Of a DNA stretch of 64,000 bases, positions 1 to 64,000 are shown one piece after another (positions within the stretch are counted from its first letter, which is position 1; every line of letters starts with the position of its first letter). The translations under genes were made by a program, and so were the position numbers. The notes under the pieces were generated by a model. That model worked only from the letters and a program-made list of their open reading frames with translations. It did no database searches and had not been told where the DNA came from. Origin of the DNA: a virus. Taxonomy: Duplodnaviria; Caudoviricetes. The stretch lies in the IMG/VR virus record IMGVR_UViG_3300027819_000006, one strand, 5' to 3'.

Positions 1-66
1 TTAACTTCCCATCGATTTGGAGCATAGTAGCCTGAACCATTCCAGTAAATAACTGTTTTCATTTTT

Positions 67-1308
67 TCAATCCTCCACTTTACAGTGTGTAATGATTGTC
101 TGTTTGCAACCCTTGAATTCAGAATGATCTTTTACAGTTCCTTTAACTTTGTAGAATTTTCCTTCATCAAGATTGTTTGAAGAAGCAAACCAATTAACTT
201 TATTTCCACTCATATCTTCAAAGATGTGTAGATGAGAAATTCCATAAGCTGTTTCAAAGCTTGTAACTTTATTTAGTTTCAGCTCAAAGATTTCTCTCTT
301 TCCAATTGTCCCAACATGGTTTGAAATCTTTGCTTCTTTTGCAATCTTCTCATAATGTTCAACTTCTCTGTTATATGCAGGAACCAGACAAGCTGCAAGA
401 TTGACCATTTTATGATCAATCATCTCTGAAGAAGTTATGACTCTCAGATTAAAATCGAAATCTGAAAGAGTGTCAACATCTGCATTGACAAATTTATTTG
501 TAGCCCAGTCAATGACTTTGACAATCTTTTCTCTGTTCTTTGTAGTAATCTCTACCTTGTCTCTCGAATCAAGTTTGAATCCACGGAGGCCATAATAGAA
601 ATTGTCAAATGCCCTGCTTGAAGTTGTAGGAATGTAGTAATCTGTCTTACCAGAATCATAGAGTTCATTAGACTTCTTCTTACTCATCCAACCAAACTTT
701 TCAATGCAAGCATCTACATAGACAAGAAACTGATCAAGAGGGATGTATCTACTTTCTCTGTGACCGTAATAAGAACCTTCACATTCATCAAAAGTAGCAG
801 CAATTGTATGCCAAAATTCAGCATATGCCAAGAAATATTCAGGATTGGGATGACCCAAAAAATCTCGAATACAGCTTCTGCCAACCTGCTTATAGTCATT
901 CAAATCATTCTTGACTACAAAAGTTTCTCTACGATAGATTCCTTTGTGGCAATGATCACAATTGTAACGATTAGCATCTCTATACTGAAGAGGAACTTCT
1001 TCTCCAGGAACTTTCTTGATCAGCACTGCATTTGCTTCATCAGAAACATGCTGAAGTTCTGCAACAAGATGCCATCCATTGATTACTGGAGAGTCTCCAA
1101 CAACTTTTACATCTAACGTCTTGATCATTCCAAGAGACTCTCCAGTAGTTTCATCCTTCTTTTCTACAAAATGTTCAGAAACTACCACAATCTCAAGAGT
1201 ATTGCATCCTAACTTCACAGCTTTCTTGTTTATCTTTTCAATCTTCTCTTTCAGAATGAACATATTAGATTCAGGAATGCTTCTAACTTCTGTCTCTTTG
1301 AGTTCCAT
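67..1308 (-). CDS. Conserved phage protein with CxxC zinc motif and C-terminal OB-fold-like domain
   Basis: AGGAG RBS precedes the ATG at 1308 (MELKETE); the ORF-track start at 1371 lies inside the promoter. Motifs: CDHCHK, KQVGRSCIRDFLG, and C-terminal HVGTIGKREIFELK...GTVKDHSEFKGCKQTIITHCK. Confidence 0.55.
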   Translation of the reverse strand: MELKETEVRSIPESNMFILKEKIEKINKKAVKLGCNTLEIVVVSEHFVEKKDETTGESLGMIKTLDVKVVGDSPVINGWHLVAELQHVSDEANAVLIKKVPGEEVPLQYRDANRYNCDHCHKGIYRRETFVVKNDLNDYKQVGRSCIRDFLGHPNPEYFLAYAEFWHTIAATFDECEGSYYGHRESRYIPLDQFLVYVDACIEKFGWMSKKKSNELYDSGKTDYYIPTTSSRAFDNFYYGLRGFKLDSRDKVEITTKNREKIVKVIDWATNKFVNADVDTLSDFDFNLRVITSSEMIDHKMVNLAACLVPAYNREVEHYEKIAKEAKISNHVGTIGKREIFELKLNKVTSFETAYGISHLHIFEDMSGNKVNWFASSNNLDEGKFYKVKGTVKDHSEFKGCKQTIITHCKVED

Positions 1309-1349
1309 TTTAGAGCTCCTGAATTGAGATTGTCTATTTTGTATGGTTA

Positions 1350-1378
1350 AATATAAACAATCTATGTTCAAAAGTAAA
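1350..1378 (-). promoter_or_regulatory. Sigma70-like early promoter, repeat family copy 1
   Basis: Minus strand TTTACT-N17-TATATT; near-identical copies occur elsewhere in the window. Confidence 0.85.
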
Positions 1379-1386
1379 GGACTTTT

Positions 1387-1686
1387 TTAAAACTCTTCTG
1401 GAGGTCCCCAATCCATCATATCATCAGTATCTAATCCAGAATACATGCTATATCCATAGATAGGGTCTTTGCTATAGTATGCTTTGTATTCATGTCTTTT
1501 TCTATCCAATGGACACTTAACATGAATCCACCAATTTTTGCAAGAATTGTCAATTAGCGTAGTTCTTATCTCATCCCCTATATAAATATCTCTTTGACAA
1601 GCTCTGCATATACCAGAATATCTTGCTATAGCTGTCTTTTTAACGTGCTTAGCTATTGATTCATTAATTTTATTGATGTTGATCAT
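1387..1686 (-). CDS. Small zinc-finger-like hypothetical protein
   Basis: ARYSGICRAC...IYIGDEI...WIHVKC pattern. Confidence 0.5.
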   Translation of the reverse strand: MININKINESIAKHVKKTAIARYSGICRACQRDIYIGDEIRTTLIDNSCKNWWIHVKCPLDRKRHEYKAYYSKDPIYGYSMYSGLDTDDMMDWGPPEEF

Positions 1687-1833
1687 TTTATTCTTCTACA
1701 GCATAATAAATTGTGAAGGCTGAAAGATTAAAAAATATGAAACATGCATTTACTAAATCTTTAGCTATGACAAAACACATAGCATTTATGATAGCTAAAA
1801 TTAAGTGAAAGTTTCTTCTAAAATGAATGCTGT

Positions 1834-2982
1834 TCACTGTGAAATCCTCTCAAGAAACTTGACAGCATCGCCTAAAGTATTAGTCTGTTTTCTAATGAAA
1901 ATTTTGATATTATTTTCTATATCTTCATATTTTAGATCGTTCTTCTGCTCTATAATAGAATAGCACTGCATGATTACAGGAAACAGAAACTCTGATTTAT
2001 TAGCAATTGCTAAATCTTTCCTGCTTCCTTCAAAGACCATAAACTTCATTTCTATTTCATCGATCGATTTAATCATCCAATGCAGTATTTTATGTGTAAT
2101 ATCTTCAATTTTTGTTCTTGCAGGATCATCTTTATCAATTGCAGAAACTGCATCGTCAACATTCTCATTTAAAATTGCTGAAATAATCCAATTCTCTTTT
2201 CCAATATCTTCTGTGAGTAATTTATGATTATCAAGATACCACTGAGTTTTGATCTTCATCATCTGTCCATCTTCAAAAGTAACAACCCAACCTTCTGTAT
2301 CTTTTAAATCTTTAGTCAAATACATGAGATAGTCTAAATTATTAGACAGAGGAGTGAAATATGGAACAGTTTTGATGCCAAATCTATCTTCATATTTATA
2401 GACATCTAAATACTTGCCAGTGTCTTCTTCTCTTAGTTGCAACAACTGCAATTCACTTTTCCTATATCGTAGAACAATTCTATTTGCAGGGCTAATGTAT
2501 TCAAAAATTGCTGCCAAATTGTTGTCTAATGTGTAATCAATGAAATATTTGAATTCTTTATCTGAATTATAGACACTTTCAGCAAATGTAGTCTGATCAT
2601 TTCCAAAATCATATTTAGTTTTTGCAATAACTCTACCATTTGGAAGACGAATAAAACGAATCATTGTCCCATCTAACTTGTCCTGAATTCTGATAATCTT
2701 CTTATATTTTACGTCTGAATAATGATAACCTTCAGTTTGTCCAAGGTTAAAGAATTTATGAAGCATTATATACCTCATATTTCTATAATTAATATAAGAT
2801 AATCCTCTGAGTTCAAAAGCTTTATAATCTTCATCGCGCAAAGGTTTTTCAAAATCAGAATAACTTGCAAGTCTATAATTGAACACATGAATATCATAGC
2901 CATCAACATTGACAATCTTTTTAAGAAAAGCATCATTATTTCTGACTATTTCTAGAGCTTGATTATAGTTTGGTATAAACAT
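1834..2982 (-). CDS. rnlA: RNA ligase, T4 Rnl1 family
   Basis: FELRG, HKFFNLGQ, motif I QDKLDGT, FEYISPANRIV, EGWVV and MMKIKTQWY nucleotidyltransferase motifs. Confidence 0.85.
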   Translation of the reverse strand: MFIPNYNQALEIVRNNDAFLKKIVNVDGYDIHVFNYRLASYSDFEKPLRDEDYKAFELRGLSYINYRNMRYIMLHKFFNLGQTEGYHYSDVKYKKIIRIQDKLDGTMIRFIRLPNGRVIAKTKYDFGNDQTTFAESVYNSDKEFKYFIDYTLDNNLAAIFEYISPANRIVLRYRKSELQLLQLREEDTGKYLDVYKYEDRFGIKTVPYFTPLSNNLDYLMYLTKDLKDTEGWVVTFEDGQMMKIKTQWYLDNHKLLTEDIGKENWIISAILNENVDDAVSAIDKDDPARTKIEDITHKILHWMIKSIDEIEMKFMVFEGSRKDLAIANKSEFLFPVIMQCYSIIEQKNDLKYEDIENNIKIFIRKQTNTLGDAVKFLERISQ

Positions 2983-3893
2983 TTATTTTATTTCTTTTAT
3001 CGACCATCCATTAGTGTTGTTTCGCAATTCTGTTTTTCTATTACATCTGCTTTCTGATATGATGCCCTTGTCTATATGAATTCTTATAGTATTATATGAA
3101 AGTTTATTCTCTTTACAAAATTCTGTTAATCTGCCGTGCACCATATAATAATTATCAGATCTATCTATTAAAACATAAGTTTTTGCATTGCTTTTTACTC
3201 CATTTCTTTTTCTTGTTTCTTGAATTTTGTTTATATGCTCTTTAGTAAGTTTGCATCCAGTTTTATGTTTTTTAGTAGATATAGATATCTTTTCTCTCGT
3301 TTCTAAGCTGTGAGTTCTTCCATAGAAACTATTTCCTTCTCCAGTTTGAGATTTACTAATTTTATCTTTATTTTCTTGTTTATATAGAGGATTGTCTTTT
3401 TTAAATCTTTCAGATGCTTCTTTTTTTCTTTTTTCTATTTCTGAACTATCTTTCATTATTTCTTCATAAGACTTTCCTTTAAAAGCATCAGAAAGTTTTT
3501 TTTTTGTTTCTGGTAGGGTTTCATGTCCCGTAAGAGATTTTGATATTTTTGATTTTATATCGTCAGATCTTTTTATACCAAAATTTACACTATCTTCTCC
3601 AGCGCCCCAGCCATCTCCTCCAGGAGTTATGTTATATCCATCTTTCTGACTATTATAGAATTTAATATAAAACATTTCTTTGTTTTTTATTTCATTTATG
3701 TCATCTGATTCATCTAAAAGCTTTACTTCAAAATTTTCTTTTGAATATTTTTTAATAGCTGAAGCTATAATACTTCTACCCCTTTTACAATCATTGTTGC
3801 AATGTTCTTCAAATCTTTCTTGTATAGTTTTAGAAGTATATCCTATGTAGCATTTATTGTTATACATGTTATTTTATATATTTTATATTTCAT
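2983..3893 (-). mobile_element. Free-standing GIY-YIG homing endonuclease with NUMOD3 repeats; frameshift near the N-terminus
   Basis: KCYIGYT, RFEEH, EMFYI...GYNITPGGDG and HxxETxxKIS repeats. The RBS-preceded ATG at 3893 (MKYKIYKITC) is in a different frame from NNKCYIG. Confidence 0.85.
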
Positions 3894-3962
3894 TTAAAAG
3901 CTCCTTAAAGTTATAATAAATATAACTCTCAAGAGCTTATTGTTTGGTTTATTATAAAAAAA

Positions 3963-4199
3963 TTACCATTTGTTGAGCATTAAATATCTTGCATTTCTAA
4001 AATGTGTGAATGAAATTCCTCTCAATTCAAATGCATCAATGTCATCATTGTCAGAAATTGGATGCACAAAATCATTCAATGAAGCAAGTCTGTAGTTATA
4101 AATGGTGATAGGATAACCATCAATAGTTACAGTCTTCTTCATGAATGCTTCGTTATTTTTGACTATTTGATCGCAATCATTTTGAGTTGGGATGAACAT
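3963..4199 (-). pseudogene. Truncated 5' duplicate of the RNA ligase gene
   Basis: MFIPTQNDC...YNYRLAS...AFELRGISF...RYLMLNKW* aligns with residues 1-77 of 1834..2982. Confidence 0.85.
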
Positions 4200-4485
4200 T
4201 TAGTATCTTTTAAAAATTAAATATCTCTATGCAGTATATCAGCATTCTAAACATTTCTGACATGATAGTTAGATAGCTGCATAGAGCCTTTATATAAGGA
4301 GATTTTAACATTTTTGTGACAAACCATACTTTATAGCAAAAAGAAAAGTAACTAAGCACATGCTAAAAACAAAACATATTAAATTTATAGAAATTCTATC
4401 AACATAGATATTAATAAAAAGACTTAGTGCTGCTGCAAACATGTTGATAGCAATAGCAAGATTTAAATATTTCATGATGCACTCC

Positions 4486-5553
4486 TTAAAAAATCCAATT
4501 GATTTCATCAAACTCATCATAAGCAGGAACCATGAATTGTCTCATCTTATTCACGATTACATCTTTAGCCAATGTTTTCTTCACTCTGTTACCATTTCTT
4601 TCCATGATCGTATTGTATCCTGTAGCAAAAACAATTGCTATTGTATTATAGATATTCTTAGGAATATTGCTCAAATACTTCCTCCTAAACTTTCTTGTCA
4701 TATTCGTCATATCTATAACAAAAGTCTTATTCTTGTTCAGCAATTCTTTAAATTTAGCACTGACAATTTTGTCTATTGCATCATGATCAACATTTCTGAA
4801 ACATTCATTGTAGTCTGTATCTACAGGAAATATGGAAGTAACCACATCGTCTCTGCTTAATACATTGCAATTTGCATAATTGGCCAATTGATATGTAGTC
4901 TTGCCACAATTGGGTGGTCCAACCATGAACACTACTTCTGCTTTCTTTTTGACATATTGCTTTGAATTGCTTGCTGTTTGAAAAAGTATGTCATTAAATA
5001 TAGCATTATTTAGAACTTCTTTGTCAAATACTTCATCTGTAATTCTGCCAAGATGATCACATAAGATGTGTCTAAAAACATAATCCATCAAATGTATCTG
5101 ATTTGTGAATCTTTCTGCTACTTTTTTGATAAACTTTGTAGTCATAACTTCTGGATTTAAAATTCCATAGAATTCTCCATGCAGAGATATGATATTGAGA
5201 ATCATCTTTTTGTCAGCAACAGATATTTCATCTCCTAATTTATTCAAGACATCAATAGCTAAATAGAAAGATAGACCAGCATGCCCAATGAAATTTTTCC
5301 TACCATTATTTTCATTGTATCCTGTAGCCATGGGCTTGCCAAGATCATGCAAAAGTATAGCAGATTGCAAAATATCATCTTTTGGATACATCTCTTTTGC
5401 ACAGTCATATACCATCATTGTATGCTTAAGAATATCTCCCTCCATGTGAAACGGAGATATCACAGTCTCAGAATGATGAGAGCAGTTGCTCATCAAATCT
5501 TTTAAACTAGAAAATTCTGTATTCAGAAGATCTAAAATTTTAGTGTTTAGCAT
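4486..5553 (-). CDS. HD-domain phosphoesterase fused to P-loop polynucleotide kinase (RNA end-healing enzyme)
   Basis: HMEGDILKHT, LLHDLGKP (HD) and CDHLGR in the N-terminal half; MVGPPNCGKTTY, LSRDD and VIDMTN...RRKY in the C-terminal half. Adjacent to the RNA ligase. Confidence 0.8.
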   Translation of the reverse strand: MLNTKILDLLNTEFSSLKDLMSNCSHHSETVISPFHMEGDILKHTMMVYDCAKEMYPKDDILQSAILLHDLGKPMATGYNENNGRKNFIGHAGLSFYLAIDVLNKLGDEISVADKKMILNIISLHGEFYGILNPEVMTTKFIKKVAERFTNQIHLMDYVFRHILCDHLGRITDEVFDKEVLNNAIFNDILFQTASNSKQYVKKKAEVVFMVGPPNCGKTTYQLANYANCNVLSRDDVVTSIFPVDTDYNECFRNVDHDAIDKIVSAKFKELLNKNKTFVIDMTNMTRKFRRKYLSNIPKNIYNTIAIVFATGYNTIMERNGNRVKKTLAKDVIVNKMRQFMVPAYDEFDEINWIF

Positions 5554-5788
5554 TTAAATTTAGTTCACCTTTGTAAAATTCATTTCTGTCAATCTGTACA
5601 TATAAGACGTGTCACGACTATTTAAATATTTTACTTCTTTTACTCCATTTTTATAATGCTGTTCAAAAAACAAAGTATTCGCATATGGAGAATTCATTTT
5701 CCAATTTGCATCTGGATTTTGTCTGGTTTTTATTTCTACAACATAAATTTTCATAATGTCTCCTTTGTGAGAACCATTTTATAGTTTA

Positions 5789-5817
5789 AATATAACAAAT
5801 TAAATTGCTAAAGTAAA
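5789..5817 (-). promoter_or_regulatory. Early promoter copy
   Basis: TTTACT-N17-TATATT. Confidence 0.8.
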
Positions 5818-7111
5818 GGAGTTTTGTTCATGTTCAATCTTTTTTATCTTTATCTATTTGCCAGAATGCCCAGCAAGTTATGATTATTGCATCTCTTTCA
5901 GTTTCATCTTCTGCTAAATTGAATTTATCGTAGTTTTCCTGATACTCTGATTCCTTTATGCTTCCTTGTTCGATACTTTTTGTAAGTATAAAATCTATAT
6001 AGTAGTGCCTCTGTTCTTCTGTTAATTTTGGAGGATCAGTTTTACTTACTAGAATGTCCATATTTATCCAATCTTTGACATGTACCATCTACTGGCTGCT
6101 TCATCAAGAATTGCTGCCTCAACAAGCATCAGAGCTGTTTGATGGCAGTGTTCTTTTGCTATTTCTGTATACAATTTGAAAATGTGAGTATTTTCTTTTA
6201 TGATGTTAGTGTTTCTGAGAATATAAAGTTCATTTATCAAAGTTAGCAAGTTTTCATCTGTGCATCTTGACATGTACCAAGAGTTAATATCATTGAGTGT
6301 CATCTTAAACCCTTTCAGCATATAGTACTATAGTTTACTGTGTGCCCTTTTATAGTTTCTAAATAGTTCAATCCACCAATCGTAATACTTCTGTTCTTTT
6401 TCATCAATTTCTTTGAGATCAAACTTTCATATACAACATCTTCAAATTTTGGTCTAAATGCTGCAATTAAAGCTCTTGAATAATATAGAGCTTTCTTTTC
6501 ATCTTCTGTAAGTTCAAAATTGTTATGCTGTGGTAAAAACTGAGTAGCATCTGAAGATGTATAGATTGTACAAGACTCAGGATATGTACTAATTTTTACA
6601 ACTATGCAACTTGCCGGTACTTCAATATCATTCTGCTCACCTTTGTAGTTGTAATCTAAACCCGAATAATATAAATCTTTGTCATTGAGTTCAACAAATT
6701 TGTCATTTTTTAAAGCAAAAACTTTATAGAAATTAGAGCAACCATCATGCCAAGGAGCATGAATTGAAAACTTTCCCTTCTGATCAATTGCAAACTTTCT
6801 CAAATCTTTTTGAAGCTTTGACTTGACATAAGTTCTGATTTCATATGGAACTTCAGAAGATTTGATGATCATGTTTTTTAATCTCCATTATTATCAAGCT
6901 TCTGTATAAAGCCCTTGAATGCCAGCCTTCTTCATCTCTGGAATTGTATAAATCTTTGTGAGCTGAGGATCTGAAACAATCCAGACGATATGATCAGTGT
7001 CAAACTTCTTCGTCTTTGATTCGATATCCCTAGCATCTTGGAAGTTTGTAATCCATTTCATTGTAGTTCTCCATTTTAGAAGTGGAGGAACCATATTTTA
7101 TTTAATGATTA

Positions 7112-7140
7112 AATATAAACAATCTACGATGAAAAGTAAA
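7112..7140 (-). promoter_or_regulatory. Early promoter copy
   Basis: TTTACT-N17-TATATT. Confidence 0.85.
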
Positions 7141-7667
7141 GGACTATTTTAACTATTGTCAAAACCATTATCTCTGACCCATCTTGATGTGCATTCTTTA
7201 TATAATGTCAATTCTATTAAATTAACCCAATTTAAAATTCCAACTGATCCATAAGAACTGTAGATAAATAGTCTAATACTGGAGAAAGTTTAACATTTTT
7301 ATATTTTAAAAAACAGTGTAGTTCAAGCACTAACTCATTCAGTCTTTCATCGTCTAAATTGTAAATAAAATTGTCAAAAACTTCTTTGGTGGAGCTAAAT
7401 TTATAGTTCATTTTAACATCTCCAAAGCTTTTTTAGTTGCTTTAATAGCTTGTTCGTAAGCAGCAATTTTCACTTCTAACTCTATTTCGTCAGCAAAATA
7501 TTTTGTTCCATGTGTAGATAAGATTAAAACAGTCTTATTCTTATGTCTTGCAACATATCCTTTATAGTCACATTCCCATCCGCTCCATAATATAGGAAAT
7601 TCATACAATATTTCTATATTATCATCTTTGTTCACATATTTTAATTTAGAATAACTTCTCATGTTGC

Positions 7668-8285
7668 TCATATGTCAATAAACTCTAACTCATTCAAGCA
7701 TATAAACTTACAATTTTTCAAAGTCCATTCTCTACACTGATGATGATGACCAAAAACCCACAACCTGGGCTGATGAGCATCAAACATGTTGGTTAGAAGA
7801 TTCCTTGTCAAACTCTTGTCATCAAAATGATGACTTATCATACCTTCTAAAGCTTGCTGAGGACAGTCATGAGACAGAACAATTGAAGGCTTTGTCTTGA
7901 CATATAGATCAAAACAATCTATAGCTTGCTGATAATTTAGTTCTTCATTTCTCCACCAAGATTTATCTTCTGTTCTAAGATGCTTATCTATACTTAAAGC
8001 ACCGCTGACATAAAAGAAATCTGTGTTTCCAACATTTGCATTTCCATATCGGCCAAGATAGAAGCTTCCAAGAATATCAAGATCATCTTGAGAATCGTGA
8101 TTTCCACAGAAAAATTTATGATCATCAAAATTGAAATCAAGCAGAGCATTATTCTTATACTGTAGCAGCTCTAAATATGTTTTCTTGAATCCCATGTCTC
8201 CGATCTGTACAGAATTATTTGCTCCACAGACTAAAAATATGTAACCTTCGACTTTTGCATGCACATCGCCTACCACGCGGAGCAT
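7668..8285 (-). CDS. Calcineurin-like metallophosphoesterase
   Basis: GDVH, QIGDMG, CGNHD, LSHDCP and FGHHH motifs. Confidence 0.85.
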   Translation of the reverse strand: MLRVVGDVHAKVEGYIFLVCGANNSVQIGDMGFKKTYLELLQYKNNALLDFNFDDHKFFCGNHDSQDDLDILGSFYLGRYGNANVGNTDFFYVSGALSIDKHLRTEDKSWWRNEELNYQQAIDCFDLYVKTKPSIVLSHDCPQQALEGMISHHFDDKSLTRNLLTNMFDAHQPRLWVFGHHHQCREWTLKNCKFICLNELEFIDI

Positions 8286-10120
8286 TATAGACCTTTCATG
8301 AGCTCTTTTAACAGAGCTGGGTGATCTTTAAGAATATCTTTTGCTTGATTGAACTTATCTTCACCTAATACTTTCAGATCATCCAAAGATCTTACTTTTA
8401 ACAAGTCAATGAAAGAATCATTTAGCAATTTCTTAAGTTTCAATACAGCATATATTTCTGACATAGTAACCATTTTTATTCTCCTCCTGACGAACCAGAG
8501 TCTGATGATCATGAGTCGCTTGAACTTCCGTTGTCGCTAGATGAAGAGCTATCAGAACTATAATCTGAAGAAGAGCTCTGATCTTGCTGAGATGAATCAT
8601 CTTTATCCCAAGAGCTAGATGCTCCTGCTCCAGAAAATTCTCCATCTTCCGGAACAATATTATCTACTGCTGCTGGCTGATCATTATTCTGTTGACTTGA
8701 AAGTAGTTCCGCCAGAACAATTGTGCTCAGCAATGAACTAGAATCATCTTCTTTAACTACTGTATTAGCTCTTTTGTCTTCTGATCTATTAAGATTATAC
8801 TGAGTTTTCAAAGCTTTAAATCTGTTCCTATCTACATCACTCAATTCAATATTAGGTGGTGTATCTACTGATCTGTCAACTTTTTTCTTCCAGAACTTTA
8901 AAAATTCAAACATGTTAATCTCCATTAAAAATTGTCAAGCACCTGTCTCCACCCATTTCAAATTTTCTACATGCTATAGGTCTGCTCTCATGAATTGTAC
9001 ATAGACCGTCTTTGAAAGCTATACAGTCACCATTTTTCTTCTTTTTCAGAATACATATTTTTAAAAAATGATTCTTCTCAATCATCTCTTCTGGAATGTT
9101 CTTATCTGCAAATGGAGCTAATTGGATGTATAATCTATTAGACTTGCAGCATTTGCCACCACACTGCTCACATAGAGTTTTCATTCAGATTCCATAGAAA
9201 CAAAAATATCATAACCCACTATAAAAAATAAAGCTGTTGTAGGAATCGCTGCAAATATAGGGTGAAAATTTTCACAAATAGCAGCAACTAAAAGACTTGT
9301 CAGTCCTACAACAATAATGTTATAATAAATCCTTTCACACATCTGAATACTCCTTTCTCGATTTTTCTGCTAGTTCACATATCATTTGTTCTACATATTG
9401 AGAATATGACTTGTTTACTATAACAATAGCTTTTCTCAATCCTTTTATTTCATCATAAGAAGCAGTTAGACCAAGTATCACTTCTCTATTTATATTGTCG
9501 ATGATCATTTGAACTAATGTATCTTCTTGGCACATAGAAATTATTCCTCCACTGTAATTTCTGAATATTTAGAAGCTCCAATACAAACACCATAAATATA
9601 ACATAAAAGAATATCTTGCAGTGAAGGCTCTATATATTATTTCGATTTTTAAAAAGAAACATATTTTTTGTTAATTCTATCAAGAAATGTATTTGCTTCT
9701 TCTAAAAATGTTATTGCTCTGCTAGCATTCGAAAAATAATAATTATGATCATAGAAGTCATCTTGATTTTTTGGAGTATTTTCTTTGTTTATGCTATTGA
9801 TAATGTTTTTTATGTTATCAATATGGCTGATAATCTGATCTTCACTTAGCATTGTAGTATAACCTTTAAAGTTTAAATACTTTTGTAATTTTAATTAGAT
9901 CAATGTCTCCACCTACTCCCCAAGTTTCCCATCCTTCGAGAGTGGTAGCTTTTTCATAAACATTCATATATGTGCCCTCAAAATACCCGAGAGTTGGCTG
10001 ATGCTGTGATCCACTGAAATCACAATTAGAATCTTCACCTTTTACAATCCAAGTTCCATAAATATGAGGCTGATACTTATGTATATGAACAATCTTTCCA
10101 TCTATAAATTTACGTTCCAT
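8285..10120 (-). other. Small hypothetical ORFs (8285-8512, 8509-8925, 9335-9535, 9649-9852, 9866-10120)
   Basis: Contiguous minus-strand ORFs. 8509..8925 has a GEFSGAGASSSW motif and an acidic Ser-rich tail. Confidence 0.6.
8915..9184 (-). CDS. YkgJ/FliB-like Cys-cluster (Fe-S or Zn) protein
   Basis: CEQCGGKCC...CIAFKDGLCTIHESRPIACRKF. Confidence 0.8.
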   Translation of the reverse strand: MKTLCEQCGGKCCKSNRLYIQLAPFADKNIPEEMIEKNHFLKICILKKKKNGDCIAFKDGLCTIHESRPIACRKFEMGGDRCLTIFNGD

Positions 10121-10135
10121 TATAATAACCTTTCT

Positions 10136-10639
10136 TTATTTAATTCCCGCTATCAATTCCTTATATCTTTCATAAAGAACTGGACCCCATTCTTGAGCAC
10201 TCTTTTCTGCATCTGCTTCTTTCGGGTTATGATAATATGTAGAGTTAAAATGCTTTGAATAATCCTGCTGAGAAATATTATGCATGATAGTTGGAATACT
10301 GAAATGCATATCAAACTGAATAACATGCTGAAGTTCATGAGCAAGAATATGAAAGAAAGCAGAAAATCTATTAACTTCCATATACAGATCTACCATTCTC
10401 CAAACATGTTCTTTGTTTCCGAGTTTATCAACAATGTCGATCTGAAAAGGAGAGATTGTAACCTTACGTTTTGTATATGATCTACGATACCTTCCTGCAA
10501 TATGCTTGAGTTTACCGTCCATAGCAATAATGAAACTGCTTTTAATCTTGTCTCCGTAAAACTCTTCAACAATTTGCTTGATGTAATCAGGATTGAAACC
10601 ATACTTTATAACATTTTTTATTGTAACTTCCATTTTCAA
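10136..10639 (-). CDS. Zincin-like (HExxH) metallopeptidase domain protein
   Basis: ILAHELQHVIQ followed by YYHNPKEADAE. Confidence 0.7.
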   Translation of the reverse strand: MKMEVTIKNVIKYGFNPDYIKQIVEEFYGDKIKSSFIIAMDGKLKHIAGRYRRSYTKRKVTISPFQIDIVDKLGNKEHVWRMVDLYMEVNRFSAFFHILAHELQHVIQFDMHFSIPTIMHNISQQDYSKHFNSTYYHNPKEADAEKSAQEWGPVLYERYKELIAGIK

Positions 10640-10681
10640 AGCTCCTGATTAATTTTTGAAAATGTTTATTTTGTATAATAT

Positions 10682-10710
10682 AATATAAACAATTTGCTTC
10701 AAAATGTAAA
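10682..10710 (-). promoter_or_regulatory. Early promoter copy (TTTACA variant)
   Basis: TTTACA-N17-TATATT. Confidence 0.75.
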
Positions 10711-11207
10711 GGTTTATTGTGAATCTTCTACAATTTCTTGTTCAACTTCAATTGTATCAATATCTTTTAAACGTACATAGAATGGATTGCCAAGAAATTC
10801 ATCGTTTTCTTGATCTCTACCAGTAAGGAAAACCCATTCTGAATTCACATCAATTCCTAAAAATATGTAATTATGCCAATCACTTCTACTATCTTTCCAA
10901 GTAATTATTACATTTTCTCCAACTGGCCAAAAATTGTTCTCTATAGAGACTGTATCAATCTTATACATTTTTGTTTACTCTTTCTTTGTTTTCACCAATT
11001 GTAATATTCAACAAATTCAAGAGCTTCTGTAAGCTTTGTAAATATTTTAAGTTCATTGTTTTTCTTAACTTCAAAACCATCTTGAATCTTTTTGATAAAA
11101 GAGAATTTTGAAAATGTCATAATCTTTCCAGCTGCAGCTGTTTTAAACTTATTGATCTGATGCATTGTGTGATTTTCCATTTTGTTCTCCTTTATTTTGT
11201 ATAGTTA

Positions 11208-11236
11208 AATATAAACAATCTATGTTCAAAAGTAAA
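11208..11236 (-). promoter_or_regulatory. Early promoter copy
   Basis: TTTACT TTTGAACATAGATTGTT TATATT, identical to the copy at 1350-1378. Confidence 0.85.
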
Positions 11237-11248
11237 GGAGAATTTGAA

Positions 11249-11968
11249 CTATTTATATTTAATCAGAGGATTAACCTGCTCTACTGTATCTTGTGCATTA
11301 TCTGCTCCAGCAGGTTCTTTATCTTCCAAATTTTCTTTAAACTCGTTGATCACGTCTTGAATGAAGTCATGTCTTGCTTCTCTGTAATTCTTTAAACAGT
11401 CTTCGCACATTACATAACCAGCATATACATCTTCATGTTCAATTCTTGGTTTCTTGTCCAGCATTACAGACTCAATAAAATACTTCACACAACACTGAGG
11501 ATAAGAAAATAAAATTCCCAACCACATCTCTCTTTCATTTGTTCTATCAATTTCATTTAATACTCTATTTGCAGCATGAGCACAGTCTAAATCTTTGATA
11601 CCTGTCCAGATGTCATCAACTATCTTTCCATCGCAGACATCTTTAAAGTACTTTTTATAATCTTTGATCTCAGAATCTTTGAATATCTCAGAACACTTGA
11701 TGTCAGGAGCCAAGAATATCTCAAATAGATGTGTATCCCATTCTTCATCTTCATCTGCTTCATAAAATTCTTCATTCTCTACTGTCTGTAACCCAAACAT
11801 CTTTGCCAATTCCATGATCTCATGCTTCTCATTGTAATAGCAAAATAGTTCTGGAGGATAGTCTTCATCAATAGCTACTTCAGAAGATACTAGAGTGACT
11901 AGCTTGTTGCCATTGAGAACTTTGATGATATTGGTATAGTCAACTTTGTCGATGTAGTCTGTGAACAT
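11249..11968 (-). CDS. Hypothetical protein with GxLFSYPxCCVxxF and CxxC motifs (DUF483-like)
   Basis: LGILFSYPQCCVKYF...YAGYVMCEDC. Confidence 0.45.
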   Translation of the reverse strand: MFTDYIDKVDYTNIIKVLNGNKLVTLVSSEVAIDEDYPPELFCYYNEKHEIMELAKMFGLQTVENEEFYEADEDEEWDTHLFEIFLAPDIKCSEIFKDSEIKDYKKYFKDVCDGKIVDDIWTGIKDLDCAHAANRVLNEIDRTNEREMWLGILFSYPQCCVKYFIESVMLDKKPRIEHEDVYAGYVMCEDCLKNYREARHDFIQDVINEFKENLEDKEPAGADNAQDTVEQVNPLIKYK

Positions 11969-11982
11969 TAGAAAATCCTTTC

Positions 11983-14289
11983 TTATATTGTTGGTTTGTG
12001 AAAAATTAATAGCTTTTCTTCATGAGTCTTTTTAATTTTAGAGAAATGAGAACCTTGAGAAGATATGACAAAAACATCTTTTAATTTAAATCCTACTTGT
12101 TCATATATTTTAATAAAATCATTTGACAATTTATTCGATACTACTAAAATACATAACTGAGGGTCTAAATTTAATTTGCTATAAATGTTAATTGCTGTTT
12201 TTCTGACATATTTATCTAGCCAGTTTTCATATGTTTTATAATTTTCAGCAATATCGTAATCATAAGTTTCTGTATTCCAATATGGAGGACATGTAAATGA
12301 AAAATTTATATCTTTGTTAAGTTCTAAATTTTCAGATTTTTCAGAATACATTTCAACATTTGTATCCTCTAATGTTTTAACTAGCAACTGATTGTTTTTG
12401 AAAGTTTCTGTATCAGGATCTGTGCCAATATAATATGAATTATTAACTACTTTAGAAGACAAGTATCGAGACCCAAACCCCATAGACGGATCATATATGT
12501 ATAACTTATCAAATTTATCTTCATATTCTTTCAAAAATAGTTTATAAACCATAGAAGCTAAATTTGGTTTAAAAAAAGACACTGATTTTTGTTTAACGAT
12601 TAAACCTCTAATTATATTTTTCACAGATATATCAAATGTTTCTTTAGTATTTATAATATCACCATTTCTAAGAGTATAAGAATACATTTTAGAATTATTA
12701 ACTCCACATCTATATATAATACTTTCCATCATGTCTTTATCATTTTCAAACATTTCTATTACTGATTTGCAATTATTTCTTTTACAGTTATAAAAATTAG
12801 CAAAATGATGTTTTAATTCTTTACAACCAAAATTATTATAATTTTTTATTATTTTGTCTTCTATATCTATATATTTTTCTAATTTTGTATTTGAAAATGT
12901 ATTTATATGGTCATTTATAATTTCTCTAGTCATCAATTGTTGTTTATATGGAAATTGTGGAAAAAATGCTCGTACATATTCTAATATAGACGGAGCATAA
13001 TTCATTATTACCTGTCGTTCGTAATCAGTATTTTTAAGTTTAGATTTTAGAAGTTTCTCTTTTGTCATGAATATGTTGTTAATATCCTGTATAATATCTA
13101 AATATGGAGATTGTTTTATTACATTTCCATATTCATCTTGATAATAATAAGATATATCTTCTAGATCTTTTATATCTCTTATGATAAAATTTTCTAATTC
13201 TCTGGTTTTATTGTCTAATATTCTAAATATTTTTCTTTTTATTAGAATAGCTTCTTTGTTTTTTTCATAATCATTTGTAATTCTATTATAGAAAATAGTA
13301 GAATCTTTTATTGGTATATGGAAAATTCCATCAATTTCTACTATACAATTAAATTTCTCTATAATAAAATCCCATCTATTTATTCTGTTAACTCCTTCAT
13401 ATTTTTGTTCTAAAAAATCAATATTAGAGTGTATTAGTATATTTCTAAATCTTTCTTCAGATTTATAACTCTTTTTCCAGATAAAATTTGCATTTACTTT
13501 ATCAATATTTTCCGATTTTAATTTATTTGTATGCTGAGAAGTTATTTGAGCTCTTGGAAATCTAATTTTAAATTCTTCTATAGTAATGTTATGTTTAAGA
13601 TTAAGATGTTTATTATTTATATGAAGAAGTTTTATATTACACAAAGGACATTCTATTCCATATTGTTCTATGAGTTTAAGTTTTTCTATTTCACCAGCTC
13701 TTAAAAATATATTTTCTTTTTCTTTGTCATATTCATTTATATAATCTACTGTATCTATATGATGAAAACTACCCAGATGTGTTCCAAAAGACTCTTTAAG
13801 GGTTTCAATTGAATCAGCAGAAAAATCTTTAGTACATATTTTACATGTGTAGTTGAATTCTTTTTTAATACTATTTAAATATTCTTTTTTGTCTAATATA
13901 TCAAAATATTCTTTTACATTGTTTTCATTTACTTTTATAATTGCGATTTGTATACAATTGTGATTTTTATGTTGAGAAAGAGCTCCACCAACATTGCTGT
14001 CAGATATAAAATCACAATATTTGCATTTCCATAATTGTTCTTTCAATTTCAAAGCTTCACTAGATCTATTTTTTCTATATTCTCTATATTCTTCATCTTT
14101 AAATTTACAACTATTAGAACAATATACTCTGCTACTATGTATTATATTCGGACATATTTTACATTTTATTCCAAATTTCTCTATTTCATAATCATGTAAA
14201 GAAATCAAATGTTTCATAGACATATGATATGATAAAGATTTATTATTAAAACATTCTTTTTTGCAATCATCAAATGGGCATATTTCCAT
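11983..14289 (-). CDS. Multi-zinc-finger + Vsr/DUF559-like endonuclease + amino-DNA methyltransferase fusion
   Basis: Several C2H2/C4 fingers; WDFII...VEIDGIFH...NDYEKN nuclease motif; IYDPSMGFGSR (motif I) and FTCPPYWNTETY (motif IV-like). Confidence 0.7.
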   Translation of the reverse strand: MEICPFDDCKKECFNNKSLSYHMSMKHLISLHDYEIEKFGIKCKICPNIIHSSRVYCSNSCKFKDEEYREYRKNRSSEALKLKEQLWKCKYCDFISDSNVGGALSQHKNHNCIQIAIIKVNENNVKEYFDILDKKEYLNSIKKEFNYTCKICTKDFSADSIETLKESFGTHLGSFHHIDTVDYINEYDKEKENIFLRAGEIEKLKLIEQYGIECPLCNIKLLHINNKHLNLKHNITIEEFKIRFPRAQITSQHTNKLKSENIDKVNANFIWKKSYKSEERFRNILIHSNIDFLEQKYEGVNRINRWDFIIEKFNCIVEIDGIFHIPIKDSTIFYNRITNDYEKNKEAILIKRKIFRILDNKTRELENFIIRDIKDLEDISYYYQDEYGNVIKQSPYLDIIQDINNIFMTKEKLLKSKLKNTDYERQVIMNYAPSILEYVRAFFPQFPYKQQLMTREIINDHINTFSNTKLEKYIDIEDKIIKNYNNFGCKELKHHFANFYNCKRNNCKSVIEMFENDKDMMESIIYRCGVNNSKMYSYTLRNGDIINTKETFDISVKNIIRGLIVKQKSVSFFKPNLASMVYKLFLKEYEDKFDKLYIYDPSMGFGSRYLSSKVVNNSYYIGTDPDTETFKNNQLLVKTLEDTNVEMYSEKSENLELNKDINFSFTCPPYWNTETYDYDIAENYKTYENWLDKYVRKTAINIYSKLNLDPQLCILVVSNKLSNDFIKIYEQVGFKLKDVFVISSQGSHFSKIKKTHEEKLLIFHKPTI

Positions 14290-14389
14290 AATATTTTATC
14301 CTCCAAATAGGTTGATTATTATATTTACTATTTAATAAATATATTTAAGTTTATAAATTGTAATCCTTATTTAAGGATAAAATATTATA
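14288..14389 (-). promoter_or_regulatory. 14-bp inverted repeat sequestering the RBS and start of the 768-aa gene
   Basis: Plus-strand TAATATTTTATCCT (~14289-14302) and AGGATAAAATATTA (~14374-14387). Confidence 0.7.
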
Positions 14390-14403
14390 AATTTGTGTAT
14401 AAA

Positions 14404-14435
14404 AATATAGGGCCATATAAAAATATGACCCTATA
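14404..14435 (-). terminator. Intrinsic terminator after the major capsid gene
   Basis: ATAGGGTCATA-loop-TATGGCCCTAT followed by a T-run on the minus strand. Confidence 0.75.
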
Positions 14436-14457
14436 AATTGATATAACTTATTATTTA

Positions 14458-16197
14458 TTATACACTTGAGGGTGAACCTAAAAATCCGAGATCCGACACT
14501 GTAACTGTCCCATAATAGTCTGCTCTGACCATGGCTAGAGCCGATCTTTGCATAACGCCTTTCCGTGGAGTAAAGTCATTTGGCTCGAATATTGTCGGTG
14601 TAACAATTAACGGTACATAGGGTGCATATACGAATCCTGCATCTAGTGCTCCCGAACCCTTATACCCTAACAGAATCTTATTGACTGGGAAATAAGGATC
14701 TTTGTATACAGTAAATCTATTTACAAGTGTTCCAACTTTCTCAATACCAAGACTATATTGAACCTCTGAAGGGTCAAATGTAGCATTTGGTTTGAATGTA
14801 GCAATGCTTTCAATAATTGAGCAGACATCTGGAGATGTTACCATCCAGTTTGCACCTGATCTCATATTTCTCTTGTGGATCTCATTGCTTACAGTTGTAA
14901 CAGTTTCGCCTAATGTTTGATACCATTCTTGCTGAGTTCCGAAGAATGCTTGATAGGTGAATGATGTATTTGCAGAACCAGCAGGAATTACTGTAGAAAC
15001 TACATCATTAGCATTCCATTTTACATATCTACCGATAACTCTTGACCATGCAGCTCTTACTGCGGCACCTGAAAGTAGCATTGCAAGAATATTTCTGTCT
15101 ATTTCTGTGGTGATTACTTCAGATAGAATTGTTGTCAATTCTACTTCTGCATCAAGAGCATGATAGGCATTTAGATCTTGTGCTAGTTCAGGAGTCCAGA
15201 TAGCTTTTAGTTTTCTTGTCTCAGCATTTACAGCAATTGAAGAAACTGATATATTGATTTCTGGAATTGCAGATGTTGATTCAAAATCACCTAAACTATT
15301 TGAGCCAGAGTCTACTGACACAACAGTTCTTCCTGGACCAACTATTACTCCTGCAGTTACTGAACCGTCAGACCATGATTTGTCTGGTCCTGGCCAGTTT
15401 GCATTAGGTCTCTTTAAGAATACTTGGATTAGAGCTCCTGTTAGTACAGTCATTGTATGATCCATGTCTCCGAAGAAAGATCCACCTGTTAGTGAGTGCA
15501 GAGCTCTTAGAGTTCTGAATGTTTTTGTACCATCTTCATTTAGCTCACCAGATGCAGCACCTCTGATTTCCATAAGAGAACCAATATCTGTTGCAGCTGA
15601 AGAAGCTAGTGTAAAGTTATAGCCTGAAACAGTTACAGAACCTAACATTTCTGAAGTAGCTGTTACACCAGAGTATGTAGGAGCTGCTGTAGATAGAAGA
15701 AACATTCTTTTTGAATAACCAGTTTGCATGTTGTAGAATCCACCGGATGCGTTCTGTTCACCTACGGCATGTAACTGTGCATTATTATTTGGAGGACCAT
15801 TTTCAAAGTTACCATAGACAGATCCACCACCAGTGAATCCTGCTCTTGTACGATCAAATTTGAAATCAAGATAGAAAATCAAACCTGATGGCAAGCTCAT
15901 CGGTTGTACAGATACTAGTTCGTTGGCTAATAGCTGTCCGAATACTCTTCTTACTAGTGGGAATGCAATCTTTTGAAAGTTTGCGATATCTCCAACTTGC
16001 GAAGCAGATTCGTTCATGGTTCTTCTTAGTTCAATTGCTTGGTTTTCAAGCAATCTTGCCATAATAGGAACTTTGTTGTCAGGTAGCTTTTTTAGCAGTC
16101 CTGTTCTTGACCATTTGGCAACGAGTCTTTTTGCTTCCTCGTTCATGTTTCTTTCATGATGGTCTCTAGTCATTTCTAGAATAAGTTTGTCGTTCAT
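14458..16197 (-). CDS. Major capsid protein (T4 gp23-like)
   Basis: LVSVQPMSLPSGLIFYLDF, ETRKLKAIWTPELAQDLNAYHALDAEVEL and AGFVYAPYVPL...FTPRKGVMQR. Confidence 0.95.
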   Translation of the reverse strand: MNDKLILEMTRDHHERNMNEEAKRLVAKWSRTGLLKKLPDNKVPIMARLLENQAIELRRTMNESASQVGDIANFQKIAFPLVRRVFGQLLANELVSVQPMSLPSGLIFYLDFKFDRTRAGFTGGGSVYGNFENGPPNNNAQLHAVGEQNASGGFYNMQTGYSKRMFLLSTAAPTYSGVTATSEMLGSVTVSGYNFTLASSAATDIGSLMEIRGAASGELNEDGTKTFRTLRALHSLTGGSFFGDMDHTMTVLTGALIQVFLKRPNANWPGPDKSWSDGSVTAGVIVGPGRTVVSVDSGSNSLGDFESTSAIPEINISVSSIAVNAETRKLKAIWTPELAQDLNAYHALDAEVELTTILSEVITTEIDRNILAMLLSGAAVRAAWSRVIGRYVKWNANDVVSTVIPAGSANTSFTYQAFFGTQQEWYQTLGETVTTVSNEIHKRNMRSGANWMVTSPDVCSIIESIATFKPNATFDPSEVQYSLGIEKVGTLVNRFTVYKDPYFPVNKILLGYKGSGALDAGFVYAPYVPLIVTPTIFEPNDFTPRKGVMQRSALAMVRADYYGTVTVSDLGFLGSPSSV

Positions 16198-16241
16198 TTG
16201 TTGCTGTCTCCTGAGTTTATTTTAGTCTCCCTTTATTTAGA

Positions 16242-17081
16242 CTAAAGTTGTTTATGTACTGCTTTTTGAAGTGTTTTACCTATTTCTTCTAAATGCTCGC
16301 CTATTTCTAAAATATATTCTGCATCTTCCTCGCTTATTGAGCTAACTTGTTGAAAATACATATCAAAACCTATAATATCTTTATCTATTTCCATCAGTTT
16401 TTGAAGTTTATTTTTGGTTGTGACAGAACTTTCATTTTCTAAAAGTTGGTTAGATTTTATTTCTTCTTTAATCAATTTTCTTAGTTGTTTTATAGTCATT
16501 GAAATTGAAATTTCCTTATTCAGACTAAAGTTGTTTTTGTTTATTTTAGTAAATTCTTTACTTTGATTTTGAAATTATTACCTTTTGATACTTCTTTTAT
16601 TAAATCTGTTATTTGCTCTGCTGCATAATTAGATGCAGCTCCTGGAGTATATACATTTTTACCAACATCTCTTGCTAACATTTCGTGAAGAATTAGAGCA
16701 ACATTTTCTAATGCTATGTCTAAATCATCAAATATTTTTGTGCTTATTTCTTCTTTAATAATTTTTTTCAATTCTGTTTTTGTTATAGTCATTGTATCTC
16801 TATTTATTAAAATGGCTTGTATATCTTTTAAGAAAAGATATTGCACCATTCCCTACTTTGTAATTAGTTTTAAATTGTTCAAACATATGGCTTAATACAG
16901 AAAACATTAATTCATCTCTTTTATCGCCATCTTGTATTTTTGGAATATTAATTTTTAAAGCTTTTACAAATTCATCAGCTTTTTCATTAATTATATCAGA
17001 AACTCCAGCTTCCCAGCTTTCATTGCCAGGTTCTTTACCAAGCTCTTCTTTAATCAATTTTCTTAGTTGTTTTATAGTCAT
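16242..17081 (-). other. Three small leader-bearing ORFs (16242-16499, 16541-16792, 16800-17081)
   Basis: N-termini MTIKQLRKLIKEEIK, MTITKTELKKIIKEEIS and MTIKQLRKLIKEELG. Confidence 0.8.
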
Positions 17082-17087
17082 TGAAAT
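16462..17087. repeat. Identical 44-bp direct repeat (16462-16505 and 17044-17087)
   Basis: tcttctttaatcaattttcttagttgttttatagtcattgaaat in both places; it covers the start codon and the leader codons. Confidence 0.9.
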
Positions 17088-17100
17088 CTCTTTTGTTTTA

Positions 17101-17142
17101 GAATGTTTGAGCAGTAGTTTTTTAAAGTACTGCTCAAGTTTG
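17101..17142 (-). terminator. Hairpin after the scaffold gene (terminator or RNA stabiliser)
   Basis: TTGAGCAGTA...TACTGCTCAA stem. Confidence 0.55.
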
Positions 17143-17149
17143 ATTCACT

Positions 17150-18208
17150 TTATTTAATCCCTGCCAATTCTTCTAGTCTAGAACCTTCAGATTGTCTGTC
17201 TTCATTCATTTGAGATCTTGTTGACTGTACATTTCTTGAAACTTTTTTGTCTCTTCTTACTGCTGGTCTTACAGAAGCAATACCTTCTTTCAGTGCACTG
17301 TATACTTTCTTCACTTCTAGAATTGTAGAAGCCTCATCAAATCTGTCAATTACTCTTTCTTGTTGTTTTCTGCTCATGGGAGTAGCTTTCAGAAGTTTTG
17401 TAGCATATACAAGTCTTGCATTGAATAGGTTGACCTCATCAATTCTTTTCTTTAGAATTGTCAGAGCTCTTTTGTGTTCAGATAAACTTCTTTTCATCTT
17501 TCTGCTGTTTCTGTATTCTAGTCTTAGTTTTCTGCGAAGAGATTCTTCAACCTTGTCTTCTTCCTCTTCATCATCCTCATCTTTGGTTTCAGATACTGGA
17601 TGTGGTCGCGGTTTGTTTCTACCTCTTCTGCATCTTTCTTCTAGCTCTTCTTTGTCGTCATCATCATCTACAACTTCAATGACTTCATCGTCCTCATCTT
17701 CATCATCCTTTGCTTCATCCATGTCTTCTTCATCATCATCTACTTCCATCATCTCATCAAGATCATCTTCATCTTCGTCTTTTGCCTCTTCCATATCCTC
17801 ATCTTCCTCATCGTCAACTTCTAAAGTAAGAGCTTCATCCATGTCGTCTTCATCATCTTCTTCGTCTTTGTCTTCTGTAACTTCTACTTCGTCATCATCT
17901 TCATCGTCTACAGAAGCTTCCACTACATGATAAGGACCTGGATCACCGTCACCTTCTTTTGAAAGATGTTCTTGAGCTTCTGCATCTTCAGGATCACCAT
18001 CTTTTGGATTTTTTCTCTTCTGCTCGCCATCTGCATCATAACCCTTAGGTTGGTCTGCATTAATAGCAAGTTCTTCATTGATAGTTCTTGATAGTTTTGA
18101 TTGAAGTTGGCTTTTCATAGCTTCGGCTAAAGTTGATTTAGCTGATTCTAGAGCTACTTCTTTCATTTTCTTTGCTGATCTGATTGCATCTTTTACGATA
18201 TCTGCCAT
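17150..18208 (-). CDS. Prohead scaffold/core protein
   Basis: Very acidic D/E-rich middle and conserved EVNLFNARLVYATKL...VKKVYSAL C-terminus; lies upstream of the MCP. Confidence 0.8.
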   Translation of the reverse strand: MADIVKDAIRSAKKMKEVALESAKSTLAEAMKSQLQSKLSRTINEELAINADQPKGYDADGEQKRKNPKDGDPEDAEAQEHLSKEGDGDPGPYHVVEASVDDEDDDEVEVTEDKDEEDDEDDMDEALTLEVDDEEDEDMEEAKDEDEDDLDEMMEVDDDEEDMDEAKDDEDEDDEVIEVVDDDDDKEELEERCRRGRNKPRPHPVSETKDEDDEEEEDKVEESLRRKLRLEYRNSRKMKRSLSEHKRALTILKKRIDEVNLFNARLVYATKLLKATPMSRKQQERVIDRFDEASTILEVKKVYSALKEGIASVRPAVRRDKKVSRNVQSTRSQMNEDRQSEGSRLEELAGIK

Positions 18209-18310
18209 CTGTTAAATCTCCATTTGTTTTTGTTTAAATTGTTATACTTGAAACAGTTACATTTTCATAATATAAATATACATGAATTTTAAGAAAAGAC
18301 ATTTTATAGT

Positions 18311-21300
18311 TTAAAATTTATTATCTGGATGGTTTATTTTAATATTCAAAAATCCTTCTAATTTATCCATAGATTCTACTGCGGTTTTATAAAATTTGTC
18401 TGCTGTAGATCTATCATTTGGACCAAGTTTAGCAACAAAGTCTTCTATCAAATCATAATATTCGTTTTTTACATCTTCTAATCTGTCATAAAGTGTATAT
18501 TCTTTTAAAACTTTCTTTGATTTGTTCAACTCTTCTTTTATCAGCTCTCTCAGTTCTTTTTTTTGTCATTATTCTATTCTCCATTAATTATTATTGTTGC
18601 CACAGTTCCCAAATATTTTACTTTGATCTGAATATCGTCATAGTACCGTAATAATTTATTTCTCATCAATTTTGTCAAATCTTTCATAAAGCTCAAATCT
18701 GATTTAGATCTTGTCTTCTGTTTCTGTTCTTTAAAATCTATTATATAATCATCACACAACCACATGCCTTTGTTGAATGCTGGCATATCTGTTTTGAATT
18801 TTACAATTTTCTTTTTAGGTGCATTATAAACATGTCTCTTCCAACTCTTTACTTTTTTGAATGCTTCTATAGCTTGTACTAATTTGAATTGAACTAATTT
18901 TCTAATTATTCCTCTATGTATTGGCTTGAAGTCATTTCTGTGAAAGTAGAAAGATAGTTCTATATTAGCATCGCTACTACCAAAATATTTAGTACGCACC
19001 TCGATGTGAAAAGGAACATTTATGTCCGATAACTGAAAATCTTCTTTGTCACCTTTTCTGTCAAGAAATAAATCTCTTTTTGCTTCTGATAAATTGATCA
19101 CATTAGTTCTCTGCCATCTGATGTTTTACGTCTTCTTCTTTTTAGTCTTCTTTTCTGAGATTTTGTAAGGTAAAAATCTGATTTACGTATTTCTTGCATG
19201 CGCCCCTCAAACTTCATCTGTCTTTTAAATCTTTTCAGCAATCCTTCTGCTGATTCATTGTCATATGCTTTTATGTATAAGCTCATTTAGTTCTTTCTAT
19301 TGTTTCTTTTTTGGACCATACATCGCATTTGAGATCGCGAATGGATTTGTAGGTTTGGTTTGGCCTGTCTTTTTATCTTTATATGTCTTTGGTATTTGTC
19401 CAGTCTGTACTCCTTTTTTGATTCCTTTTATCATTTTTTCTCTGTCAGCTTCTACATCTTCAGATATTTCTGTATCGCATTCTTCTACAGCATGAGTATG
19501 ATGCATTGCATTTTCCTGAATAAAAGTTTTTATTTCTTCATCTGATATTCCTTGTCTAATTTTTTTATTGAATGCAATTTTTACCATGTTTAGAAGCTCA
19601 TCTTTATCTAATATCCCATTTTCCATATGTAAAGCTATAAATTGAGATATGGCTGATTCTGCCATTTTTCTGAGATTGGGAGATGTAGCTTCTGCAATAG
19701 ATATTTTCGATACTTCTTCTTTTATAATTTGTTTTAATTGTTTTATTGTCATTCATATTTCTCTTAATTAAATTTGAACTTGCTTAATGCTTCACATATT
19801 TCTAGTATTTTATCATTCGAATATCCCTTGAGAAATCCGTGCAAATCAATCCAATTACCAGGTCCACCCATAGCATTTGGCGTGATTTTAATGTAACTAT
19901 TTATTCCCAATTTTATAATAACTTCTCCTTTTTCTTTGTATCTGTTTTCATCTACTTTAAATCCCAAAGATGCAAAATGTTCAATAGTATCTGATATTTT
20001 TGCTTCGTCTTTATCTTTTTCTAGAGCATTTATACCAGCTTGATCACCAGCTTTATATAGCTCTTTTTCTTTATTTTTAAGATTTTCTTGTCTAGGTCCA
20101 TTTACAGAAAAATTTACATATTCTTTGAGATTTTTCTTCAATTCTTGTCTTATAGTTTCTCTTAATTGCTTTATTGTCATTCTATTTATCCAAGCTTGCG
20201 ATCAACACATTAGCTTCTTTTTTAACAGCGTCCATAGCTTTTTCTGCTACTCTTGACATTTTTACAAGATTTGCAACTTTGATCCTAAACTCTTTCAAAT
20301 TGTCTGGATCCATTTTCTCTATCTTTTCTGCTATAGCACTCTGAGAAGATCCCACATACCAGTATCCGCTTTTGCTAGTGAGAAGATTAGCTATATTATT
20401 AAATTGTTTTAACCAAGCTTGCCAAGTATTTGCTACTTTTTTAGCTTCTTCTTTGCTCAATCCTTTTGTTTCTAGTCCTGGATCTTTATAAATAGCTTCT
20501 TGTATCATTTTCTTTAATTCTGATCTTGTTATCTGCATTACTTTATTCTCCATAGTTTGTTTGTTTTCTAATTGTATCCATTCAGGTTTCACTCTTATCA
20601 CATCATTACTACCTTCAAAATTTATAAGAGTAGGATCATTATCTACTAGATAAGCTTGTCCATTTCTACTCATATTTTGCAATTGTTGAGGTGCTTTTGC
20701 TGTAATCATAACTTGTCTTTCATTTCTCTTTCGATAATCTTCTCTTCTTCTAAATTGCATTTCTTTAATCTCTTCTGTCTCATATATGTCTAGAAGTCCA
20801 GGTTCGTAGTAGACGTACTTTTTCTTCTTTTTCATCATGTTTGTTTGTCAAATAAAATCACAGAATATACTAGTTTTTTATCAAGTAATATTTCTCCTAA
20901 TCCTTTATTTGTTTCTTTTACTACTAATGTTTTTCTATTCACTTTCAATATTTCACCAAAAGAACCATCCATACCTCCTCGAACTGGTATTCCAAATGTA
21001 ACTCTAGTTCCAACTTGATAGTCAAAATTTAATTTATCTTGAACAGAATTAAGTTTAGTTTCATCAATTCCATGATCTTTTGGATTATATTCTTTCAAGC
21101 TTTTAACTTCTTCTTTAATCAGTAATTTAAGTTCTTTTATTGTCATTTTATATTCCTCATTCTAAATAGCGGCTAAAATCTATATTTTCAGGATCTATTT
21201 TTCCAGTAGCTACATCTTCTGCTTTAATTTCTGATACATCTACTACTGGTGTAGACAGTATTCTATTTTCTCTTTCTAATATTTTATTATTTATTCTTTC

Positions 21301-23630
21301 TGCTGGATCAACTGCATCCATTACGAGATCAGCAAGCATGTCATTGCCAAACAGTTTCTTGGCTACAGCAGCGCCTTTTTGTCTTGCTGCCATTTCATGC
21401 TGTCTTCTAGCTACAGCTTCTTTTGCTTCTGAAACATTATTGCTACTTGTTTTTTTTGCAGGAACTCTTTCTGAAGGTTCATCATCTTCAAGTTCATCAT
21501 TTTCATATAATGATCTGACTTTCTTACTTCTACTGATAACAGATTCATAGACTAAATCTTTGACTGTAGCTTGGACTTCTTCTTTGATAATTTTTTTTAT
21601 TCTTGGTAACAGAAGTTTTGCTACTTCCAATGCTATATTTTTTGATAATTGTTCTGTACTAACTTTCATGTTTATCCTATATTAGTATATCTTCTAATGT
21701 TTTCTTCATATCTTGCAACTTATGAAATATATTTATAGCTTTATTATTGTCATTTTCTGCCATTTCTATCATTTTATCTTTGAATTTAGATTCATTTTCC
21801 ATAATTATCGAATGCAAATCTTCTATAGCTTTTATATATTGCTTTGCAAAATGATTCATTTCAAGCAGTTGTCTAAGTTTCATTATTTATGCTCTATATA
21901 TTTGTAAATGCTGAATCTATAGCTGCCAATAATGACTGCTATACTTCTAATTTTACTACATCTTTATCAGTTATTCTAGAAATAGCTCCTTTATATTTAT
22001 TAATTAGAGAAACTACTGACTTGCTAGTTGCTGCATATAAAGTTTCTAAATCTGTTGGAAAATTATTTTTAAATGTTTCATCTTGCGATTTAGCCAATTC
22101 TGTTGCAAAACTTTGCTGAATCTTTGTACCGGTAGTAACTATTTTTTGTGCAGCAATTTTGACAGCAGATGTACCAACTTTCTGTCCAAGTCTTCCAATA
22201 GCTTTTAAATAATCCATTGGACCTTCTTGAAGCTGATCTTGCAACTCTTTTCTTACAACCTTTCTTAATTCTTGTTCAGTTATAGTTTTCTTCATCTCTT
22301 TTTAGCTCCAATTATTTGCATGTTTTTTGCTTCGTGTTCCATGTCTCTAAGATTCTTGATCAGAATGTTAGAGTTCTCTTTATTTTTCAGCATTAAATTT
22401 GTTATAGTTTTATCTATTCTTCTCTTGCTTGAATCAAAAGTAGTTTTATCACATCTCATAATCATTCTAAAAACTTCTTTTATGTCGTTGTTTATAATGT
22501 TGTAGTTGTTGATGATTATATCTATAAGCTGATCAGTTGTTTTCATGTTTTTCTATAAAGTTTTTCACTGCATAAATATCATTTACGTCACCATCTTCAA
22601 TTGCTGAATTCAGTTCATTTGATAGCTCTCTAGACGTTTCTGATTCTCCGAATTTATTAAATATTAAGTCTATTCCCTGTTTCATCAAGTCTTTCTTCTG
22701 CTCATCTTCATAGTAGTCATTAGGGTCCGCTTTCCAATTAGATATACCAGTTACTTGCAAGTATCCAGATGTATTCCATGTAGAGAAAGTTGGAGTATCT
22801 TCTTTGAGCAAAAGTTTTATGACTTGTCTAAGCAGCATCTTCTTGTTTCTCCAAATCTATATTTATGTATTTCTTAGAAATTGCAATCACTTTCTTCAAG
22901 TCTCTAAAACTCTCTACTCCATCAAAAACCATGTTGCCTCTGTCTACAGGCTTCTTCTCATTCTTAAATTTAATTAGTGCCCATGCATATACATGTTTAT
23001 ATTTTGCTACTTGAAATTCATATCTGATCATAGAATCTTCTGAATACCATTTCCATAACATGATACCAGGATGCTGTTCAGTGTTTAAGTTAGTCATTTT
23101 ACTGCCAGCAGCATGTAGAAGTCTGTATTCTTCTTTTGTGAACATGAGCTGATGGCCAAATTTAGCATCTATAACTTTGAAGTAGAGAATTTGTCCAGAT
23201 AATATAGCTGAAGATAGTTTTAATTCATTGACAAAATACAGGATTTTTAGTTTCATTTCTTTTTTGGCTCCATAATTTCGTACACTGCTACATTTCCTGA
23301 TTTTAATATTTCTGCATCTAGTGGCATTGTTTCTTTTTCTGTGGGATCATTTAAGTCCCAGTATTGAAGCATGGGTTGACCTTTGACATTCACAAACCCT
23401 AGAGCTCTGATTTCATAGTAGTAGCCGCCTTTCTTGGGATTTTGTACAATTAAATAGTTGAGATCTTTGGCAATGTGATAGACAGAGTGGATACGTTTGA
23501 GACGAGATTTGTTGATATGGATGTCGTAGGATGAGATCCACGAAGAAGCGTCGTCATAAGCAATTTCAGATAAATTTGTAGGTAAAAGAGATTTTAAAGT
23601 AGTCATCATTAATTTTATATTATTCTCCAA
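18311..23630 (-). other. Array of small head-module ORFs, most with the shared N-terminal leader
   Basis: 18311-18569, 18574-19101, 19297-19752, 19764-20180, 20182-20838, 20835-21146, 21157-21669, 21677-21883, 21939-22295, 22292-22546, 22533-22838, 22828-23256, 23253-23630. Confidence 0.75.
19098..19286 (-). CDS. rpsU: Ribosomal protein bS21 homolog
   Basis: 62 aa, NESAEGLLKRFKRQM...EIRKSDFYLTKSQKRRLKRRRR, matching the bS21 pattern. Confidence 0.85.
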   Translation of the reverse strand: MSLYIKAYDNESAEGLLKRFKRQMKFEGRMQEIRKSDFYLTKSQKRRLKRRRRKTSDGRELM

Positions 23631-24563
23631 GAAAAATCAACTTCATCTTGCCAGATACGGACAATTCTGTAGCCCAAATCTTTGGCAATATCATTTTTAT
23701 GTTCATCACATTTAATTCTCATTTCTGCATTAGGAGGGTGTTTTCTTCCAGGTTTACAATGCCAATAGACCCCATCAACTTCCACCAATATGTTAAAATC
23801 TGGCAAATAGAAATCATAATATCTGTTCTCTTCGGGGTAGACTGATCTTAAATTGCTTCTGATATCTTATATTGCTGTCAATGAAATGTTGCTCTACTTG
23901 TTTTTCGCATGTAGTTTCTTTGAATATTTTAACATTTTTGCCAAACATTGGATTGCCAGAACCTTTTCGAGCTTCAGACATTCTAGCTATTCTTTCATCT
24001 GTTTCTTTTGTCAATCCATTATTCCACGATTTAGTTTTTCCAGATGCTAAATTTTCTTTTCTGGTTTTTATTGATTTATCTATAGAATTTTTTAATTTGG
24101 GACTAGTTTCGACAGTCAATCCAGTTTGCCAAGGTTTATTACCTTTTGGAAATCTATAATTTATTCCATTTTCATTATTGTATTTTAAAGAACATGGATG
24201 ACCACAAAATTTATGACATTTATTGTTTTTGATATTTGCAACATTCTCAAACCAATTATTACAATTTAAACATTTAGTGTAGCATTCAAACCATCTTTTA
24301 GCTTTACTAGGTTTTCCTCTTAAAGTATAAGATGTTGAGCAACTAGAAGAGCAACACTTACTATAATTTCCGTTAATATGTATAGTATTATCAAACCATT
24401 TATTACAATTCAAGCATTTTGTAGAGCAGTAAAAACTTTTATTTTTTGTGGGATAATATGGAAACATTTCTTTATATTGTTCATTTGTTATCTGGTGTTT
24501 ATCTCTTAAATGACTATTAGTTAGCGATTTAAATTCTTTTCTACATATAGCACATTCTATCAT
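23615..24563 (-). mobile_element. Zn-finger/NUMOD3 + Vsr-like (DUF559) homing-type endonuclease split by a +1 frameshift
   Basis: Frame 0 ends KQFKISLPRREQIL*. The +1 frame from the CCCC run (23834-23837) reads PEENRYYDFYLPDFNILVEVDGVYWH...DEHKNDIAKDLGYRIVRIW. Confidence 0.8.
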
Positions 24564-24572
24564 TTTATTTCT

Positions 24573-24643
24573 CCTGTTAGATTTTTAAGGGAGTCAGATT
24601 AAACAGGTAATCTGATTAAGAGGTAATTAGTCTCAGCTCCCTT
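24573..24643 (-). ncRNA. Structured cis-regulatory RNA (three-way junction + RBS pseudoknot), copy 1
   Basis: AAGGGAG/CTCCCTT stem, ATTA-CCTCT-TAAT and CAGATTA-CCTGTT-TAATCTG; the loop is complementary to AACAGG at the RBS. Confidence 0.7.
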
Positions 24644-24649
24644 GTTTAT

Positions 24650-25264
24650 TTATTTTAAGTTCAGTATTTCATTTAGAATTTCGTCTAGTAAGATTAGACG
24701 ATTTGATTCTGTAAGTATTCTATAATCTTTTGATTCTCTTAAATTCATAAATGCTCCAGATGTTGATGGATTTCCTACTGCATCAAATGCTATTAAGCTT
24801 AAAGATTCATCAACAACATCAATACCATTAGAATTTCTTTTTGTTTCTCCAAGACATCTACTAGATATTCCCAATTTTATGTTTCTTTCTACTAATTTAG
24901 CCAATATATTTCCTTTGGGAGTATCTAATACTTCTAATTCTCCATATAAATTGTCGCCTTCCCAGAATGTCTTTGTAAATAAATGCGAAACATTCTGCAA
25001 TTCTACACAAGAACTAGAGGGATGATCAAGTTCTCCTAAAGCTCGTCTGTCCTTGATCAACTCCTGATATTTCTTATCCTCCCGTTCCAAGATGCTGCGA
25101 GGATATAGACGCCCATTAGCATTTACTTTATTGGCTATTTGAATAATCCCTTCCATCTTTAAAATCCCATCAGAACTAGTTGAAGGGTGTATGTCGCCAT
25201 GTTCAAATAACATGAACTCTCTCAATAGCTTTCTACTATCTGCTGTATTTTTTTTATCTTCCAT
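24650..25264 (-). CDS. Prohead maturation protease (T4 gp21 family)
   Basis: NANGRLYPRSIL, ALGELDHP, LGISSRCLG and FDAVGNPSTSGA. Confidence 0.93.
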   Translation of the reverse strand: MEDKKNTADSRKLLREFMLFEHGDIHPSTSSDGILKMEGIIQIANKVNANGRLYPRSILEREDKKYQELIKDRRALGELDHPSSSCVELQNVSHLFTKTFWEGDNLYGELEVLDTPKGNILAKLVERNIKLGISSRCLGETKRNSNGIDVVDESLSLIAFDAVGNPSTSGAFMNLRESKDYRILTESNRLILLDEILNEILNLK

Positions 25265-25282
25265 ATATTATTCTCCTTTTTC

Positions 25283-26987
25283 TTAATGTAATGTCTTTGC
25301 AACATTTTCAAATTCCTCTATTGCCAGTGCTAACTGATTATTTGCTTCACTCATATGACCAGTAGCTTTTAAAGTAGCATCTTTTCCTTTTTCTGTTGCT
25401 TGCCACATGAGAAATTTGATTTCTTTTAAATGCTTGTTCAGTTCTCTGATATAGTGATTGCAGTCATCTTTTGTAAATGGTATAGGATTGCTGAACATTA
25501 TAGCTTCTTTGATAAGCTTTCTAAGTTCCGATTTAGTTATTTTCATTGTATTATATCTCATTTCACCACATGTATATTATAGCTTGTCTTTTCATTTACA
25601 TCTATGACTAAATCATACATCTTACTTTTATCATTTGCATCGGTAAGATGAGCAGTAATTATTATTTGCTGAGGACCTTGATAGTTAAGTGTGAAATCTC
25701 CATTTGTTACCATTTTGCCAAGATCTTCTACTTTTATAGATTTCCATGTATGCTGAGACTTTTCTTTTGCTTTGCTTTTATCTGCTTGTTTGAGCTCAGC
25801 TTCTACAAGCTGTCGTATTTGTTTTCTAGTTATTGTCATCTTATTCTCGCCATTACATTTTGCAAATGTTTCAAATCTTGATTTATTAAATCTATATTTA
25901 CAAAATTAAATTTAGTTCTATGTTTTATTTTCAGCAATTCATGCTCAGCATTCATCAAATCATTATGAGCTGTTTCTAATATTTTCTCATCTGCAAAATT
26001 ATCTTCTTCATTTAATATATTCTTCAATGTCATATCTTTGTTCTCCAAATAATTCCAACCTCTTGGCTCTGATTTACTTCTTCCTACAGCATTCTGTGCA
26101 GCTTTTTGTTTGCTTCTTCGAACTACATTTGGGTCTTTTCTGACATCATATATTCCAAGAGGCAGAGCAAAACCAGCAACATTGCCAGTTACAGAAGTTT
26201 CTTTTTTGAGTTTTTTCTTCTTGCGTTTCTTTTTATCAGGTGTTTTCATTATTTTGGCAGCACATCTTTACCATAAGCATTCGATCCATCTTTTTTGGCA
26301 TTATATGTGTCTGCTCCACCAAGCAATGGATTTCGATTTGCATTCTGTCCAGGTGACAGAGTTGTAATCCCCTCTAAAATTAAGCCTGATGATCTAAATC
26401 TATTATACAGAGCTATATGCTCTCCTTGATCATTTTTGTCTCCAAGATATAGATCTTTGTCATAAGCTACTTCTGGAGTCCATACATCTATAAGTTGTGT
26501 TAGAGCCATTTTGTCGTCTAATTTTTCTGTTTTGCTTGGTGTCTTGTCTGTTACTTTGTGAAATGGTTTATTTACAGTTATATCATTGAGCACATTTATT
26601 CCGTCTGCTACACCATTGGCATCAGAATTTCTGTCTGCAAATACTTTTCCTTGCTGATCTATGATTGCTGGCATTTTTATACTCCTATTTTAATTCGCCA
26701 ATAATTTCGTCTATCAAATCTATAACTTCATTCATTTTTTCTTCTATAGAGCCTGCTAATTTGGTAATTTTTCTTTTATCAATGTGTTCTACATTGTTCA
26801 ATACATTGTCTAGAGCTTGTTCTAAATCTGCAGGACCAAAAGAATCTTCAAATTGCTGTTTGAGTTTTTGTATTTTATCTTTTGCTTCAGAAATATGTTT
26901 AGTATTAGCTCTTCTATCATCCATAGACAGAGCTGGTTTCATAGCTTCTTGTATCATCTGTTTAAGTTGTGTTCTAGTTATTTTCAT
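25283..26987 (-). other. Small head-module ORFs (25283-25546, 25558-25839, 25836-26249, 26249-26674, 26685-26987)
   Basis: Leaders MKITKSELRKLIKEA, MTITRKQIRQLVEAE and MKITRTQLKQMIQEA; internal MTLKNILNEE. Confidence 0.75.
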
Positions 26988-26998
26988 TCTATTGTTCT

Positions 26999-27868
26999 CT
27001 AAAATAATTTTAAGTTTTCTTTAAGCTCAATAGCTTTCATAACAACATAGATGTTATCTTCAGTCAATTCTTCTTTCAAGACATTTTTCAGCTTCTGTTC
27101 AGTCATTTCTAGTTTGTCATAGACTGTATCATCTTCTACAAATTCTTTCTTTGATTCGATCTCAACAAGAATCTTTTCTACTTTCTTTTCTAGCCATCTC
27201 TTATATAACTTGTCTGAAGCTGTAGTCAAGTATTTTTCCAAACACTCATTCTGCTCTTTCAGTAAAGTATTTGAATACTGTTTGCTAAATTCATCATAAG
27301 CAAGTACTAAAGCTAAATTATTAGTAGATAACTTTTCTTCATTGTGTTCCATACTATTTAAGTATTCTGCATCTTTCAGAACTTTGACATTTTCTCTGTT
27401 TTCTAGTAAATGCTTGACAATAGTTCTTTCACAATTTAGCTTGTCAATCTGTGTCAATGATACTTTCTTCAGCTTTTCATCTACTAGAGTCTTAAAGCTT
27501 GCAAATAATAGATAATTGTCTACTTTCTCTTTGATAAGTTTCTTATGATCAGTTACTCTGTCAATTCTATTGATCATTCTATCTATTTCTGTATTCACTT
27601 TTGAATAATCTATTTTAGCAGCTTCATCTATCAAGCTGTTGGCATAATTCATTGCTTGATTCTCACCAGCAGCATTACCATATAATACTTGAGAATATAG
27701 TTTCCAAGTTTTAGAAATCTCAGTATTATTTAAATAATGTTCTTTTATAACTCGAAGCAATCTTGAGCTGATATCATTATTGCTGCTGTTGTTCAAATTA
27801 TGAGTTATAGTACTATTCAAAGTTTCAAATAGGACTCCAACATTTCTTAGTTTGTTATGTTTTACCAT
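26999..27868 (-). CDS. Conserved head-module protein between portal and protease
   Basis: MVKHNKLRNVGVLFETL N-terminus, helical, syntenic position. Confidence 0.6.
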   Translation of the reverse strand: MVKHNKLRNVGVLFETLNSTITHNLNNSSNNDISSRLLRVIKEHYLNNTEISKTWKLYSQVLYGNAAGENQAMNYANSLIDEAAKIDYSKVNTEIDRMINRIDRVTDHKKLIKEKVDNYLLFASFKTLVDEKLKKVSLTQIDKLNCERTIVKHLLENRENVKVLKDAEYLNSMEHNEEKLSTNNLALVLAYDEFSKQYSNTLLKEQNECLEKYLTTASDKLYKRWLEKKVEKILVEIESKKEFVEDDTVYDKLEMTEQKLKNVLKEELTEDNIYVVMKAIELKENLKLF

Positions 27869-27888
27869 GTCTTTTTCTCTTTTGTTAG

Positions 27889-30800
27889 TTATAATTTAAT
27901 TTCTGTTGATGCTGCTAAAATTTGTTTCACTGCCATTGGACCATCAGTACCCTCATATTCATCTACAGACTTACTACCATCAGCATTCTCAGCATTTGCA
28001 AAGTCTTTCAAACCCTCAATAATATTTTTAGTGAATCTATCATGTTGCATTACATCAGTGATATAGCGGTCAAATACATCAGTCTTCTTTCTATTCTTAA
28101 TTATATCTCTTGCTTTTGCTCTTTTTCTAGATATTATTTCTGAGTTAGAAGTTTTTGCTTTTGACAATCCTACATTAGATTCTTTCTTTTTGCCTACAGA
28201 TCTAACACCTGGAGTTCCTTTTGTACCAGCAGGATCAGCAACTTTCATTGGATTCTTGTCTGTATCTGTGAATGTTTCTCCGTCCTTCTTTTTAGGCTTG
28301 CCTCTAGTAGATTCTTTGTCAGAATCTTCATCTTCAGTAGGTTTTTCTTTATTTTCATCTGAAAAATCTGGCATGTCTGAATCTGCAGATTCTCCATCTT
28401 TCCCTTCAGCACCAGAATCATCAGCAGGTTCTTCTGTCTGCTCTTCTTCTTCTAGTTTGCCATTCTGTTCAATCTGTCCAAGCTCCCATTTCTTCTTAGC
28501 GTCAAGTCTTAACTGCTCATTGATCTCTTCGATTTCATCATCTGTTAGACCAAGTACATGTTTCTGTGTATAAGGTTCGGAAACAAGATGAGAATCACCC
28601 ATTCTAGTAGATATATCAAATCTCTTCTCTACTAGTTCAAGATGCATAAGATCCATCACAGTAGAGGGGTTGGTCAGTTTAAGCTCGAAGTTATAAATAT
28701 CATCTTCATCAAAACCTTTTAAAAATAGATGGATTAGACCAATTTTAGATAGTTCAGATATAACAGCTTTTTGTACACGCTGAATTGTGCGAGCGAATCT
28801 AATGTCTTCTTGAGAATTTGCGATAAAAATTCCAGCATCTATAGCAAAATTATGGAATTCATTATCAACAGTTATACATCCAACATCTACAGTATAGGGC
28901 AATAACTTTACTATTTTAATTTTCCAACTAGATAATTCATATGTTTCAAAATTTATTGGATTAAAATCTATAAATCCTTTTACTGGTTCTGATAAATCAT
29001 AATCTTCTAATTTTATTTTTTTACCTTCAAAAGTAACTAACTCGTGATTTTTAGTACAATCTAAATATTTACCATTTTCGAAGTGAACTCTATATATAGT
29101 AGCATTTCTTTGAGTAATACCTGCCCATTTTATTAGGGATGAAATAATTCTATTTTTATTAGAATCATAAGATATAATTGTATCTTTTAATTCATTTTTA
29201 TTGAATAAGTCAATAATTTCTTTTAGGGTTTTAGTTTTACTATGAGCTAAAACAATTTTAGTATTTAAATCTATACATAGAGTCTGCTTGCCACCTAAAG
29301 ATTCCATATTTTGAAGATAAGCTTTAGGTACTCCGAGCGAAGTAAAGAGCTGGTTCTGGATAAACTCGACATCCGCAATCGCGTCTTGATTTGTCCCTCC
29401 TGGAAGTTGTTCTATAGAAGAACCTCTATCTCCACGAATTGGGATGTAGAAATTTTCTAGAATGGAATTCTTAATTATTATTCCGCTTTCATTTCCAGTA
29501 ATATGTTCATAACAATCTCTACTACCTATAGTTGCAAAATTTCCATATTTTTCTACTGTTATACAACCTACATCTTGTTTTTCTTCTAATAATTCAATTC
29601 TGGTTACTTTGTGATTTAATATTCTATTACCTCTTATAGTATCTATATTACAATCAGTTTTTATTTTAAGAAACTCCGGATATTTATGAGATAGAGTTTT
29701 TATTAATAATTTTATAGTTGTATTATTCAAATCAAATTTTCTTTCAATTTGTCGAAAAGTTATAATATCTTTTTTACTACAATAATTAACTATTTTATTT
29801 ATATCTATTTTATTTTTTAAGAGCCAAATAGATTTGTATTCTGTAAATCCAGAATATCCTAAAGTTTTAAATAGACTACTAAATCTTCCTCTACCCAATT
29901 TATCTTTAAAACCATTATTGAATGTAATATTTTTATCTATTAAATAATTTGTAAAATCTTTGTTTTCATTTATCTGTTTCATAGCTTCATGAGCTTTTAT
30001 ATTAACAGTAGAATTATCTAATATAGTATCAATAAATTTTATAAATATATTTTCATCTATAACTAATGACAGCAATTCACTTACATTTTTATAGTGTTTA
30101 TTTTTTTTATCTTTGTCATTCCAGTGATTAGTAAAATGATATAATTTTCCTTCTTTCCAACTTTTTGTCATTCTATTTTTAGAATTTTCTCTACCAATCT
30201 CTGATTTATTATATTCTAAAATTGCATCACCATGAAGTTTTTGATGATCGTGCCAACTCATTACTTGCAGATTGTCTGGATTATTGTTTCTTTTATTATT
30301 TTTGTCTTTTAGAAAATTTTTGTGATGAACAACTGCTCTTCTATTTTTTTCTACTTTGCAATAGTCATCTTGAAATAGTTTACCAGCAACAATTTTATGT
30401 GTATAATCAAATGCATTTGTATTTGGGTCATAAATCATTTCATATCCATTTGTAGATAAATTTTTATATAATGGCATCAAACTATCATTCTCTTTTAAGT
30501 GTTGAGCTTCAATATATTCTCCGATTCTTAATAAAAACTTATGATCTAAAGTTGTATCTATGTAAGTATTATTGTCTAAATGAATACGTATTATTTGCTC
30601 ATTTTTTCTTGTCATTTTAGCATTTATTACTCTTCCTGGAACTATAGCATTATTGTTTTCTCTATCTATCGAATAAACCCATTGATTTTTTTTGCCATTA
30701 TTTCTTTCATTTATTATTTCTTCTAAAGTAAGAGTTCTTCCATCTAATAATTGAACTAAGTTGTTTGCCAGTATACAAGTTGGATTGTATCTCATATCTA

Positions 30801-31617
30801 ACCCTCCAGTACTTTCTGTCACTAGCGGTGTCCTTAACATTTTGTCTCTTACATTGTTCATGTAAGAATCCACATCTTTTGGAGGAATATTTCCAACATC
30901 AACTTTAAACACTAATCTTTCTGGAGCTCTCGATATCCTATAAATTAACATTGCATCAATTGCAAGTATTAGCTGCTTCCAAGCTCTTCTACCAGAATCA
31001 AGAATTGATCTACCATAGGGCAAAAACCTGTCATCTCCAAGAAGTCTAAAATGAGCAATTTGATAAGGCTCGAATGCTTGGTTTGACTGAGTCATCCATC
31101 TAAATCTAACAGATGCAGGATCACCATCGTAGCCTTCTTCTCTCGACATTTCCAACAATGGTAAAGGAATGGCTCCTAAAACTCCATATTTATTTTCTAT
31201 ATCTAATAATGTAAAAACGTCTCCATATTTTACGAGGTTCCTGACCCACAACCATAAGTTAAAATCTATATCTAGTATGTCAAAGTATAATTCTTCTAAA
31301 GTCTTAACTATAGTTTCTTCTTCCGATCTAATATCTAGTATTTTACCTTCATAATTATATGTGGTCGAATCATCCGCATAAATATTACAAGCCGTACTAA
31401 TCTCTGGACTCTGATCCATCTGTTCATAGTCTCTTACTCTTTCAGTTCTTTCAGCTCCACCAGCCAATGCTTGCAAATACAGAGAACTAGCCGATTTTTG
31501 GAAACTGTCATACGGGCGTCTTCCACCCGCACGATTTGCAGGAGAGTCAGTTGGAATTTTTTCTGAAGCTCTCCTCCCGCGAAGTATGCGCTTGAGCAAG
31601 CTGATCTTATCGGCCAT
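27889..31617 (-). CDS. Portal protein (T4 gp20-like) with two inteins
   Basis: IAHFRL...PYGRSIL, DAMLIYRISRAPERLVFKVDVGNIP, ENFYIPIRG and EDIRFARTIQR. Confidence 0.93.
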   Translation of the reverse strand: MADKISLLKRILRGRRASEKIPTDSPANRAGGRRPYDSFQKSASSLYLQALAGGAERTERVRDYEQMDQSPEISTACNIYADDSTTYNYEGKILDIRSEEETIVKTLEELYFDILDIDFNLWLWVRNLVKYGDVFTLLDIENKYGVLGAIPLPLLEMSREEGYDGDPASVRFRWMTQSNQAFEPYQIAHFRLLGDDRFLPYGRSILDSGRRAWKQLILAIDAMLIYRISRAPERLVFKVDVGNIPPKDVDSYMNNVRDKMLRTPLVTESTGGLDMRYNPTCILANNLVQLLDGRTLTLEEIINERNNGKKNQWVYSIDRENNNAIVPGRVINAKMTRKNEQIIRIHLDNNTYIDTTLDHKFLLRIGEYIEAQHLKENDSLMPLYKNLSTNGYEMIYDPNTNAFDYTHKIVAGKLFQDDYCKVEKNRRAVVHHKNFLKDKNNKRNNNPDNLQVMSWHDHQKLHGDAILEYNKSEIGRENSKNRMTKSWKEGKLYHFTNHWNDKDKKNKHYKNVSELLSLVIDENIFIKFIDTILDNSTVNIKAHEAMKQINENKDFTNYLIDKNITFNNGFKDKLGRGRFSSLFKTLGYSGFTEYKSIWLLKNKIDINKIVNYCSKKDIITFRQIERKFDLNNTTIKLLIKTLSHKYPEFLKIKTDCNIDTIRGNRILNHKVTRIELLEEKQDVGCITVEKYGNFATIGSRDCYEHITGNESGIIIKNSILENFYIPIRGDRGSSIEQLPGGTNQDAIADVEFIQNQLFTSLGVPKAYLQNMESLGGKQTLCIDLNTKIVLAHSKTKTLKEIIDLFNKNELKDTIISYDSNKNRIISSLIKWAGITQRNATIYRVHFENGKYLDCTKNHELVTFEGKKIKLEDYDLSEPVKGFIDFNPINFETYELSSWKIKIVKLLPYTVDVGCITVDNEFHNFAIDAGIFIANSQEDIRFARTIQRVQKAVISELSKIGLIHLFLKGFDEDDIYNFELKLTNPSTVMDLMHLELVEKRFDISTRMGDSHLVSEPYTQKHVLGLTDDEIEEINEQLRLDAKKKWELGQIEQNGKLEEEEQTEEPADDSGAEGKDGESADSDMPDFSDENKEKPTEDEDSDKESTRGKPKKKDGETFTDTDKNPMKVADPAGTKGTPGVRSVGKKKESNVGLSKAKTSNSEIISRKRAKARDIIKNRKKTDVFDRYITDVMQHDRFTKNIIEGLKDFANAENADGSKSVDEYEGTDGPMAVKQILAASTEIKL
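28816..29277 (-). mobile_element. Intein 2, mini-intein (154 aa)
   Basis: KQTL|CIDLNTKI ... CTKNHEL ... HNFAIDAGIFIAN|SQED. Confidence 0.9.
29467..30777 (-). mobile_element. Intein 1 (437 aa) with an HNH endonuclease domain
   Basis: YNPT|CILANNLVQLLDG ... IIIKN|SILE; internal VVHHKN...NNNPDNLQVMSWHDHQKLH. Confidence 0.9.
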
Positions 31618-31682
31618 AATATTCTATTACCTCTGTTACAACTATTCTATTTCTATCTATCATCTATATTCTTTCTTTATAA

Positions 31683-31922
31683 TTATCTAAGTTTTAATAC
31701 TACTTCTATGACTAAATATATCAATACTGGTATCAGTCCGCCCATCAAACCCCAGATACCAGATTTAACTTTCAGTATTGCTACTTCTAATCTCAATTCA
31801 TTTATTCTTTTTTCAGCAGATTCTAACCAATCAGATAATCTCTCTAATTCAGATAACACCAACTTTTGATATTCACTCCATCCATTTATTGTAGTTTCTT
31901 TATTGCTATTGTTATGATTCAT
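31683..31922 (-). CDS. Small coiled-coil protein with C-terminal TM helix (holin/XhlA-like)
   Basis: LVLSELERL...LKVKSGIWGLMGGLIPVLIYLVI. Confidence 0.45.
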   Translation of the reverse strand: MNHNNSNKETTINGWSEYQKLVLSELERLSDWLESAEKRINELRLEVAILKVKSGIWGLMGGLIPVLIYLVIEVVLKLR

Positions 31923-32304
31923 TCAGTTTTATCTCTATATTTCTATGTTAACTTTGAAAAATTCCCCGTGCAAAACTTTTCAATTCACCATTTCAATATG
32001 CGTATTTGCTGTTTCTTGAGACAGTTTTTCAAATTGCTGTCTTAAAATGCGTATATTGCTTTCTCGTATAAACTTTTTTTCAGTATGCGATTTAACTATA
32101 TTTCTGATAAAATTTTCAATACTTTTCATCAACATGTTCCCTCTTCAAATTGTTTTCAAATTCTTCAAACATTTTTTTAAGTAATTCTATATGACATTTT
32201 TTTGTCTCTATTACTCTATTACAATCTACACAAAAATTTTTACAAATGTATTTTCTAATATATGTTTCTAAAATTTTCAATCATTATTCTCTGCTTAATT
32301 GCTT

Positions 32305-33954
32305 TTACAAAAGCCATCTAAATTCATTTATTGTATCTATTGCGCTTTTATGTTGCAATGGAACTTTTCTTATTACACCAGTATTTGCATCTTTTATTTC
32401 ATGTTCTGTGCTCATTACAGAAGCGAAAGATTTAGATTCTTGTCTAAAACTATTTACTAGAGTATGTTGCATTTCTATTGAATTATTGAATTTGACTCCA
32501 GCATTTCTAGCATACATTCCAATTCCCAGCGACATGACTAAATCGTCATGAGCATCTTCAGATGCCTGTGGTTTGCCATATAGCATGATAAATGTTTTTA
32601 GTTCTTCTAATACTCTGTTAGAGTGCAATATAATTTCTTTATTTCTTATATCTTCTTGCATTTTTGCGATCATTACTGGTCTAGTCTTGCCACTTGTAGT
32701 GAAACCAGCAACAGCATTTTTAGAATATATGTCAATAAATTCTTCATCAGTATTCATGTTGACTACAGATAAAGAATCTCTTCTTTTAGAATAGTATACA
32801 TTAGGATATTCAGCTTGTATAATATCTTCTAATACTCCAAGACCGTAGCTATTATTTTCTACTACTAATGTTGCTTCATTATATTCTCTACCTACTTCTA
32901 TTAACATTTGAGCAAATAGTTCTGGTACAATTTTGCCTTTATATTCTGCTACTTGTTCATATTCTTCTAATTCTATTACGTGAAAAGCTGAAAAATCTGA
33001 AGAATCTCCTTTAGCAACGTCTGCAGATATTGTATATTGTTTGCCAAACTCTGGATCTTTCCAAACCCATAGATGGTTGTCTATTCCTTTTTTGTATAGT
33101 GGGTCTCTGATATATAGTTGGCCTTCACAGAAAGGGTCAAATGATTCTTTGTACCATATTAATGATTTTGGATCAAAAACAGAATTGCCAGACATCAAGA
33201 AATCTGCATCTTGCTCTTGTGCGAAGGCTTGCTCACCGATCTTCGCCTTCATTTCATCAGCCCAAGCTTGATTTCTATCTGGATGATTTTTCCAAGATAA
33301 TCTTATTGGATTGAAAAATTGCAATTTATTTCCTATTTGAGTTTGTATTCCAGATTCTGCTTCTATATATTGATTATAAAACCAACCATTAGCTCCATTT
33401 GGAGTAGACAATATAATACAATCTCCACCAGTAGATAATGTTGGTTGAGCAGATGTCCAAATGGTACGAAAATTTTTTACAAATGCGCACTCGTCTACTA
33501 CTAAAAGACTCAAAGCTTCAGATCTTGCTGCGTCTTTTGTGGTAGAAGAAGCTTGAGCTTTTGATCCATTAGCTAATGCAACAGATTGTACATTTTTTGT
33601 TTTTTGTTCTGGCTTTAACCATTCTGGTAGTTCTTCTAAAAATACCTTTATCTTTGATACAAGATTTGTTGCAACAGATGATTTAGTTGCTACTATATAT
33701 ACTTCTTTGTTAGCAAAAAAGGTTATTAACCAAGCAATATATCCTGCCACTAAAGTAGATATTCCTAATTGTCTACCTTTAAGTATTATATTATATGAAT
33801 GCTCAACAAATGCATTGATACATTCTTTCTGAAAATCCCAGAGAGCAAAGTCAATTAATCCTTTTGTGGGATGGCGCACTTTTCCATAATTTTCAAGAAA
33901 ATAGATGGGATTTTCTCGACATTTTATGTATTCTTCTAATTCTGAATTGTTCAT
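32305..33954 (-). CDS. terL: Terminase large subunit
   Basis: KGRQLGISTL Walker A, LLVVDECAF Walker B, LSTPNG, ISADVAKG and HDDLVMS nuclease motifs. Confidence 0.95.
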   Translation of the reverse strand: MNNSELEEYIKCRENPIYFLENYGKVRHPTKGLIDFALWDFQKECINAFVEHSYNIILKGRQLGISTLVAGYIAWLITFFANKEVYIVATKSSVATNLVSKIKVFLEELPEWLKPEQKTKNVQSVALANGSKAQASSTTKDAARSEALSLLVVDECAFVKNFRTIWTSAQPTLSTGGDCIILSTPNGANGWFYNQYIEAESGIQTQIGNKLQFFNPIRLSWKNHPDRNQAWADEMKAKIGEQAFAQEQDADFLMSGNSVFDPKSLIWYKESFDPFCEGQLYIRDPLYKKGIDNHLWVWKDPEFGKQYTISADVAKGDSSDFSAFHVIELEEYEQVAEYKGKIVPELFAQMLIEVGREYNEATLVVENNSYGLGVLEDIIQAEYPNVYYSKRRDSLSVVNMNTDEEFIDIYSKNAVAGFTTSGKTRPVMIAKMQEDIRNKEIILHSNRVLEELKTFIMLYGKPQASEDAHDDLVMSLGIGMYARNAGVKFNNSIEMQHTLVNSFRQESKSFASVMSTEHEIKDANTGVIRKVPLQHKSAIDTINEFRWLL

Positions 33955-34024
33955 AGAATATTCACTTCTTACATAATATAAATATAATTTGCAAAACAAA
34001 AAAGTACAATATCAGAAAACACAA

Positions 34025-34057
34025 AAAGAGCCCCATAAATTAATATGGAGCTCTTTG
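34025..34057 (-). terminator. Intrinsic terminator after the MoxR gene
   Basis: AAAGAGCTCCATA-loop-TATGGGGCTCTTT followed by a T-run. Confidence 0.7.
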
Positions 34058-34083
34058 ATATTCTATTATAATCTATTTTCTAT

Positions 34084-35340
34084 CTACTTCTTCACAAAGT
34101 GTCTCTGTGCAATTTCTTTTACGATATTTCGATCATCTGTATCAAGCCGTGCATATACCACATTTTCCAGTGCTGTCTTCAATCCCCATTCATTGATCTT
34201 TTTTACAAACATCTTGAGTCTGCGAGTAGAGATTGTGCTAATGATATTTTCTGAAGCATTTGACTTGCGGACATCTAAAATGAATTCCATGATCCTCAGA
34301 GGTGTCACATCTGAAGGTTCATTCAGAATTGCTGTCACAATGTCAATTTCTTTATTTGTATATGACATTTCGAAGAAAGCATTGAACCTGTCAAGAAATG
34401 CTTCATTCAACTGAACTGTGCCTGCAAATTTCTGCTGATTCTCACCAAGTCCAAGAGTATTTGCAGTAGCAAGTACAGCAAAACCATTAGTGGGAGTCAA
34501 GACTTCTCCACCATTATCCATCAGTACGAGCTTTGCATTGTCGTCATCGAGTATAGAATGCAGAGCTGTCAGATAATGTGGGGGAGCAGAATCAATCTCA
34601 TTTACAATGATTGGAGCACCCAGCTTTATAGCCTGAGGAAAAATTCCATAAGCAAACTTTGTAATGTTTCTTCCATTCTCATCTACTGTAGCTTCTTTTG
34701 TTCCAAGAAATGTTGCCTCATCTACTCCTTGAGAAAAATCAATGTCAAAAGGATAGACTCCATCAACACAGAACTGAGGATACATTTCCTTGACAAGCAT
34801 TCTCAGAGCTGTAGTTTTACCACAGCCTGCAGGGCCATAGATATAAACGTGTTCACCATTCTCTACGCATTGCTTGATGTTATTGTAAAACTTTGGAAAA
34901 TAAAATTTGTTAGCATTCTCTTTCTTTATAGCTGTTTTTTCAAGGACAGAAATCAGATCTTCTTTAACCTGTTCAGGAGCAATCTCTACACCTTCAGAAT
35001 TAGTAGGGACAGTAGCAATGATTTTGTCAAAGTCACCAGCATTTATTTTATGGAAATTGCTGGGTATTGTCAGATGAACTGAATCTGTAAATTTTGCAAG
35101 TGGCTGAATCATGAAACCTTTGTACAATCTAGACCTGCTTATAGCTAGACTGTTATGGTTTTTGAGATTTTTACCAACTTTTGGACTAAAAACATTCCTG
35201 TACTTGAACCTATTATTGAGTGAATACTCGCAAATGAAGAATTCTCCATTTGCTTCTGGTATAGCTAAATTCAGCTTGCTATAGACATCAGAGATTTGAA
35301 TTGCCAGTTCTCTAGCAGCATATTTGTCGAATCTAGACAT
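34084..35340 (-). CDS. MoxR/CobS-like AAA+ ATPase
   Basis: GPAGCGKTT, VNEID, ATANTLG and LNEAFLDRF. Confidence 0.9.
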   Translation of the reverse strand: MSRFDKYAARELAIQISDVYSKLNLAIPEANGEFFICEYSLNNRFKYRNVFSPKVGKNLKNHNSLAISRSRLYKGFMIQPLAKFTDSVHLTIPSNFHKINAGDFDKIIATVPTNSEGVEIAPEQVKEDLISVLEKTAIKKENANKFYFPKFYNNIKQCVENGEHVYIYGPAGCGKTTALRMLVKEMYPQFCVDGVYPFDIDFSQGVDEATFLGTKEATVDENGRNITKFAYGIFPQAIKLGAPIIVNEIDSAPPHYLTALHSILDDDNAKLVLMDNGGEVLTPTNGFAVLATANTLGLGENQQKFAGTVQLNEAFLDRFNAFFEMSYTNKEIDIVTAILNEPSDVTPLRIMEFILDVRKSNASENIISTISTRRLKMFVKKINEWGLKTALENVVYARLDTDDRNIVKEIAQRHFVKK

Positions 35341-35387
35341 TTGAAGAATCTCCTTTGTTTGTAGTAACCATCATTTTGTAATGGTTA

Positions 35388-35416
35388 AATATAAACAATC
35401 TATGTTAGAAAGTAAA
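35388..35416 (-). promoter_or_regulatory. Early promoter copy
   Basis: TTTACT-N17-TATATT. Confidence 0.85.
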
Positions 35417-35421
35417 ACGTT

Positions 35422-37149
35422 TTATGATAAAGATGCAATTAATTTATTCTTGAGATTCTTCAAAAATGATTCTTCAAGATTTTCTACATCTTTTGCATAT
35501 ATAGAATTTTCTTTTCCATAATATTTTTCAATTTTTGTTGACCCACCAAATCCGAATGCAAATAGTTCAATATCAGTTTCATTCATGATTTTATTTACTA
35601 CATGCTTCAGATAATCATGTAACATAATTTTGCTATACTTTTCATTTATAACACCTTGTGGAGTTCCATCTGACAGTACAAATAGAATTTTTTTGTCTAT
35701 AGGACTAGAATTCTTCAACAAATGTTTTGCTGCATATTCAACAGATTCTCCATCATTATTTTCTGTGCTGCTTGGCAAGCCAGGTATTTGAAATTCATAA
35801 TCTGCATGATGAGCAAGTGCTTGAGACATGACATTGGAAATTGCAGAATCAGAATATTTGTCTTTGAAATCATGCATTATTTCATAAAACTTGGGATAAC
35901 AAGAAACATAATTCTTTGATTTGTGACAATGTTTGAATATCCAATCTCTATCTGGATTATCACTCGAAAATCCAATAACAGAAAATTCAATGCCGAGCAT
36001 AGACAAAGACTTGGAAATTATTTTAGCAAGATACAGAGCATTATAGAACCTGCTTTTACCATTTGTTTCTCGAGCAACCATTGAACCTGACATATCTACA
36101 AGAATAACAACTTTTGCATGTATTTTTTCTGTATTCACAACTTTATAGAATGGTGCATCTGTCAAATTGCAAGAAAACAACCCTAACTTGTTTTTAGCAA
36201 TTCTCTTACCTTTTTTGAAACCAGAAAATTTGAATTTGCTAGTCTTTGACCTCAGAATTGTAGCCATGATCTTTGTCATAGTACTTAGTTTAGAATTATT
36301 AGACTTGAATTGATTAGATACAGCATCATTCTTCTTGTACTTGTAGATATAGTCTCCGTCTGTATAGTTAGTAAATTTAGATATCTTCATTGAAGACTTT
36401 GAAATTGTCTTTATATCTTCTGATAATATAGTTTCTATAAGTTCTTTCTCTATATCTTTAGCTATAGCTTCAAGTTTTGTATTAATAAGACTAGTTTTAG
36501 ACTCATCAGAATCAGTTCCGGGAACTGGTTTCATAGAAATTCTTGTGACATACTTCTGTTCCTGCTCTTCCATTTTAATCTTGTCTTTGATAAATTCATA
36601 AATTTCTTTTGAGACATTGTAGACGTCTTGCAAATTTTTGGCCTTTGAAGCCTTGTCAAAATATGGCGAAAGCTCTGAATAGGCTTTCTCTACATCTTCT
36701 GGCAAGTCAAATTTAAAATGTGTTCTGTACATGTATGAAGAAATAGCATTTGCATATTCTGCGCCATCAGTTTTAGTTTCTTTTTCAAGCTTGTGTAAAT
36801 ATTCATTTAAATACTCTTCTCTGAGTGAATAAATATTCAGAGTTTCTCCAGGCTTATCTTGAATTGCATCAATTCTTGCATCTTCCAAACAATTACAGAT
36901 CTGCTTCAACAGCATATTTTTTTTGAACTCTGGAATATAGTCGTTCCATCCGAATGTATACCTCTTGTGTCGAACCTCATGATCAACAAAACCTCGAACC
37001 TTTTTGATATCTTTGTCTGAAATCTCTAGATCATTGATCTGCGGCAAGTGAATGATGTCTTTTTCATCAATATATGCTCCATCTTCTGAATCCCAGTAGA
37101 CTTCTGTATTATCAAGGTTTGCAATTGCTTCTGTTCTTGATTTCCACAT
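35422..37149 (-). CDS. CobT-like protein with HExxH and vWA (MIDAS) domain
   Basis: GFVDHEVRH, NCLEDARI, VDMSGSM, NNDGES and LSDGTP. Confidence 0.88.
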   Translation of the reverse strand: MWKSRTEAIANLDNTEVYWDSEDGAYIDEKDIIHLPQINDLEISDKDIKKVRGFVDHEVRHKRYTFGWNDYIPEFKKNMLLKQICNCLEDARIDAIQDKPGETLNIYSLREEYLNEYLHKLEKETKTDGAEYANAISSYMYRTHFKFDLPEDVEKAYSELSPYFDKASKAKNLQDVYNVSKEIYEFIKDKIKMEEQEQKYVTRISMKPVPGTDSDESKTSLINTKLEAIAKDIEKELIETILSEDIKTISKSSMKISKFTNYTDGDYIYKYKKNDAVSNQFKSNNSKLSTMTKIMATILRSKTSKFKFSGFKKGKRIAKNKLGLFSCNLTDAPFYKVVNTEKIHAKVVILVDMSGSMVARETNGKSRFYNALYLAKIISKSLSMLGIEFSVIGFSSDNPDRDWIFKHCHKSKNYVSCYPKFYEIMHDFKDKYSDSAISNVMSQALAHHADYEFQIPGLPSSTENNDGESVEYAAKHLLKNSSPIDKKILFVLSDGTPQGVINEKYSKIMLHDYLKHVVNKIMNETDIELFAFGFGGSTKIEKYYGKENSIYAKDVENLEESFLKNLKNKLIASLS

Positions 37150-37182
37150 TTTGAAGTTCCTTTCATTATTTTGTAATGGTTA

Positions 37183-37211
37183 AATATAAACAATTTAGCC
37201 ATAAAAGTAAA
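37183..37211 (-). promoter_or_regulatory. Early promoter copy
   Basis: TTTACT-N17-TATATT. Confidence 0.85.
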
Positions 37212-37212
37212 C

Positions 37213-37247
37213 AAAAAAGAGCAAACCACTAAAAAATAGTTTGCTCA
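37213..37247 (-). terminator. Intrinsic terminator
   Basis: GAGCAAAC...GTTTGCTC followed by TTTTTT on the minus strand. Confidence 0.75.
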
Positions 37248-37269
37248 TTAAAATAGTATGCAACAAATA

Positions 37270-37605
37270 TTAAATTTTTACAGGCCAGCGTGCTCTAAAT
37301 CCTCTTTTTGATATCAAAACATTAGTTATTCTATCAACTAAAAATTTCTTTATGCTCTGCTTTTTGCCAGGAGTTATGTCATAAGCATACAGATAAACTC
37401 CATATTCTCCAATTTTCATTTCGTAGGGTTCAGTTATGCGTAAGCTTGCTGCACCGGACAGCTTTGTATAATTGATATTGATTATCTTCACTTTACTCAA
37501 AGCTTGTCTTATATGAGCTACTATAGCATCAGACTTCATAGTTCCCGGAGTTCTTTCAAACCAGTCTGTAGCTTCTGCAAGATGCTGCTTGTCTATACTG
37601 TTCAT
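37270..37605 (-). CDS. WYL-like domain protein
   Basis: RITEPYEM...YLYAYDIT...IKKFLVDRITNV. Confidence 0.65.
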   Translation of the reverse strand: MNSIDKQHLAEATDWFERTPGTMKSDAIVAHIRQALSKVKIININYTKLSGAASLRITEPYEMKIGEYGVYLYAYDITPGKKQSIKKFLVDRITNVLISKRGFRARWPVKI

Positions 37606-37625
37606 TTATTGGAACTCCATTTTAT

Positions 37626-38375
37626 CTAATTTTTGTTTGATACATAAAATAAAGCTATATTTTTGATAAATTCTGCTGCTTTAATAGCATAATAATTGTC
37701 AGTTTCAACAATAACTTCATGACGATTATTATGTTTTAAAATATCTTTTAAATTACTATAACCATCAAAATGCAACTCTAATGCTTCTTTAATTTCATTA
37801 TATATCACATAAATATTAAAATTTAAAATAGTAGCGGGCTTTTTATATTCTTCCTCATGTTTTTCTATATATTCAATAATATCTTTTATCGTTTTTTCTT
37901 CAAATTTTTTATCTTGTTTGCATTTATCTATTAATTTTTGAAATATTCTATTGTGCAGCGTATAAAAATCATCAGTATGTTTTGATTGAAAGTATTTTGA
38001 TCCATCAATTGGGAATACAATATATGGATCACCATATCCAAAACTAACTGTTGCAGATGTATTTATTATACTTGTGTAGCAGAATATACTTTTTTGTCTT
38101 GATGGCAAATGTGAATAATGATTAATTCTATAATATTCTATAAACTCATCTATTCTACTATCAGTATCTATCAACTTTCTTTTACCATTTTTATGTATTT
38201 TATAAGCATTTGAATTTATTCCAGCTGACCTTCTCAATCCTCTAATCAGACATCTATCTATTTCATTAAATGCGTTATAAGCTTCTGAACAATATGTTTT
38301 AACATGAGTGGCAAATTTAGATATCGATATCATTTCATATGTAATGTTTTCTTTTAGTAGCGAAGATAATTTCAT
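37626..38375 (-). CDS. Leader-bearing hypothetical protein, possibly ADP-ribosyltransferase-like
   Basis: MKLSSLLKE leader; LIRG...PSRQKSIFC...YGDPYIVFP pattern. Confidence 0.4.
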   Translation of the reverse strand: MKLSSLLKENITYEMISISKFATHVKTYCSEAYNAFNEIDRCLIRGLRRSAGINSNAYKIHKNGKRKLIDTDSRIDEFIEYYRINHYSHLPSRQKSIFCYTSIINTSATVSFGYGDPYIVFPIDGSKYFQSKHTDDFYTLHNRIFQKLIDKCKQDKKFEEKTIKDIIEYIEKHEEEYKKPATILNFNIYVIYNEIKEALELHFDGYSNLKDILKHNNRHEVIVETDNYYAIKAAEFIKNIALFYVSNKN

Positions 38376-38376
38376 A

Positions 38377-38640
38377 TTAATCGTCTAATAAACTATACTG
38401 CGAGAACAACTGAATCAAATCTTTCTCAGTATGTATATTCAGCAGGTCTCCAATAAAAAATTTGACTGAATTAAAGTTCCAGCCCTTTCCAATCAATCTT
38501 CCAGTGATCAGTCCTTTATACTTACTAACAGCTGTAATGTTATCTTTTTGCATTGAGTTCACATATCTTATACATAGTCTCTCAATATCAGACATTGAAT
38601 CTTGAATTTCTATTGTTTCGGCTACTGTTCTTAATTTCAA
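38377..38640 (-). CDS. Small leader-bearing hypothetical protein
   Basis: MKLRTVAE start. Confidence 0.6.
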   Translation of the reverse strand: MKLRTVAETIEIQDSMSDIERLCIRYVNSMQKDNITAVSKYKGLITGRLIGKGWNFNSVKFFIGDLLNIHTEKDLIQLFSQYSLLDD

Positions 38641-39284
38641 GTGTTTTCTCTATTTAAATCTATCATTAATTCTTCTTTTCTGATAATTTTTGTATCTTCT
38701 GAGAATACTAAAATTTCTTTCTGCTCTTCGTAAGCTATTTCTTCTTTGTGTATAGAATATTGATTTTGACCATACTGATAATATTTCCTCAAACAGCCAA
38801 TCACTTCAACAAATAGCTCTATTAATTCAGAATATGTTCTATTTTCTTTATGATTTTTTACTATATTTTCTAAAAAATCAGTTTTAGCTAATTGTTTCAA
38901 AATATTGTGCACAACTACTATATTTCCATTCATTTTAGCTAAATTTTTACAGATAATGAAACCATAGCTCTTATTGAAAGTTTTATTCAGCTGTTCAGGT
39001 TTTAATATGCTAAAAGAAACAGGCTGAAAGTTTAGATTATGAAAACCTATAGTATGTATATCTTCAATAAATTTAGCATATTCTTTTTCTATTAGATCGA
39101 ACCATCTGTAAACAATCAAATTTTTAGGAAGTTTTATACTAAATTTAGAGCTTGCAACAAGACTTTCATGTCTGAGTATATTTGATAAAGCTCGTCTTCT
39201 TTCTTCGCTGAAAGAATAGACATATTCCAATATTATGTATAGAGCATTTATATCATTGCTGTATAATATATCTTTCAGTTTCAA
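38637..39284 (-). CDS. Putative R-S-E clade ADP-ribosyltransferase
   Basis: IVYRW (R), PVSFS (SxS) and EEQKEILV (QxE) in the expected order; TTG start. Confidence 0.5.
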   Translation of the reverse strand: MKLKDILYSNDINALYIILEYVYSFSEERRRALSNILRHESLVASSKFSIKLPKNLIVYRWFDLIEKEYAKFIEDIHTIGFHNLNFQPVSFSILKPEQLNKTFNKSYGFIICKNLAKMNGNIVVVHNILKQLAKTDFLENIVKNHKENRTYSELIELFVEVIGCLRKYYQYGQNQYSIHKEEIAYEEQKEILVFSEDTKIIRKEELMIDLNRENT

Positions 39285-39490
39285 AATTTATCTCTATTTA
39301 AACATTCCATTACATATTCAAAAGCTTTTTCTAGTTCTTTAGCAGCAACTTCAGGTTTAGCATTTATCTTTTTAGCTAATTTGAAACAAGGGTATGAAAA
39401 ATCCCCAAATTTATTCCTTAATTTAGGATCATTTTCTTTTATATCATTCAAAACACTATTAAAATCTTCTTCTATAATATAACTAATTAT
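39281..39490 (-). CDS. Minigene or remnant resembling the arginyl-tRNA synthetase N-terminal domain
   Basis: Hand translation: ...PKLRNKFGDFSYPCFKLAKKINAKPEVAAKELEKAF...*. No ATG; ATA, ATT and TTG are candidate starts. Confidence 0.6.
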   Translation of the reverse strand: MISYIIEEDFNSVLNDIKENDPKLRNKFGDFSYPCFKLAKKINAKPEVAAKELEKAFEYVMECLNRDKF

Positions 39491-39537
39491 AGTTGTTCTA
39501 TAAATATAATGGAGCTGATAAAAATTGCATCTATTAT

Positions 39538-39882
39538 TGGTGGACCTGGAGAATATCGAAATTCTCGTGTAGTCTATGCTACATAAAAATTGTATTGTAC
39601 ATGCTTTTGCAAATTCTAATTTTTCATTCTGTTATAAAGAATTAGCAAAGTTTATAACAGAATTATTCTTTCTATTTATTAAAAGAAGTGTTCTTATCAG
39701 ATATGAATGATGCTATTCTATTTCCTATCTGCAAAATTTAGATAGCATAGCTGTTTAGCTCTTAAGCAGCTAGTTTGTATTGATTTTTGTCAATTACTAT
39801 TTTGCTGTAAGTTTAAAGAGTTTATAGCAAACTCTGCATGCAATTCTTACTTTACATACCTATCGATTCCAATTTCAGGCCC
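39538..39882 (-). ncRNA. ssrA: tmRNA (complete, 345 nt), tag (A)DKNQYKLAA
   Basis: 5' GGGCCTG pairs with 3' CAGGTCC-ACCA including G3.U70; T-arm GAGAA-TTTCGAT-ATTCTC; tag ORF 39762-39791. Confidence 0.93.
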
Positions 39883-39891
39883 AAAATCTTT

Positions 39892-40201
39892 CCTACTACA
39901 TGCTTTTTGTAGAATTCTACATTTCAACAATATTTTGAATCCCTACAAAGTATAATATTATTGAATTAGATTGATTTCATTTGCATCTATCTAACCAATC
40001 AATGCAAATTATCTCATTTAAATGATATCTCAGTAAAATCTATGAGATAAGACTTTATAGAGACAAGCAGTTTAATCTCCTAAGCTGCTAGTTTGTAGCT
40101 TTGATTGTCATTTAAGACTTTAATCAGCTTTTAACGAAGCCTCTGATTAACTTCGGCATGCAATCATACTAATTATTATCCAGTCGATTATAATCGCCCC
40201 C
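39892..40201 (-). ncRNA. ssrA: Second, 3'-truncated tmRNA, tag (A)DNQSYKLAA
   Basis: 5' GGGGGCGATTATAATCGAC, GCATGC helix and tag ORF 40080-40109; no complementary acceptor strand or CCA before the next tmRNA begins. Confidence 0.8.
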
Positions 40202-40253
40202 GTTATTTTTGATTTGTGTTGATATTTACTTCTGATAGCTTCAAGTTTGTTCT

Positions 40254-41804
40254 CTAAATAAGTACAGTATTTCCATTTGAGTTCAGAAATGTTGTAGTCT
40301 TTTCTGGTCCTTTTGATTCTAATCTTACAGGATTACTCCACAATATAAATATACTGTTGAGAACCTCTTTAGTATCAGCTATATCTAAAGTAATATCTTT
40401 ATCTGTATTATGTTTTAGCAACAGAGTTCCATTTCTACCATAGTTCATATCTACTACTTCTAGATTCGGCCTACCATGATTTGTTAACATGAATAATAGT
40501 TTTTGTTTCACATCTTTGAATTCTTTTGAAGATATTTGATATGTTATACCTTTTGGATCACCTTCTGCAGGTTCAGCTTTTGATTTATCTATTGTAAAAA
40601 GTTTCAGCTGAACACAAAGTTCTCTTGTAAAAAATTCATCTATGAACTCAACATCATTATAATATTTTCTAACTTCAAATATCTTTTCATGTCCAATATT
40701 CAGCTTCTTGTCCCAGTTCTTTTTTGTCTTGTAATCATCACATTCTTCCCATTCTCTGCCGAACTGTCCTTTATTCCATCTTTCTTCAATATCATTCCAT
40801 ATTTCTAGACCTAGTTTGTATGGATTCAAAGATCTAGATGATCCCATGGTGGCAGCATGATGCTCAGCATAATCTATAATTTCTGAATCGTCAAGAATTC
40901 CTCTTTTTGTAAGAATATGACTATGCCAATAACTTGCCCATCCCTCATTCATAATTTTCGTCATTCCTTGTGGAGCAAAGTAATATGCCTCTTCTCTGAT
41001 CATAGACATAATATTTCTCTGCCACTGTTTCATCGGAGCATGTTCAATCAGAAATAGAAGGAGATCTTTATAGGGTTTCTTAAGACTTTTTGCTTCCTCT
41101 TCTTCAAGTTCTTTCTTCTTTTCTTTTTTAAGTTTTTCAATTTCATCATCAGGATTAACAAATTTGTCCATATAAAATTTATCTGCAGAAACTTTAATTC
41201 TGTCTATATTCTGAGATTCTAAATCTATGTTCTTGTCTTCTTGTTCTTCTGGTGCTTTACTCTTTGCCATTAATATTTCATGTCTATCAATGTGTTGTTC
41301 TAAACTTGAGCAGATATCAATGAAATCTTCTACTTCTTTTTCTCCATATAGATCTATATATTGACTTACAATCTTAGCATGATTGCTGAATTGATTGATC
41401 ATTTTTCTATCTGTATTGGAAAACCAGATATTGTTTTTAAAGAAATCAGCATGTCCATAGACATGAGCCATAACTAATTTCTGATCTACTAATGTATTAT
41501 TTGTCATTAGATATGCATATACAGGATCTGTATTTACAACCATCTCTGATATTTTAGATAGACCGTAAAAATATTCTTTGTACATATGAGAATATGATTG
41601 TCCAAATTCCCAGTGAGAATATCTTTCCATGAAACCTGTTCTTGCAGCTATCTGATAAAGATCATCTGGTGAAACCATTTCAAAGACAGTTTTAAAAAAA
41701 TCAAGCTTTTCTTCTATAGCGATATCTTCTATTTTATATTTCCATTCTTTAAGATAATAAGGAAATTTTATTACTTGATCAAATTTATTATATGATTTTT
41801 CCAT
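40254..41804 (-). CDS. spoVR: SpoVR/YcgB family protein
   Basis: RYSHWEFG, SKISEMVVNTDP, MAHVYGHADFFKNN, TKIMNEGWASYWH and LNPYKLG. Confidence 0.95.
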   Translation of the reverse strand: MEKSYNKFDQVIKFPYYLKEWKYKIEDIAIEEKLDFFKTVFEMVSPDDLYQIAARTGFMERYSHWEFGQSYSHMYKEYFYGLSKISEMVVNTDPVYAYLMTNNTLVDQKLVMAHVYGHADFFKNNIWFSNTDRKMINQFSNHAKIVSQYIDLYGEKEVEDFIDICSSLEQHIDRHEILMAKSKAPEEQEDKNIDLESQNIDRIKVSADKFYMDKFVNPDDEIEKLKKEKKKELEEEEAKSLKKPYKDLLLFLIEHAPMKQWQRNIMSMIREEAYYFAPQGMTKIMNEGWASYWHSHILTKRGILDDSEIIDYAEHHAATMGSSRSLNPYKLGLEIWNDIEERWNKGQFGREWEECDDYKTKKNWDKKLNIGHEKIFEVRKYYNDVEFIDEFFTRELCVQLKLFTIDKSKAEPAEGDPKGITYQISSKEFKDVKQKLLFMLTNHGRPNLEVVDMNYGRNGTLLLKHNTDKDITLDIADTKEVLNSIFILWSNPVRLESKGPEKTTTFLNSNGNTVLI

Positions 41805-41806
41805 AT

Positions 41807-42931
41807 CTAGTTGCCCTTTCCCAGCATGCTATGTATAACATTATAACAATCATTTCTAGAACTAGCTTTTGTCATTACAGTTTTTTCTTTAAACTCTTTA
41901 TCTTCGCCAAATTTACCAATTAGATGATCTGAAAAATTTTTATAATTTGACATATAAGAATATTGACCAGAAAGCATGCATAAACTTAGCTGATTTACAT
42001 TCGGAAGTATACTTTCTAATATTATTTTTGCTGTCTCTTCATCGTCTTCAGAATTCCAATTTTGATAATCTCCAAAATAAGCACAATAAATATTCCAATC
42101 AACTGAAGGATAAAATGTTCTCATTCTATCATCTAATATTTTAAATGCGCTTGAAATTAATGTTCCGCCTCCAGGAGTTAATTTATAAAATCTCTCCTTA
42201 TCAACTTCTGCAGCTTCTGTATCATGTAAAATATATCTAATATCTACATCATGATAAAACTTTTTTAACCATATTTCAATCCAATAGCATATTGTTTTTA
42301 CTATATCTAATTGTTCATCTGTCATAGAACCGGATACATCCATCATGTAGAATATGACAGCATTATTCATAGGCATAGGTTTAGTTTTCCAAGATTTATA
42401 TACAACATCATCTGTATAAGGTATTATTCTCGGAGATATTGGATTATATTGATTAGATTTAAGTTGTTTAAGAATAGTTTTAAGAATAGTTCTTTTTTTG
42501 TGTCTTAATGTTCGAGGTCCAGTAGAAGCAACAGTATTATATTTGTTTTTATAACCCTTCATCATTCTCTTGCCTTTTGGTAAAATATTAGGCAATGCTA
42601 ATTCTTCTCCTAACATCTCAGCTAATTCTTCTATATTCAATTCTGCATATTGTGAATGTCTGCCTTTTTCGTTACTAGCTTTACCTATTTCTTCTTCATC
42701 TGGATCAAAATCGACTATATCACCAACTTCTCCATCACCTCTACCAACAGAGCCAACTTCTCCTTTACTATATTTTATAGTAGGAATATGAATAGATTCA
42801 ATTGGAATTTTTATGGAATCTTTACCTCTAACAGAATTTATCTCACCATTAATAACTTTCTTTATCTTATCTTTGGCATTCTCACGCAATTTTTTTCTAA
42901 ATCTATCAGCGTCTTGTAAAGTTGAACCCAT
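41807..42931 (-). CDS. yeaH: YeaH/YhbH (DUF444) vWA protein
   Basis: VGRGDGEVGD, LALPNILPKG, AVIFYMMDVSGSM and GGTLISSA. Confidence 0.9.
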   Translation of the reverse strand: MGSTLQDADRFRKKLRENAKDKIKKVINGEINSVRGKDSIKIPIESIHIPTIKYSKGEVGSVGRGDGEVGDIVDFDPDEEEIGKASNEKGRHSQYAELNIEELAEMLGEELALPNILPKGKRMMKGYKNKYNTVASTGPRTLRHKKRTILKTILKQLKSNQYNPISPRIIPYTDDVVYKSWKTKPMPMNNAVIFYMMDVSGSMTDEQLDIVKTICYWIEIWLKKFYHDVDIRYILHDTEAAEVDKERFYKLTPGGGTLISSAFKILDDRMRTFYPSVDWNIYCAYFGDYQNWNSEDDEETAKIILESILPNVNQLSLCMLSGQYSYMSNYKNFSDHLIGKFGEDKEFKEKTVMTKASSRNDCYNVIHSMLGKGN

Positions 42932-42953
42932 TATTTATATCTCTCTTAAACGT

Positions 42954-44945
42954 TTATGAAGTCACTTTTGGATTTGACCTACTCATGATAGAACTTACGA
43001 AATTCAAACTATCAGTTGCACAATTATCGCAATAACCATATTCACTAATTAATCTTCCTTTAACTATATCTATTTTAGCTTGAGTATCTGAATCTACTAC
43101 ACCCGTAACAAGCTGATTAAGTTTAATTGTGTCTTTCTGATCTTCAAACAATTTCAGTTCAAGAGCCATTTGCAATCTTGGATTAGACTTATAATCAAAT
43201 TTCTTTCCGTCTACAGCTAACCCTCCAATATAGTTCATGATTGCAAGTCTGAAATCTCCTTTTCTTTCATCTGGAATATCAATTTTTTCTTCAATTGCTC
43301 GCATCAATCTTTCATCTGGCTCTTCATCTTTACCAGTATATTTATTTTTAACCTTTTCTTTTGAAGTGAAAGCTTTAATATTGTCGATATAATTCTGACA
43401 AATTCTAGCTAAACCTTGATCATCTGCTGCAATAGCTCTCTGAACTTCTCTTTTTACAATGTATTCATACTCTTCTTTTACATCATTTAATAAAGCTCTA
43501 AATTTCTTTCTTGTTTCTGGAGATGAAGTAAGTGAATAAATATCTAAACCTTTGTCTAATTCATTCATTACCATGAATGGGTTAATACATTTGAATTCTG
43601 AATTAACAATTGCATTTGAAATCTTATCTTGAATATATCTTGGAGAAATCCCTTCCATACCTTCTCTAGATTCTGCTTGCATCATTTCTTTTACATGATC
43701 TTCTGTAAATCCAGGTAAAGTTTTACCATTATACAATTTCATTTTCTGTACAATTGATAATTTACCACCTTCAGGATCTCTCAGTCTTGTCAAAACTGAC
43801 CACATTGCTGCAACCTCTAAAGTATGTGGAGCAATATGAGGATCTTTCATATTTTTAAATCTTTTTTCATAAATTTTCATTTCAGAATCAAGAATCTTAA
43901 TATATGGAATATCTACTCGAACAGTTCTATCTCTTAAAGCTTCCATACTCTCGTTTTTTTGCAGGTTTACGAAATCGGAAGCATTACAATGTCCCAAAAT
44001 TACTTCATCAATATCAACATGACTAAATTTCTTGGGTTTTATCTTATGCTCTTGTGAAGCAGTTAATAGATCATAAAGGAATGCTACATCTAATTTGAGA
44101 ACTTCAATCATTTCAATCATACCTCTATTTGCTACACAAAATTCTCCATCAAAGTTGAATGCTCTTGGATCAGAATCTCTACCATATTCAGCAATTTTTC
44201 TATAATCAATGTCTCCAGTTAACTCTGTAGAGTCTTGATTCTTTTCATCTTTTGGTTGAAATGTAGCAATTCCTATTCTATCATCTTCTGAAAATACATA
44301 TTTGAATACTTTAATATGATTGTCATAAATTTTTTCCACATCTCCGCTATATTTAGTCATCAGTTCATTGAAATAAAATCTGCATAAAGGACATAGATTA
44401 CCTAAAGATTTTCCAAATCCAAAAGTTTCTCTATGCTCTAATGGAATTAGATGTAGAGGATCTTCGTGCATTGGACAGACTACTTCAGTCTTATTTTCAT
44501 CATCTAATATCCATTTGAATGAATATACAGCTCCATCATCTTTCTTGCTGTATTCTTGAAGTCCCTTCTTCATTAGTCTAGCAATAGTAGATTTAGATGA
44601 TCCTACTGGCCCATGTAATAGAAAAATTCTACTTTCTGTACCATAACTATTCGCAGCAGATTCAACTAGCTTTACAAGCTTCATTAAATGGGGATCTATT
44701 CCATATACTGCATCTAGACCATCTTCCATAGGATCATCAAAGAAATTATAATGAATTACTCTTTCTTTAAAATGAGTATATTCATTAGTCCCATGAGATA
44801 AAATCATGTCAAACATTCTCTGAAATGCATTTCTATATAACTTTGGATTTTCTTTACATAGATCTATATAATTATTGAAACTCCCCTCCCAGTGCTCCCT
44901 ATCATACTTTGTCTGTTCTAACGCTGAGATAGATTTAAAATCCAT
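42954..44945 (-). CDS. prkA: PrkA/YeaG AAA+ ATPase/kinase
   Basis: [39 protein letters not shown] and EGMEGISPR. Confidence 0.95.
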
Positions 44946-44970
44946 TTTGTTTCACTTTCTCCTATTTTTA

Positions 44971-45669
44971 TTATATGAACTGCTCTATGTAATTTCTATC
45001 TTCTGTGAATATTGGAATTTCATTATCTATTTTCCAATAACCTTCTATTTTAAAACAACACGCTCCTCTTTTAAAACTTGTTATTTCTTTTTCCCAACAA
45101 ACATCAACATCTTCTAATAGCATCTGTTTGACTTCTTTTGTGCTCTTGCTATCTAATTGTTTGTGAGAAAAGTGTTTCTGTCCTAAACAATTTATACTAT
45201 TTCTTTCACAGTCTTTCTGTCTCCAAATGAAATAATTGCAAACTTCTTCTTTGGGTAGAGAAAATACTCTGCAGTCAAAGAAAGCTGTTTGTAGTGGTAC
45301 TTTTAATTTAATAGGTTGCAAATATATATTTGCATAAGCTGTACATAATGAAGCTGCTACAGAAACTATCTTTTGAATATTACCACCAAACCACTGTTCA
45401 GTTTCAAATGTTTCATAGTCTGTCAACAATAAAGAAATTTCATCTGATTGAGTATAAGCTAATTTACAGTTCTGAACTTCACCACACAAATCTAATATTG
45501 TATATTTGAAAGCATTCATTAGATCTTCGTCATACGGCTTTTTCAGATGCTTTGTAAATGTATGGAAAGCCTTGCCATCCAATCTGATAATTGCTGGCAT
45601 TCTTGGAATTAGACGTTGTTCAGTGAAACATTTCTCAAATTTCTTCATGCGATCTGCGATATTTATCAT
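44971..45669 (-). CDS. thg1: tRNA(His) guanylyltransferase Thg1/TLP family (3'-5' polymerase)
   Basis: IIRLDGKAFHTFT, AYTQSDEISL, FDCRVF and YFIWRQKDCERNS. Confidence 0.93.
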   Translation of the reverse strand: MINIADRMKKFEKCFTEQRLIPRMPAIIRLDGKAFHTFTKHLKKPYDEDLMNAFKYTILDLCGEVQNCKLAYTQSDEISLLLTDYETFETEQWFGGNIQKIVSVAASLCTAYANIYLQPIKLKVPLQTAFFDCRVFSLPKEEVCNYFIWRQKDCERNSINCLGQKHFSHKQLDSKSTKEVKQMLLEDVDVCWEKEITSFKRGACCFKIEGYWKIDNEIPIFTEDRNYIEQFI

Positions 45670-45677
45670 AAAAACTC

Positions 45678-46403
45678 CTATGGATTGAATCTACTACCCC
45701 AATTATTATGGATTTCTTTATGACACTTCCTGCAAAGTATTAATCCATTCAATAAGTTTTCATCTTTTATTCTATCACAATTAGCTAAATAAGCAGCTTT
45801 ATCATCGTCACAATCGAAAACAATATTACATTTTGCTAATTCCTCTTTTATTAATATGACCATAGGAACTATATGATGAGCATCTAATTGTTCTTTGCTT
45901 CCGCATTTTGAACATTTATCATATGCAGCATACATTTTATTGTACCATTTAAATCTTCTACTGACTTCTATTTTAACTTTAACTGTTAGAGTGTGAAATC
46001 TACCACCTTTCCATGCAGTAGCATTTTTGCCGGTCTTGCCTGTTCTCGATATAGACATTTTATTCCTAGTAGCTATAGAATGTTTTTTATGATACATACT
46101 ATTTTTAGGACCAGATGTATCTCTAATTTTTATAGCATTTTGATATTTTTCTGAATTTCTTACAGCATTTCCATGTTCTTTCTTTTTTTCATCAGTCCAA
46201 AATGCTTTAGTTCTTTGAGGAGGATGATTTATGGGAACTATTTTTCTATAACATGGCTGGCATATATCTATATGAGATTGTCTATTTATTTTATTTCCAC
46301 ATTCACACATCATATTATTTCTACAGGGTCCACATATTTCGTATCCACATCTTATAGAATCTTCTTTTAATTCATTATTACAGCTGCGTATTTCACATTT
46401 CAT
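45678..46403 (-). mobile_element. NUMOD3 + HNH homing endonuclease
   Basis: True start MKCEIRSC after AAGGAG; KHSIATRNKMS, AWKGG, CSKCG..LDAHHI and NGLILCRKCH. Confidence 0.85.
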
Positions 46404-46523
46404 TTTTATCTCCTTGAATATAATAAATATACTCAAGAGAGACAAATGAATCAATCGGCCAGAGAATCTTCGATCATAGTAACCTCCTGTTTGTCTTTAT
46501 TTTTAATAAAATAGCAATCAGAT

Positions 46524-46670
46524 TTAATCTAGAAGCAGTTTTTTATTCTCTGTTAATGATTGCTCTTTTATAATTCCAGTACCTAAGCAATTAGGACAGA
46601 TTTCAATCTTTTCTTCTAGTTTTATTACTTTCTTGCCTTCACAGATCTTGCATATGATCACATCTGACAT
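46524..46670 (-). CDS. 48-aa DnaJ-type zinc-finger peptide
   Basis: Hand translation MSDVIICKICEGKK...ICPNCLGTGII. Confidence 0.65.
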   Translation of the reverse strand: MSDVIICKICEGKKVIKLEEKIEICPNCLGTGIIKEQSLTENKKLLLD

Positions 46671-46671
46671 G

Positions 46672-47391
46672 TCATTTTTCCCTCATTAATATGATGATTT
46701 TATCTAATCTTACTACAGTATTTTCAATCACAGTCATGAATTGCTCTATAGTTTGTTCAATGTTTTCTATATCTTCTTTATTATATTCTTTTTCTAAATT
46801 TTTGAATATAGTATATAGCCTGAGTACTTCAATTTTAACTTTGTCTTTATTTCTCATTTTTAATAGTTATGTAATACATTGATTATAACTTCATCAGGTA
46901 GATTGTCCATATAGATAAAATAGTTGTTCTGAACCACAGATTTTACAAACTGAAAACCATAGACATTTTCTACTACATTTTTAATTTTAGCTTCACCATA
47001 TTCCATTGGAATGACTATTATTCTTTTATTTGTTATGCTTGCTTGTAATATCTTCCATACCAAATCTGGTCTTGTTTTGAACGTTCCAGTATATAGAATT
47101 TCAAAATTATCTCCCCACACTTTCTCTGTCAAACTATTTCTCCAACTAAGTTTGTTCTACAACTTGATTGTTTGCTACTTTCCATTGTTCAGCTGACAAA
47201 ATGATATCACTTGTTTCATCATCTATTCTCATGTTCAGAGGCCAAATACTTTTACACTGATTAGATTTGCCATCTTCAGTTTCTATCCATACAGTGCCCT
47301 CTATTACAGAATCTGGCAAACTATTTAGACAGTTTTTTAGCTGTCTAATTGTGATTCCATTTGAATTTTCTAGTTTTTTGATCTCTTCCAT
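46672..47391 (-). other. Small hypothetical ORFs (46672-46857, 46860-47132, 47146-47391)
   Basis: Contiguous ORFs with RBSs. Confidence 0.6.
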
Positions 47392-47392
47392 T

Positions 47393-47602
47393 TTAACACT
47401 CGAATGAATTTCTTATGAAATGTATCAGATATTCTTTACTAGCTCCTTCAAGCTGCATTTCTTCTGCTTTATCAAGTATCAGTTTAAAATGTGGTCCTGG
47501 CTTAATTCCAAGAGTAATCAGATCATTTCCAGTTACAAGTCTTGGTGCATTAATCTTGTCTTCAGTAAAATCAGGTTCTGCAAGTTTTGCAACCAGAAAT
47601 TT
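47393..47602 (-). pseudogene. C-terminal remnant of a CCA-adding enzyme/poly(A) polymerase
   Basis: Hand translation KFLVAKLAEPDFTEDKINAPRLVTGNDLITLGIKPGPHFKLILDKAEEMQLEG...*; no start codon or RBS. Confidence 0.75.
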
Positions 47603-47608
47603 GTAATA

Positions 47609-47637
47609 GTTATAAACAATTTTGATGCAAAAGTAAA
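47609..47637 (-). promoter_or_regulatory. Early promoter copy (TATAAC variant) fused to the CCA remnant
   Basis: TTTACT TTTGCATCAAAATTGTT TATAAC. Confidence 0.75.
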
Positions 47638-47703
47638 TAAAAAGATGCTTCCCATATAAAATAAATATATAAGAAACATCACTTTAAAACATCTGTCTAA
47701 CAA

Positions 47704-50700
47704 CTAAACAATCTTGAAACCATCTACAGAATATCTAGAAATTCTATTAACCTCTTCTTCTTCATGTTTCTCCATCTGATTCAAATAGAAAGCAAATCTC
47801 TCTTCTATATGCTCGTTCAAATCGTAAACTTTATCAGAATAAACTTTCAAATCTGCTGCTTTCTTCTTTGATTCTTCAAAATTCTCGACATGTTTAGATA
47901 TAGCATCTGTCCACACTTTAGGAGCTGTAACACTTACTGCCATGTTTTCAAATCTTAGTTTATCGGGAACAGTTTTCCAGAAGTCATGATAACCTCCATA
48001 ATTGCTGAATACTGGGACTGCTCCATAATACAAAGATTCTATCAGCTTTATCTCTGATTTGCACTCGCTAAATGTATTATGTTCTACATATGCCAAAGAT
48101 ATATCAAACAGAGTATAGAATTTAGCATATTCTTCTAGAGGCAGAGCATCAAAAATTTTTATTCTCTTTGGATCAATACCTGAATATAGTTTCTCTACTC
48201 TGTTTCTATAAGTCAAGCTCTTGTCTTGCAATTCCATTTCTCTGAATTTAGCCTGACCATTCTCGTCATATTGTATTTCTACTTGTGAATCTTTCAATGC
48301 CATACCAGCAAGCACAAATACAGTCTGTGGATATCTGTCATGTATGACTTTTAGAATGGAATACATTTTTCTCAGATCTTCAAAATGACTTGTAAGACCT
48401 GCCCAGCCAATAACAATTTTATTGTCAGTTGAAGGAAACCATTCTGGTAACATTTGCTGTCTAGTATCAGAAATATTTAAATTCCATTGTGGCAGTTGCC
48501 AGTCAAACATATTTCTGATTATATGCACATTCTTATTGAAATTTCCAAATGTTTTACATAGTTTCTCAGTAGTAGTTGTAATAGCATGACTCTTGCTTAG
48601 AGAGTGAATGCTCATTTGATCTTTTTTGCTTGCATCAATTATGTTGCGATGATATCGATTCCATATCATCTCTTATGGTCACCCATAAGTTCAGACTATT
48701 TCTTGTGCTATATTCAAAAGCACCTCTCTGTTTCAGCTTCTCTTGAAGCTTACATTATATAGTCGTTGCACTATCTGTGTTTCAAATATTCAGCTATTAT
48801 GCTGATTACTGCAATAAGAGATATTACAGATAAAGCATATATTAAAATATACTTTCCAAATAGCTCAGAGTTTTCTCAGTGAGATTTTCTCTGAATTAAG
48901 AGAGTTTTTATTATGTGAAGCAATTTAATACCACACATCACGCATCAATTATGTTATCTTAGAAGTTCTTTATCTTCTAATTCTGATAATTTTATTCTTA
49001 TCAGTTCGGACTATATCATCAGTATTGAAATACTGTCTCTTTTTCTTGGATATTTCTATCTAGTCTCTGAACCTTCTATTTTATCAATAGTTTAGCTGCT
49101 GATTAGCATTTCAGCTTTCCAGCAATTTAAGAGATTTTTCATTGAATTATTCAATGCCCCAATTTTTATTCAGGGTGCGTTCTTGGTAAGTTGAATTCAT
49201 TATCTATTTATTTGTTAACTGCAATTTCTTTTATTATAGTTGCAGATCGGACTATTTCATCTAGTTCTATGTCTAGTCTCTGAACCTTCTATTTATATAG
49301 CTTGGCTGCAGATTGTCTCTGTCTGAGATATCCCTGCAATTTATAGAATTTATTGTGGACAATATTTGAATTCTAAAAACTTAATCCACATCATGACAGA
49401 CCCAAGCAGATTTCTCTGTCTTCGGCCACATGTTTACTGCTGATAAAAAATGTGAATGTAAATTTCCACATCTGTGCATTATTATTCCATCTGCTAATTT
49501 GAGATGATTCGGTTGTCATTTATGTTGCGGAATTTATTCGCAATAAGCTGCTGAAAATAATATGCATGGTTTCTTAACTTTTATATTGATTTCTTCGAAG
49601 CTATAATCTCTAAAAGTATGAAAATTAAATTCATCTTCATTTCCAAAAGATCTTTTTAGTGTTGCTTTAGCCTCTTCTAAATCTTTTGCTGCTATAAAAA
49701 TTATACTAAGTGAATAACCTTTACATGCTTTTACTTTAAAATATTTCATAATAAATTCCTCTACAATTTTTTATATTGTTGTAGTTCGGACTATCACATG
49801 ATCTTATAATATACTAAGCTGCTACCATTCAATTTTACCAGATTTACGAACTAATTTGTTGCCATATAGAGTAACTACTAATACATCTTCTAATACTTTA
49901 TATGTTCTTTGTGCAGCGTTTGATTTAAATAATTTCTTAACAGAAGCTGCTTGTTTCTTAGTCATATATCTGTAATTCACCATAAGACCTCCAAGGTTTA
50001 GTCTCTTCTACTGCATTTTCATGCTTGTAGTTTGTTAGCTTTAATTATGTTTCTAATTTGTTTTTTGTCTAATTTATCAGAAGATATTACGCATCCAAAA
50101 TCGCTAGTATTTTTAGTGTCAGGATGTTGATAAATGTGTAATCCAAATTTGTATTTTAAAACATGTTCTAATATCTCTATGTAGCTCATTGGACCTCCTG
50201 CAATTATTTCTTGATTCATAGTCAAAGCCTTTCAATTTAATTACTTAAGATTCTCATTTCTATATTGCTATAGAATGATCCACATTGTCTAGATTTTCAG
50301 TATAAACTAAATTTATCTCATCTCTAAAATTCTTCCACAGTACTCTCATCGGTTCAAAGATTCTGAAATATGCTTTCATGTTAGCTACAATTTTTGATAT
50401 AGTTGTAGTTCGGACTATCATATGATCTTTATGCTTTACCAAGTCTCAGGATCATTTCTATAAAAGTGTACAAATGCTAAAAATATTATAATACATCCTA
50501 GTGGTAAAATTAAACATTTTAGATCTCCAATCGTTTAGTCTCTCAAGCTGCAAAATTGTTTATAAAGCTTCCTGTCTTGATTAAAATATACTTTTTCTAT
50601 TGAAAGCTCTACTAAATTATAAATATATGCACACTTTCTATTATCTTTGGGACATCCTGGATCTTCTGCTTCTAAATATATAAGAGGAGAATATTTATCT

Positions 50701-51309
50701 CTATATATTTTAGCAATTTTATAATCCCAACTTTTGAGCTGTCTTACCTGAACTTCAACCCAAAAAGGCATGTACCTATAGTTCATCATGTTTTGCTTGC
50801 TCCTTGTTGTCTGATTTCTATGATCAGATATTCAAGTGATTAGATTAGATTCTCATTCTATATTATTAGAATGACACCATTTAAAATGTTCCAGTTTCTG
50901 CTTTATGTTAATCTCTAATTTTTTGTATAGTTAGAGTTCGGACTATCATATGATCTTTACAGATTATTAAAATCAAAACCTTCTCCTTTATAATTCTCTG
51001 TACAATATGTCGCAACGAATATTAAAAGAAAAATTATTATTCCGCCCATAAAAATCTCCAATCGTTTAGTCTCTCAAGCTGTATTTAAACTTGTTCCTTG
51101 TTGTCTGAATTTTATTCAGATATTCAAGTGATTAGATTAGATTTTCATTCTATTGCTTATAGAATGCCGCCAGAATTTAACGGAGTGCTAAAAACGATAC
51201 AGCGCTTAGATCGATCGATGCTAGATGGATTAGTGAACATTTGTTTCAACTTGTTTCTTTCTTCAGCATTTTTATAGTTCAAATGCTCTTCTACATTTTC
51301 TTCTGTAAT
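47704..51309 (-). CDS. GT-B glycosyltransferase (GT4-like), 446 aa after splicing out six group I introns
   Basis: Exons 51309-51180, 50900-50886, 50372-50291, 49516-49384, 49204-49172, 48945-48930 and 48635-47704 join to 1341 nt in frame: RCIVFSTPSETGTSYFRIFEP...HDVDDNEFNLPRTHPMRDVWYASKK...VIGWAGLTSHFEDL...FSECKSEIKLIE. AUU start after AAGGAG. Confidence 0.88.
48636..48929 (-). mobile_element. Group I intron F (294 nt)
   Basis: AATTCAGAGAAA, AACTCTGAGC, GTGCAACGACTA and GAAATAGTCTG; P9 hairpins; end GCAACATAATTG. Confidence 0.87.
48946..49171 (-). mobile_element. Group I intron E (226 nt)
   Basis: AATTGCTGGAAA, AATCAGCAG, GTTCAGAGACTA and GATATAGTCCG; end AACATAATTG. Confidence 0.9.
49205..49383 (-). 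mobile_element. Group I intron D (179 nt, non-canonical 3' junction)
   Basis: P1 GUGGAU/GUCCAC, AATTGCAGGGA, AATCTGCAG, GTTCAGAGACTA and GAAATAGTCCG. Confidence 0.85.
49534..49749 (-). CDS. 71-aa hypothetical ORF in the P9 region of intron C
   Basis: GAGG RBS overlapping the P9 stem; MKYFKVKACKGYS. Confidence 0.65.
   Translation of the reverse strand: MKYFKVKACKGYSLSIIFIAAKDLEEAKATLKRSFGNEDEFNFHTFRDYSFEEINIKVKKPCILFSAAYCE
49822..49983 (-). CDS. 53-aa hypothetical ORF in the P8 loop of intron C
   Basis: GGAGG RBS; MVNYRYMTKKQAASVKK...GKIEW*. Confidence 0.65.
   Translation of the reverse strand: MVNYRYMTKKQAASVKKLFKSNAAQRTYKVLEDVLVVTLYGNKLVRKSGKIEW
50019..50189 (-). CDS. 56-aa hypothetical ORF in intron C (upstream of R)
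   Basis: GGAGG RBS before MSYIEILEH. Confidence 0.6.
   Translation of the reverse strand: MSYIEILEHVLKYKFGLHIYQHPDTKNTSDFGCVISSDKLDKKQIRNIIKANKLQA
50373..50885 (-). mobile_element. Group I intron B (513 nt)
   Basis: P1 ACAU/GUGU; core nearly identical to intron A; terminal G before CATATTTC. Confidence 0.88.
50535..50789 (-). CDS. 84-aa hypothetical ORF inside intron B
   Basis: AAGGAG RBS; its stop codon lies within the R element; no endonuclease motif. Confidence 0.7.
   Translation of the reverse strand: MMNYRYMPFWVEVQVRQLKSWDYKIAKIYRDKYSPLIYLEAEDPGCPKDNRKCAYIYNLVELSIEKVYFNQDRKLYKQFCSLRD
50901..51179 (-). mobile_element. Group I intron A (279 nt)
   Basis: P1 CCGU/GCGG, P10 UUCUG/CAGAA, R CTTGAGAGACTA, S ATGATAGTCCG, terminal G. 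Confidence 0.88.
50957..51049 (-). CDS. 30-aa hydrophobic peptide in the P8 loop of intron A
   Basis: GGAG RBS; MGGIIIFLLIFVATYCTENYKGEGFDFNNL*. Confidence 0.5.
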   Translation of the reverse strand: MGGIIIFLLIFVATYCTENYKGEGFDFNNL

Positions 51310-51357
51310 GTTAGTTCTCCTTATTTAAATGTTTAACATCTATTTATTTTATAAAAC

Positions 51358-51393
51358 AAAAACAAAGCAATTTAAACTGCTTTGTTTTTTGCT
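51358..51393. terminator. Hairpin with flanking A/T runs, possible bidirectional terminator
   Basis: AAAAACAAAGCA...TGCTTTGTTTTT. Confidence 0.55.
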
Positions 51394-51448
51394 GAAATAT
51401 GATGCCGCTACATCTATTTCGTTACTACATCTTCTCTTGGAAGATAAG

Positions 51449-52321
51449 CTATTTAACTTCTACTTCTACTTTATCTACTGGTTTTGGAATTTCATCTGTA
51501 AATTCTGTGATTGAAATAGAATCTAAATCTACTCTGCACTTACCTTGCAGAATCAGTTTCAATTTTGTTGCAGATTCTCCACACAGCATTCTACAATCAT
51601 TACCAAATTGTACATATAGAAAATCATTATTTACGTGAGCATTTGTAATCTTGTTTAAGTCTAATATAGAATCATTGACTTTAACAAAATAAGGTTTAGC
51701 ATTATCGACCAATATCTTCAATTCATCTACTACTCTATTAAAATCTTTATTCTGTGATTTAATATCTATGTTTTGTTTAATGATAGTCTCATCTAGCTGC
51801 TGATTAACTGATTTCTGATTTTTGAGTTCTAATTTTATCTTTTCTAATTCTTCTTTCAACTGTTTTACATCTTCTTTCTTTTTACCCAACATTTGTAAGT
51901 TCCTTTTTAAACAATATTAACTGTTTTATTTAGTAGTTCTTTTTAATTTATTAGCAATTGCTCCGTAATATTTTTCAGCAATACCATTAACTAATATAAT
52001 TTCTATATTCTCTTCATCTAATACTTTATTTGATTTCACTGTGCATATTTTATTTAAATCTATTGTATTGTCTTCTACTGACACGAAATGGTTCTCATTC
52101 TTACAAGTTATTAATTTCAATTCATCTATCACAGCATATAATGCATCAAATTCTTTTTTAGATAACTCTTTTTCTTTTAACCTATTCTGTAATTCTTTTA
52201 TAATGTCAGATTGTATTGCAAATAGACTATTCACACGCTTCAGTTCTTTTTCGATACTTAACAGATCTTCTTTTAATATTTCGATTTCTTCGTTCTTGTC
52301 GCTTTGTCGCATAAACAGCAT
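51449..52321 (-). other. Two tandem paralogous coiled-coil proteins (51449-51892, 51926-52321)
   Basis: Shared FVxVxDxxxDLNKI C-terminal motif. Confidence 0.7.
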
Positions 52322-52333
52322 ATGTATTCTCCT

Positions 52334-53556
52334 CTAAATAGTGTTCACAATTGCTTTATAGTAGTTGTTTGTATCCTTTCTGATAAAAATTTTGTATTTG
52401 TCTCTATAATTATATATTGTCTCATCTTGATCTGATACTCTTCTAGCTTTACCTTGAAACACATGAACATTAATTTTTTCCAAAGCAAATAGAGCTGATT
52501 GATAACTCATAGGTCCAGACTGCACTTCTTTGTCATTGACTTTAAAAAGTGTAAGTTTTGCATCTCCTCTCATCAGTTTGAGAAGAATTAGATCTGTGAT
52601 TGCTTCAGATAAGTTCAATCTATTTCTTCTCTAATTCATATACAGAAGTTATGCAATAAGCAACAGTTCTATTTGTTTGCTGTCCCATTGCTCTAAAATC
52701 TGTGTCTACATGTTTTACACTGTATCCAGAATGTCCTTTTTCTCTCAGTACTCTTGGAATATCTTTTGCAATTTCATCCATCTCATCTTGCATGCTCTTC
52801 TGAGTATCTGTATAGTTTGCCGGAGCATACCTCTGAGTCTTTAAAAGCATTTTAGATCCTTCAAACTTCACATTTACTTCTGGGATCTTTGCTACATAGT
52901 TTCCGACAGTTTCTATAGCATCTCTGACACTAGTATCTTTGACTCTGTTTGGAGACTTGTCATATACATCTCCTACAGCTTTTCTGACATCTTTTTTGAT
53001 ATTGTAGTCATCTTTTGGTATGAAATCTGCTGCTTTTTTTGCTGGCATTTCTATTTAAGCTCCATGTGTGAATCTGTTTCTTTTAAATATTCTTCTACTT
53101 CAAAATAGTGAGGATTAAACTTTTTAAAACAATCTCTGCACATACCTAATATTGCGTAATATTCAGAGTCATCTGCATCCATCAGTTTATTGCATCTTAT
53201 ATTGGTATCAGGATCTAGACATGTGCAATACCATTGCCTGATATCTGAATCTTCACTTTTTCTTTCAATTAGTTTGTAACCTGATTTTTGTGTTACAGTT
53301 TTCATTTATCTGATTTTTCTAATGGGAAGAATTTGCCTTCGTCTAAGTGGTTTTTTCTAGTACATTCTTCACAAGCTCCAAACTGACTAAAAAATTGTGC
53401 TGACCATCCCGTCAGTAGATTACCACATTTTTTACCATGTTCATCGACTCTGTCGCAAAAAACTGGAGAAATAGGTTTGTGATTTTCTTTTATAGTGCTC
53501 ATGTTGCTGTGCCATTTTTTTGTTTTATTTATTGGCAATCCTTGAAAGTTTTCCAT
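52334..53556 (-). other. Hypothetical ORFs (52334-52618, 52620-53048) and two paralogous zinc-binding ORFs (53051-53305, 53302-53556)
   Basis: CNKLM...YAILGMCRDC and CGNLL...FSQFGACEEC. Confidence 0.65.
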
Positions 53557-54428
53557 TTGCTATCCTTTTTTAAATCTTCATAGAACAATATATAATATAT
53601 GTTTTCTAAATTATATTTTTCTAGAAAGTTTTTTATTTTAATTTTATTACACTCTGTTAAATATCCTTTGACTTCTTCTATTCTTATCAAATTATCATTC
53701 TCATCATAAATAAAGAAATCAGGAGTATATGTAGTTCCTTCTAATCTATATGTTATTTCTTCATACTTCCAGTTTGCAGATATAGAATCTAAAAATTGAG
53801 CCCTCTCTAATTCATAAGAAGATTTCAAATAATAATCTCTATATTCACTTTTTATATATCGATTTTTTATATTTGGGCTAACTTTTCTGCTCTGAACTAT
53901 CTTAACATTTCTATCGAACCACATCTCTTCAGCTTTTTCAACACCATATTCAGCTATCCACATATCTTTTACTGATACACCAAACATCCCATTCATAGAG
54001 CCAGTTAAACTCCAAGTTCCATTTTTCTTTTTACTTTCTTCTGATTTTGTAGTAATTTTTATCATAGTTTCTTTAGAATGGCGATGTCCAGTCATAGGAG
54101 GTATCTGTTGCAAACGTTTATCACGTCTTTCTTTTGAATCATAGACATGTTTTTTACAATATCCGTATTTATTCGGATTAATCCTTTTATTACAGCCTTC
54201 ATGTTTGCATATTACTTTTCTGTCATCAAAATATTTTCGCTTTCCATAGTTTGGACCATGGTGTCCTATACAAATGTAACATCTCAAAACTTTATTACTA
54301 ACGATATTATTCAGACATTGATTGCAATATTTATCTATATTGCTACAATATAAGCAGAAACTATATTCTTCAAATTGCATAGAGCGTTTATTACATTTGC
54401 TACATTCTCTGATAATTTCTTGTATCAT
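53529..54428 (-). mobile_element. Zn-finger/NUMOD3 + PD-(D/E)XK (TnsA-like) homing-type endonuclease
   Basis: HSKETMIKI; LKSSYELE...WKYEE...YTPDFFI...IEEVKGY. Confidence 0.75.
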
Positions 54429-54437
54429 TTATCCTCT

Positions 54438-54503
54438 CCAACTAAAGTTAAAGGGCTTCAGCTGAGTTGGCAGCTAATTAAGAGGTAATTAATCTCAAGC
54501 CCT
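54438..54503 (-). ncRNA. Structured cis-regulatory RNA, copy 2
   Basis: AGGGCTT/AAGCCCT stem, ATTA-CCTCT-TAAT and TAGCTG-CCAACT-CAGCTG; the loop is complementary to AGTTGG at the RBS. Confidence 0.7.
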
Positions 54504-54607
54504 GGTTATTATTTTTATTCTTCAGGTTTTGCTAGTTTTTAAATTTTTCTTCCAACCTCTAGTTTTTCTGATAGGAAGTCCAAGCTCTTCTGCTATATTA
54601 TTTTTTT

Positions 54608-54925
54608 TCATACTCTTCTTTCTTCGAATGTTGTGTATTTTGGAAATCTTTTATAATCTTTGTTCATCTTGTAGTCATTATACCACCAACTCTTTATTTC
54701 TGTATTCACTCTATCTAGTCCATGTTGCTCTACATATTCTTTAAATCCAAAATTGTCTTTGAACCCATCATAGCTACTCTTCATATCCATAGATCTAAAT
54801 ACTTCTGCAATCTTTGTGATAGTAGCTTTTCTATCTCTTTTTTGTAGCATAGCAAGAGCTATATAAGCTAGTTCAGAGAAAGAGTTAGTTTTAGTAGATT
54901 CATTTAGAATATTTTTTAATTTCAT
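54608..54925 (-). CDS. Leader-bearing hypothetical protein
   Basis: MKLKNILNES start. Confidence 0.65.
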   Translation of the reverse strand: MKLKNILNESTKTNSFSELAYIALAMLQKRDRKATITKIAEVFRSMDMKSSYDGFKDNFGFKEYVEQHGLDRVNTEIKSWWYNDYKMNKDYKRFPKYTTFEERRV

Positions 54926-54971
54926 ATATTAAATTTAATCAATCTCAATGTAAAAGTAAACAGCTAAATAT

Positions 54972-57900
54972 CTATGCATGTACATTTCCAAATTGTGGAG
55001 TCCATACAAAAGCTCTGAATGCAGATGCTGAACCTGTAAATCCACCAGCATTATAAATTCTAATCCATCTATATGCACCATTCCCTACGTATGCAGAAGC
55101 CGTAATATCTCCAACACTAATCCAGTTTCCTTCAAAATCTGTAGCAGAAGCAGAAGCTTGATTAAATCCAGATGCATTGCTTGTAGGTTTGAAGGAGAAA
55201 TTAGTTGGATGAACATAGTGCCCAGCCTTTGCTTCGTCAAATGGATTGCTATTATTTACTTGCAGAATGAATGTTGTTCCAGATGCAGGTGCAGCTGTTC
55301 CATTTGGAATTATCATTGTCCAAGCATTTGTATTAATATATGCAAAATTTGTTGCAGTATTTGTTGATTGCATGATATTGGCAGACAGTGATTTTGCAGA
55401 AACATCGTCAATAATTCCACCACCTGTAGAAGATCCAGTCATTAATGCAGACACTGCATCTACTATAGCTCCACCTGTTGGAGATACTAAACTAAAACTG
55501 ATATCATCTACATAAGAAGTATTAGTTATTCCATTTAGAACAAAGTTGAAATCATCTAATATTACACCGCCAGTTACAGATTGTTGAGCTAATGTAATAG
55601 AATCTATTTGAGCTGTTGGACCATTTACTTTTACGAATGTTCCAGTAACTGTATCAATATAAGCTGTTACAGAATTGTCTGTAGATTCGCCAAGCCACAC
55701 CCAAACTGTTGAAGCAGTATTAGCCCAAGTCAGAGATAATTTCTCATATGCAGCTGTTACAGTAGAAGTTGTACTTGCTTGCCAGTTAGTTCCCCCTGAA
55801 TTGGGTCCTACTCTCATTACTACTTTACCTGCTGTTGGTCCTTCTACATATACAAATGCAGATACAGCATAATCAATACTTGTAGATAAGCTAGTCAATT
55901 GTTGAGCTATTACAGAAGATAAACCAACATTTGATACATATCTAATTTGTTGTGATGAAGATCCTGCATTTACTGGAGTGGCTGTTCCTGCTCCTGACAA
56001 TGAAAATGAAGTTACTTCTGTCGCAGATACTGCGTCTAGATATACTAAACATGCTGTTGCAACGTTAGCATTTGTTATTGTGACCCAAACATTTGAAGCT
56101 GTATTAGTCCAATTTACAGTTTTGAGTGTATATGTAGCTCCAGTTACAGATAAAACATTACTTGTAATAGATCCAGAATCTGCAGAATTTGCTTTAATTG
56201 CTAAGGTTACTGCTAATCCATTACCGCTATTTGTAGCATTTAAGTTTTCAATTCTTAATAATGCAGATAAACTATATGTTGCATAAACATCTAATCCTGT
56301 AAGATTTGTTGCAAAAGCACTTGTTGAAGTGGAGTTCAAAGGATATCTTAAAACTTGAGCAGATAATCCTTCATAAGCTCCAGCTCCGGAAGTTATAGAA
56401 GCTGTAATCGTTGCATTTGCTACCCAACCTGAAGCAACATTGCTTGCATCAAATCCTTGTTGAAATCCAGAGTTAGAAACTATATTTGAAACTGCATAAT
56501 TTCTAATTGTAGAAATCCATCCATTTCCTATACCATTTGTAAATCCATTTTCAAATGTTCCAGATCCAACAATTGCAGTTTCTGGAGTAATTGTATCTGT
56601 TACCCAAATCCATAATGAAGTGGCGGTATTAGTCCAACTAAATGCAGTATTTGTATATGCTCCGGTTACAGTAGCAGTTGTTGAAGCTTGAAAATCCTTT
56701 GCTCCAGAATTAGGTCCAACTCTTAACATTAATTTATGCATTTGTAAAGCTGTTGTTGAAGCTAAGAAATTTATGTAAGCACTAACAGCATAGCTTACCC
56801 AAGGAGTTAATCCTGTAATATTTTGTGATAGGGCTTCTGTTTCATCTGCTGTTGAACTAAATATTAATTCTTGCGCTTGAGTTCCAGAATATGGAGCTGT
56901 TGATCTTTGAACAATTAATCCATTTGAGCTCTTTAGCCAGCTTGCCGCTAATCCATTCGTAAATGTTGATTCAAAAGTTCCATTTGCTATTTGATTAGTT
57001 GTATTGCCTTTATATCTTGATCCAACCCACATCCAAATACTATTAGCACTACTATTTACTGTGGTTGTTAAAGTTTGTAAAGCTGCTGTATTTGAAGCTG
57101 TCATTGAATTAGTCCAATCTTTTCCTCCAGAATTTGGCCCTAATCTAATATATGTGTCATATACTCCTGAAGTATTTAAGCTAGCTAATTGAGCACTTAC
57201 AGTTACAGAATAATCAGATAATGAAGATAATCCTGTAAGATTTTGTGTAAATATTTGTGTTTCATTGGCATTTGTATCCCAAGCTAATCTTTGAGCAGAA
57301 ACACCCAAACCAATAATCGTTGTTTCAACAGATCCAGTGATTCCAGAACTTGATCCAGACCAAGAATTTGCAAAACCTCCGTTATAAGCTCCTTCAAATC
57401 CAGAATTTGAAATAATATTTGTTGTACTTGCTCTGAAATCATCAGTAACCCAAACCCACACTGAAGTTGCAGTATTTGCCCAAGATAATACTAAAGCTTG
57501 ATATGCTGCCGTAGAAGAATCAGATGCAGTTGCAGATGCTTGCCAGTCTCCAGCTCCAGAGTTAGGTCCTACTCTAAATACTAAGTTATGTTGTTTGAAT
57601 GCACTTAAATTATTTGTTCTTACCCAAGCTGTTGCAGAATAATTGTGGTTTGTACTTAAACCTGCAACATTTTGAGCAAATGAAGCTACACCAGATGCAG
57701 CAGTTTTAAAAGCCAATAACTGAGAAGATACTCCTCCATGAACTATCGTCCCATTTGCTTGTGCAGACAGAGAAGAATTTGGAGAAATTATCCATCCTGC
57801 TTCTATACCATTTGTATAAGCAGCTTCCATATCTCCATTAGCAACCATGCTAGAAGTACTTCCAGTATAAGAAGCAGTAACCCACACCCAAACATTAGAT

Positions 57901-58769
57901 GCAGTGTTAGTCCAGTTTACAATCATTCCAGAGAACGATGCAGTAGCTGAATTTACAGCACTAGATGAAGCTTGAAAATTTGCTCCACCACTATTAGGTC
58001 CGACTCTTAAAGTTACTACATAATCACTAACAGCTGTCGATGTTGGAATTCTAATATTTGCTGAAAGTGAATAATTTTGATTCGGCACTAAATTTGTAAT
58101 ATTTCTTGCAAATGCCTGTGTTCCGTTTGCATTTGTATCCCATGCAAGTCTCTGAGCAGAAGTACCAGCATGAACAGTTGTAGTTTCAACAGTTGCTGTA
58201 ATTCCACCAGCAGAAACACTCCATCCTGGAGCGACACCATTTATATATCCTCCTTCCATGCTACCACTCAAAACTACATCATTATTATTTCTTCTAATAG
58301 TAGTGAACCACAGCCAGACACTAGAAGCAGTGTTAGACCAAGTTACTATCAATTGCTGAAATGCTGCTGTATTTGAAGCTGTTGCTGAAGCTTGATAATT
58401 TGTACTTCCAGAAGCTGGACCTACTCTAAATACTAAATCATTCAATTGAGATGCAGAAAGAGTCAATATTTCTACCCAGGCTGTTGCTCCATATGTATTA
58501 TTTGTATCTAGTCCGTTTAATTGTTGAGCAAATCCTATAGTTCCGTCTGCTGTAGTTGCCCATGAAATATTTTGAGCAGAAGTGCCCCCATGAGTTACAC
58601 CTGTATTGATTGTTGCAGTAACACCATGACCGGGAGTAGCAGAAATTATCCATCCTGGAGCTATACCATTTGTAGCAATGCCTTCCATATTGCCACTTGC
58701 TACTCTGTCGGCAGTATCTCCTCCGAAAACTAATTGTGGAGCTAATACTACTCTGTCTGTGTTGAACAT
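54972..58769 (-). CDS. Virion fibre/decoration-like protein with seven CBM4/9-like beta-sandwich repeats in a nested arrangement
   Basis: Repeats of NGxFE..NG...GW / AQ.L / Y.VSA / RVGPNSG / W.NTASSVWVW; Thr/Ser/Ala/Gly-rich composition. Confidence 0.75.
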   Translation of the reverse strand: MFNTDRVVLAPQLVFGGDTADRVASGNMEGIATNGIAPGWIISATPGHGVTATINTGVTHGGTSAQNISWATTADGTIGFAQQLNGLDTNNTYGATAWVEILTLSASQLNDLVFRVGPASGSTNYQASATASNTAAFQQLIVTWSNTASSVWLWFTTIRRNNNDVVLSGSMEGGYINGVAPGWSVSAGGITATVETTTVHAGTSAQRLAWDTNANGTQAFARNITNLVPNQNYSLSANIRIPTSTAVSDYVVTLRVGPNSGGANFQASSSAVNSATASFSGMIVNWTNTASNVWVWVTASYTGSTSSMVANGDMEAAYTNGIEAGWIISPNSSLSAQANGTIVHGGVSSQLLAFKTAASGVASFAQNVAGLSTNHNYSATAWVRTNNLSAFKQHNLVFRVGPNSGAGDWQASATASDSSTAAYQALVLSWANTATSVWVWVTDDFRASTTNIISNSGFEGAYNGGFANSWSGSSSGITGSVETTIIGLGVSAQRLAWDTNANETQIFTQNLTGLSSLSDYSVTVSAQLASLNTSGVYDTYIRLGPNSGGKDWTNSMTASNTAALQTLTTTVNSSANSIWMWVGSRYKGNTTNQIANGTFESTFTNGLAASWLKSSNGLIVQRSTAPYSGTQAQELIFSSTADETEALSQNITGLTPWVSYAVSAYINFLASTTALQMHKLMLRVGPNSGAKDFQASTTATVTGAYTNTAFSWTNTATSLWIWVTDTITPETAIVGSGTFENGFTNGIGNGWISTIRNYAVSNIVSNSGFQQGFDASNVASGWVANATITASITSGAGAYEGLSAQVLRYPLNSTSTSAFATNLTGLDVYATYSLSALLRIENLNATNSGNGLAVTLAIKANSADSGSITSNVLSVTGATYTLKTVNWTNTASNVWVTITNANVATACLVYLDAVSATEVTSFSLSGAGTATPVNAGSSSQQIRYVSNVGLSSVIAQQLTSLSTSIDYAVSAFVYVEGPTAGKVVMRVGPNSGGTNWQASTTSTVTAAYEKLSLTWANTASTVWVWLGESTDNSVTAYIDTVTGTFVKVNGPTAQIDSITLAQQSVTGGVILDDFNFVLNGITNTSYVDDISFSLVSPTGGAIVDAVSALMTGSSTGGGIIDDVSAKSLSANIMQSTNTATNFAYINTNAWTMIIPNGTAAPASGTTFILQVNNSNPFDEAKAGHYVHPTNFSFKPTSNASGFNQASASATDFEGNWISVGDITASAYVGNGAYRWIRIYNAGGFTGSASAFRAFVWTPQFGNVHA

Positions 58770-58862
58770 GTTTTAAATTTCTCCATTCATTTATTTCGCA
58801 TAATTAAAAAATAAGAACACGTTTAAATTTCAAACTTTTATTCTAATATAAATATATTGGAG

Positions 58863-58900
58863 CAAAAAAAAAAGATCATCTCATTAGAAATGATCTTTTA
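58863..58900 (-). terminator. Intrinsic terminator
   Basis: AAAAGATCATTTC-loop-GAGATGATCTTTTTTTTT. Confidence 0.7.
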
Positions 58901-58926
58901 ACATATTCAATTTTATAATTGTCTAA

Positions 58927-59727
58927 CTAAAATAATACATAGATTAATCTTAAAGTAGCAAATTTATTCATGTATTCAACATTTGCATCATAGTGTTTTC
59001 TCAATCTAACAGATGAGCTAACATATAGACTATTAAATTTACCTATATATGAATTGAAATCTTTGATTCTTAAATAGACTACTGGCATAATAACTGATTT
59101 ATACGAATTGTCTGTACTTATCAATCCTCCAAATCCTAATGAGAATCTTTTTTCTGTATTCAGTCTTGATATGTTGAGTTTAATATTTGAAAATCTTGAC
59201 CTGTCATAGTCTAATCTTGCTACTTTTAGACCTTCTGGAGTAGAGCTAACTATTAGATTTAATTCTACAGGATCTTCTGTTATAAACACATTTTCTAAAC
59301 TAGATTTGAAATTGCTAAAATTTGAATTTGTGTCATAATGAAATGAAGAAACTATGTTTGATTGCAATCTCAACCATTTAATTTTCTGATCTATAGAAGA
59401 AGTGAATTCTACATTTCTATTTACAGTATCTCTTTTTACTATGACTATAGTGTCAGTTTTGATTTCTTTGACATATATTGGAATTACATCCATAGTTATT
59501 TTAGACACTTCTTCTAGTTTCTCTTGGTTCTTTTTCAGTACAATTTTCAAGCTATCTGTTATAAGCTTGTTCAGCTTTCTTTCATTTATAATTTGCACCA
59601 CAGTAGCAGTAGAATCTCTAGTATATTTTTCTTTGTATGATCTACCTATTTCTCCCTGAATCAATTTCTGAACAAATATTACACTAAGTATTGATGCTAT
59701 ATAAATTATAATCCACTTTTTCATCAT
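58927..59727 (-). CDS. Membrane-anchored coiled-coil protein (possibly i-spanin-like)
   Basis: N-terminal TM helix, DTIVIVKRDTV repeats and a beta-rich C-terminus. Confidence 0.4.
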   Translation of the reverse strand: MMKKWIIIYIASILSVIFVQKLIQGEIGRSYKEKYTRDSTATVVQIINERKLNKLITDSLKIVLKKNQEKLEEVSKITMDVIPIYVKEIKTDTIVIVKRDTVNRNVEFTSSIDQKIKWLRLQSNIVSSFHYDTNSNFSNFKSSLENVFITEDPVELNLIVSSTPEGLKVARLDYDRSRFSNIKLNISRLNTEKRFSLGFGGLISTDNSYKSVIMPVVYLRIKDFNSYIGKFNSLYVSSSVRLRKHYDANVEYMNKFATLRLIYVLF

Positions 59728-62700
59728 TCAATCCTCACTTCTGAAAATCCTTCTTTATTTCTTTCAACATGGATAAAATGATCCATGCTATCTTGCAGTT
59801 CTGTTATATGAGAAATACATATTACAGTCTTGAATATACTTTTTAGATGATCTAATAGAGAAGATAGATTTGATAGATGTTCGGTATCTAGAGAAGAAAA
59901 TGCTTCATCTAAAAAGAAAATATCAGATTTAGGTAATACAGAAACTTTTGATAAAGCAGTTCTTATTGCTATAGAGGCAACTATTCTTTCCATGCCAGAA
60001 CCTATTTCTATATTTCTTTTGTCTCCTTCGCTGTTCTCTATGTATATAAATATACTCTGACTATCGTCTATTTCCAAATAGATGTTAAAATCTACTGTAG
60101 TAGCTAATACTTTTTTGATCTCTTCATTAATTGATGGAATTGCTGATTTAATGATCTCTAGCTGTATACCATCTTTTGACAGAGTAGAAGTCAGCATACT
60201 ATGAATTTTAAAGCTATTTTCAATTTCTCGTACTTTTTCTACTGATTCTCTAACATCTTTTATCTTTTGTTTGACAGATCCTAATTCTATATTCTTTTCT
60301 GTTATGAACTGATTCAGATTCTTTATCTTTGATTCTAAGTTATTTAAATTCAGTTCATTTTCTTCTATATTAGCATGTATTTCATTATTCAGTTGAATGA
60401 TGTCTTTGTTAATTTCATATACTTTAGCTTTATCTTCTAGTTGTAGCTTTATATTCTTTTCATATTCTAATATCTGCTCTTCTTTTTTCAGTTCTGTTTC
60501 TTTATGCTTGAGATCACTTTTAGCATATTCAATTTTACTTGCTACTTTATCCAGTAGCTTCAGCTTGTCTTCATACTCTGTAAATTCATCAATTTTTGAG
60601 CTGACATCTTCTATGTTTGTTTCTATATCTGTTTTACTAATTTGAATAGATGATATTTTAGAATCTGACTCAAATGCATCTTTCAGAAAATTACATTTTT
60701 TGCACAATTCAGATGTTTTGAACCAATCATGAGCATTTAAATTTTTAGCATATTTCTGATTTATTTCTAAATCTTTTATAGTAGATGTTCTTTTGCTTTC
60801 CTGTTCTTTTAAATACTTTCTCAGCTTATCTAATAGTTTGTTCTGTTTTATCAGAAAATCTCTATCTTCTTCTATCAGCTTGCTGAACTCTTCTATTGAT
60901 TCATTTAGAAACACTATACTTTTGTTAATATTTTTCTTATTGTTTGTTATAGAATCAATCTTTTCTGCTACCAATTTAAGCCCTAATTCTATATTATCTA
61001 TATTAATACTATCAATATTTTTTAACTGGTGCTTCAAATTATCAATACTAGAGACTGTTCTATTCTTCTCTTGATCGATAGTTTCTTTTAAATCAGAGCT
61101 TTTGTCTATAATATCTGAAAGATCTACTTCTTCTTTTATTAGATTTTGTTCTAGAGCTAGATAATCATTATTTTTATAATGACTCAATATACTTTTCAGA
61201 TTATTAGTATTATCTTTTACTGTAGCATAAAGTTCTTCAATTATGTCAATACCAATAAATTTAGATAGCAGTATTTTTCTTGCAGACTGACTTTCATCTA
61301 TAAAACAAGTTAGATCATTTTGAAGTCCGAATGTGGTCATTCTGTGCTCTTGGAATCCACCAATCAGATCTCTGATAATCTTTTCTATTTCAGATGAATT
61401 GCTTTCACCTCCAATATCTATTATTTTGCCATCTTTTATTTCAAATAGACTGACTCTGCTTCTAGCTTTATTTTCAATCTTCTTGTAGTTTCTTTTAATT
61501 AGATATTTTTTGCTATCTAGAATGAATTTTACTTCTATATCTGCATCGTCTAATCTTTTATTTATTACATCTGCTAAGTTTCCTTTGCTAGTTCTATCAG
61601 ATTGATTGAATAATCCGCACAATAGCGAAGACAACATGCTACTTTTGCCTTGCATGTTTGGCGAGAACATTCCAACAAGACCATTCAGATTATTGAAATT
61701 AACAGAATTATCTGCTCCATATGAAAATGTATTAGAGAAATTCAATTCTTCTATTTTTAGTATTTTTCCATAGTTCTTTGTATGAATATCTATTGCAGAA
61801 TAATAGTCTGAATGAAGTTTTAGAACTTGCTGAACAGCAGTAGCATCTTGATCTTTCAAATATTCTTTAATTAGATCTTGCTGATTATTTATGTTAGTTA
61901 TATTATAAGATATTAAATTGTTTTTTTTACTGCTACTAGAATCGAATTCTTGCTCAATAGACAAAGATAATGGATTGAACTGTAGCTTTATATGGTTCTC
62001 TATCTCTTTTACTTTAGTGGCATTGCATTCAGAATGAAGAATTAATCTGATATATGGATTTTTTGATATGTCTTTGAAGTCGTATTCATATATGTTCTCT
62101 ATATTATCTTTATCTATATGATATGTATGAAATCCATAGTCATTCTGTAATTTGACAAATTTACAAGTTTTTTCAACTATGTTCCAAGCTAAATATCCTT
62201 TGTCTCTGCTTTCTCCCTGGTTGTTCTGTAGAGTTGCTCCTGAAAATCCTATATTAGGATGTCCTTCTTTATCATATCTTAAGAATTGTTGTTTATGTAT
62301 GTCTCCTAAGAATGCATAGTCATAATTCTTAAACAGAGACAAATCAGAAGTACTATTCATAGTAAATCCAGTGTCTGTCTTAGAATTATTTATAGGACCA
62401 TGAAACAAAGCTATATAAGTTTTATCATCTTCTCTTTTAAAATTGATAGGATAGTTTGCTACATCAGTCAAAGAAAATATTCCATAGACTACACTATTAG
62501 AAACTTTAACTAACTCTGATCTTTCATATAAAGTAGTTTTATGTTTAGTATCTATTATTTCTACTATAGGTTTTATAGAATTCAATCTATTCTGCTGATT
62601 TACTACTAGATCATGATTGCCACAAATAATATCTAGATCAGCACAGTTTCCTAAATTTGTCAATAGCTCTATAGCTAATTTAACAGATTCAGGAGATAGA

Positions 62701-62861
62701 TGATTCTTAGAATGGAATAGATCGCCTACTAAAACTATTCTATTGGGTTTCTCTATTTTTACAGCTTTATATAGATTTTCAAAAACTTGTCTGAACTCAG
62801 TATGCCTCTTGTAAAGAGGTAAATGAAGATCTGCGATGTGAAGAATTCGTTGAATGTCCAT
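59724..62861 (-). CDS. Fused Mre11/SbcD nuclease - Rad50/SbcC ATPase (gp47-gp46-like)
   Basis: HIADLH, VGDLFH, CGNHD and LGDIHK; SPNMQGKSS Walker A, CKKC hook, GSGME signature and FLDEAFSSLD. Confidence 0.92.
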   Translation of the reverse strand: MDIQRILHIADLHLPLYKRHTEFRQVFENLYKAVKIEKPNRIVLVGDLFHSKNHLSPESVKLAIELLTNLGNCADLDIICGNHDLVVNQQNRLNSIKPIVEIIDTKHKTTLYERSELVKVSNSVVYGIFSLTDVANYPINFKREDDKTYIALFHGPINNSKTDTGFTMNSTSDLSLFKNYDYAFLGDIHKQQFLRYDKEGHPNIGFSGATLQNNQGESRDKGYLAWNIVEKTCKFVKLQNDYGFHTYHIDKDNIENIYEYDFKDISKNPYIRLILHSECNATKVKEIENHIKLQFNPLSLSIEQEFDSSSSKKNNLISYNITNINNQQDLIKEYLKDQDATAVQQVLKLHSDYYSAIDIHTKNYGKILKIEELNFSNTFSYGADNSVNFNNLNGLVGMFSPNMQGKSSMLSSLLCGLFNQSDRTSKGNLADVINKRLDDADIEVKFILDSKKYLIKRNYKKIENKARSRVSLFEIKDGKIIDIGGESNSSEIEKIIRDLIGGFQEHRMTTFGLQNDLTCFIDESQSARKILLSKFIGIDIIEELYATVKDNTNNLKSILSHYKNNDYLALEQNLIKEEVDLSDIIDKSSDLKETIDQEKNRTVSSIDNLKHQLKNIDSINIDNIELGLKLVAEKIDSITNNKKNINKSIVFLNESIEEFSKLIEEDRDFLIKQNKLLDKLRKYLKEQESKRTSTIKDLEINQKYAKNLNAHDWFKTSELCKKCNFLKDAFESDSKISSIQISKTDIETNIEDVSSKIDEFTEYEDKLKLLDKVASKIEYAKSDLKHKETELKKEEQILEYEKNIKLQLEDKAKVYEINKDIIQLNNEIHANIEENELNLNNLESKIKNLNQFITEKNIELGSVKQKIKDVRESVEKVREIENSFKIHSMLTSTLSKDGIQLEIIKSAIPSINEEIKKVLATTVDFNIYLEIDDSQSIFIYIENSEGDKRNIEIGSGMERIVASIAIRTALSKVSVLPKSDIFFLDEAFSSLDTEHLSNLSSLLDHLKSIFKTVICISHITELQDSMDHFIHVERNKEGFSEVRIE

Positions 62862-63762
62862 TAAGTTCTTTCTTTACTCTAGTTGTAATGTCATATTCAA
62901 TTAAATTGTGCTCTACTGCTTCAAAAGCTTTGTTTCCAAGATCAGCTATATCTTCTTTTATGTTAATCCAATCTACATAGCTAACTTTGATTCCATAGTT
63001 ATAGAAATCATCAGACATCTTTAAAGCTTTATCTTCAGCATCAGGATCTAGACATATTGCTACATCTGTTTCATTTTTTATGATCATTTTAAACAATCTA
63101 GACTTTGTATTTAGAGTAGATCCTAATAGTGGCACAGCATTGCTGTCTAGAACCATATAGTCAAATATGCCTTCTACTATATATAATCTTTTAGACCAGT
63201 CTATATTCCACTCATTGAAAATAATTTTAGTCTTATCCTGTTCAAAATTGATGTATGAATTATTCTTTCTAATAGATCTTGTAATGTAGTAGTTCAGATT
63301 GAAATTTTTGTCATATGAGGGTATGAGTATTCTTTCATTCAAGATGTTGTAGTGAATGTTATATTTCATAACATTTTCTTGCTTTACATTTCTACTTACT
63401 ACATAGTTATATGCAGCAGAATATAGTTTGCTTTTCTGTTTATGATACAAATTTTTATAGTTGTCTGGAATATATGGCTTTTTGACTACTTCTTTTTTGT
63501 TGTCAAAAACATTATCTATATCTCCAGCAATTTCTTTTCTTATTCTTTTTGCTACATCTGCTCTACCAGCTTTTCGAAGTATAGAATAGATGTTTCCTTT
63601 TTCGTTGCAACTCCAACAATGAGCAACAAATTTTTTGACATTGATCACTAGATGAGGTCTTGGATGTTTGCAAAAAGGGCACATAAAAGTTATATCTTCT
63701 TTGATGTGATAAGATTCTGGCTCTCCAAACACTTCAACTAAGTTTTTGATCAAGTCTGTCAT
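62797..63762 (-). CDS. DNA primase (Zn finger + TOPRIM)
   Basis: CPFCKH...AHCWSC, YIVEGIFD and CLDPDA. Confidence 0.9.
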   Translation of the reverse strand: MTDLIKNLVEVFGEPESYHIKEDITFMCPFCKHPRPHLVINVKKFVAHCWSCNEKGNIYSILRKAGRADVAKRIRKEIAGDIDNVFDNKKEVVKKPYIPDNYKNLYHKQKSKLYSAAYNYVVSRNVKQENVMKYNIHYNILNERILIPSYDKNFNLNYYITRSIRKNNSYINFEQDKTKIIFNEWNIDWSKRLYIVEGIFDYMVLDSNAVPLLGSTLNTKSRLFKMIIKNETDVAICLDPDAEDKALKMSDDFYNYGIKVSYVDWINIKEDIADLGNKAFEAVEHNLIEYDITTRVKKELNGHSTNSSHRRSSFTSLQEAY

Positions 63763-64000
63763 TTCGATGTTCTTCTATATATGCTAAACTTATTACAATA
63801 GAATCTGTCACGTCTGCTGCTTGGTTAATCCACTTGTTTTTGTTTTTATCAAATAGATTTTCCAAATTAAACCTTGCAGTAATTTTTTCAAATGCAAAAT
63901 CTTTAGCTTTTACACCTTTTGGCACTTTTTCATTCAAAGCTAATTTTCTTGCATGCAATACATTTATATGTTCTGGTTTGATACCAAAAATACAATAGCA
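63734..64000 (-). CDS. RuvC-like Holliday junction resolvase (partial, runs off the window)
   Basis: FGIKPEHINVLHARKLAL...ADVTDSIVISLA; the frame is open to the window edge. Confidence 0.6.
   Translation of the reverse strand, partial: CYCIFGIKPEHINVLHARKLALNEKVPKGVKAKDFAFEKITARFNLENLFDKNKNKWINQAADVTDSIVISLAYIEEHRNDRLDQKLS

What the first reader, a model, noticed from the sequence alone, without database searches (positions are those of the whole stretch)
16242..26987. About 20 unrelated small proteins share an N-terminal leader ending in (I/L)-x-E: candidate capsid-packaging signal
Seen: leaders include MTIKQLRKLIKEE (twice), MTITKTELKKIIKEE, MTKKELRELIKEE, MTIKQLKQIIKEE, MTIKQLRETIRQE, MQITRSELKKMIQE, MTIKELKLLIKEE, MKKTITEQELRKVVRKE, MLLRQVIKLLLKE, MKITKSELRKLIKE, MTITRKQIRQLVE, MKITRTQLKQMIQE, MKLRQLLE and MTLKNILNE, plus outliers at 37626-39284 and 54608. 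The downstream bodies are dissimilar. The genes are interleaved with MCP, scaffold, protease and portal, which carry similar sites (MNE, INE, LRE). Established: the T4 gp21 protease cuts after (I/L)-x-E, and T4 internal proteins use a short N-terminal capsid-targeting sequence. Inference: this is a modular address tag that loads a large, variable payload into the head for injection.
Basis: partly seen in the sequence, partly recalled or inferred. Interest (0 to 1): 0.75.

Follow-up and report, generated by a model that had tools for sequence, protein, structure and literature searches.

The report
Shared capsid-loading-like tag on phage proteins
Twelve otherwise unrelated small proteins in the head-gene cluster of an uncultured 272-kb T4-like groundwater phage begin with the same helical tag, which most likely works like phage T4's capsid-targeting peptide; the same tag, absent from Pfam and PHROGs, heads thousands of protein families in environmental phages.

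Summary
A profile of the leader hits 12 places in the window, all at starts of minus-strand ORFs between 16.2 and 27.0 kb. Nine are solid and three divergent. One is frameshifted in an A8 run and one lies inside a 218-aa ORF. The looser MKL-type "members" are mostly not above chance; only 54925 and 26033 are.

The bodies share no detectable similarity, and one tested body is an ORFan. The genes are interleaved with a gp23-type capsid gene, an acidic scaffold, a gp21-type (S77) protease and a gp20-type portal.

The tag has the same h-x-x-h-h-x-E layout as the T4 capsid-targeting sequence. That pattern recovered T4 IPII, IPIII, gp24 and Alt as a control. The capsid protein keeps a hydrophobic-x-Glu site near the position where T4 gp23 is cut.

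The tag is lineage-wide. There are at least 120 IMG/VR loci with 65 unrelated body clusters, and 8,433 cluster representatives in a 1.84-billion-protein library. Some ORFs carry internal or repeated tags. Pfam, PHROGs and a text search hold nothing for it.

Loading, cleavage and injection remain untested. This scan has noted similar tags before, in this genome and others. Verdict: a new variant of a known kind, of moderate interest.

The parts
16242..16499 (-). Tag protein A, 85 aa, MTIKQLRKLIKEE|IKSNQLLE|N
   Evidence: Profile hit of 24.5 bits; leave-one-out E 3e-7. Its 44-nt leader DNA is identical to that of C.
16541..16792 (-). Tag protein B, 83 aa from the tag Met (the ORF can extend to 16849), MTITKTELKKIIKEE
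   Evidence: The tag Met lies 8 nt after the stop of C.
16800..17081 (-). Tag protein C, 93 aa, MTIKQLRKLIKEE|LGKEPG
   Evidence: 27.4 bits.
18311..18567 (-). Tag protein 12, MTKKELRELIKEELNKSKKVLKE|Y, out of frame with its ATG because of an A8 run at 18555-18562
   Evidence: Independent profile hit of 15.5 bits, E 0.0013; sequence read.
19297..19752 (-). Tag protein D, 151 aa, MTIKQLKQIIKEE|VSKISIAE|A. Its C-terminal 54 aa are homologous to the C-terminus of a 480-546-aa conserved protein of relatives.
   Evidence: E 4e-13.
19764..20180 (-). Tag protein E, 138 aa, a divergent tag MTIKQLRETIRQELKKNLKE|Y; the body is an ORFan
   Evidence: It finds only itself among 5.8 billion clusters.
20182..20838 (-). 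218-aa ORF F with the tag inside it (MQITRSELKKMIQE|A, Met at 20538, with its own GGAG 9 nt upstream)
20835..21146 (-). Tag protein G, 103 aa, MTIKELKLLIKEE|VKSLKE|Y; the body may be a small SH3/Tudor-like barrel (a lead only)
21939..22295 (-). Tag protein H, 118 aa, a divergent tag MKKTITEQELRKVVRKELQDQLQE|G
   Evidence: 19.7 bits with itself in the model, but only 4.5 bits in the leave-one-out test.
25283..25546 (-). Tag protein I, 87 aa, MKITKSELRKLIKE|AIM
   Evidence: 35.9 bits against the environmental tag profile.
25558..25839 (-). Tag protein J, 93 aa, MTITRKQIRQLVE|AELK (divergent)
26685..26987 (-). Tag protein K, 100 aa, MKITRTQLKQMIQE|AMK
21157..21669 (-). Conserved 170-aa head-module protein carrying the tag's second half internally (AKLLLPRIKKIIKEEV) followed by an acidic run; a possible gp67-like core protein
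   Evidence: The motif is conserved in homologs in L004, L005 and L008. Weak BLAST match to T4 gp67, E 0.013. 14.4 bits against the environmental tag profile.
24650..25264 (-). Prohead protease, T4 gp21 / Peptidase_S77 type
   Evidence: Pfam 2e-27, PHROG 4e-47; 35% identity to T4 gp21.
17150..18208 (-). Acidic scaffold protein (352 aa) with 20 h-x-E sites against 11.5 expected
   Evidence: Homologous to the scaffold-position genes of relatives; site count.
14458..16197 (-). Major capsid protein, gp23 type; candidate maturation site TMNE63|S
   Evidence: Pfam Gp23 2e-70; N-terminal alignment with T4 gp23 and relatives.
27889..31617 (-). Portal protein, gp20 type, interrupted by inteins
   Evidence: Pfam Portal_T4 and Intein_splicing.
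54608..54925 (-). Short-tag (type 2) protein, MKLKNILNE|S, 105 aa
   Evidence: 14.9 bits, E 0.002 with a profile built only from relatives.
25836..26249 (-). 137-aa ORF with an internal type-2 tag (MTLKNILNE|E at 26033). Its N-terminal part resembles, by eye only, the STTGxVxGY motif of the protein that relatives encode just upstream of the protease (no significant BLAST match).
   Evidence: 8.9 bits.
21677..22838 (-). Span with two ORFs that have looser leaders, MKLRQLLE (21677-21883) and MLLRQVIKLLLKE (22533-22838); tag protein H (21939-22295) and an untagged 84-aa ORF (22292-22546) lie between them. The two looser leaders are not distinguishable from chance by motif alone.
   Evidence: 5.9 and 2.1 bits.

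Best explanation
The tag is a T4-style capsid-targeting propeptide in a longer, helical form.

Consensus. In the window it reads M-(T/K)-I-(T)-K-x-(Q/E)-L-(R/K)-K-(L/I)-I-K-E-E-(I/L/V). In its full environmental form it continues x-x-h-L-x-E.

Proposed steps, all inferred:
1. The basic amphipathic helix docks the newly made protein onto the acidic scaffolding core while the prohead assembles.
2. The gp21-type serine protease then cuts after Glu in a hydrophobic-hydrophobic-x-Glu site, either I-I-K-E| or the second site h-L-x-E| at the end of the helix.
3. The mature body stays in the head and leaves with the DNA, or is degraded like core proteins.

Shown here: the shared tag, its portability, selection at the peptide level, the T4-type protease and capsid site, and its position in the late head operon.
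For: - Family. There are 12 tags, all at ORF starts inside the head module, on unrelated bodies.
- Peptide-level selection. Conserved residues use different synonymous codons; L6 is encoded by CTA, TTA, CTT or TTG. Only A and C share DNA, an identical 44-nt block with sharp edges, which suggests cassette exchange.
- T4 layout. In the T4 CTS, residues 4 and 7 are the main determinants of targeting, and residues 8 and 10 of processing (PMC9026906). The h-x-x-h-h-x-E pattern maps these onto L6, L9, I10 and E12. L6 and I10 are, after the invariant T2, the best-conserved tag residues.
- Pattern control. The pattern finds IPII, IPIII, gp24 and Alt among 23 hits in 566 T4 ORFs. It finds 11 gene starts within the 10.7-kb region here.
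- Protease and capsid site.
- Boundary site. In 64 unrelated environmental bodies, conservation runs to an h-L-x-E at +12 to +14. It then falls to background while Gly and Pro rise, so a Glu site sits exactly at the tag-body boundary.
- Linkage to head genes. 38 of 120 tag loci (about 9 kb each) hold T4-type terminase, portal, protease or capsid genes.
- Precedent. T-even internal proteins are 'highly diverse' with 'only a conserved CTS' (PMC3012670).
Against: - There are no proteomic or biochemical data for any tagged protein.
- The tag has no sequence homology to the T4 CTS.
- The tag is absent from T4-like cyanophages and a pelagiphage.
- Three of the 12 tags lack h-x-E at the aligned position.
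- Position +8, after the first putative cut, is still a conserved hydrophobic residue (92%), so the helix continues past it.
- A 49-member tagged family is syntenic with gp25/gp6-like baseplate genes.
- Tags occur internally and at C-termini.
- Body pI ranges from 4.7 to 9.4, unlike the basic T4 internal proteins.
Confidence: 0.55

Rival explanations
1. The tag is an uncleaved docking or co-assembly helix. It attaches small accessory proteins to a coiled-coil assembly platform, such as the scaffold core or another virion sub-assembly like the baseplate hub. Many tagged proteins would then be auxiliary core or scaffold components rather than injected cargo.
For: - The helix continues past the first Glu site.
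- The same helix is internal in a conserved 170-aa head protein and heads a conserved baseplate-adjacent family.
- C-terminal and Met-less internal copies exist.
- The bodies are 1.8-fold enriched in h-x-E, as is the scaffold.
Against: - A Glu site sits at the exact end of the conserved tag in about half of unrelated proteins.
- ORFan, fast-turnover bodies fit arms-race cargo better than structural parts.
- T4 core proteins are themselves cleaved, so this rival overlaps the main reading.
Confidence: 0.25
2. The tag is a recognition leader for another partner, such as a modifying enzyme or a chaperone. Another scan report drew that conclusion for a shared phage tag linked to a radical-SAM enzyme.
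For: The function of the 289-aa conserved neighbour (26999-27868) is unknown.
Against: Pfam scans of 30 window proteins found no radical-SAM or other maturase: the ten head-module and neighbouring genes, ten tagged proteins and ten of the larger remaining genes. Most small ORFs were not scanned. The only enzyme in the head module is the S77 protease (apart from an interposed homing-endonuclease-like gene). The tag is linked to T4-type head genes across loci.
Confidence: 0.06
3. The tag has no common function. It would be a remnant of a paralogous family, or a compositionally favoured K/E/I/L-rich N-terminal helix or translation-friendly A-rich codon run in an AT-rich genome.
For: The genome is about 30% GC. 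K/E/I-rich N-termini are common, and the bare h-x-E motif is frequent.
Against: - Synonymous variation at conserved residues.
- The same tag occurs in relatives with 34-41% GC.
- 123 in-frame against 6 out-of-frame matches in IMG/VR.
- 8,433 cluster representatives match at E <= 1e-3.
- The A/C block has sharp boundaries.
- Shuffles do not reproduce the hits.
Confidence: 0.05

Closest known systems
Phage T4 capsid targeting sequence (CTS) of internal proteins IPII/IPIII (MKTYQEFIAE), with Alt and gp24 propeptides, removed by prohead protease gp21
   Same: A short N-terminal tag shared by otherwise unrelated proteins, with the h-x-x-h-h-x-E layout ending in Glu. A homologous S77 protease is encoded alongside. 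A homologous capsid protein has an h-x-E maturation site. The bodies are hypervariable, as in T-even internal proteins (PMC3012670, PMC9026906).
   Different: There is no sequence homology to the T4 CTS. The tag is longer (13-22 aa), net basic and clearly helical, and often has two nested Glu sites. There are 12 copies inside the head operon, against 3-4 scattered genes in T4. The tag also occurs internally, at C-termini and in tandem within one ORF. Body charge is mixed. Function is untested.
T4 prohead core proteins gp67 and gp68 (small, cleaved to peptides by gp21)
   Same: These are small proteins encoded between the portal and protease genes. T4 gp67 contains IDLIKEEK followed by an acidic run, like PRIKKIIKEEV plus an acidic run in the window's 170-aa protein. 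The tagged bodies are enriched in h-x-E, like the window's own scaffold protein.
   Different: The similarity to gp67 is weak (E 0.013 in a single comparison). The tagged proteins are ORFans, not conserved core parts.
Propeptide-bearing ejection and inner-body proteins of giant phages phiKZ, 201phi2-1 and SPN3US
   Same: Many head proteins are processed after Glu by a gp21-related protease, and the propeptides are inferred to target the proteins to the prohead. The paralogs gp53 and gp54 share an identical 15-residue N-terminus (PMC5694885).
   Different: Their propeptides are mostly over 100 residues and the motif is A/S/G-x-E (PMC5694885). The tag here is short, helical and has a hydrophobic P3. 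The head module here is T4-like and includes a scaffold protein.

Membership tests
T4-type CTS-tagged head proteins | The same short N-terminal peptide on proteins whose mature parts are unrelated | tested here: met
   12 tags; bodies without BLAST similarity; 65 body clusters among 117 environmental carriers.
T4-type CTS-tagged head proteins | Tag layout h-x-x-h-h-x-Glu (T4 residues 4, 7, 8 and 10) | tested here: met
   8 of 12 type-1 tags and the type-2 tags fit. The control recovers T4 IPII, IPIII, gp24 and Alt. Three divergent tags and the frameshifted copy (not scannable from its ATG) do not fit.
T4-type CTS-tagged head proteins | A gp21-type (Peptidase_S77) prohead protease encoded by the phage | tested here: met
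T4-type CTS-tagged head proteins | Sequence homology of the tag to MKTYQEFIAE | tested here: not met
   The tag profile finds nothing in the T4 genome, while it does find matches in LR756508 and immuto. A peptide of 10 residues gives little power.
T4-type CTS-tagged head proteins | Tag removed by cleavage after Glu during head maturation | not testable with these tools
   Only site patterns are available. Virion mass spectrometry or a protease assay is needed.
T4-type CTS-tagged head proteins | Tag sufficient to load a protein into the prohead, and the protein ejected with the DNA | not testable with these tools
   Requires reporter fusions in a cultured carrier.
T4 internal proteins IPI-III in the narrow sense | Small basic DNA-associated mature proteins | tested here: not met
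   Mature-part pI ranges from 4.7 to 9.4 and net charge from -7 to +5.
phiKZ-like propeptide ejection proteins | Long (>100 aa) propeptides with the A/S/G-x-E motif | tested here: not met
   The tag is 13-22 aa with a hydrophobic P3 and P4; the motif is from PMC5694885.
Leader-guided modification systems (RiPP-like, radical-SAM) | A dedicated maturase gene next to the tagged genes | tested here: not met
   None found among the 30 window proteins scanned against Pfam; most small ORFs were not scanned.
Any curated protein family or domain | A match to a Pfam or PHROG model | tested here: not met
   No significant hit for the ten window tag proteins scanned (K and the frameshifted copy were not), the window's 170-aa protein, or five tagged proteins from other loci (L026, L027, L029, L039 and the L005 330-aa protein). 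The sixth, the L086 360-aa protein, has no Pfam hit and matches one unannotated PHROG (phrog_16028, 1.1e-09) in its C-terminal 36 residues, far from the tag.

The most novel reading that the evidence does not exclude
The tag is a portable dock-and-cut module of a large uncultured branch of T4-like phages, probably with Bacteroidota hosts. It would define a sequence-predictable 'injectome' of thousands of protein families. That set would include natural polyproteins whose internal tags are cut to release several cargo proteins. The two tag classes in this one phage (long MKITK...LIKEE and short MKLKxLLxE) would sort cargo to different sites or at different times.
Probability: 0.15. Interest if true: 0.8.

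Novelty: new variant of a known kind. Interest (0 to 1): 0.55.

Why it matters
If the tag really loads proteins into the head, a simple sequence rule would identify the proteins that a very large group of environmental phages may deliver into the host with their DNA. That group has 8,433 cluster representatives in a 1.84-billion-protein library. These proteins are candidates for anti-defence and host-takeover functions, and nearly all are ORFans.

The tag could also serve as a packaging handle for engineering such phages, as the T4 CTS does for T4. The principle has been known since Mullaney and Black (1996). What is new is this particular tag, its scale, and its internal, tandem and C-terminal forms.

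A cultured carrier, Flavobacterium phage immuto, makes the idea directly testable.

Tried and rejected
- Body function. Pfam and PHROG scans of ten of the twelve tagged proteins gave nothing significant. phmmer against PDB sequences for three bodies gave nothing.
- Structure. A single-sequence AlphaFold model of G had pLDDT 50 and was unusable beyond showing the tag as a helix. ESM Atlas gave only SH3/Tudor-like leads for G.
- Homologs. A search with E found only itself.
- Reads. I tried to check the A8 frameshift. Two groundwater DNA runs hold the stretch, but nothing was laid, so there is no information. No RNA holder is listed.
- Whole genome. It is not held, so tags outside the window could not be counted.
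- Cultured carriers. tblastn of the 49-member family against cultured phages found no match.
- Tag in model phages. The tag profile found nothing in T4, Syn9, S-PM2, HTVC008M, P-SSM2, RM378 or Mel-JY01.
- Literature. A full-text search for six tag strings found no paper.
- Rejected lead. The tag-like stretch near the C-terminus of the 289-aa protein (27106) is not conserved in homologs.
- Helix amphipathicity. It is only moderate and not significant against shuffles.

Full report
**Context.** The window is a stretch of a low-GC (about 30%) phage genome with nearly all genes on the minus strand. The gene products identified are:
- a gp23-type major capsid protein, 14458-16197 (Pfam Gp23, 2e-70);
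- a Peptidase_S77 prohead protease, 24650-25264 (2e-27; 35% identical to T4 gp21, with GELDHP and GISSR aligned to T4's GELNHP and GVSSR);
- a gp20-type portal interrupted by inteins, 27889-31617;
- a T4-type large terminase, 32305-33999.

An acidic 352-aa protein (17150-18208) sits in the scaffold position and matches the scaffold-position genes of relatives. One tagged protein is recorded on a 271,887-bp contig, and two groundwater metagenome runs hold the sequence. The closest capsid relatives are an uncultured 484-kb phage (LR756508.1, 38%), Flavobacterium phage immuto, Microcystis phage Mel-JY01 and Rhodothermus phage RM378.

**The observation.** A profile built from 11 leaders finds 12 sites at 15.5-27.4 bits. 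All lie at the starts of minus-strand ORFs between 16242 and 26987, and nothing else in six frames exceeds 7 bits.
- Leave-one-out models recover 8 of 11 at E <= 1e-3. Three tags (E, H, J) are divergent, but they still rank just below the rest. Shuffled windows reach at most 14 bits.
- The twelfth copy (18567) was not used to build the model. It is out of frame with its ATG because of an A8 run where A7 would be in frame.
- One tag (20538) lies at residue 101 of a 218-aa ORF, which overlaps the upstream gene by ATGA. The tag has its own GGAG nine bases upstream.
- The leader-stripped bodies show no significant pairwise similarity.
- None of the 11 in-frame tagged bodies has an ortholog in relatives whose protease is 65% identical. 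The capsid, portal, protease, scaffold, 289-aa and 170-aa proteins all do (the frameshifted copy entered only as a truncated ORF).
- Protein E finds only itself among 5.8 billion clusters.

**Looser members.** A profile of the short MKLKxhLxE leader, built only from relatives, supports 54925 (14.9 bits) and the internal 26033 (8.9 bits). It does not lift 21883, 22838 or 37626-39284 above shuffles. The bare (I/L)-x-E motif is weak evidence, since it occurs at 2.2% of positions and 12 of 64 outside proteins have one at residues 7-15.

**Selection acts on the peptide.** Conserved residues are encoded by different synonymous codons: L6 by CTA, TTA, CTT or TTG, I10 by ATT, ATA or ATC, and T2 by ACT or ACA. 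Only A and C share DNA. They have an identical 44-nt block (6 nt upstream plus 38 nt of coding sequence) with abrupt loss of similarity on both sides. That looks like cassette exchange rather than gradual divergence. Protein D supports modularity: its last 54 residues are 48% identical (E 4e-13) to the C-terminus of a 480-546-aa protein that relatives encode at the same position, just before bS21.

**Comparison with the T4 signal.** Published work shows the following:
- The T4 internal proteins carry propeptides of 10-19 residues that target them to the scaffolding core and are removed by gp21.
- The first 10 residues of IPIII suffice for incorporation. Residues 4 and 7 matter for targeting, and residues 8 and 10 for processing.
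- T-even internal proteins are diverse, with only the CTS in common (PMC9026906, PMC9958956, PMC3012670).

This gives the layout h-x-x-h-h-x-E. As a control I scanned the whole T4 genome for that layout within the first 17 residues of ORFs. It gave 23 hits in 566 first-ATG ORFs, including IPII, IPIII, gp24 and Alt, and also gp61.1. The same scan of the window gives 11 hits at gene starts inside the 10.7-kb region. In the long tag, the layout maps onto L6, L9, I10 and E12. L6 and I10 are, after the invariant T2, the best-conserved positions.

**The capsid cut site.** T4 gp23 is cut after LTE65. In the alignment, that column reads LRE|A, VSE|A, ISE|A or LKE|A in relatives, and the window has MNE63|S three residues further on. 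The protease therefore probably keeps hydrophobic-x-Glu specificity. That is an inference from homology.

**The tag is lineage-wide and uncatalogued.**
- LR756508.1 has at least 13 copies, and immuto has 3 profile matches plus a fourth found by eye: gp156, gp176, gp190 and gp198.
- Closer relatives carry one to three tagged genes right after the protease gene.
It gave 123 in-frame against 6 out-of-frame matches and 117 ORFs of at least 40 aa.
- Their bodies fall into 65 clusters, of which 61 are singletons.
- 38 of the 120 loci (mean 9 kb) hold T4-type terminase, portal, protease or capsid genes.
- Several loci carry 4-7 tagged genes. One is from a 273-kb contig that has four of them directly after its capsid gene.
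- A profile of 45 tags finds 8,433 cluster representatives at E <= 1e-3 among 1.84 billion proteins. The ten I looked up are all metagenomic and carry no functional name.
- Pfam and PHROGs have no model for the tag, and a full-text search for six tag strings found no paper.
- The tag profile found nothing in T4, Syn9, S-PM2, P-SSM2, HTVC008M, RM378 or Mel-JY01.

**Where the tag ends.** I aligned 64 unrelated bodies on the motif. Conservation that the search did not impose appears at M-K-(I/L)-T-K upstream, at a hydrophobic +8 (92%), at +11/+12 (L), and at Glu +14 (48%). After that, information drops to background and Gly and Pro rise. The full tag is thus about 22 residues, MKITKxQLKKIIKEELxxhLxE. 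It has two nested h-h-x-E sites, the second exactly at the tag-body boundary. Six of the window's 12 tags have this second site: LLE, IAE, LKE (three times) and LQE (sequences).

**Complications.**
1. The helix continues beyond the first putative cut.
2. A conserved 170-aa head-module protein (21157-21669) carries AK-h-LLP-x-h-x-K-h-I-x-EE-h internally, conserved in three relatives. It aligns weakly with T4 gp67, matching IDLIKEEK plus an acidic run (E 0.013).
3. The largest body cluster (49 members, about 150 aa, including immuto gp156) lies immediately upstream of gp25-like and gp6-like baseplate genes. It shares about 25-30 N-terminal helical residues with the 170-aa family.
4. Tags also occur near C-termini, and repeatedly inside single ORFs. 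Some of these internal copies have no Met, which gives polyprotein-like arrangements.
5. The bodies are 1.8-fold enriched in h-x-E (39 observed against 21.2 expected), like the scaffold (20 against 11.5).
6. Body charge is mixed, with pI 4.7-9.4.

T4's own internal-protein genes are not in its head module either, so a gene's location does not exclude head packaging. Even so, these facts keep open a plain docking-helix role and a degraded-core-component fate.

**Verdict.** The most likely reading (about 0.55) is a longer, helical analogue of the T4 CTS. It would dock proteins on the acidic scaffold core and be removed by the S77 protease. The main rival (about 0.25) is an uncleaved assembly or docking helix. 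The principle is known. This tag, its abundance and its internal and tandem forms appear undescribed. Other reports of this scan have noted similar tags in this genome and in other phages.

Noticed in passing
18555-18562 (minus strand A8 run): The twelfth tag gene reads ATGAC-A8-GAACTG. With A7, the ATG would be in frame with the tag and the 72-aa ORF. This could be an assembly error, a pseudogene, or slippage at the homopolymer.
   Followed up: partly
16233-16249 and 16516-16532: The 17-mer AACTTTAGTCT(A/G)AATAA occurs exactly twice in the window, upstream of the capsid gene and upstream of tag gene A (0.12 expected by chance). It may be a late-promoter-like element that was duplicated along with a tag cassette.
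   Followed up: partly
19297-19752 versus L005:14322-15962: Tag protein D keeps only the C-terminal 54 residues (48% identity) of a 480-546-aa conserved protein that relatives encode just before bS21. It looks like a remnant fused to a tag.
   Followed up: partly
20182-20838: A 218-aa ORF is coupled to the upstream gene by an ATGA overlap and carries the tag at residue 101, with its own GGAG. Two products or a processed two-part protein are both possible.
   Followed up: no
IMG/VR loci L026, L027, L045 and others; immuto gp156: A conserved ~150-aa family has the tag-like N-terminal helix, a low-complexity linker and a C-terminal GIDISKLDF-type or VPDFSGLM-type motif. In the two loci inspected (L027, L045) and in immuto it lies immediately upstream of gp25-like and gp6-like baseplate genes. 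It has no Pfam or PHROG model.
   Followed up: partly
P0002, P0005, P0007, P0019 (metagenomic proteins): These single ORFs hold two to four tag-plus-body units. Some internal tags lack a Met, so the arrangement looks like a polyprotein.
   Followed up: partly
T4 genome, gene 61.1 (start 19130, minus strand): The 54-aa T4 gp61.1 starts MKTFKEFIKE|D, very close to the IPII/IPIII CTS MKTYQEFIAE.
   Followed up: no
40254-44945: A PrkA-like kinase, a DUF444 protein and a SpoVR-like protein are encoded as a triad in a phage.
   Followed up: no
34084-37149: A CobS-like AAA_5 ATPase and a CobT-like VWA protein lie as a pair next to the terminase gene.
   Followed up: no
27889-31617: The portal gene carries intein splicing domains and an HNH endonuclease hit inside the gp20 homology.
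   Followed up: no
Ribosome-binding sites across 16200-27000: The tag genes mostly have weak GAG or GGA ribosome-binding sites. The capsid, scaffold and protease genes have GGAG or AGGAG.
   Followed up: no

Follow-up and report, generated by a model that had tools for sequence, protein, structure and literature searches.

We found two copies of a compact RNA element in an uncultured T4-like jumbo phage, each of which is predicted to form the 5′ leader of a free-standing nuclease gene of the homing type and, judging from its sequence and from analogy with T4, probably acts in cis to hold translation of that gene down. What we observed directly are the sequence elements of the leaders, the way these covary, the nuclease genes that go with them and the lack of a promoter match. 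The window, i.e., the whole stretch of 64,000 nucleotides that was analysed, is part of a 271,885-bp ENA contig from a groundwater assembly, and nearly all its genes lie on the minus strand, including those for a prohead protease (Peptidase_S77, 24650-25264) and the major head protein. The palindrome TAATTA is found 35 times on each strand of the window, where base composition would predict ~108, and a phage-encoded tmRNA (RF00023, 56.7 bits), uncalled by ARAGORN, is found at 39538-39882 on the minus strand.

In the 5′-to-3′ direction, the two copies display the same order of parts (Table 1): an outer stem (P1, 6-7 bp), 0-2 unpaired nucleotides, a 21-nt core, a variable hairpin (P3, 7-8 bp with a 6-nt loop) and the return strand of P1, followed by an 8-nt linker, a 6-nt loop target running into GGAG, 7 nt and AUG. 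The core, UGAGAYUAAUUACCUCUUAAU, is invariant but for Y, and in both copies the last two G of the loop target are the first two G of GGAG. The preliminary description of this DNA had claimed an outer stem, an invariant core and a hairpin with a 6-nt loop, the loop being complementary to the 6 nt that begin 8 nt past the outer stem and run into the Shine-Dalgarno (CCUGUU/AACAGG and CCAACU/AGUUGG); all these parts are present in both copies, on the minus strand. The linker sequence of copy 2 (54444-54452, minus strand), UUAACUUUA, exactly matches the translational enhancer 'epsilon' in the leader of T7 gene 10, probably by coincidence, since copy 1 has no counterpart.

Table 1. Positions of the leader parts and of the nuclease genes that follow them in the window.
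Feature	Position	Strand	Remarks
Copy 1, entire motif	24643..24571	-	
Copy 1 P1 5′ strand, AAGGGAG	24637..24643	-	pairs with CUCCCUU 24587-24593
Copy 1 invariant 21-nt core	24615..24635	-	identical to copy 2 except Y
Copy 1 P2 hairpin in core	GAG 24632-24634, loop ACUAAUUAC 24623-24631, CUC 24620-24622	-	
Copy 1 junction UUAAU in core	24615-24619	-	
Copy 1 P3, 8 bp	24594..24615 (24615..24608 with 24601..24594)	-	6-nt loop CCUGUU 24602-24607
Copy 1 P1 3′ strand, CUCCCUU	24587..24593	-	
Copy 1 linker, 8 nt	24579-24586	-	
Copy 1 loop target, AACAGG	24573-24578	-	six Watson-Crick pairs with P3 loop, duplex -6.0 kcal/mol
Copy 1 Shine-Dalgarno, GGAG	24571-24574	-	overlaps loop target
Copy 1 AUG	24563	-	9 nt separate the 3′ end of the loop target from AUG
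Nuclease gene 1, frameshifted	23615..24563	-	Pfam and PHROGs, low scores; translation shows break
Gene 1, zinc finger and NUMOD3 part	23814-24563	-	
Gene 1, Vsr/DUF559-like end (weak DUF559/MTES_1575), other frame	23615-23806	-	
Copy 2, entire motif	54503..54436	-	
Copy 2 P1 5′ strand, AGGGCU	54498..54503	-	pairs with AGCCCU 54452-54457
Copy 2 invariant 21-nt core	54477..54497	-	P2 15-mer 54482-54496 and junction UUAAU
Copy 2 P3, 7 bp including one U-G	54458..54477 (54477..54471 with 54464..54458)	-	loop CCAACU 54465-54470
Copy 2 P1 3′ strand, AGCCCU	54452..54457	-	
Copy 2 linker, 8 nt	54444-54451	-	
Copy 2 loop target, AGUUGG	54438-54443	-	complement of P3 loop CCAACU
Copy 2 Shine-Dalgarno, GGAG	54436-54439	-	
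Copy 2 AUG	54428	-	
Nuclease gene 2, intact, 299 aa	53529..54428	-	cysteine-rich N-terminus and DUF1064 / PD-(D/E)XK

With up to three mismatches allowed, the 21-mer occurs twice in the window against a shuffle expectation of 0.02. A perfect complement of the 6-nt loop arises in a shuffled initiation region with a probability of 0.007 for copy 1 and 0.010 for copy 2, and the register of the two loop targets is identical. Between the copies, compensatory changes affect two pairs of P1, two to three of P3 and three of the loop-target helix, and the three compensating helices of the preliminary description are accordingly P1, P3 and the pseudoknot; the helix inside the core (3-5 bp) is invariant between the copies and therefore uninformative on covariation. 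Folding energies are just moderately below those of shuffled sequences (z of -2.9 for copy 1 and of -0.4 to -1.5 for copy 2), so that the case rests on covariation and not on stability. When more downstream sequence is included, the minimum-energy structure of copy 2 is an alternative fold in which CCUCU of the core pairs with AGAGG of the RBS, and in this model the competing fold would be an OFF state as well. The P3 loop is fully paired in the pseudoknot, with zero spare loop nucleotides, an arrangement that is sterically tight unless the closing pair opens.

The G-U pairs in P3 of copy 2 and in P2 of a related leader from another phage (L221, see below) become C-A mismatches if read on the opposite strand; being usable on one strand alone, they point to a sense-strand RNA. 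Such pairs, like the covarying flanking stems, would be needless for a DNA-level element, that is, an operator for a dimeric protein on two TAATTA hexamers or an opposite-strand promoter and antisense-RNA unit. The core does contain TAATTA, a second TAATTA lies 11 bp away in copy 2, and the reverse complement of the core reads as a strong RBS, AAGAGGT. However, the second hexamer of copy 1 is TAATCA, no promoter-like site is seen on either strand at copy 1, and no start codon follows the plus-strand AAGAGGT, which makes a DNA element very improbable.

The preliminary description placed the downstream nucleases in different families, and the domain assignments agree with this at low scores: gene 1 combines NUMOD3 with a weak Vsr-type end, gene 2 encodes a DUF1064 PD-(D/E)XK protein (Pfam DUF1064 at 27 bits; PHROGs Holliday junction resolvase and endonuclease families), and no significant similarity was found between the two proteins. 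As gene 1 is frameshifted, its leader may no longer be under selection. The break, at 23806-23814 on the minus strand, could be that of a pseudogene, an assembly error or a recoding site, and a paralogue of gene 1 at L332:18538-19515 is intact. Homologues of gene 2 recovered by protein search carry T4-type or interleaved leaders (see below) and not the pseudoknot leader, and protein-based IMG/VR searches for relatives of gene 2 and of the nuclease behind leader L220 yielded nothing useful. Relatives of the prohead protease gene (L116-L127) have no downstream genes in common, and the DNA contigs of four groundwater and sediment runs gave fragments and paralogous matches only, with no cassette-free variant. 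Between a 105-aa gene and leader copy 2 lies a 29-codon ORF (MKKNNIAEELGLPIRKTRGW...; 54519-54608, minus strand), which resembles the first part of a helix-turn-helix protein and could have been left behind when the nuclease cassette was inserted.

Two promoter-like motifs recur in the upstream regions of window genes, and the phage probably has two classes of promoter accordingly. The first is a long element, sigma-70-like and with TGTTTATATTTAAC at its end; the other, TATATTTAT(A/T)TTA, precedes structural genes (those at 58769, 33954, 18208, 46403 and 14289). The long promoter-like element (CCTTTACTTTTGAACATAGATTGTTTATATTTAAC...) is nearly identical upstream of the genes starting at 1308, 5754, 7094, 10633, 11180, 35340 and 37149 (minus strand). 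By motif recognition, neither a sigma-70-like site nor either recurrent motif is found in 24571-24660 or 54436-54530. Given this absence and the position of copy 1, which starts 6 nt past the stop codon of the prohead protease and thus abuts it, the nuclease genes are most likely passengers on the transcripts of the genes upstream, with read-through transcription most likely for both.

RBS-sequestering structures control I-TevI, I-TevII, I-TevIII, segB and Aeh1 mobE, and seven free-standing endonuclease genes of T4 are promoter-less passengers (PMC2988022). In the T4-type leaders (PMC2988022) and, by prediction, in those of the window, the Shine-Dalgarno of a homing-type nuclease gene of a phage is drawn into a structured leader; both types also have in common a nuclease gene inside a longer transcription unit and, as far as the analogy carries, the purpose of limiting nuclease synthesis. 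Of the T4-type hallmarks, an RNA structure pairing with the Shine-Dalgarno region is seen here in sequence and covariation, and a middle or late promoter inside or just downstream of the 5′ arm is absent from the window copies. In classic T4 cases a shorter transcript from a promoter within the structure relieves the mask, whereas the window leaders have no such promoter and are not predicted to give a shorter transcript that could be translated; the T4 mask is one long hairpin, whereas that of the window leaders would be a 6-bp pseudoknot between loop and RBS flank set in a three-way junction; and a sequence-invariant accessory hairpin is found in the window leaders and not in the T4-type ones. 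In its predicted working the element is like the T4 RBS-sequestering leaders, yet it lacks their defining promoter feature.

The classic T4 layout, an RBS hairpin with the TATATTTAT motif inside, is displayed by leaders that serve other nuclease genes of this genome and its relatives (L137:9263-9344, window 3868-3960, L337 and L338). Still other nuclease genes feature long interleaved X-Y-X′-Y′ leaders (L332:16581-16714 and L336:2897-3000). These resemble the window copies in belonging to the same genome and the same kind of gene and in having a first-hairpin loop sequence complementary to the stretch just 5′ of the Shine-Dalgarno. Unlike the window copies, they have helices of 15-19 bp, too long for coexistence as a compact pseudoknot, and a TATATTTAT-type promoter motif of their own, and they lack P1, P2 and the common core.

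We posit that the window leader would fold as a three-way junction of the outer stem P1, the hairpin P2 with its conserved loop AYUAAUUAC and the variable P3, and that this junction would position the P3 loop for its six bases to pair with the six bases ending in the first two G of GGAG. From the sequence we infer that this pseudoknot forms on the RNA and lowers translation, by occluding the RBS such that few ribosomes would start. As the pseudoknot covers few Shine-Dalgarno bases (two of the four in GGAG in copies 1 and 2 and none in the third copy described below), we infer occlusion from proximity. Long transcripts from the genes upstream would carry the nuclease genes as passengers. Because the structure contains no promoter, the mask should be in force all the time, damping translation to a trickle of nuclease only. 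The conserved P2 would probably be an accessory handle for a partner and not the mask itself. The translational OFF switch suggested in the preliminary description is the most economical reading, one that agrees with T4 biology (PMC2988022).

We scanned ~45 kb of the 272-kb contig beyond the window with a covariance model of the two window copies. A single additional candidate emerged, L332:18445-18537 (21 bits, E ~0.02), which is a probable, not a certain, further copy. It immediately precedes an intact NUMOD3/Vsr gene, distantly paralogous to gene 1, and comprises P1, the junction UUAAU and a 7-bp P3 with the loop CUUGCU, whose complement AGCAAG abuts AGGAG. Its P2 is a different hairpin, without the conserved loop and with a 6-nt palindrome, UGGCCA, which suggests that the pseudoknot design is possible without the conserved hairpin. 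The three-way junction is not the minimum-energy fold of this copy, RNAfold favouring another. Another match of the covariance model, inside a gene in L338, was judged to be due to chance. A MAFFT alignment of the three copies was 1-3 columns off in P1 and the pseudoknot, and swap tests were therefore used in place of pair counting.

At gathering thresholds the tmRNA was the sole Rfam match in the whole window, neither leader copy being matched, and permissive scans of both copies (E up to 10) gave chance-level scores only, the best being freshwater-2 (RF02980) at 20.5 bits against a threshold of 49.9, for copy 1 only and mostly over the RBS. The int-alpA (RF02996) and manA (RF01745) families were unscored on the window copies and L220 at E up to 10; manA and the window leaders have only a capping hairpin in common. 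A 20-nt stretch of the core had no exact match in IMG/VR and eight in JGI metagenomes, all in chance contexts, and matches elsewhere to its 3′ half (TAATTACCTCTTAAT, TTACCTCTTAATYAG) were discarded as reverse complements of ordinary RBSs or other chance matches. A blastn search with the window region and three IMG/VR leaders against 50,697 cultured-phage records gave no match.

The central 15 nt of the core, GAGAYUAAUUACCUC, are found in ~125 IMG/VR phage contigs. Among distinct non-coding contexts, 33 of 44 have at least two extra base pairs flanking GAG/CUC (14% expected, p ~1e-19, with some contigs related), and the 31 coding contexts have no excess of flanking pairs. The excess in non-coding contexts indicates that the 15-mer is a hairpin of an invariant 9-nt loop and three closing pairs on a stem that varies. 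At least nine contigs have, after this P2, another hairpin with a loop complementary to bases that flank the Shine-Dalgarno of the gene downstream, and an outer stem usually encloses both hairpins. Seven independent leaders (L220, L240, L200, L221, L217, L174 and L163) each have their own P3 matched to their own RBS flank (e.g., UUUCCUGA with UCAGGAGG in L220, CCGAUU/AAUCGG in L174 and CCUAUG/CAUAGG in L163); no loop/RBS pairing was seen in L168, L208, L150 and L141, where the 15-mer also stands before an ORF. The next genes encode HNH (L220, L240), NUMOD4/HNH_3/AP2 (L217, L168) or endonuclease VII (L163, L208) proteins, and the same design before these genes in other phages supports the earlier suggestion that the motif travels with unrelated nucleases.

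When loops and initiation regions were swapped among nine curated leaders, 0 of 100,000 permutations reached the observed sum. For ten rule-picked leaders, with all 6-bp hairpins between P2 and the start admitted, the same test gave p = 4e-5, and no off-diagonal match reached 6 nt; with a single automatically chosen P3 the result was weaker (p = 0.03), as the choice had often fallen on a wrong hairpin or start codon. The covariance model of the two window copies scores other family members at just 14-21 bits, driven by the 15-mer.

The IMG/VR leaders share with the window copies the P2 hairpin GAG-AYUAAUUAC-CUC, a variable P3 pairing beside the RBS, a nuclease gene downstream, a YURAU-type junction after P2 and, in most members, an outer P1. 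They differ in that most start at a TATAAT promoter of their own and several have an upstream decoy target for the P3 loop (both present in L220, L240, L200 and L221), whereas the window copies have neither; in that their P2 stem measures 5-10 bp, against 3 bp in the family register for the window copies; and in six further bases (a 5′ U and 3′ UUAAU) that are invariant in the window copies. By these sequence features, the window leaders belong to a family of putative phage nuclease leaders that is absent from Rfam, and we know of no publication on such a family with the 15-nt hairpin. The preliminary description had held that an Rfam family accounting for the motif, or a lack of further covarying homologues, would speak against it; no Rfam family explains the motif and such homologues exist in phage metagenomes, so that neither computational objection applies.

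The invariant core is not specific to nuclease leaders, as its 15-nt centre is also found in manA RNAs, a tRNA-like RNA and tRNA arrays. A subgroup of manA RNAs begins exactly with the hairpin GAG-ACUAAUUAC-CUC (L203:12893-13114, L176:6045-6431 and ~10 related contigs); that of L203 scores 51.5 bits with RF01745, the model starting at the hairpin, where the Rfam consensus has a short loop. A tRNA-like RNA (L192:7080-7250, L140 and L204) combines an acceptor stem of 7 bp (GGAUCGG/CCGAUCC) with a canonical T arm and carries a long insertion; in this RNA, which neither ARAGORN nor Rfam calls, the hairpin sits on a 5-bp stem in the position of the anticodon arm. The hairpin also caps terminator-like structures (L251, L141) and lies beside or between the genes of phage tRNA arrays, its distance to the tRNA ends not being fixed. 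A conserved small RNA of ~200 nt with the hairpin and a rho-independent terminator at its end is found in L242, L187 and L144, with no Rfam match, and one hairpin-carrying contig encodes a type-P5 twister ribozyme (L227:6654-6709; RF02684, 41.7 bits) that is not adjacent to the hairpin. Variants of the loop with one or two mismatches, sought in 3 Mb of phage DNA, amounted to noise only.

These contexts bear on two further explanations of the leaders. A three-way junction, a pseudoknot and an invariant core form a common layout of riboswitches and ribozymes, both of which the preliminary description had brought up. Nothing, however, indicates a small-molecule riboswitch or a self-cleaving class: no known riboswitch class or ribozyme of Rfam matches, no family of either kind scores at E up to 10, the invariant bases are those of a portable hairpin loop that can stand alone as a terminator-like cap and not those of a junction pocket, and the downstream genes have no metabolic logic for a ligand. 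We regard a riboswitch or ribozyme as barely credible. A signal for RNA processing or stability is improbable; here RNase E or a comparable endonuclease would cleave the AU-rich P2 loop, with its RAUUW-type AAUUA, separating the nuclease cistron from the upstream late message and setting its half-life. The RAUUW consensus for RNase E sites was reportedly derived in T4, and tRNA arrays and the 5′ edge of manA RNAs are places of transcript cutting. Against this, the distance from the hairpin to tRNA ends is not fixed, the low sequence specificity of RNase E does not account for 15 invariant bases, and the covarying loop/RBS pairing is left unexplained.

The P2 loop starts with Y-U-N-R and carries the self-complementary UAAUUA in a 2+6+1 arrangement, the same palindrome layout as in the HIV-1 dimerisation loop. 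It would suit a kissing dimer, with an RNase E-type site or a protein site equally open; the protein-binding module of the preliminary description is possible for this conserved hairpin only. The loop also resembles the 16S 790 loop (7/9 bases), as AUUACCUC-UUA does the 16S 3′ tail, both of them likenesses noted post hoc and discarded.

A regulated switch, which we consider unlikely, would use P2 as a sensor: a trans factor, be it a protein, the 30S subunit or another RNA with the same self-complementary loop, would bind the loop and remodel the junction such that the P3 loop releases or grips the RBS. The invariance of nine P2 loop bases and three closing pairs across very different phages, with the rest covarying, is a pattern of specific recognition, the loop has its Y-U-N-R start and palindrome, P2 of copy 3 has the palindrome UGGCCA, and the two P3-loop targets of many IMG/VR leaders, decoy and RBS-proximal, are what a two-state device needs. 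However, no partner was found, neither an RNA complementary to the hairpin within the window nor a protein family common to the hairpin-carrying loci; copy 3 lacks the conserved loop yet retains the pseudoknot, a decoy is absent from the window copies, and a palindrome in an 8-nt loop is expected by chance in an estimated ~5% of cases. We prefer the continuously acting mask, with P2 as its probable accessory handle.

As for the hairpin itself, 15 nt conserved to the base across unrelated phage RNAs imply a common partner. We tentatively propose, with considerable doubt, that GAG-AYUAAUUAC-CUC could be an undescribed portable phage RNA module that caps any helix and works through one specific partner. 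Loop-loop kissing via UAAUUA might then let unrelated phage RNAs pair, or, alternatively, one universal host or phage factor might bind; in the nuclease leaders, such a hairpin would be the input that sets the pseudoknot mask on or off. The portable hairpin is the most novel element of the leaders, and its presence in both manA RNAs and tRNA-array spacers is a lead of its own.

Homing-type nucleases are toxic passengers, and their restraint is known in detail for T4 and a few relatives only. The leader described here would solve the problem in a second, compact way, by a pseudoknot of loop and RBS within a three-way junction and without promoter escape, and the presence of the pseudoknot and the classic T4 solutions in one genome offers a natural comparison. 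The family extends across several kinds of nuclease and several phage lineages, and Rfam has no entry for it, which leaves those genes without an annotated regulator. As a small portable translational damper, the leader may also be of use in the expression of toxic genes.

Follow-up and report, generated by a model that had tools for sequence, protein, structure and literature searches.

What is a tmRNA gene that lacks its acceptor end doing directly upstream of a complete tmRNA gene in a phage genome, and is it a leftover or a part of the locus that is kept for use? The question arose from a prediction made from the letters of the DNA, which placed an acceptor-less copy (here copy 1) immediately before a complete copy (copy 2) carrying a different tag. 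We analyzed this arrangement in the 64-kb stretch available from the 272-kb genome (64,000 nucleotides, hereafter the window), in other assemblies, and in related phages.

Anatomy of the two tmRNA copies

Matches to the Rfam one-piece tmRNA model (RF00023) together with a reading of the minus strand confirmed an acceptor-less copy upstream of a complete one, and translation of the two tag frames confirmed that the tags differ (Table 1). A relaxed search of the 1.2-kb region 39300-40500 matched copy 1 at 40163-39892 with 42.0 bits (E 4.1e-15, model positions 43-322 of 374); this match is local and lies under the gathering score of 47 bits. Copy 1 is a real tmRNA homologue. Its 5' end, GGGGGCGAUUAUAAUCGAC at 40201, reads as the 5' acceptor strand and the D-loop analogue, and is followed in order by the P2 5' strand, P2b/c, PK1 (a textbook H-type), the tag frame, the tag-stop hairpin, PK2, PK3, PK4, and the P2b/c 3' strand. 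The tmRNA-derived sequence reaches its 3' limit at GCAUGUAGUAGG (39892), with the break falling inside P2.

Table 1. Features of the tmRNA locus in the window and distances between SpoVR and tmRNA in related phages.
Feature	Position	Strand	Basis or remark
SpoVR gene, last in the PrkA-DUF444(YeaH)-SpoVR operon	40254..41804	-	homologues with PF04293/PF24755
Window-specific insert relative to L011 (leader of ~48 nt plus copy 1, 358 nt)	39892..40249	-	homology blocks
Copy 1, 3'-truncated tmRNA gene	39892..40201	-	Rfam local match and strand reading
Copy 1 5' acceptor strand GGGGGCG, without partner strand	40195..40201	-	complement CGCCYCC missing from the window minus strand
Copy 1 tag frame, GAC resume codon to TAG stop, DNQSYKLAA*	40109-40080	-	translation; aligns to the Rfam consensus tag
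9-nt spacer between the copies, AAAGAUUUU	39883..39891	-	homologous to the sequence immediately upstream of the L011 tmRNA (blastn)
Copy 2, complete resident tmRNA	39882..39538	-	Rfam full-length match above gathering score
Copy 2 tag, GAC resume codon, DKNQYKLAA*	39791-39762	-	translation
Open frame downstream of copy 2, ArgRS N-terminal domain alone, no ATG	39281..39490	-	PF03485, 26.3 bits (cut-off 21.5 bits; profile positions 5-65 of 85)
L025, SpoVR-to-tmRNA distance			3 nt
L014, SpoVR-to-tmRNA distance			13 nt; acceptor GGGCCUG, same as copy 2
L022, SpoVR-to-tmRNA distance			about 190 nt
LR756511, SpoVR-to-tmRNA distance			about 2 kb; acceptor GGGGGCG
L020, SpoVR-to-tmRNA distance			about 2.4 kb
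L011 (nearest relative), SpoVR-to-tmRNA distance			about 3 kb

Compared with a one-piece tmRNA, copy 1 retains PK1, the resume context with a tag frame ending in LAA-stop, the tag hairpin, and PK2-PK4; it lacks a 7-bp acceptor stem with G3-U70, the 3' (A)CCA, the T-arm (P12), a complete P2a, and a score at the gathering level. The missing end was not found elsewhere in the window. CGCCYCC, the 3' acceptor strand expected for GGGGGCG, had no minus-strand match in the whole 64 kb, and no T-arm plus CGCCUCCACCA-type acceptor piece capable of pairing with GGGGGCG was present within it. A looser scan of the same 64 kb, allowing G-U pairs and one mismatch, yielded no T-arm-like stem combined with CCA, and a displaced 3' fragment of copy 1 downstream of a cassette, considered as a candidate, was likewise absent from the window. 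Because the P2a 3' strand, T-arm, 3' acceptor strand, and CCA are all missing, copy 1 is unable to form a tRNA-like domain, to be charged with alanine, to bind EF-Tu, to enter a ribosome in the manner of a tmRNA, or to act in trans-translation. Cutting by RNase P at its own 5' end is also impossible.

Copy 2 gave the sole RF00023 match above the gathering score in the window (56.7 bits versus 47, model positions 1-374). It encodes an acceptor stem GGGCCUG/CAGGUCC with a G3-U pair, which is needed by alanyl-tRNA synthetase, as well as a T-arm (1 nt longer than the standard 17) and ACCA; PK1, PK2, and PK4 are present, and PK3 is reduced. With a full-length match, the G3-U acceptor stem, T-arm, CCA, and tag all in place, every feature of a one-piece tmRNA was found, and copy 2 is predicted to be a working gene.

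The start of copy 2 had been put about 10 nt after the end of copy 1, and the spacer measures 9 nt. When the 664-nt co-transcript was folded, the two copies formed independent domains with no cross-pairing, and the acceptor stem of copy 2 was formed. A giant two-tag tmRNA, closed by the 5' strand of copy 1 and the 3' strand of copy 2, was considered and rejected, as this combination makes 4/7 pairs compared with 7/7 for copy 2's own 5' strand. A promoter and terminator scan at the locus gave no signal above chance. ARAGORN called no tmRNA or tRNA in the window and missed both copies, which reflects the AT-richness and divergence of the two RNAs. The proposed check with ARAGORN or Infernal-type tools was split in its outcome: Rfam recovered both copies, copy 2 above and copy 1 under the gathering score, and ARAGORN recovered neither.

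Intactness of copy 1

All helices checked in copy 1 are fully paired (28/28), comprising 9/9 pairs in P2b/c, 6/6 and 8/8 in the two PK1 stems, and 5/5 in the tag hairpin, and in folding the PK2, PK3, and PK4 regions form long hairpins. The minimum free energy fold has P2 closed and all hairpins formed, with a z-score of -2.86. Over the same core (model positions ~43-322), copy 1 scored 42.0 bits and the working copy 2 scored 22.7 bits. Apart from its truncation, copy 1 is not visibly decayed. Such a state implies a young truncation or selection on the RNA; since the rest of the copy is undegraded, we infer a truncation that is recent on the evolutionary scale. Helices, tag frame, and resume context are all whole, an intactness that is remarkable in a putative relic and counts against regarding copy 1 as one.

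Genomic context and related phages

The phage is a large T4-like or 'huge' phage, with genes for the large terminase, the portal, a CobS/CobT-like pair, and a Thg1-like protein, and every gene in the window, both tmRNA copies included, lies on the minus strand. In SpoVR-anchored contigs of this phage group, SpoVR is the conserved upstream neighbour of the tmRNA, which follows it at 3 nt to 3 kb in L025, L014, L022, L001, L020, and L011 (Table 1). The conservation of copy 1 in related phages, which the original prediction had named as a check, was not borne out: copy 1 is absent from L011 and from all others examined. At E cut-offs of 0.1 to 1, no partial second tmRNA copy was detected in L025, L014, L022, LR756511, L020, or L011, each of which has one tmRNA. 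Whole-genome scans found one full tmRNA and no partial copy in both LR756504 and LR756508, bringing to eight the related phages with a single full tmRNA in each; in LR756502 and LR745206, such scans gave nothing over the family cut-off, just short, low-scoring, tRNA-sized matches.

The nearest relative, L011, has a SpoVR protein 81% identical to that of the window, and its flanking genes are ~80% identical at the nucleotide level; no relative closer than ~80% nucleotide identity was found. Homology between the two runs from PrkA through DUF444 and SpoVR, ends at the SpoVR stop codon, and restarts 9-10 nt upstream of copy 2, which it spans (window 39530-39891 corresponds to L011 9534-9895, blastn). 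The 9-nt spacer, being homologous to the sequence upstream of the L011 tmRNA, marks the right-hand junction of the insert that contains copy 1. At the position of this insert, L011 carries a 3-kb cassette of five accessory genes, including PFIN-like and zeta-toxin/AAA_33-like genes (Pfam), without a trace of copy 1.

Copy 2 is the vertically inherited gene, because it is 87% identical to the L011 tmRNA, lies in a homology block of ~80% like those of SpoVR, DUF444, and PrkA, and shares GGGCCUG with L014. Copy 1 is lineage-specific. The junction around copy 2 is a gene-swap hotspot: L011 and the window have different sequences on either side of copy 2, and downstream of it the window has the ArgRS N-domain stretch, which is missing from L011. 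Copy 1 thus occupies a slot open to DNA exchange. The ArgRS frame itself is a second gene fragment, or a mini-gene, at this hotspot. No integrase was found among the genes neighbouring copy 1. The downstream 215-aa gene, which might have led to a donor locus through its homologues, matched only itself.

Relation between the copies

As had been noted from the letters for the parts outside the tag, the copies are highly diverged, being about 59-61% identical over about 300 nt. Their acceptor stems also differ (GGGGGCG in copy 1, GGGCCUG in copy 2), and given both facts, copy 1 is evidently not a recent duplicate of copy 2. The earlier description of copy 1 as a decaying duplicate holds in that the copy is truncated and non-chargeable, but neither word is otherwise suitable: the copies share ~60% compared with 87% between copy 2 and its orthologue, copy 1 is missing in L011, and the 28/28 pairs and the core scores (42 versus 22.7 bits) show no decay.

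Copy 1 has a G+C content of 30.1%, compared with 29.9% in copy 2 and 31% in the phage, and this similarity points to a phage-adapted donor or to long residence in AT-rich phages, and not to a fresh capture from a host. In the relatives the tag ends in YALAA or YSLAA, and the YKLAA ending of copy 2 is derived. It arose by four adjacent changes in copy 2 (GCC UUA to AAA CUA, one of them synonymous in Leu) that give exactly the sequence of copy 1; this cluster may stem from a short gene-conversion tract running from copy 1 to copy 2, or from a common selective pressure on both tags.

Searches for the lineage of copy 1 gave little beyond the phage itself. Blastn against GenBank phages found no relative of either copy, and exact-pattern scans of IMG/VR with the copy 1 5' end, the copy 1 PK1, a tag-anchored pattern, and the copy 2 PK1 recovered no copy 1 lineage. 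The sole IMG/VR pattern match (L010) was discarded as a coincidental 19-mer in the region of a tail gene, where no tmRNA is present. A SpoVR-based search of IMG/VR found no related loci, and two JGI metagenome scans were blank, a weak result, as the collection missed the JGI contig carrying this very locus. The Logan k-mer index returned only the same phage, and there were no RNA runs among those listed as holding the locus. When GTDB genomes were scanned for tmRNAs whose tag contains YKLAA, 28 loci with 40-65% G+C came up, many of them in Pseudomonas, Planctomycetota, and Binatia; none resembled copy 1 outside the searched tag, and a host origin of copy 1 is therefore not supported.

Probable origin of copy 1

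We consider it probable (roughly 0.6) that copy 1 is what remains, at a gene-swap hotspot, of a second tmRNA allele that recently lost its 3' end, and that it probably forms part of the copy 2 precursor. It would be a product of illegitimate recombination, or of cassette turnover, where the variable junction separates SpoVR from the resident tmRNA. The donor may have been another AT-rich phage of the same broad group, which would make copy 1 a foreign allele, or an old paralogue. One such event could be an illegitimate crossover in a cell co-infected by two phages whose tmRNA alleles behind SpoVR differed; it would explain the position of copy 1 after SpoVR, its AT-richness, its intact body, and its clean 3' break. 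Given the 9-nt spacing, and given that the tmRNAs of relatives start 3-15 nt past the stop codon of the preceding gene, copy 2 is probably produced from a read-through precursor and trimmed by RNase P. In that case copy 1 would form either a leader on the copy 2 transcript or a tail on the SpoVR message until RNase P, cutting at G39882, set it free. Were copy 1 older than the split from L011 (~20% nucleotide divergence), its preservation would imply selection.

The full retention of helices, tag frame, and resume context, the fold z-score, and a core closer to the consensus than that of copy 2 would also suit a maintained, non-chargeable, tmRNA-derived RNA, released by RNase P from the copy 2 precursor and serving as a decoy or sponge for proteins with affinity for the pseudoknot and mRNA-like portion of a tmRNA (e.g. 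S1 or RNase R) or as a stabilising leader. Co-transcription is likely given the 9-nt spacing, the unusual YKLAA ending is common to both tags and derived in copy 2, and mycobacteriophage DS6A, with its inhibitory tRNA-like domain, offers a mirror-image precedent for a decoy (PMC4131195). We nevertheless regard a maintained RNA as unlikely, as neither the nearest relative nor any other examined has copy 1, the platform for SmpB and EF-Tu binding (T-arm and acceptor) is exactly what a decoy of this form lacks, relatives produce a tmRNA that has no such leader, and no promoter signal above chance was found. More doubtful again is that selection keeps copy 1, cut from the precursor of the working tmRNA, for the modulation of ribosome rescue or tag-dependent proteolysis during infection; such modulation might act by soaking up factors that bind the pseudoknots or tag region, or by feeding the copy 2 tag through gene conversion.

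Copy 1 might alternatively be an ancient in-place paralogue, derived from an ancestral tandem duplication, with later loss in L011 and truncation in the lineage of the window. In a comparison of eight phage tmRNAs, copy 1 matched copy 2 best (E 3e-10), the next best collinear match being L020 (E 0.04); PK1 is kept in both copies and missing from L014, L022, and L025; and of the sites that distinguish copy 2 from the L011 tmRNA, copy 1 has the copy 2 base at 31 and the L011 base at 10. However, outgroup-polarised sites number 31 derived in L011 versus 21, so that the 31:10 skew is owed largely to faster change in L011. The different acceptor stems, an identity of only about 60%, the lack of any relative with two copies, and the selection that the long undecayed survival of a truncated paralogue would need make this origin improbable.

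A split, two-piece tmRNA, with copy 1 as coding piece and an acceptor piece (T-arm, 3' strand, and CCA) encoded elsewhere in the genome and pairing with it in trans, is very unlikely. The 5' acceptor strand with G3 is kept, and related huge phages do have separate mini-genes for the tRNA-like domain only, one of which (LR756508, 414804-414915) has the same GGGGGCG/CGCCUCC stem. Yet no acceptor piece was found upstream, in the SpoVR 3' end or the spacer, or elsewhere in the 64 kb scanned out of the 272-kb genome, and the Rfam permuted-tmRNA model RF04321 reached at best 13.3 bits over copy 1 (E 3.7; gathering score 47). Both results agree with the original prediction that no permuted arrangement exists here. 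Furthermore, copy 1 contains both P2b/c strands but not the P2a 3' strand, which would leave just the 7 bp of the acceptor stem to join the pieces, unlike in known two-piece tmRNAs.

Three assemblies agree exactly over the tandem. Besides the window, they are a 78-kb Logan contig built from groundwater metagenome runs, with an even depth of ~18x, and a 12.7-kb JGI contig from a different pipeline, in which 5397/5397 bases are identical to the window. One further groundwater run held short identical pieces of the same phage only. Neither contig restores a 3' half to copy 1. Although the window is a metagenomic assembly and both runs holding it fully are possibly its own source, an assembly chimera is hardly credible with the same arrangement in the even-depth and separate-pipeline contigs and with copies too different (~60%) for a repeat-induced misjoin.

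Comparison with known systems

Bacterial tmRNA pseudogenes with one end missing are known. Like them, copy 1 is a second ssrA-like sequence beside an intact ssrA in the genome, having lost one terminus and with it the tRNA-like domain, and the locus shows what identifies such pseudogenes: clear tmRNA homology, one absent terminus, and an intact ssrA in the same genome. Unlike them, copy 1 resides in a phage, 9 nt from the intact gene, belongs to another allele lineage (~60%), and has not decayed past its truncation.

Fragments of tmRNA and tRNA genes also arise by integrase-mediated insertion of islands through att duplications (Williams 2002, PMC100330; PMC9897764). As at the present locus, an incomplete tRNA-type gene then adjoins a complete one where DNA has been inserted repeatedly. 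Whereas an att fragment is a short 3' piece, near-identical to the intact 3' end and situated beyond an integrase-bearing island, copy 1 comprises the 5' 85% of the gene, is highly divergent, and immediately precedes the intact copy, and neither an integrase nor an island accompanies it. On these features, copy 1 would fit the class of tmRNA pseudogenes and not that of integration fragments.

Copy 2 belongs with the one-piece tmRNAs of phages (the mycobacteriophage Bxz1 group, Bacillus phage G, and huge phages such as LR756511) and, as in related uncultured phages, lies downstream of SpoVR. Phages of that group have a single complete gene and no truncated companion, unlike the phage of the window. 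A closer parallel to copy 1 as a phage gene containing part of a tmRNA is the mini-tmRNA of mycobacteriophage DS6A, which encodes little beyond the tRNA-like domain, a type of molecule that inhibits tmRNA (PMC4131195). DS6A keeps the tRNA-like domain without the mRNA-like part; copy 1 is the reverse, without the platform bound by SmpB. In the two-piece (circularly permuted) tmRNAs of Alphaproteobacteria, Cyanobacteria, and some aquatic myophages (RF04321), the coding piece starts with the 5' acceptor strand and contains the tag, as copy 1 does. Copy 1 is unlike them in having no acceptor piece upstream, in its RF04321 score (13 versus 47 bits), and in holding both P2b/c strands.

What is new here is the phage setting, the abutting of two different alleles, and a truncated copy that has not decayed. 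The locus also calls for caution in annotation, as both copies escape ARAGORN and only copy 2 passes the Rfam gathering score. If copy 1 is a relic, it offers a natural snapshot of turnover at a phage tmRNA locus, with two alleles side by side at a cassette hotspot, a fragment of another translation gene adjoining, and possibly a small transfer of tag codons between the alleles. If it is maintained, it would be the first tmRNA derivative with an mRNA-like and pseudoknot body but no tRNA-like domain, and it would suggest that phages tune trans-translation with partial tmRNAs of both kinds.

Divergence of the tmRNA and its tag

In the complete tmRNA gene, copy 2, the encoded tag ends in YKLAA (39762-39791), whereas the tags of relatives end in YALAA or YSLAA. 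Compared with the tmRNA tag of the nearest relative, L011, copy 2 shows a GCCTTA to AAACTA replacement, comprising four adjacent nucleotide changes that are identical to copy 1, the 3'-truncated gene upstream; in the tag hairpin, an A-U pair of one copy is replaced in the other by U-A, a compensatory difference. The copy 1-like changes in copy 2 are explained either by a short tract of conversion or by selection shared between the copies.

The slot held by copy 1 in the window is occupied in L011 by five accessory genes (6541-9533), among them one for a protein of PFIN-like type (plasmid fertility inhibition) and one for a zeta-toxin/AAA_33-like kinase, the latter ending 15 nt before the tmRNA. 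The complete L011 tmRNA gene scored 45 bits, slightly below the Rfam cut-off, and its T-loop (9860-9883) reads UGCAAU, with a 16-nt arm and without the usual UUCRA motif. Divergence of tmRNAs in this phage group is unusually high.

The YKLAA tmRNA pattern was also found on two different contigs (L032 and L033) of the gammaproteobacterial MAG FRAM18_bin228, where the 20-nt tag end is the same as that of copy 1; this double match may reflect two ssrA copies or bin redundancy. An exact 25-mer of copy 2 had no match in the JGI metagenome collection, yet JGI contig L070 (sample 3300001380) carries the tandem locus at 100% identity, so that blank results from scans of this collection are not exhaustive.

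Neighboring and additional genes

An open frame resembling arginyl-tRNA synthetase adjoins copy 2 on its downstream side, the match being confined to the N-terminal (tRNA-binding) domain. The frame has no ATG and no counterpart in L011; a JGI gene caller annotated it as a 56-aa gene (L070 1583-1753). The frame may represent a relic or else a mini-gene. Elsewhere in the window, the split profile match of the portal protein and an internal HNH endonuclease match (residues 388-475) suggest that its gene is interrupted by an intein or has acquired a nuclease domain by insertion. In the marine relative L014, a tRNA whose variable arm and acceptor stem are both long lies directly upstream of PrkA; its anticodon is GCU (Ser-type), despite the tRNA-Sec model score.

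Coordinates and profile matches of the features
Feature	Location	Strand	Details
Portal gene, 1242 aa	27889-31617	-	portal profile, four separate stretches
ArgRS N-domain-like open frame	39281-39490	-	PF03485, 26.3 bits (cut-off 21.5), profile positions 5-65 of 85
tRNA, 92 nt	L014 2770-2861		tRNA-Sec model, 45.5 bits
Mini-tmRNA gene	L003 1501-1637 (LR756511.1 2250-2386)		acceptor stem GGGCCAG/CUGGUCC
Mini-tmRNA gene	L062 1501-1612 (LR756508.1 414804-414915)		acceptor stem GGGGGCG/CGCCUCC

Mini-tmRNA genes in related huge phages

LR756511.1 and LR756508.1 each carry a full tmRNA plus a mini-gene of 112-137 nt. Both mini-genes exceeded the Rfam tmRNA cut-off (50 and 58 bits), and neither was called by ARAGORN. 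With a complete acceptor stem and T-arm and an mRNA-like part that is nearly absent, they are similar to the mini-tmRNA of mycobacteriophage DS6A.

Follow-up and report, generated by a model that had tools for sequence, protein, structure and literature searches.

A probable GT-B glycosyltransferase gene of an uncultured jumbo phage interrupted by six group I introns

The analysis of a viral DNA stretch of 64,000 nucleotides (hereinafter, the window, i.e., the whole stretch analysed) points to a GT-B glycosyltransferase gene that is very probably split by six group I introns, with self-splicing of the pre-mRNA joining its seven exons. The gene lies on the minus strand (51309-47704, 3606 nt) and its exon/intron boundaries were rebuilt from the sequence (Table 1). 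The seven exons sum to 1341 nt and, once joined, give a frame open for 446 codons; the six inserts, designated A to F, account for the other 2265 nt and are all embedded in the first 409 coding bases. An earlier sequence-only reading of this DNA had reported the same exon sizes and the same intronic share, which the rebuilt coordinates reproduce exactly, and every protein motif that it quoted is present in the joined frame. Terminator-like hairpins occur at both ends of the gene and none inside it; in all likelihood, the 3.6-kb stretch is transcribed as a single unit and belongs to a tailed jumbo phage (uncultured, groundwater). The start codon is ATT, while homologs have ATG.

Table 1. Features of the glycosyltransferase gene and of its introns (positions in the window).
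Feature	Position	Strand	Description	Evidence
Terminator-like hairpin	51358..51389	-	End of upstream gene; marks start of the transcription unit	
Shine-Dalgarno	51316..51322	-	AAGGAGA, 6 nt 5' of ATT start	Read from sequence
Exon 1	51180..51309	-	130 nt; ATT start at 51309, next in-frame start TTG 51282; ends ...STP + U	Homolog alignment
Intron A	50901..51179	-	279 nt; P1 CCGU/GCGG, P10 CAGAA/UUCUG; last base G	R1 56.1 bits, E 2e-13; Rfam partial, 16.7 bits
ORF in intron A	51049-50957	-	30 aa; P8 loop	
Exon 2	50886..50900	-	15-nt micro-exon CAGAAACUGGAACAU; end of an S codon + ETGT + first base of another S codon	
Intron B	50373..50885	-	513 nt; P1 ACAU/GUGU; last base G	R1 22.8 + 14.5 bits
ORF in intron B	50535..50789	-	84 aa (MMNYRYM...); P6 loop; AAGGAG upstream	No family match
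Exon 3	50291..50372	-	82 nt; SYFRIFEP...YTEN + CU	Homolog alignment
Intron C	49517..50290	-	774 nt; P1 AUCU/GGAU, P10 ACA/UGU; last base G; three ORFs in peripheral loops	R1 30.1 + 24.4 bits
ORF in intron C	50019..50225	-	66-68 aa; P5/P6 region	
ORF in intron C	49822..49983	-	53 aa (MVNYRYM...); P8 loop; GGAGG 5 nt upstream	
ORF in intron C	49534..49749	-	71 aa; terminal hairpin (10-bp stem GGAAUUUAUU/AAUAAAUUCC)	
Exon 4	49384..49516	-	133 nt; A + QPNH...CHDVD	Homolog alignment
Intron D	49205..49383	-	179 nt; P1 UGUGGAU/GUCCACA, P10 GAUA/UAUU; in-frame 3' end A49205	Rfam 49.6 bits; R1 36.1 bits
Exon 5	49172..49204	-	33 nt; DNEFNLPRTHP	Homolog alignment
Intron E	48946..49171	-	226 nt; P1 CCCU/GGGG; last base G	Rfam RF00028 61.8 bits; R1 28.4 bits
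Exon 6	48930..48945	-	16-nt micro-exon AUGCGUGAUGUGUGGU; MRDVW + U	Homolog alignment; relative L036
Intron F	48636..48929	-	294 nt; P1 AUGUG(U)GGU/GCU(U)CACAU; last base G	Rfam 38.5 bits, E 2e-7; R1 17.2 bits
Exon 7	47704..48635	-	932 nt with stop; residue 137 to C-terminus	
Terminator-like hairpin	47644..47680	-	Immediately 3' of the stop codon	

The encoded protein and the nature of the inserts

The spliced 446-residue product was aligned with intron-less homologs (443-451 residues), a check proposed beforehand; the sequences are colinear, and no gap is present over the intron-bearing N-terminal 200 residues. The AlphaFold model of one homolog (P0004, 62% identical to the C-terminal ORF of the window) has a pLDDT of 91 and matches the GT-B enzymes MshA, GlgM, BshA, and TreT, with Foldseek E values from 1e-10 to 1e-13; moreover, phrog_7162, annotated as "glycosyltransferase", matches the protein (E 2.7e-18). 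Neither Pfam nor the PDB sequences gave a match, and the 50,697 phage records searched (cultured phages) contained no relative. The GT-B identity proposed at first agrees with the fold of the family model, which is that of GT4-type enzymes, and on this structural basis the protein is most probably a GT-B (GT4-like) glycosyltransferase. It resembles the GT4 enzymes acting on small molecules and glycans, and nothing points to DNA as its acceptor; the idea, put forward in the sequence-only reading, that splicing might gate the glycosylation of DNA or virions is thus speculative.

As for the inserts, the group I assignment of all six is confirmed, as far as sequence comparison goes, by the agreement of the colinear intron-less homologs, Rfam, and an independent covariance model. 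With filters relaxed or smaller stretches searched, Rfam RF00028 (gathering score 50) recognised introns E, D, and F, and barely A, while B and C were not recognised even in the relaxed searches; when the entire window was scanned by default, at gathering thresholds, a tmRNA was the only match. Since introns of the A/B/C type escape Rfam even in the case of a clean relative of 283 nt, a separate covariance model (R1) was derived solely from unrelated viral introns, 28 sequences of IMG/VR in which 19 pairs covary. In the 128 kb of searched strand of the window, R1 matched the six introns only (next best, 10.4 bits), and it gave no matches in six intron-less relatives. The group I model search suggested by the sequence-only reading was thus positive for every insert with R1 and for four of them, A only in part, with Rfam. 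Furthermore, the R/S core motifs in good context, that is, AGAGACTA or AACGACTA followed by ATAGTCC or ATAGTCT, were looked for on both strands of the window and occur six times, always in the glycosyltransferase gene and on the minus strand. When phage records were probed with introns A and E by blastn, the matches were all in Staphylococcus phages, short, and without annotation.

According to a different reading, the inserts would not be introns and the locus would consist of pseudogene fragments split by other mobile DNA, or of assembly artefacts. The silence of the default Rfam scan speaks for it; however, the same family reaches 61.8 bits once filters are relaxed, the independent R1 model matches all six inserts, and the junctions are base-exact with U.G pairs, so that this reading is scarcely credible. 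An assembly artefact is further contradicted by an independent contig (Logan, 78 kb), identical across the region. The search for the locus in sequencing runs retrieved groundwater and sediment DNA runs only; the contigs from these runs are identical to the locus at 18x depth, with no intron-less joints and no variants at intron D.

Introns in related loci and ORFs within the introns

About 98 of the 114 related loci are uninterrupted, and the others harbor from one to five introns; the insertion sites, ten in all, are confined to a stretch of 140 codons (they follow coding nt 130, 138, 145, 227, 234, 357, 360, 363, 393, and 409). Locus L036 has five canonical introns and shares the 16-nt micro-exon, while L001, L077, L342, L088, and L026 have one to three each. 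The intron ORF of L001 matches phrog_3339, a homing-endonuclease PHROG; L036 and L088 have large intron ORFs that are similar to that of L001 and to one another. Regarding the features of homing introns, presence/absence polymorphism at conserved sites is found here and an intron-encoded endonuclease is not.

Introns B and C contain four ORFs (53-84 aa) with Shine-Dalgarno sites, which gave no Pfam or PHROG match and bear no likeness to known endonucleases. The introns had been described as endonuclease-free, and this holds insofar as none of the ORFs can be matched to a known family of endonucleases, but B and C are not devoid of ORFs. The 71-aa ORF of intron C is 39% identical to an ORF within an L077 intron and has two relatives only among 1.8 billion representative proteins; its Atlas neighbours were uninformative. 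Moreover, intron B is a near-duplicate of A, three core segments being 91-100% identical, with a different guide sequence.

Very probably, mobile introns repeatedly invaded the gene, targeting invariant codons; the endonuclease genes absent in this phage were either lost or missing from these copies at the outset, and the small loop ORFs of B and C would be passengers. Intron B most probably represents a recent copy of A, retargeted 15 nt downstream via its changed guide sequence.

Splice sites and the 3' end of intron D

The pre-mRNA would self-splice with guanosine, the seven exons being ligated before or during translation. A U.G pair had been claimed for the P1 of every intron, and a script found it at the last exon base in six out of six, with 3-7 contiguous base pairs; the contiguous P10 of introns A-F comprises 5, 3, 3, 4, 1, and 1 bp, respectively. 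The junctions are located within or adjacent to the invariant residues S44, S49, D120/D121, M132, and W136. On the 15-nt exon 2, the P10 of intron A takes nt 1-5 and the P1 of intron B nt 12-15; since they do not overlap, the two predicted pairings can coexist, and the ordered splicing that this exon was thought to imply does not follow. Some aspects count against the splicing model: the lack of a terminal G in intron D, the ATT start, the weak Rfam response to A and its failure with B and C, and the 1-bp P10 of E and F.

Both ends are canonical (U...G) in five introns, namely A, B, C, E, and F. The sixth, intron D (with no ORF and P8 nearly absent), has a canonical 5' site and an A in place of the terminal G: the AAC(N6-9) tails described in the sequence-only reading are present and G is the last base of five out of six, but that of D, in frame, is A49205, directly followed by G49204, the first base of exon 5. 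The invariant HDVD|DNEF motif (D121 in 30/30 homologs) is restored with A49205 as the last intron base, so that the productive splicing of D is only putative. Thus, the proposed intact product is upheld as for the open frame and the motifs, but one in-frame junction is without the canonical G. Other solutions for intron D were also considered (skipping of exon 5, use of cryptic G sites, a shift of the 5' site), and none of them yields the conserved protein.

In principle, we can depict three possible scenarios. In the first one, the introns are real and the full enzyme is no longer made: intron D would splice at G49204, the only nearby G, with the loss of one exon base and a frameshift after codon 120, and the gene would be recently dead or leaky. 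The use of the canonical U.G site with G49204 gives GAU|AUAAUG, a -1 frameshift. To our knowledge, all group I introns are considered to end in G; the G-binding pair of P7 is unaltered in D, and all five L036 introns, as well as the L342 intron at the same site as D, end in G. The ATT in place of ATG points in the same direction, and so do the two junctions of L077 without a terminal G, which suggest that decay happens in this family. However, the frame is otherwise open throughout the seven exons and all the invariant residues are retained in a genome of 30% G+C, where stop codons arise easily; P1 and P10 of intron D both set the junction exactly at A|G, and the A|GAU junction recurs in L077, 3 nt from the site of D, with a tail as long as that of the canonical L342 intron. 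On balance, we consider this scenario plausible, although somewhat less probable than its negation.

In the second scenario, intron D and, independently, the related L077 intron would ligate exons after an adenosine, the 3' site being set by a P10 stacked directly on P1, and they would represent a natural group I lineage tolerating a non-G last base. We propose it only tentatively, and with less confidence than the dead or leaky gene.

Lastly, intron D might be cut one base downstream at the 5' side (after U49383) and after G49204, giving an in-frame product with a D121Y change. Exon lengths of 134 and 32 nt preserve the frame, and L077 can be read likewise (GUUG|...UAG|AU); nevertheless, the cleavage-site pair would be U.U and the replaced D121 is the residue found in each of the 30 homologs, which makes this possibility very improbable.

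Comparison with known systems and significance

The mechanism of group I splicing is itself well known, and the present gene is an extreme case of it. The introns of T4 td, nrdB, and nrdD have a homing-endonuclease life cycle, and endonuclease-less derivatives exist. They share with those described here the targeting of conserved codons and, as far as the related loci are concerned, endonuclease ORFs in peripheral loops; unlike them, none of the six introns has a recognisable endonuclease and small ORFs are found instead.

According to the account given in PMC11878797 (Landthaler and Shub 1999), orf142 of Staphylococcus phage Twort has three group I introns in one gene and undergoes exon skipping. 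In both cases, a single protein gene of a phage bears several group I introns, and their close spacing carries a risk of exon skipping; as that account describes it, Twort orf142 has three introns, whereas the present gene, known from DNA alone, is a different host gene with six introns and exons of 15 and 16 nt.

In the crAss-like Zeta group, the MCP gene is in five fragments and up to 14 introns per genome occur (PMC7886860); Jug phages have an average of 18.5 introns per genome (PMC12880540) and Bastillevirinae up to three per gene (PMC11878797). As in these phages, a conserved or essential gene is broken by group I introns of small size, whether or not they have endonuclease ORFs, and gene callers miss them. 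In contrast, the genes reported there (polymerase, terminase, capsid, and nrd) have no more than 3-4 inserts each and come from the gut, while here a glycosyltransferase from groundwater has six inserts in 409 coding bases. Fungal mitochondrial cox1, e.g., that of Agaricus bisporus, has many group I introns in one gene (PMC2987802), with some very short exons and a presence/absence pattern differing among relatives, as in our case; it is, however, organellar and its splicing largely protein-dependent, whereas the present gene belongs to a virus of bacteria.

In the literature searched, no phage gene with more than 3-4 group I introns was found, and the present gene, with its six (one in every 68 coding bases or so), would be the most intron-dense. 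Moreover, it shows that an accessory gene with no role in replication can act as an intron hot-spot. Together with its relatives, the gene forms a natural series from zero to six introns at ten sites, which spans a recent retargeted duplicate (A/B), endonuclease-bearing and endonuclease-free versions, and a possible intron without a terminal G; therefore, it represents a compact system for studying the spread of introns to new sites and their decay. Lastly, this gene structure was missed by standard gene callers and by the default Rfam scan, and such fragmentation therefore conceals proteins in viral metagenomes.

Exon structure and product of the glycosyltransferase gene

The exons of the glycosyltransferase (GT) gene were mapped by reading the minus strand and by tblastn with four full-length homologs, which returned five colinear blocks and left two short gaps exactly where a sequence-only reading had placed micro-exons. 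The seven exons join into 1341 nt encoding a 446-aa product, whose first 200 residues align with twelve homologs without any indel. The re-examined sequence also bears out that reading's exon and intron lengths, intron share (2265 of 3606 nt), R and S motifs and AAC tails. The junctions lie in or beside residues invariant among 30 full-length homologs (S44, T46/G47/T48/S49, D120/D121, H130/M132 and W136).

According to the homolog alignment, the gene starts at an ATT that lies 6 nt downstream of AAGGAGA; a TTG at 51282 is the next possible start in this frame. A mini-ORF of four codons (ATG TTA AAC ATT TAA) immediately precedes this ribosome-binding site and start. The gene is flanked by terminator-like hairpins, one shortly before the start and one right behind the stop, and contains none itself, which is consistent with a single transcript.

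The GT family did not retrieve any match from Pfam, PDB sequences or cultured phages; it matches phrog_7162 ('glycosyltransferase'), and the AlphaFold model of the homolog P0004 (pLDDT 91) matches the GT4-type GT-B enzymes MshA, GlgM, BshA and TreT. Nothing supports DNA in particular as the acceptor.

The window derives from a tailed phage and encodes a major head protein, a portal, a large terminase and the phage's own tmRNA; the GT protein is present on a 272-kb contig, and a search of sequencing runs found the window's DNA in groundwater metagenomes. Four separate stretches of the 1242-aa portal ORF match the portal profile, and residues 388-475 match an HNH endonuclease, pointing to an intein or an endonuclease inserted in frame. 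Directly upstream of the GT gene lie two genes that look like paralogs, sharing the motif ...V.V.D..IDLNKI... and coiled-coil-like N-terminal parts.

Coordinates of the GT gene parts, of other window features and of loci in relatives
Feature	Position	Strand	Remark
Mini-ORF	51338-51324	-	
Exon 1	51309-51180	-	
Intron A	50901-51179	-	
Exon 2	50900-50886	-	
Intron B	50373-50885	-	
Exon 3	50372-50291	-	
Intron C	49517-50290	-	
Exon 4	49516-49384	-	
Intron D	49205-49383	-	
Exon 5	49204-49172	-	
Intron E	48946-49171	-	
Exon 6	48945-48930	-	
Intron F	48636-48929	-	
Exon 7	48635-47704	-	
P8-loop ORF, intron A	51049-50957	-	30 aa, strongly hydrophobic
P8-loop ORF, intron B	50497-50438 (approximate)	-	19 aa
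P8-loop ORF, intron C	49983-49822	-	53 aa
Upstream gene	51449-51892	-	147 aa
Upstream gene	51926-52321	-	131 aa
Major head protein	14458-16197		
Portal	27889-31617	-	
Large terminase	32305-33999		
tmRNA	39538-39882	-	RF00023, 56.7 bits
GT gene, L036 (Ga0180008_1007113)	562-4737		62% amino-acid identity; introns canonical group I
Intron ORF, L342	378-557		59-aa ORF in P8 region, two CxxC pairs (zinc-ribbon-like)
A-site intron, L077	1835-2063		

Group I assignment and internal ORFs of the introns

Scanning the entire window with Rfam at default settings did not detect the GT introns. With relaxed filters, RF00028 (group I intron) scored intron E at 61.8 bits, above the gathering score of 50, and intron F at 38.5 bits; on short stretches, Rfam gave 49.6 bits for intron D and only 16.7 bits for intron A, in the 5' half alone. 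Rfam likewise failed to recognise a clean A/B/C-type relative of 283 nt; therefore, a separate covariance model (R1) was built from IMG/VR introns gathered by the S-element pattern TGYGAYAGTCCGAACT, 28 compact ones being aligned without any sequence of the GT gene family. On this alignment RNAalifold recovered P3, P4, P6 and P8, in which 19 of 22 pairs show compensatory changes. Across both strands of the 64 kb, R1 matches were confined to the six introns (A 56.1, D 36.1, C 30.1 + 24.4, E 28.4, B 22.8 + 14.5 and F 17.2 bits; next best 10.4 bits, E 0.45). Hence the covariance models agree with the earlier assignment to group I, R1 for all six inserts and RF00028 for D, E, F and partly A. R1 also matches the inserts of relatives, and gave no match on six intron-less loci. 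Moreover, a script found a P1 with U.G at the 5' splice site in all six introns and contiguous P10 pairings of 5, 3, 3, 4, 1 and 1 bp (A-F).

Introns A and B are 91-100% identical over three core segments and differ in their guide sequences and P8 inserts; judging from these shared cores and different guides, intron B is a recent copy of intron A, retargeted 15 nt away. In the 15-nt exon, the P10 of intron A uses nt 1-5 and the P1 of intron B nt 12-15, so that no splicing order is forced, contrary to the ordered splicing previously proposed. Exon skipping, reported in Twort, is a more pertinent concern; having lengths divisible by three, exons 2 (15 nt) and 5 (33 nt) could be skipped without loss of the frame.

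The introns had also been described as endonuclease-free. The ORFs of introns B and C indeed have no match in Pfam or PHROGs, but these introns are not empty, holding ORFs of 84, 66-68, 53 and 71 aa in P6, P8 and terminal loops, with Shine-Dalgarno sites. The 71-aa ORF of intron C has a 39%-identical homolog within an intron of the related locus L077 but is otherwise nearly without relatives. The P3 3' strand of introns A, B and C (GAUUGGAG or CUUGGAGG) doubles as the Shine-Dalgarno site of a short P8-loop ORF.

Introns of related loci and the 3' end of intron D

The gene is uninterrupted in about 98 of 114 related loci, the remainder being mosaics: L036 carries five introns, every one of them with U...G ends, shares the 16-nt micro-exon and retains an intact product of 441 aa; L342 has at least three introns, L077 three, L001/L035 two, and L088 and L026 one each. 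With the window included, introns occur at ten different positions (after coding nt 130, 138, 145, 227, 234, 357, 360, 363, 393 and 409). Several relatives' introns contain large ORFs; that of L001 matches a homing-endonuclease PHROG, and those of L036 and L088 resemble it and each other. One L036 intron carries a 90-aa and a 74-aa ORF, another an endonuclease-like ORF of 363 aa. This pattern is as expected if introns had repeatedly homed into conserved codons of the GT gene and the endonucleases had then been lost.

The tails of introns A, B, C, E and F end in G, as do those of the L342 intron and of the five introns of L036, but intron D differs. Its P1 (UGUGGAU/GUCCACA) places the 5' splice site after U49384, and its P10 (GAUA/UAUU) together with the invariant DD motif puts A49205 and G49204 on either side of the 3' junction, so that the last base of the intron would be A. 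Splicing at G49204 instead would restore a terminal G at the price of a -1 frame shift; with the 5' site also moved by one base, D121 would become Y. L077 has a related intron, inserted 3 nt further upstream, whose junction is likewise A|GAU and whose tail equals the canonical L342 intron's in length; a second L077 junction also lacks the terminal G, and this gene may therefore itself be decaying. The L077 A-site intron ends ...GGUGAC|CAGAAAC, with an in-frame junction after C and a perfect 6-bp P10 (CAGAAA/UUUCUG) abutting P1, on a contig of only about 4x coverage. Logan contigs identical to the window, at 18x depth, have no indel at the intron D junction.

Comparison with known systems

A literature search did not retrieve any report of an intron-bearing phage glycosyltransferase. 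Three introns are known in Twort orf142, up to three per gene in Bastillevirinae (PMC11878797), and a capsid gene in five fragments in a crAss-like phage (PMC7886860); for Jug phages the mean is 18.5 introns per genome, and in the three genomes with metatranscriptomes junction reads back splicing of about half of those predicted (PMC12880540). Fungal cox1 genes have many more introns (PMC2987802). The GT gene is, therefore, an extreme case of a known phenomenon rather than a new mechanism.

Follow-up and report, generated by a model that had tools for sequence, protein, structure and literature searches.

Small candidate genes in the peripheral loops of three group I introns in a phage glycosyltransferase gene

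Three related introns in a glycosyltransferase gene

The window, a 64,000-nt stretch of DNA from a groundwater jumbo phage, contains a minus-strand glycosyltransferase gene interrupted by three introns, A, B and C. Splice borders were placed by tblastn with uninterrupted homologs of 443-444 aa (queries P0004, P0020, P0022 and P0074) and by direct reading of the sequence. The exons and introns, from the 5′ end of the gene, are as follows:

51180..51309, minus strand: glycosyltransferase exon 1 (tblastn)
50901..51179, minus strand: predicted group I intron A, 279 nt, with P1, P10 and P2-P8 fully paired and a terminal G
50886..50900, minus strand: micro-exon 2, 15 nt, part of SETGT (tblastn and direct reading)
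50373..50885, minus strand: predicted group I intron B, 513 nt, core 79-88% identical to that of intron A
50291..50372, minus strand: exon 3, 82 nt (tblastn)
49517..50290, minus strand: predicted group I intron C, 774 nt, of the same subfamily as introns A and B
49384..49516, minus strand: exon 4 (tblastn)

The span from which the first-pass annotation had reported introns with small cargo genes, 49517-51179, thus runs exactly from intron A to intron C. The insertion sites agree exactly with the uninterrupted 443-aa homologs, and the junctions match residue for residue: the spliced product would read FSTP-SETGT-SYFRIF and TENL-QPNH, as it does in the homologs. The probable start codon of exon 1 is an ATT at 51309, which is preceded by AAGGAG and aligns with the ATG start of the gene in L013, a contig from a related groundwater phage. 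With the three introns spliced out, the glycosyltransferase mRNA would be restored.

Exon junctions, P1 and P10 pairings, core helices, terminal bases and common motifs bear out the proposal that the three introns belong to a single group I subfamily, and we consider it probable that they are self-splicing. In each, a U at the 5′ exon end pairs with G in P1 (CCGU/GCGG in intron A, with the U.G pair; ACAU/GUGU in B; AUCU/GGAU in C), and the last intron base is G. P10 of intron A is CAGAA/UUCUG, and is weaker (3 bp) in B and C. A scripted check of helix pairing found P2-P9 fully paired in nearly all cases and all core helices pairable, with P7 (GACUA/UAGUC) made by distant strands and a core comprising P3-P8 and P4-P6 domains. 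P3 of intron C covaries with P3 of introns A and B, and the motifs common to the three introns occur three times in the window versus 0.01 expected. The RF00028 covariance model (Rfam gathering cut-off, 50 bits) gave a weak partial match to the 5′ half of intron A (16.7 bits, E 0.047) and no match to B or C, since loop inserts of 90-250 nt break the model. The neighbouring ORF-poor introns D and E score above the cut-off, at 51 and 59 bits, and J8/7 and P7′ of A, B and C resemble theirs.

Small ORFs and their ribosome-binding sites

Introns A, B and C contain small ORFs with which the peripheral inserts are coextensive:

50957..51049, minus strand: A30, a hydrophobic ORF of 30 aa that takes up the P8 loop of intron A
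50535..50789, minus strand: B84, an 84-aa ORF in L6 of intron B
50436..50513, minus strand: decayed hydrophobic ORF, LILPLGCIIIFLAFVHFYRNDPETW, in P8 of intron B
50019..50189, minus strand: C56, a 56-aa ORF in L6 of intron C
49822..49983, minus strand: C53, a 53-aa ORF that starts MVNYRYM, in P8 of intron C
49534..49749, minus strand: C71, a 71-aa ORF in the P9.1 loop of intron C, which is closed by GGAAUU/AAUUCC

This confirms the initial observation in its particulars: five ORFs with ribosome-binding sites in different peripheral loops, a frameshifted hydrophobic ORF in P8 of intron B (in a different frame from the AUG downstream of the Shine-Dalgarno, or SD, sequence), and near-identical N-termini, MMNYRYM and MVNYRYM, in B84 and C53. 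The ORFs probably represent at least three families, namely NYRY (B84 and C53), C71 and C56, and there is probably also a hydrophobic mini-peptide that is intact in intron A and decayed in intron B.

The ribosome-binding sites had been described as built into the intron stems; four of the five do lie in a ribozyme helix or directly against one. The SD of A30 (GGAG) is made up of P3′ plus the initial base of P8, that of C53 (GGAGG) of P3′ and P8, that of B84 (AGGAG) lies in P4′/J4-6, and that of C71 overlaps P9 and P9.1. The exception is C56, whose AGGAGG directly follows the 5′ strand of P6 and is unpaired just inside L6. At the other end of B84, the last five codons traverse P6′, J6/7 and the 5′ strand of P7, and the stop codon falls within the P7 strand.

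Several measures indicate that the ORFs are coding. All five score best in the annotated frame by codon usage, at 0.23-0.44 bits per codon, where real genes score 0.38±0.15 and spurious ORFs −0.18±0.21. An SD sequence (GGAG, GAGG or AGGA) lies 4-10 nt upstream of each, versus 7.7% of all ATGs. The ORF length seen in intron B was reached in 15 of 5000 shuffles and the total ORF content of intron C in none of 5000, while the length of A30 is within chance (799/5000).

Relatives, loop turnover and the nuclease question

In L013 the same gene holds an intron at a different site (the D-site) and with a different core type. Its P8 carries a 74-aa ORF (2708-2932) that is homologous to C71 (tblastn E 1e-11, 39% identity; 41% over the full length in a MAFFT alignment), and its L6 carries a 68-aa ORF that starts MVNYRYLP, like B84 and C53. 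This ORF is 27% identical to B84 (E 0.038), with similarity that is weak past the N-terminus. C56 has a homolog, P0125, that is a free-standing gene in L012 (49% identity, E 6e-4 against 1.8e9 proteins); a second, 188-aa match to C56 (P0124) was repeat-like and was rejected as spurious. The NYRY type is thus represented in three intron contexts and the C71 type in two, and both families are, so far, resident in introns only.

Loop content also differs among orthologous and related introns, a comparison that the first-pass annotation had proposed. The D-site introns of L005 and L013 have cores that are 73-81% identical and different ORFs; a relative of intron C in L001 has no ORF, and intron D of the window and the A-site intron of L013 are further ORF-less relatives. 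Outside the small phage clade, B84, C53 and A30 had no significant homolog. Tblastn of the cargo ORFs against 50,697 phage genomes gave nothing significant, and a word-indexed search of 5.8e9 proteins with B84 and C71 returned only the queries. Relative searches found none in IMG/VR for C56 with P0125, B84, C71, C53 and two family alignments, and none in JGI metagenomes for C56 with P0125. Exact-motif scans for the A/B/C core gave none or chance matches in IMG/VR and none in JGI metagenomes, and marine glycosyltransferase homologs (L017-L019) and loci L014-L016 contained no cargo homologs. The sequencing runs that hold this phage are DNA only and all identical in sequence; contigs of four other runs yielded identical fragments only, with no intron-less or variant allele.

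The relatives allow conservation to be judged at the protein level. C71, C56 and the NYRY N-terminus are conserved across phages with synonymous divergence, and in the first eight codons of B84, C53 and the 68-aa L013 ORF synonymous sites are saturated while pN is 0.10-0.15. Introns A and B, whose cores are so similar, are 52% identical in the P8 interior, where the hydrophobic peptide retains GxIIIFLxFVxxY despite five synonymous codon changes. Such conservation is only weak in the remainder of B84 and C53, and likewise when A30 is set beside the P8 frame of intron B. Full-length dN/dS was dropped as evidence, since it is uninformative with synonymous sites saturated in this AT-rich genome.

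Might these be chance ORFs in non-coding peripheral extensions of the RNA? The genome is AT-rich, A30 is no longer than chance would allow, and the majority of the ORFs are orphans. We nevertheless regard this as highly improbable in light of the codon usage, SD sites, shuffle tests and protein conservation across phages, which already contradict it for C71, C56 and the NYRY N-terminus; only for A30 may it hold. On the same four lines of evidence the ORFs look like real genes, and their recurrence in L013, the free-standing C56 homolog and the variation among orthologous introns suggest that they are very probably genes that move between intron loops.

We think it probable, if well short of certain, that intact small non-nuclease genes fill L6, P8 and P9.1 as exchangeable cassettes. 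Such behaviour would account for the reappearance of these families at other loop positions of a related phage's non-orthologous intron, for one family that is free-standing as well, and for orthologous introns that hold different small ORFs or none. Residence in an intron would house a small gene within an essential-looking gene at no cost, and the cassette may be co-inherited or co-converted with its intron. Since two ORF families recur in other loops of the L013 intron, the loops look like exchangeable slots. To that extent the earlier description of the introns as neutral landing pads or vectors for accessory genes stands; the word "neutral" is not supported, as two families found so far only inside introns could serve the intron.

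L6, P8 and P9.1 are the classical sites of homing-endonuclease genes, which in T4 introns occupy these same loops. One of the ORFs, in P8 of intron B, is visibly decaying, and relatives have larger nuclease-like ORFs in their E/F-site intron (212 aa in L001, with a homolog in L016), all of which would suit degenerate remnants of such genes. We judge that reading very improbable. Intron C places its ORFs in three different loops, and each has an SD and a start codon of its own; they are not pieces of one gene; their full-length homologs are of similar size (64 aa and 74 aa); and they resemble neither any nuclease nor the local nuclease-like ORFs (E≤0.05-1). The absence of LAGLIDADG, GIY-YIG and HNH motifs noted at the outset agrees with searches of Pfam, PHROGs, NCBIfam and PADLOC, in which no ORF matched a nuclease family at E≤1. 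Structure models were of low to moderate confidence (AF2 from single sequences, pLDDT 54 for B84 and 67.5 for C71; ESM Atlas, pLDDT 0.74 for B84, with Atlas neighbours scoring <0.9), and Foldseek searches of BFVD and PDB returned nothing at E≤0.001.

The small proteins may instead work for the intron, whether as a new kind of mobility or maintenance module encoded within it (such as a minimal nuclease, one in two parts, or an adaptor guiding a free-standing nuclease), as a splicing cofactor or as an RNA chaperone. Intron C and the D-site intron of L013 each carry both a NYRY and a C71 member, even though cores, sites and loops differ. Homing-endonuclease genes are known to move between loops of unrelated introns, as these ORFs appear to do, and free-standing nuclease-like genes lie nearby: 45678-46403 (HNH_2, 18 bits, below the cut-off) and 53529-54428 (DUF1064). 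We nonetheless consider service to the intron unlikely. Catalytic motifs are absent from the ORFs, which match no family of nucleases or maturases; the C56 family is also free-standing, and we know of no homing enzyme as small as 53-84 aa. Moreover, the ORF-less relatives of the same introns imply that the proteins are not needed for splicing. A narrower version, still less likely in our estimation, makes the NYRY and C71 proteins together a new module for mobility or maintenance, one that is borne by introns and moves itself from loop to loop among different group I introns. Such a module could be a two-part nuclease, a very small one, or an adaptor serving the free-standing nucleases of the phage, and it would explain why those two families are found only in introns.

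Known systems, translation and ribozyme folding

In the usual description, a phage group I intron either contains a homing-endonuclease gene or is empty. Here, a single gene has three related introns with five small genes, none a recognisable nuclease. The introns of T4 td, nrdB and nrdD (sunY) offer the nearest comparison: the I-TevI, I-TevII and I-TevIII ORFs are looped out of P6 or P9.1, the 3′ end of the ORF contributes to P6/P7 ("core creep"), and the ribosome-binding site is sequestered in RNA structure (PMC3073962). As in T4, the present introns interrupt phage protein genes and have looped-out ORFs, core creep (in B84) and ribosome-binding sites within structure. The present ORFs differ from those of T4 in being 30-84 aa long and lacking any GIY-YIG or HNH signature; a single intron can house as many as three distinct ones, and members of one family are found in different loops. 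IStrons combine a group I intron with an IS605-type element and carry a transposase or TnpB mobility module as cargo. In them, too, a loop of the group I intron is home to a foreign gene module, but introns A, B and C hold no transposase or TnpB module. Non-endonuclease genes are harboured by a group I loop in the organellar ND5 intron of Discosoma, where genes unrelated to mobility lie in P8 (PMC3073962). In introns of that type essential organellar genes are trapped in one intron, whereas here small orphan phage genes vary among orthologous introns and recur in non-orthologous ones. Finally, ORF-less phage introns can be mobilised by free-standing endonucleases in collaborative homing (PMC3984707), and the Jug phages are intron-rich huge phages (PMC12880540). 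With these systems the present phage has in common a large genome, many compact introns, one gene split repeatedly and free-standing nuclease-like genes. Their introns, however, are described as ORF-less or endonuclease-bearing, and these accounts report no small non-nuclease loop ORFs (PMC3984707, PMC12880540).

Intron loops in general may thus harbour small phage genes and serve for their exchange; alternatively, the ORFs may represent a class of intron-encoded proteins that has gone unrecognised. If true, either interpretation would alter the annotation of intron-rich huge-phage genomes, because loop ORFs and split host genes are currently miscalled, and would provide a concrete system in which to ask how one RNA accommodates both translation and ribozyme folding.

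On this last point, the suggestion that the cargo is expressed from excised, stable intron RNA appears unlikely to be correct, since the folded ribozyme would occlude the four SD sites that lie in or against P3′/P8, P4′/J4-6 or P9/P9.1. For the same reason, translation most likely competes with folding and takes place on unfolded precursor RNA, as is described for I-TevI. A further proposal is that translation itself, rather than its product, is what matters, with ribosomes in P3/P8, L6 and P9.1 tuning glycosyltransferase splicing in the manner of a leader peptide. In its favour, core helices incorporate most of the SD sites and the ends of some ORFs, and splicing of td is impaired by ribosomes that occupy the intron core sequence (PMC3073962). 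We hold this proposal to be very unlikely: from phage to phage the proteins stay conserved although synonymous divergence has reached saturation, which would be unexpected if only the act of translation mattered.

A glycosyltransferase gene split by group I introns

The window is part of a 271,887-bp contig that turned up in groundwater and sediment DNA runs only, and the minus strand is the coding strand for every gene in this region. A 321-aa ORF (47704-48669) matches the phage glycosyltransferase (GT) family phrog_7162 (E 1e-14), and because its >100 homologs are mostly 441-448 aa long, upstream sequence must supply ~125 further residues of the N-terminus. Borders were set by tblastn of four uninterrupted homologs together with direct reading, and the spliced product reads FSTP-SETGT-SYFRIF and TENL-QPNH, identical to those homologs. 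The GT start appears to be an ATT at 51309, 7 nt past AAGGAG, a position that corresponds in alignment to the ATG of the GT homolog in L013, a related contig; ORF callers overlook exon 1 or begin it at an internal TTG.

Exons, introns and cargo ORFs of the GT locus (exon borders from tblastn and direct reading)
51309-51180, minus strand, GT exon 1
51179-50901, minus strand, intron A (279 nt)
51049-50957, minus strand, A30 (30 aa), filling the P8 loop of intron A
50900-50886, minus strand, GT exon 2 (15 nt)
50885-50373, minus strand, intron B (513 nt)
50789-50535, minus strand, B84 (84 aa), in L6 of intron B, start 6 nt into the loop
50372-50291, minus strand, GT exon 3
50290-49517, minus strand, intron C (774 nt)
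50189-50019, minus strand, C56 (56 aa), in L6 of intron C, immediately past P6
49983-49822, minus strand, C53 (53 aa), filling P8 of intron C
49749-49534, minus strand, C71 (71 aa), between P9 and the conserved 3' tail of intron C
49516-49384, minus strand, GT exon 4
49205-49383, minus strand, intron D (179 nt), an ORF-less version of the D-site intron
Downstream of exon 4, minus strand, a 33-nt GT exon, then the last exon

Rfam RF00028 detects three downstream GT introns (58.6, 51.4 and 38.5 bits), matches intron A only partially and under the cut-off (16.7 bits), and does not match B or C, an effect to be expected from loop inserts of 90-250 nt. Despite this, group I anatomy is complete in A, B and C. 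U is the last base of each 5' exon and G the last base of each intron; P1 contains the U.G pair and adjoins a P10 strand (in A, CCGU/GCGG and CAGAA/UUCUG); P2 is CAUUCUA/UAGAAUG, P7 is GACUA/UAGUC, and P3, P4, P5, P6, P8 and P9 are all pairable. The J8/7-P7' stretch, AUGAUAGUCCGAAC, resembles that of introns D and E, the next downstream, and a 3' tail, AACAU(A/G)AA(A/U)G, is common to A, B and C. P3 covaries, being UCUAAUC/GAUUGGA in A and B versus UAAG/CUUG in C. Core identity is 79-88% between A and B and 65-89% between B and C, and a 20-mer common to the three has 3 copies in the window versus 0.01 expected. On this structural evidence, A, B and C are very likely functional group I introns.

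Small ORFs in the intron loops

Borders, pairing and ORF mapping bear out the first-pass annotation, which described five ORFs with ribosome-binding sites in separate peripheral loops of these introns. The Shine-Dalgarno (SD) site of A30, GGAG, consists of the last three P3' bases and the first P8 base; its stop codon shares bases with the P8 3' strand. B84 has its SD within P4'/J4-6, and its last five codons (SLRD, stop) form the P6' strand, J6/7 and the P7 5' strand, the same feature as the "core creep" described for I-TevI (PMC3073962). The C53 SD lies within P3'/P8; that of C71 overlaps a GGAAUU/AAUUCC stem closing its loop, here named P9.1; that of C56, AGGAGG, is unpaired just inside L6.

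Several measures point to coding function. Under a codon log-likelihood model trained on 14,274 codons from long window ORFs, the annotated frame is the best-scoring one for all five (0.23-0.44 bits per codon; real-gene chunks, 0.38±0.15; spurious ORFs inside genes, -0.18±0.21). An SD core lies 4-10 nt upstream of 5/5, versus 55% of long ORFs and 7.7% of all ATGs, and the loop inserts are coextensive with the ORFs. Shuffles equalled the longest ORF of intron B in 15/5000 cases and the total ORF content of intron C in 0/5000; the length of A30 is not significant (799/5000). Exhaustive phmmer against 1.8e9 representatives found a C56 homolog, P0125 (64 aa, 49% identity, E 6e-4), which belongs to a series of small, overlapping genes behind an RpiB-like gene; no intron signal surrounds it, and the C56 family therefore also exists free-standing.

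The matching starts noted earlier in two ORFs are present (B84, MMNYRYMPFWV; C53, MVNYRYMT), and a 68-aa ORF in L013 begins MVNYRYLPSFV. In the first eight codons of these three NYRY-family ORFs, pN is 0.10-0.15 against saturated synonymous sites, so selection here acts on the peptide rather than on RNA. Full-length dN/dS was uninformative, synonymous sites being saturated (pS 0.46-0.85).

The P8 interiors of A and B are 52% identical, versus 85-88% for the flanking cores. Intron B retains the same SD and AUG there, the AUG opening a 19-codon frame with non-coding codon usage, and the frameshifted hydrophobic ORF reported earlier is found as LILPLGCIIIFLAFVHFYRNDPETW, displaced by one base. 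The A/B peptide retains GxIIIFLxFVxxY, with five identical residues using different codons (shuffle p ~0.01).

Weighing these data, we consider C71 very probably a real gene and C56 only slightly less surely so; B84 is likely to be one, C53 a shade less likely, and for A30 the chances are about even.

No nuclease family matched the cargo ORFs at E<=1 in Pfam, PHROGs, NCBIfam or PADLOC, in keeping with the absence of endonuclease motifs reported earlier, nor do they resemble the window's nuclease-like ORFs or a 212-aa intron ORF of the related contig L001. That they are pieces of one homing endonuclease is not what we see: the three ORFs of intron C occupy separate loops with their own start signals, and homologs of cargo ORFs are complete proteins of similar size. 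Structure prediction gave no informative match from single-sequence models (B84, pLDDT 54; C71, 67.5) or the ESM Atlas model of B84 (0.74), and the models suggest small beta or alpha/beta folds. The ORFs could conceivably encode a new kind of nuclease, but nothing indicates it. The 212-aa ORF of L001 (5013-5651), inside the intron preceding the last GT exon, has no Pfam match and a 36%-identical homolog in L016 (3516-4463); by eye, its C-terminal ...YVEYNGNFWHG resembles Vsr/DUF559-type nucleases.

Loop content in related introns

The decisive comparison for the cargo ORFs being genes comes from L013, a groundwater contig of 10 kb; its last GT exon shares 56% identity with that of the window. 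The D-site intron of this contig (2292-2985, between CHDV and DDNEF) has a core of D type (AUAGUCCGAUCUUUAUGG), not A/B/C type. The P8 of this intron, closed by UUUGAAUUA/UAAUUCAAA, holds a 74-aa full-length C71 homolog (tblastn 39% identity, E 1e-11; 41% in a MAFFT alignment), and its L6 holds the 68-aa NYRY ORF. Orthologous introns occupy the same site in L005-L007 (core identity 73% at the 5' side, 81% at the 3' side) and carry instead a 59-aa ORF with two CxxC pairs and an acidic tail (L005 378-557), whose AUG overlaps the 5' strand of P7 and whose SD, GGAGG, falls in the 3' strand of P6; the ORF appears zinc-ribbon-like. Loop content thus differs among orthologous introns, the comparison proposed earlier: CxxC, NYRY plus C71, or, in window intron D, none.

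In L001-L004 the GT is 62% identical to the window's, and the A, B and D sites are free of introns. A relative of intron C, 288 nt long and ORF-less (L001 4545-4832; core 61-65% identical), sits 6 nt downstream of the C site, so that it follows QP instead of preceding it. Its short L6 keeps an SD-like CAGGAG and reads CAGGAG...AAAU where intron C has CAGGAG-ORF-AAAU. Its P7, GACUG/CAGUC, is a compensatory change relative to GACUA/UAGUC.

Because these related introns differ in loop content, small ORFs are gained, lost and exchanged in intron loops, and the same families recur in different loops of introns with differing cores and sites.

At the D-site junction of L013 and the window, a U-ending exon plus terminal G is incompatible with the conserved HDVDDNEF frame; a single G can come from either side, the intron ending in A or the exon in G. 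L005 has the canonical U and G. L013 also has an ORF-less intron exactly at the A site (1837-2062; Rfam 75.7 bits). Over its first 13 nt (UAAUUUCUGGCGG, the guide region) it almost matches window intron A (51179-51167), but the core beyond is of another type, which suggests replacement of the ribozyme body behind a conserved guide.

Cargo, expression and neighbourhood

The best-supported reading, and a reasonably probable one, is that small genes occupy the intron loops as slots and travel along with the introns. The earlier proposal of "landing pads or vectors" is partly upheld, by loop turnover and by the same families in other loops. The main rival to the slot reading, an intron-related role for the NYRY and C71 families, we consider unlikely; the two families co-occur in two unrelated introns and have so far been found in introns only. 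ORF-less relatives exist, so the cargo proteins are not required for splicing.

In an intron that is excised and properly folded, four of the five SD sites would be masked, as each lies within or next to a helix (the exception is C56). This weakens the earlier idea that the ORFs are expressed from stable intron RNA after excision. Translation would more likely occur on nascent or unfolded precursor RNA, competing with folding, as has been shown for I-TevI (PMC3073962).

According to reviews, group I introns can house ORFs that have nothing to do with mobility, and organellar cases are given; core creep, RBS sequestration, IStrons and collaborative homing are covered there too (PMC3073962, PMC3984707). 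Our literature searches turned up no account of phage group I introns that hold multiple small genes of non-nuclease type, nor of the recurrence of these genes across different intron loops. Compact introns and free-standing nucleases are reported from intron-rich huge phages (PMC12880540), and nuclease-like genes neighbour the GT locus in the window, candidate agents of the trans-mobilisation proposed earlier.

The adjoining locus (42954-45669) encodes a PrkA-type kinase (663 aa) and a Thg1-like tRNA-His guanylyltransferase (232 aa); L013 has PrkA, then DUF444 and SpoVR genes, and a complete CCA-adding enzyme is encoded upstream of its GT. A phage tmRNA (Rfam RF00023) lies at 39538-39882 (minus strand; 56.7 bits) and recurs in relatives at up to 123 bits (L001 10348-10708; L003 5958-6318; L005 3037-3386), conserved a few kb from GT across this phage clade.
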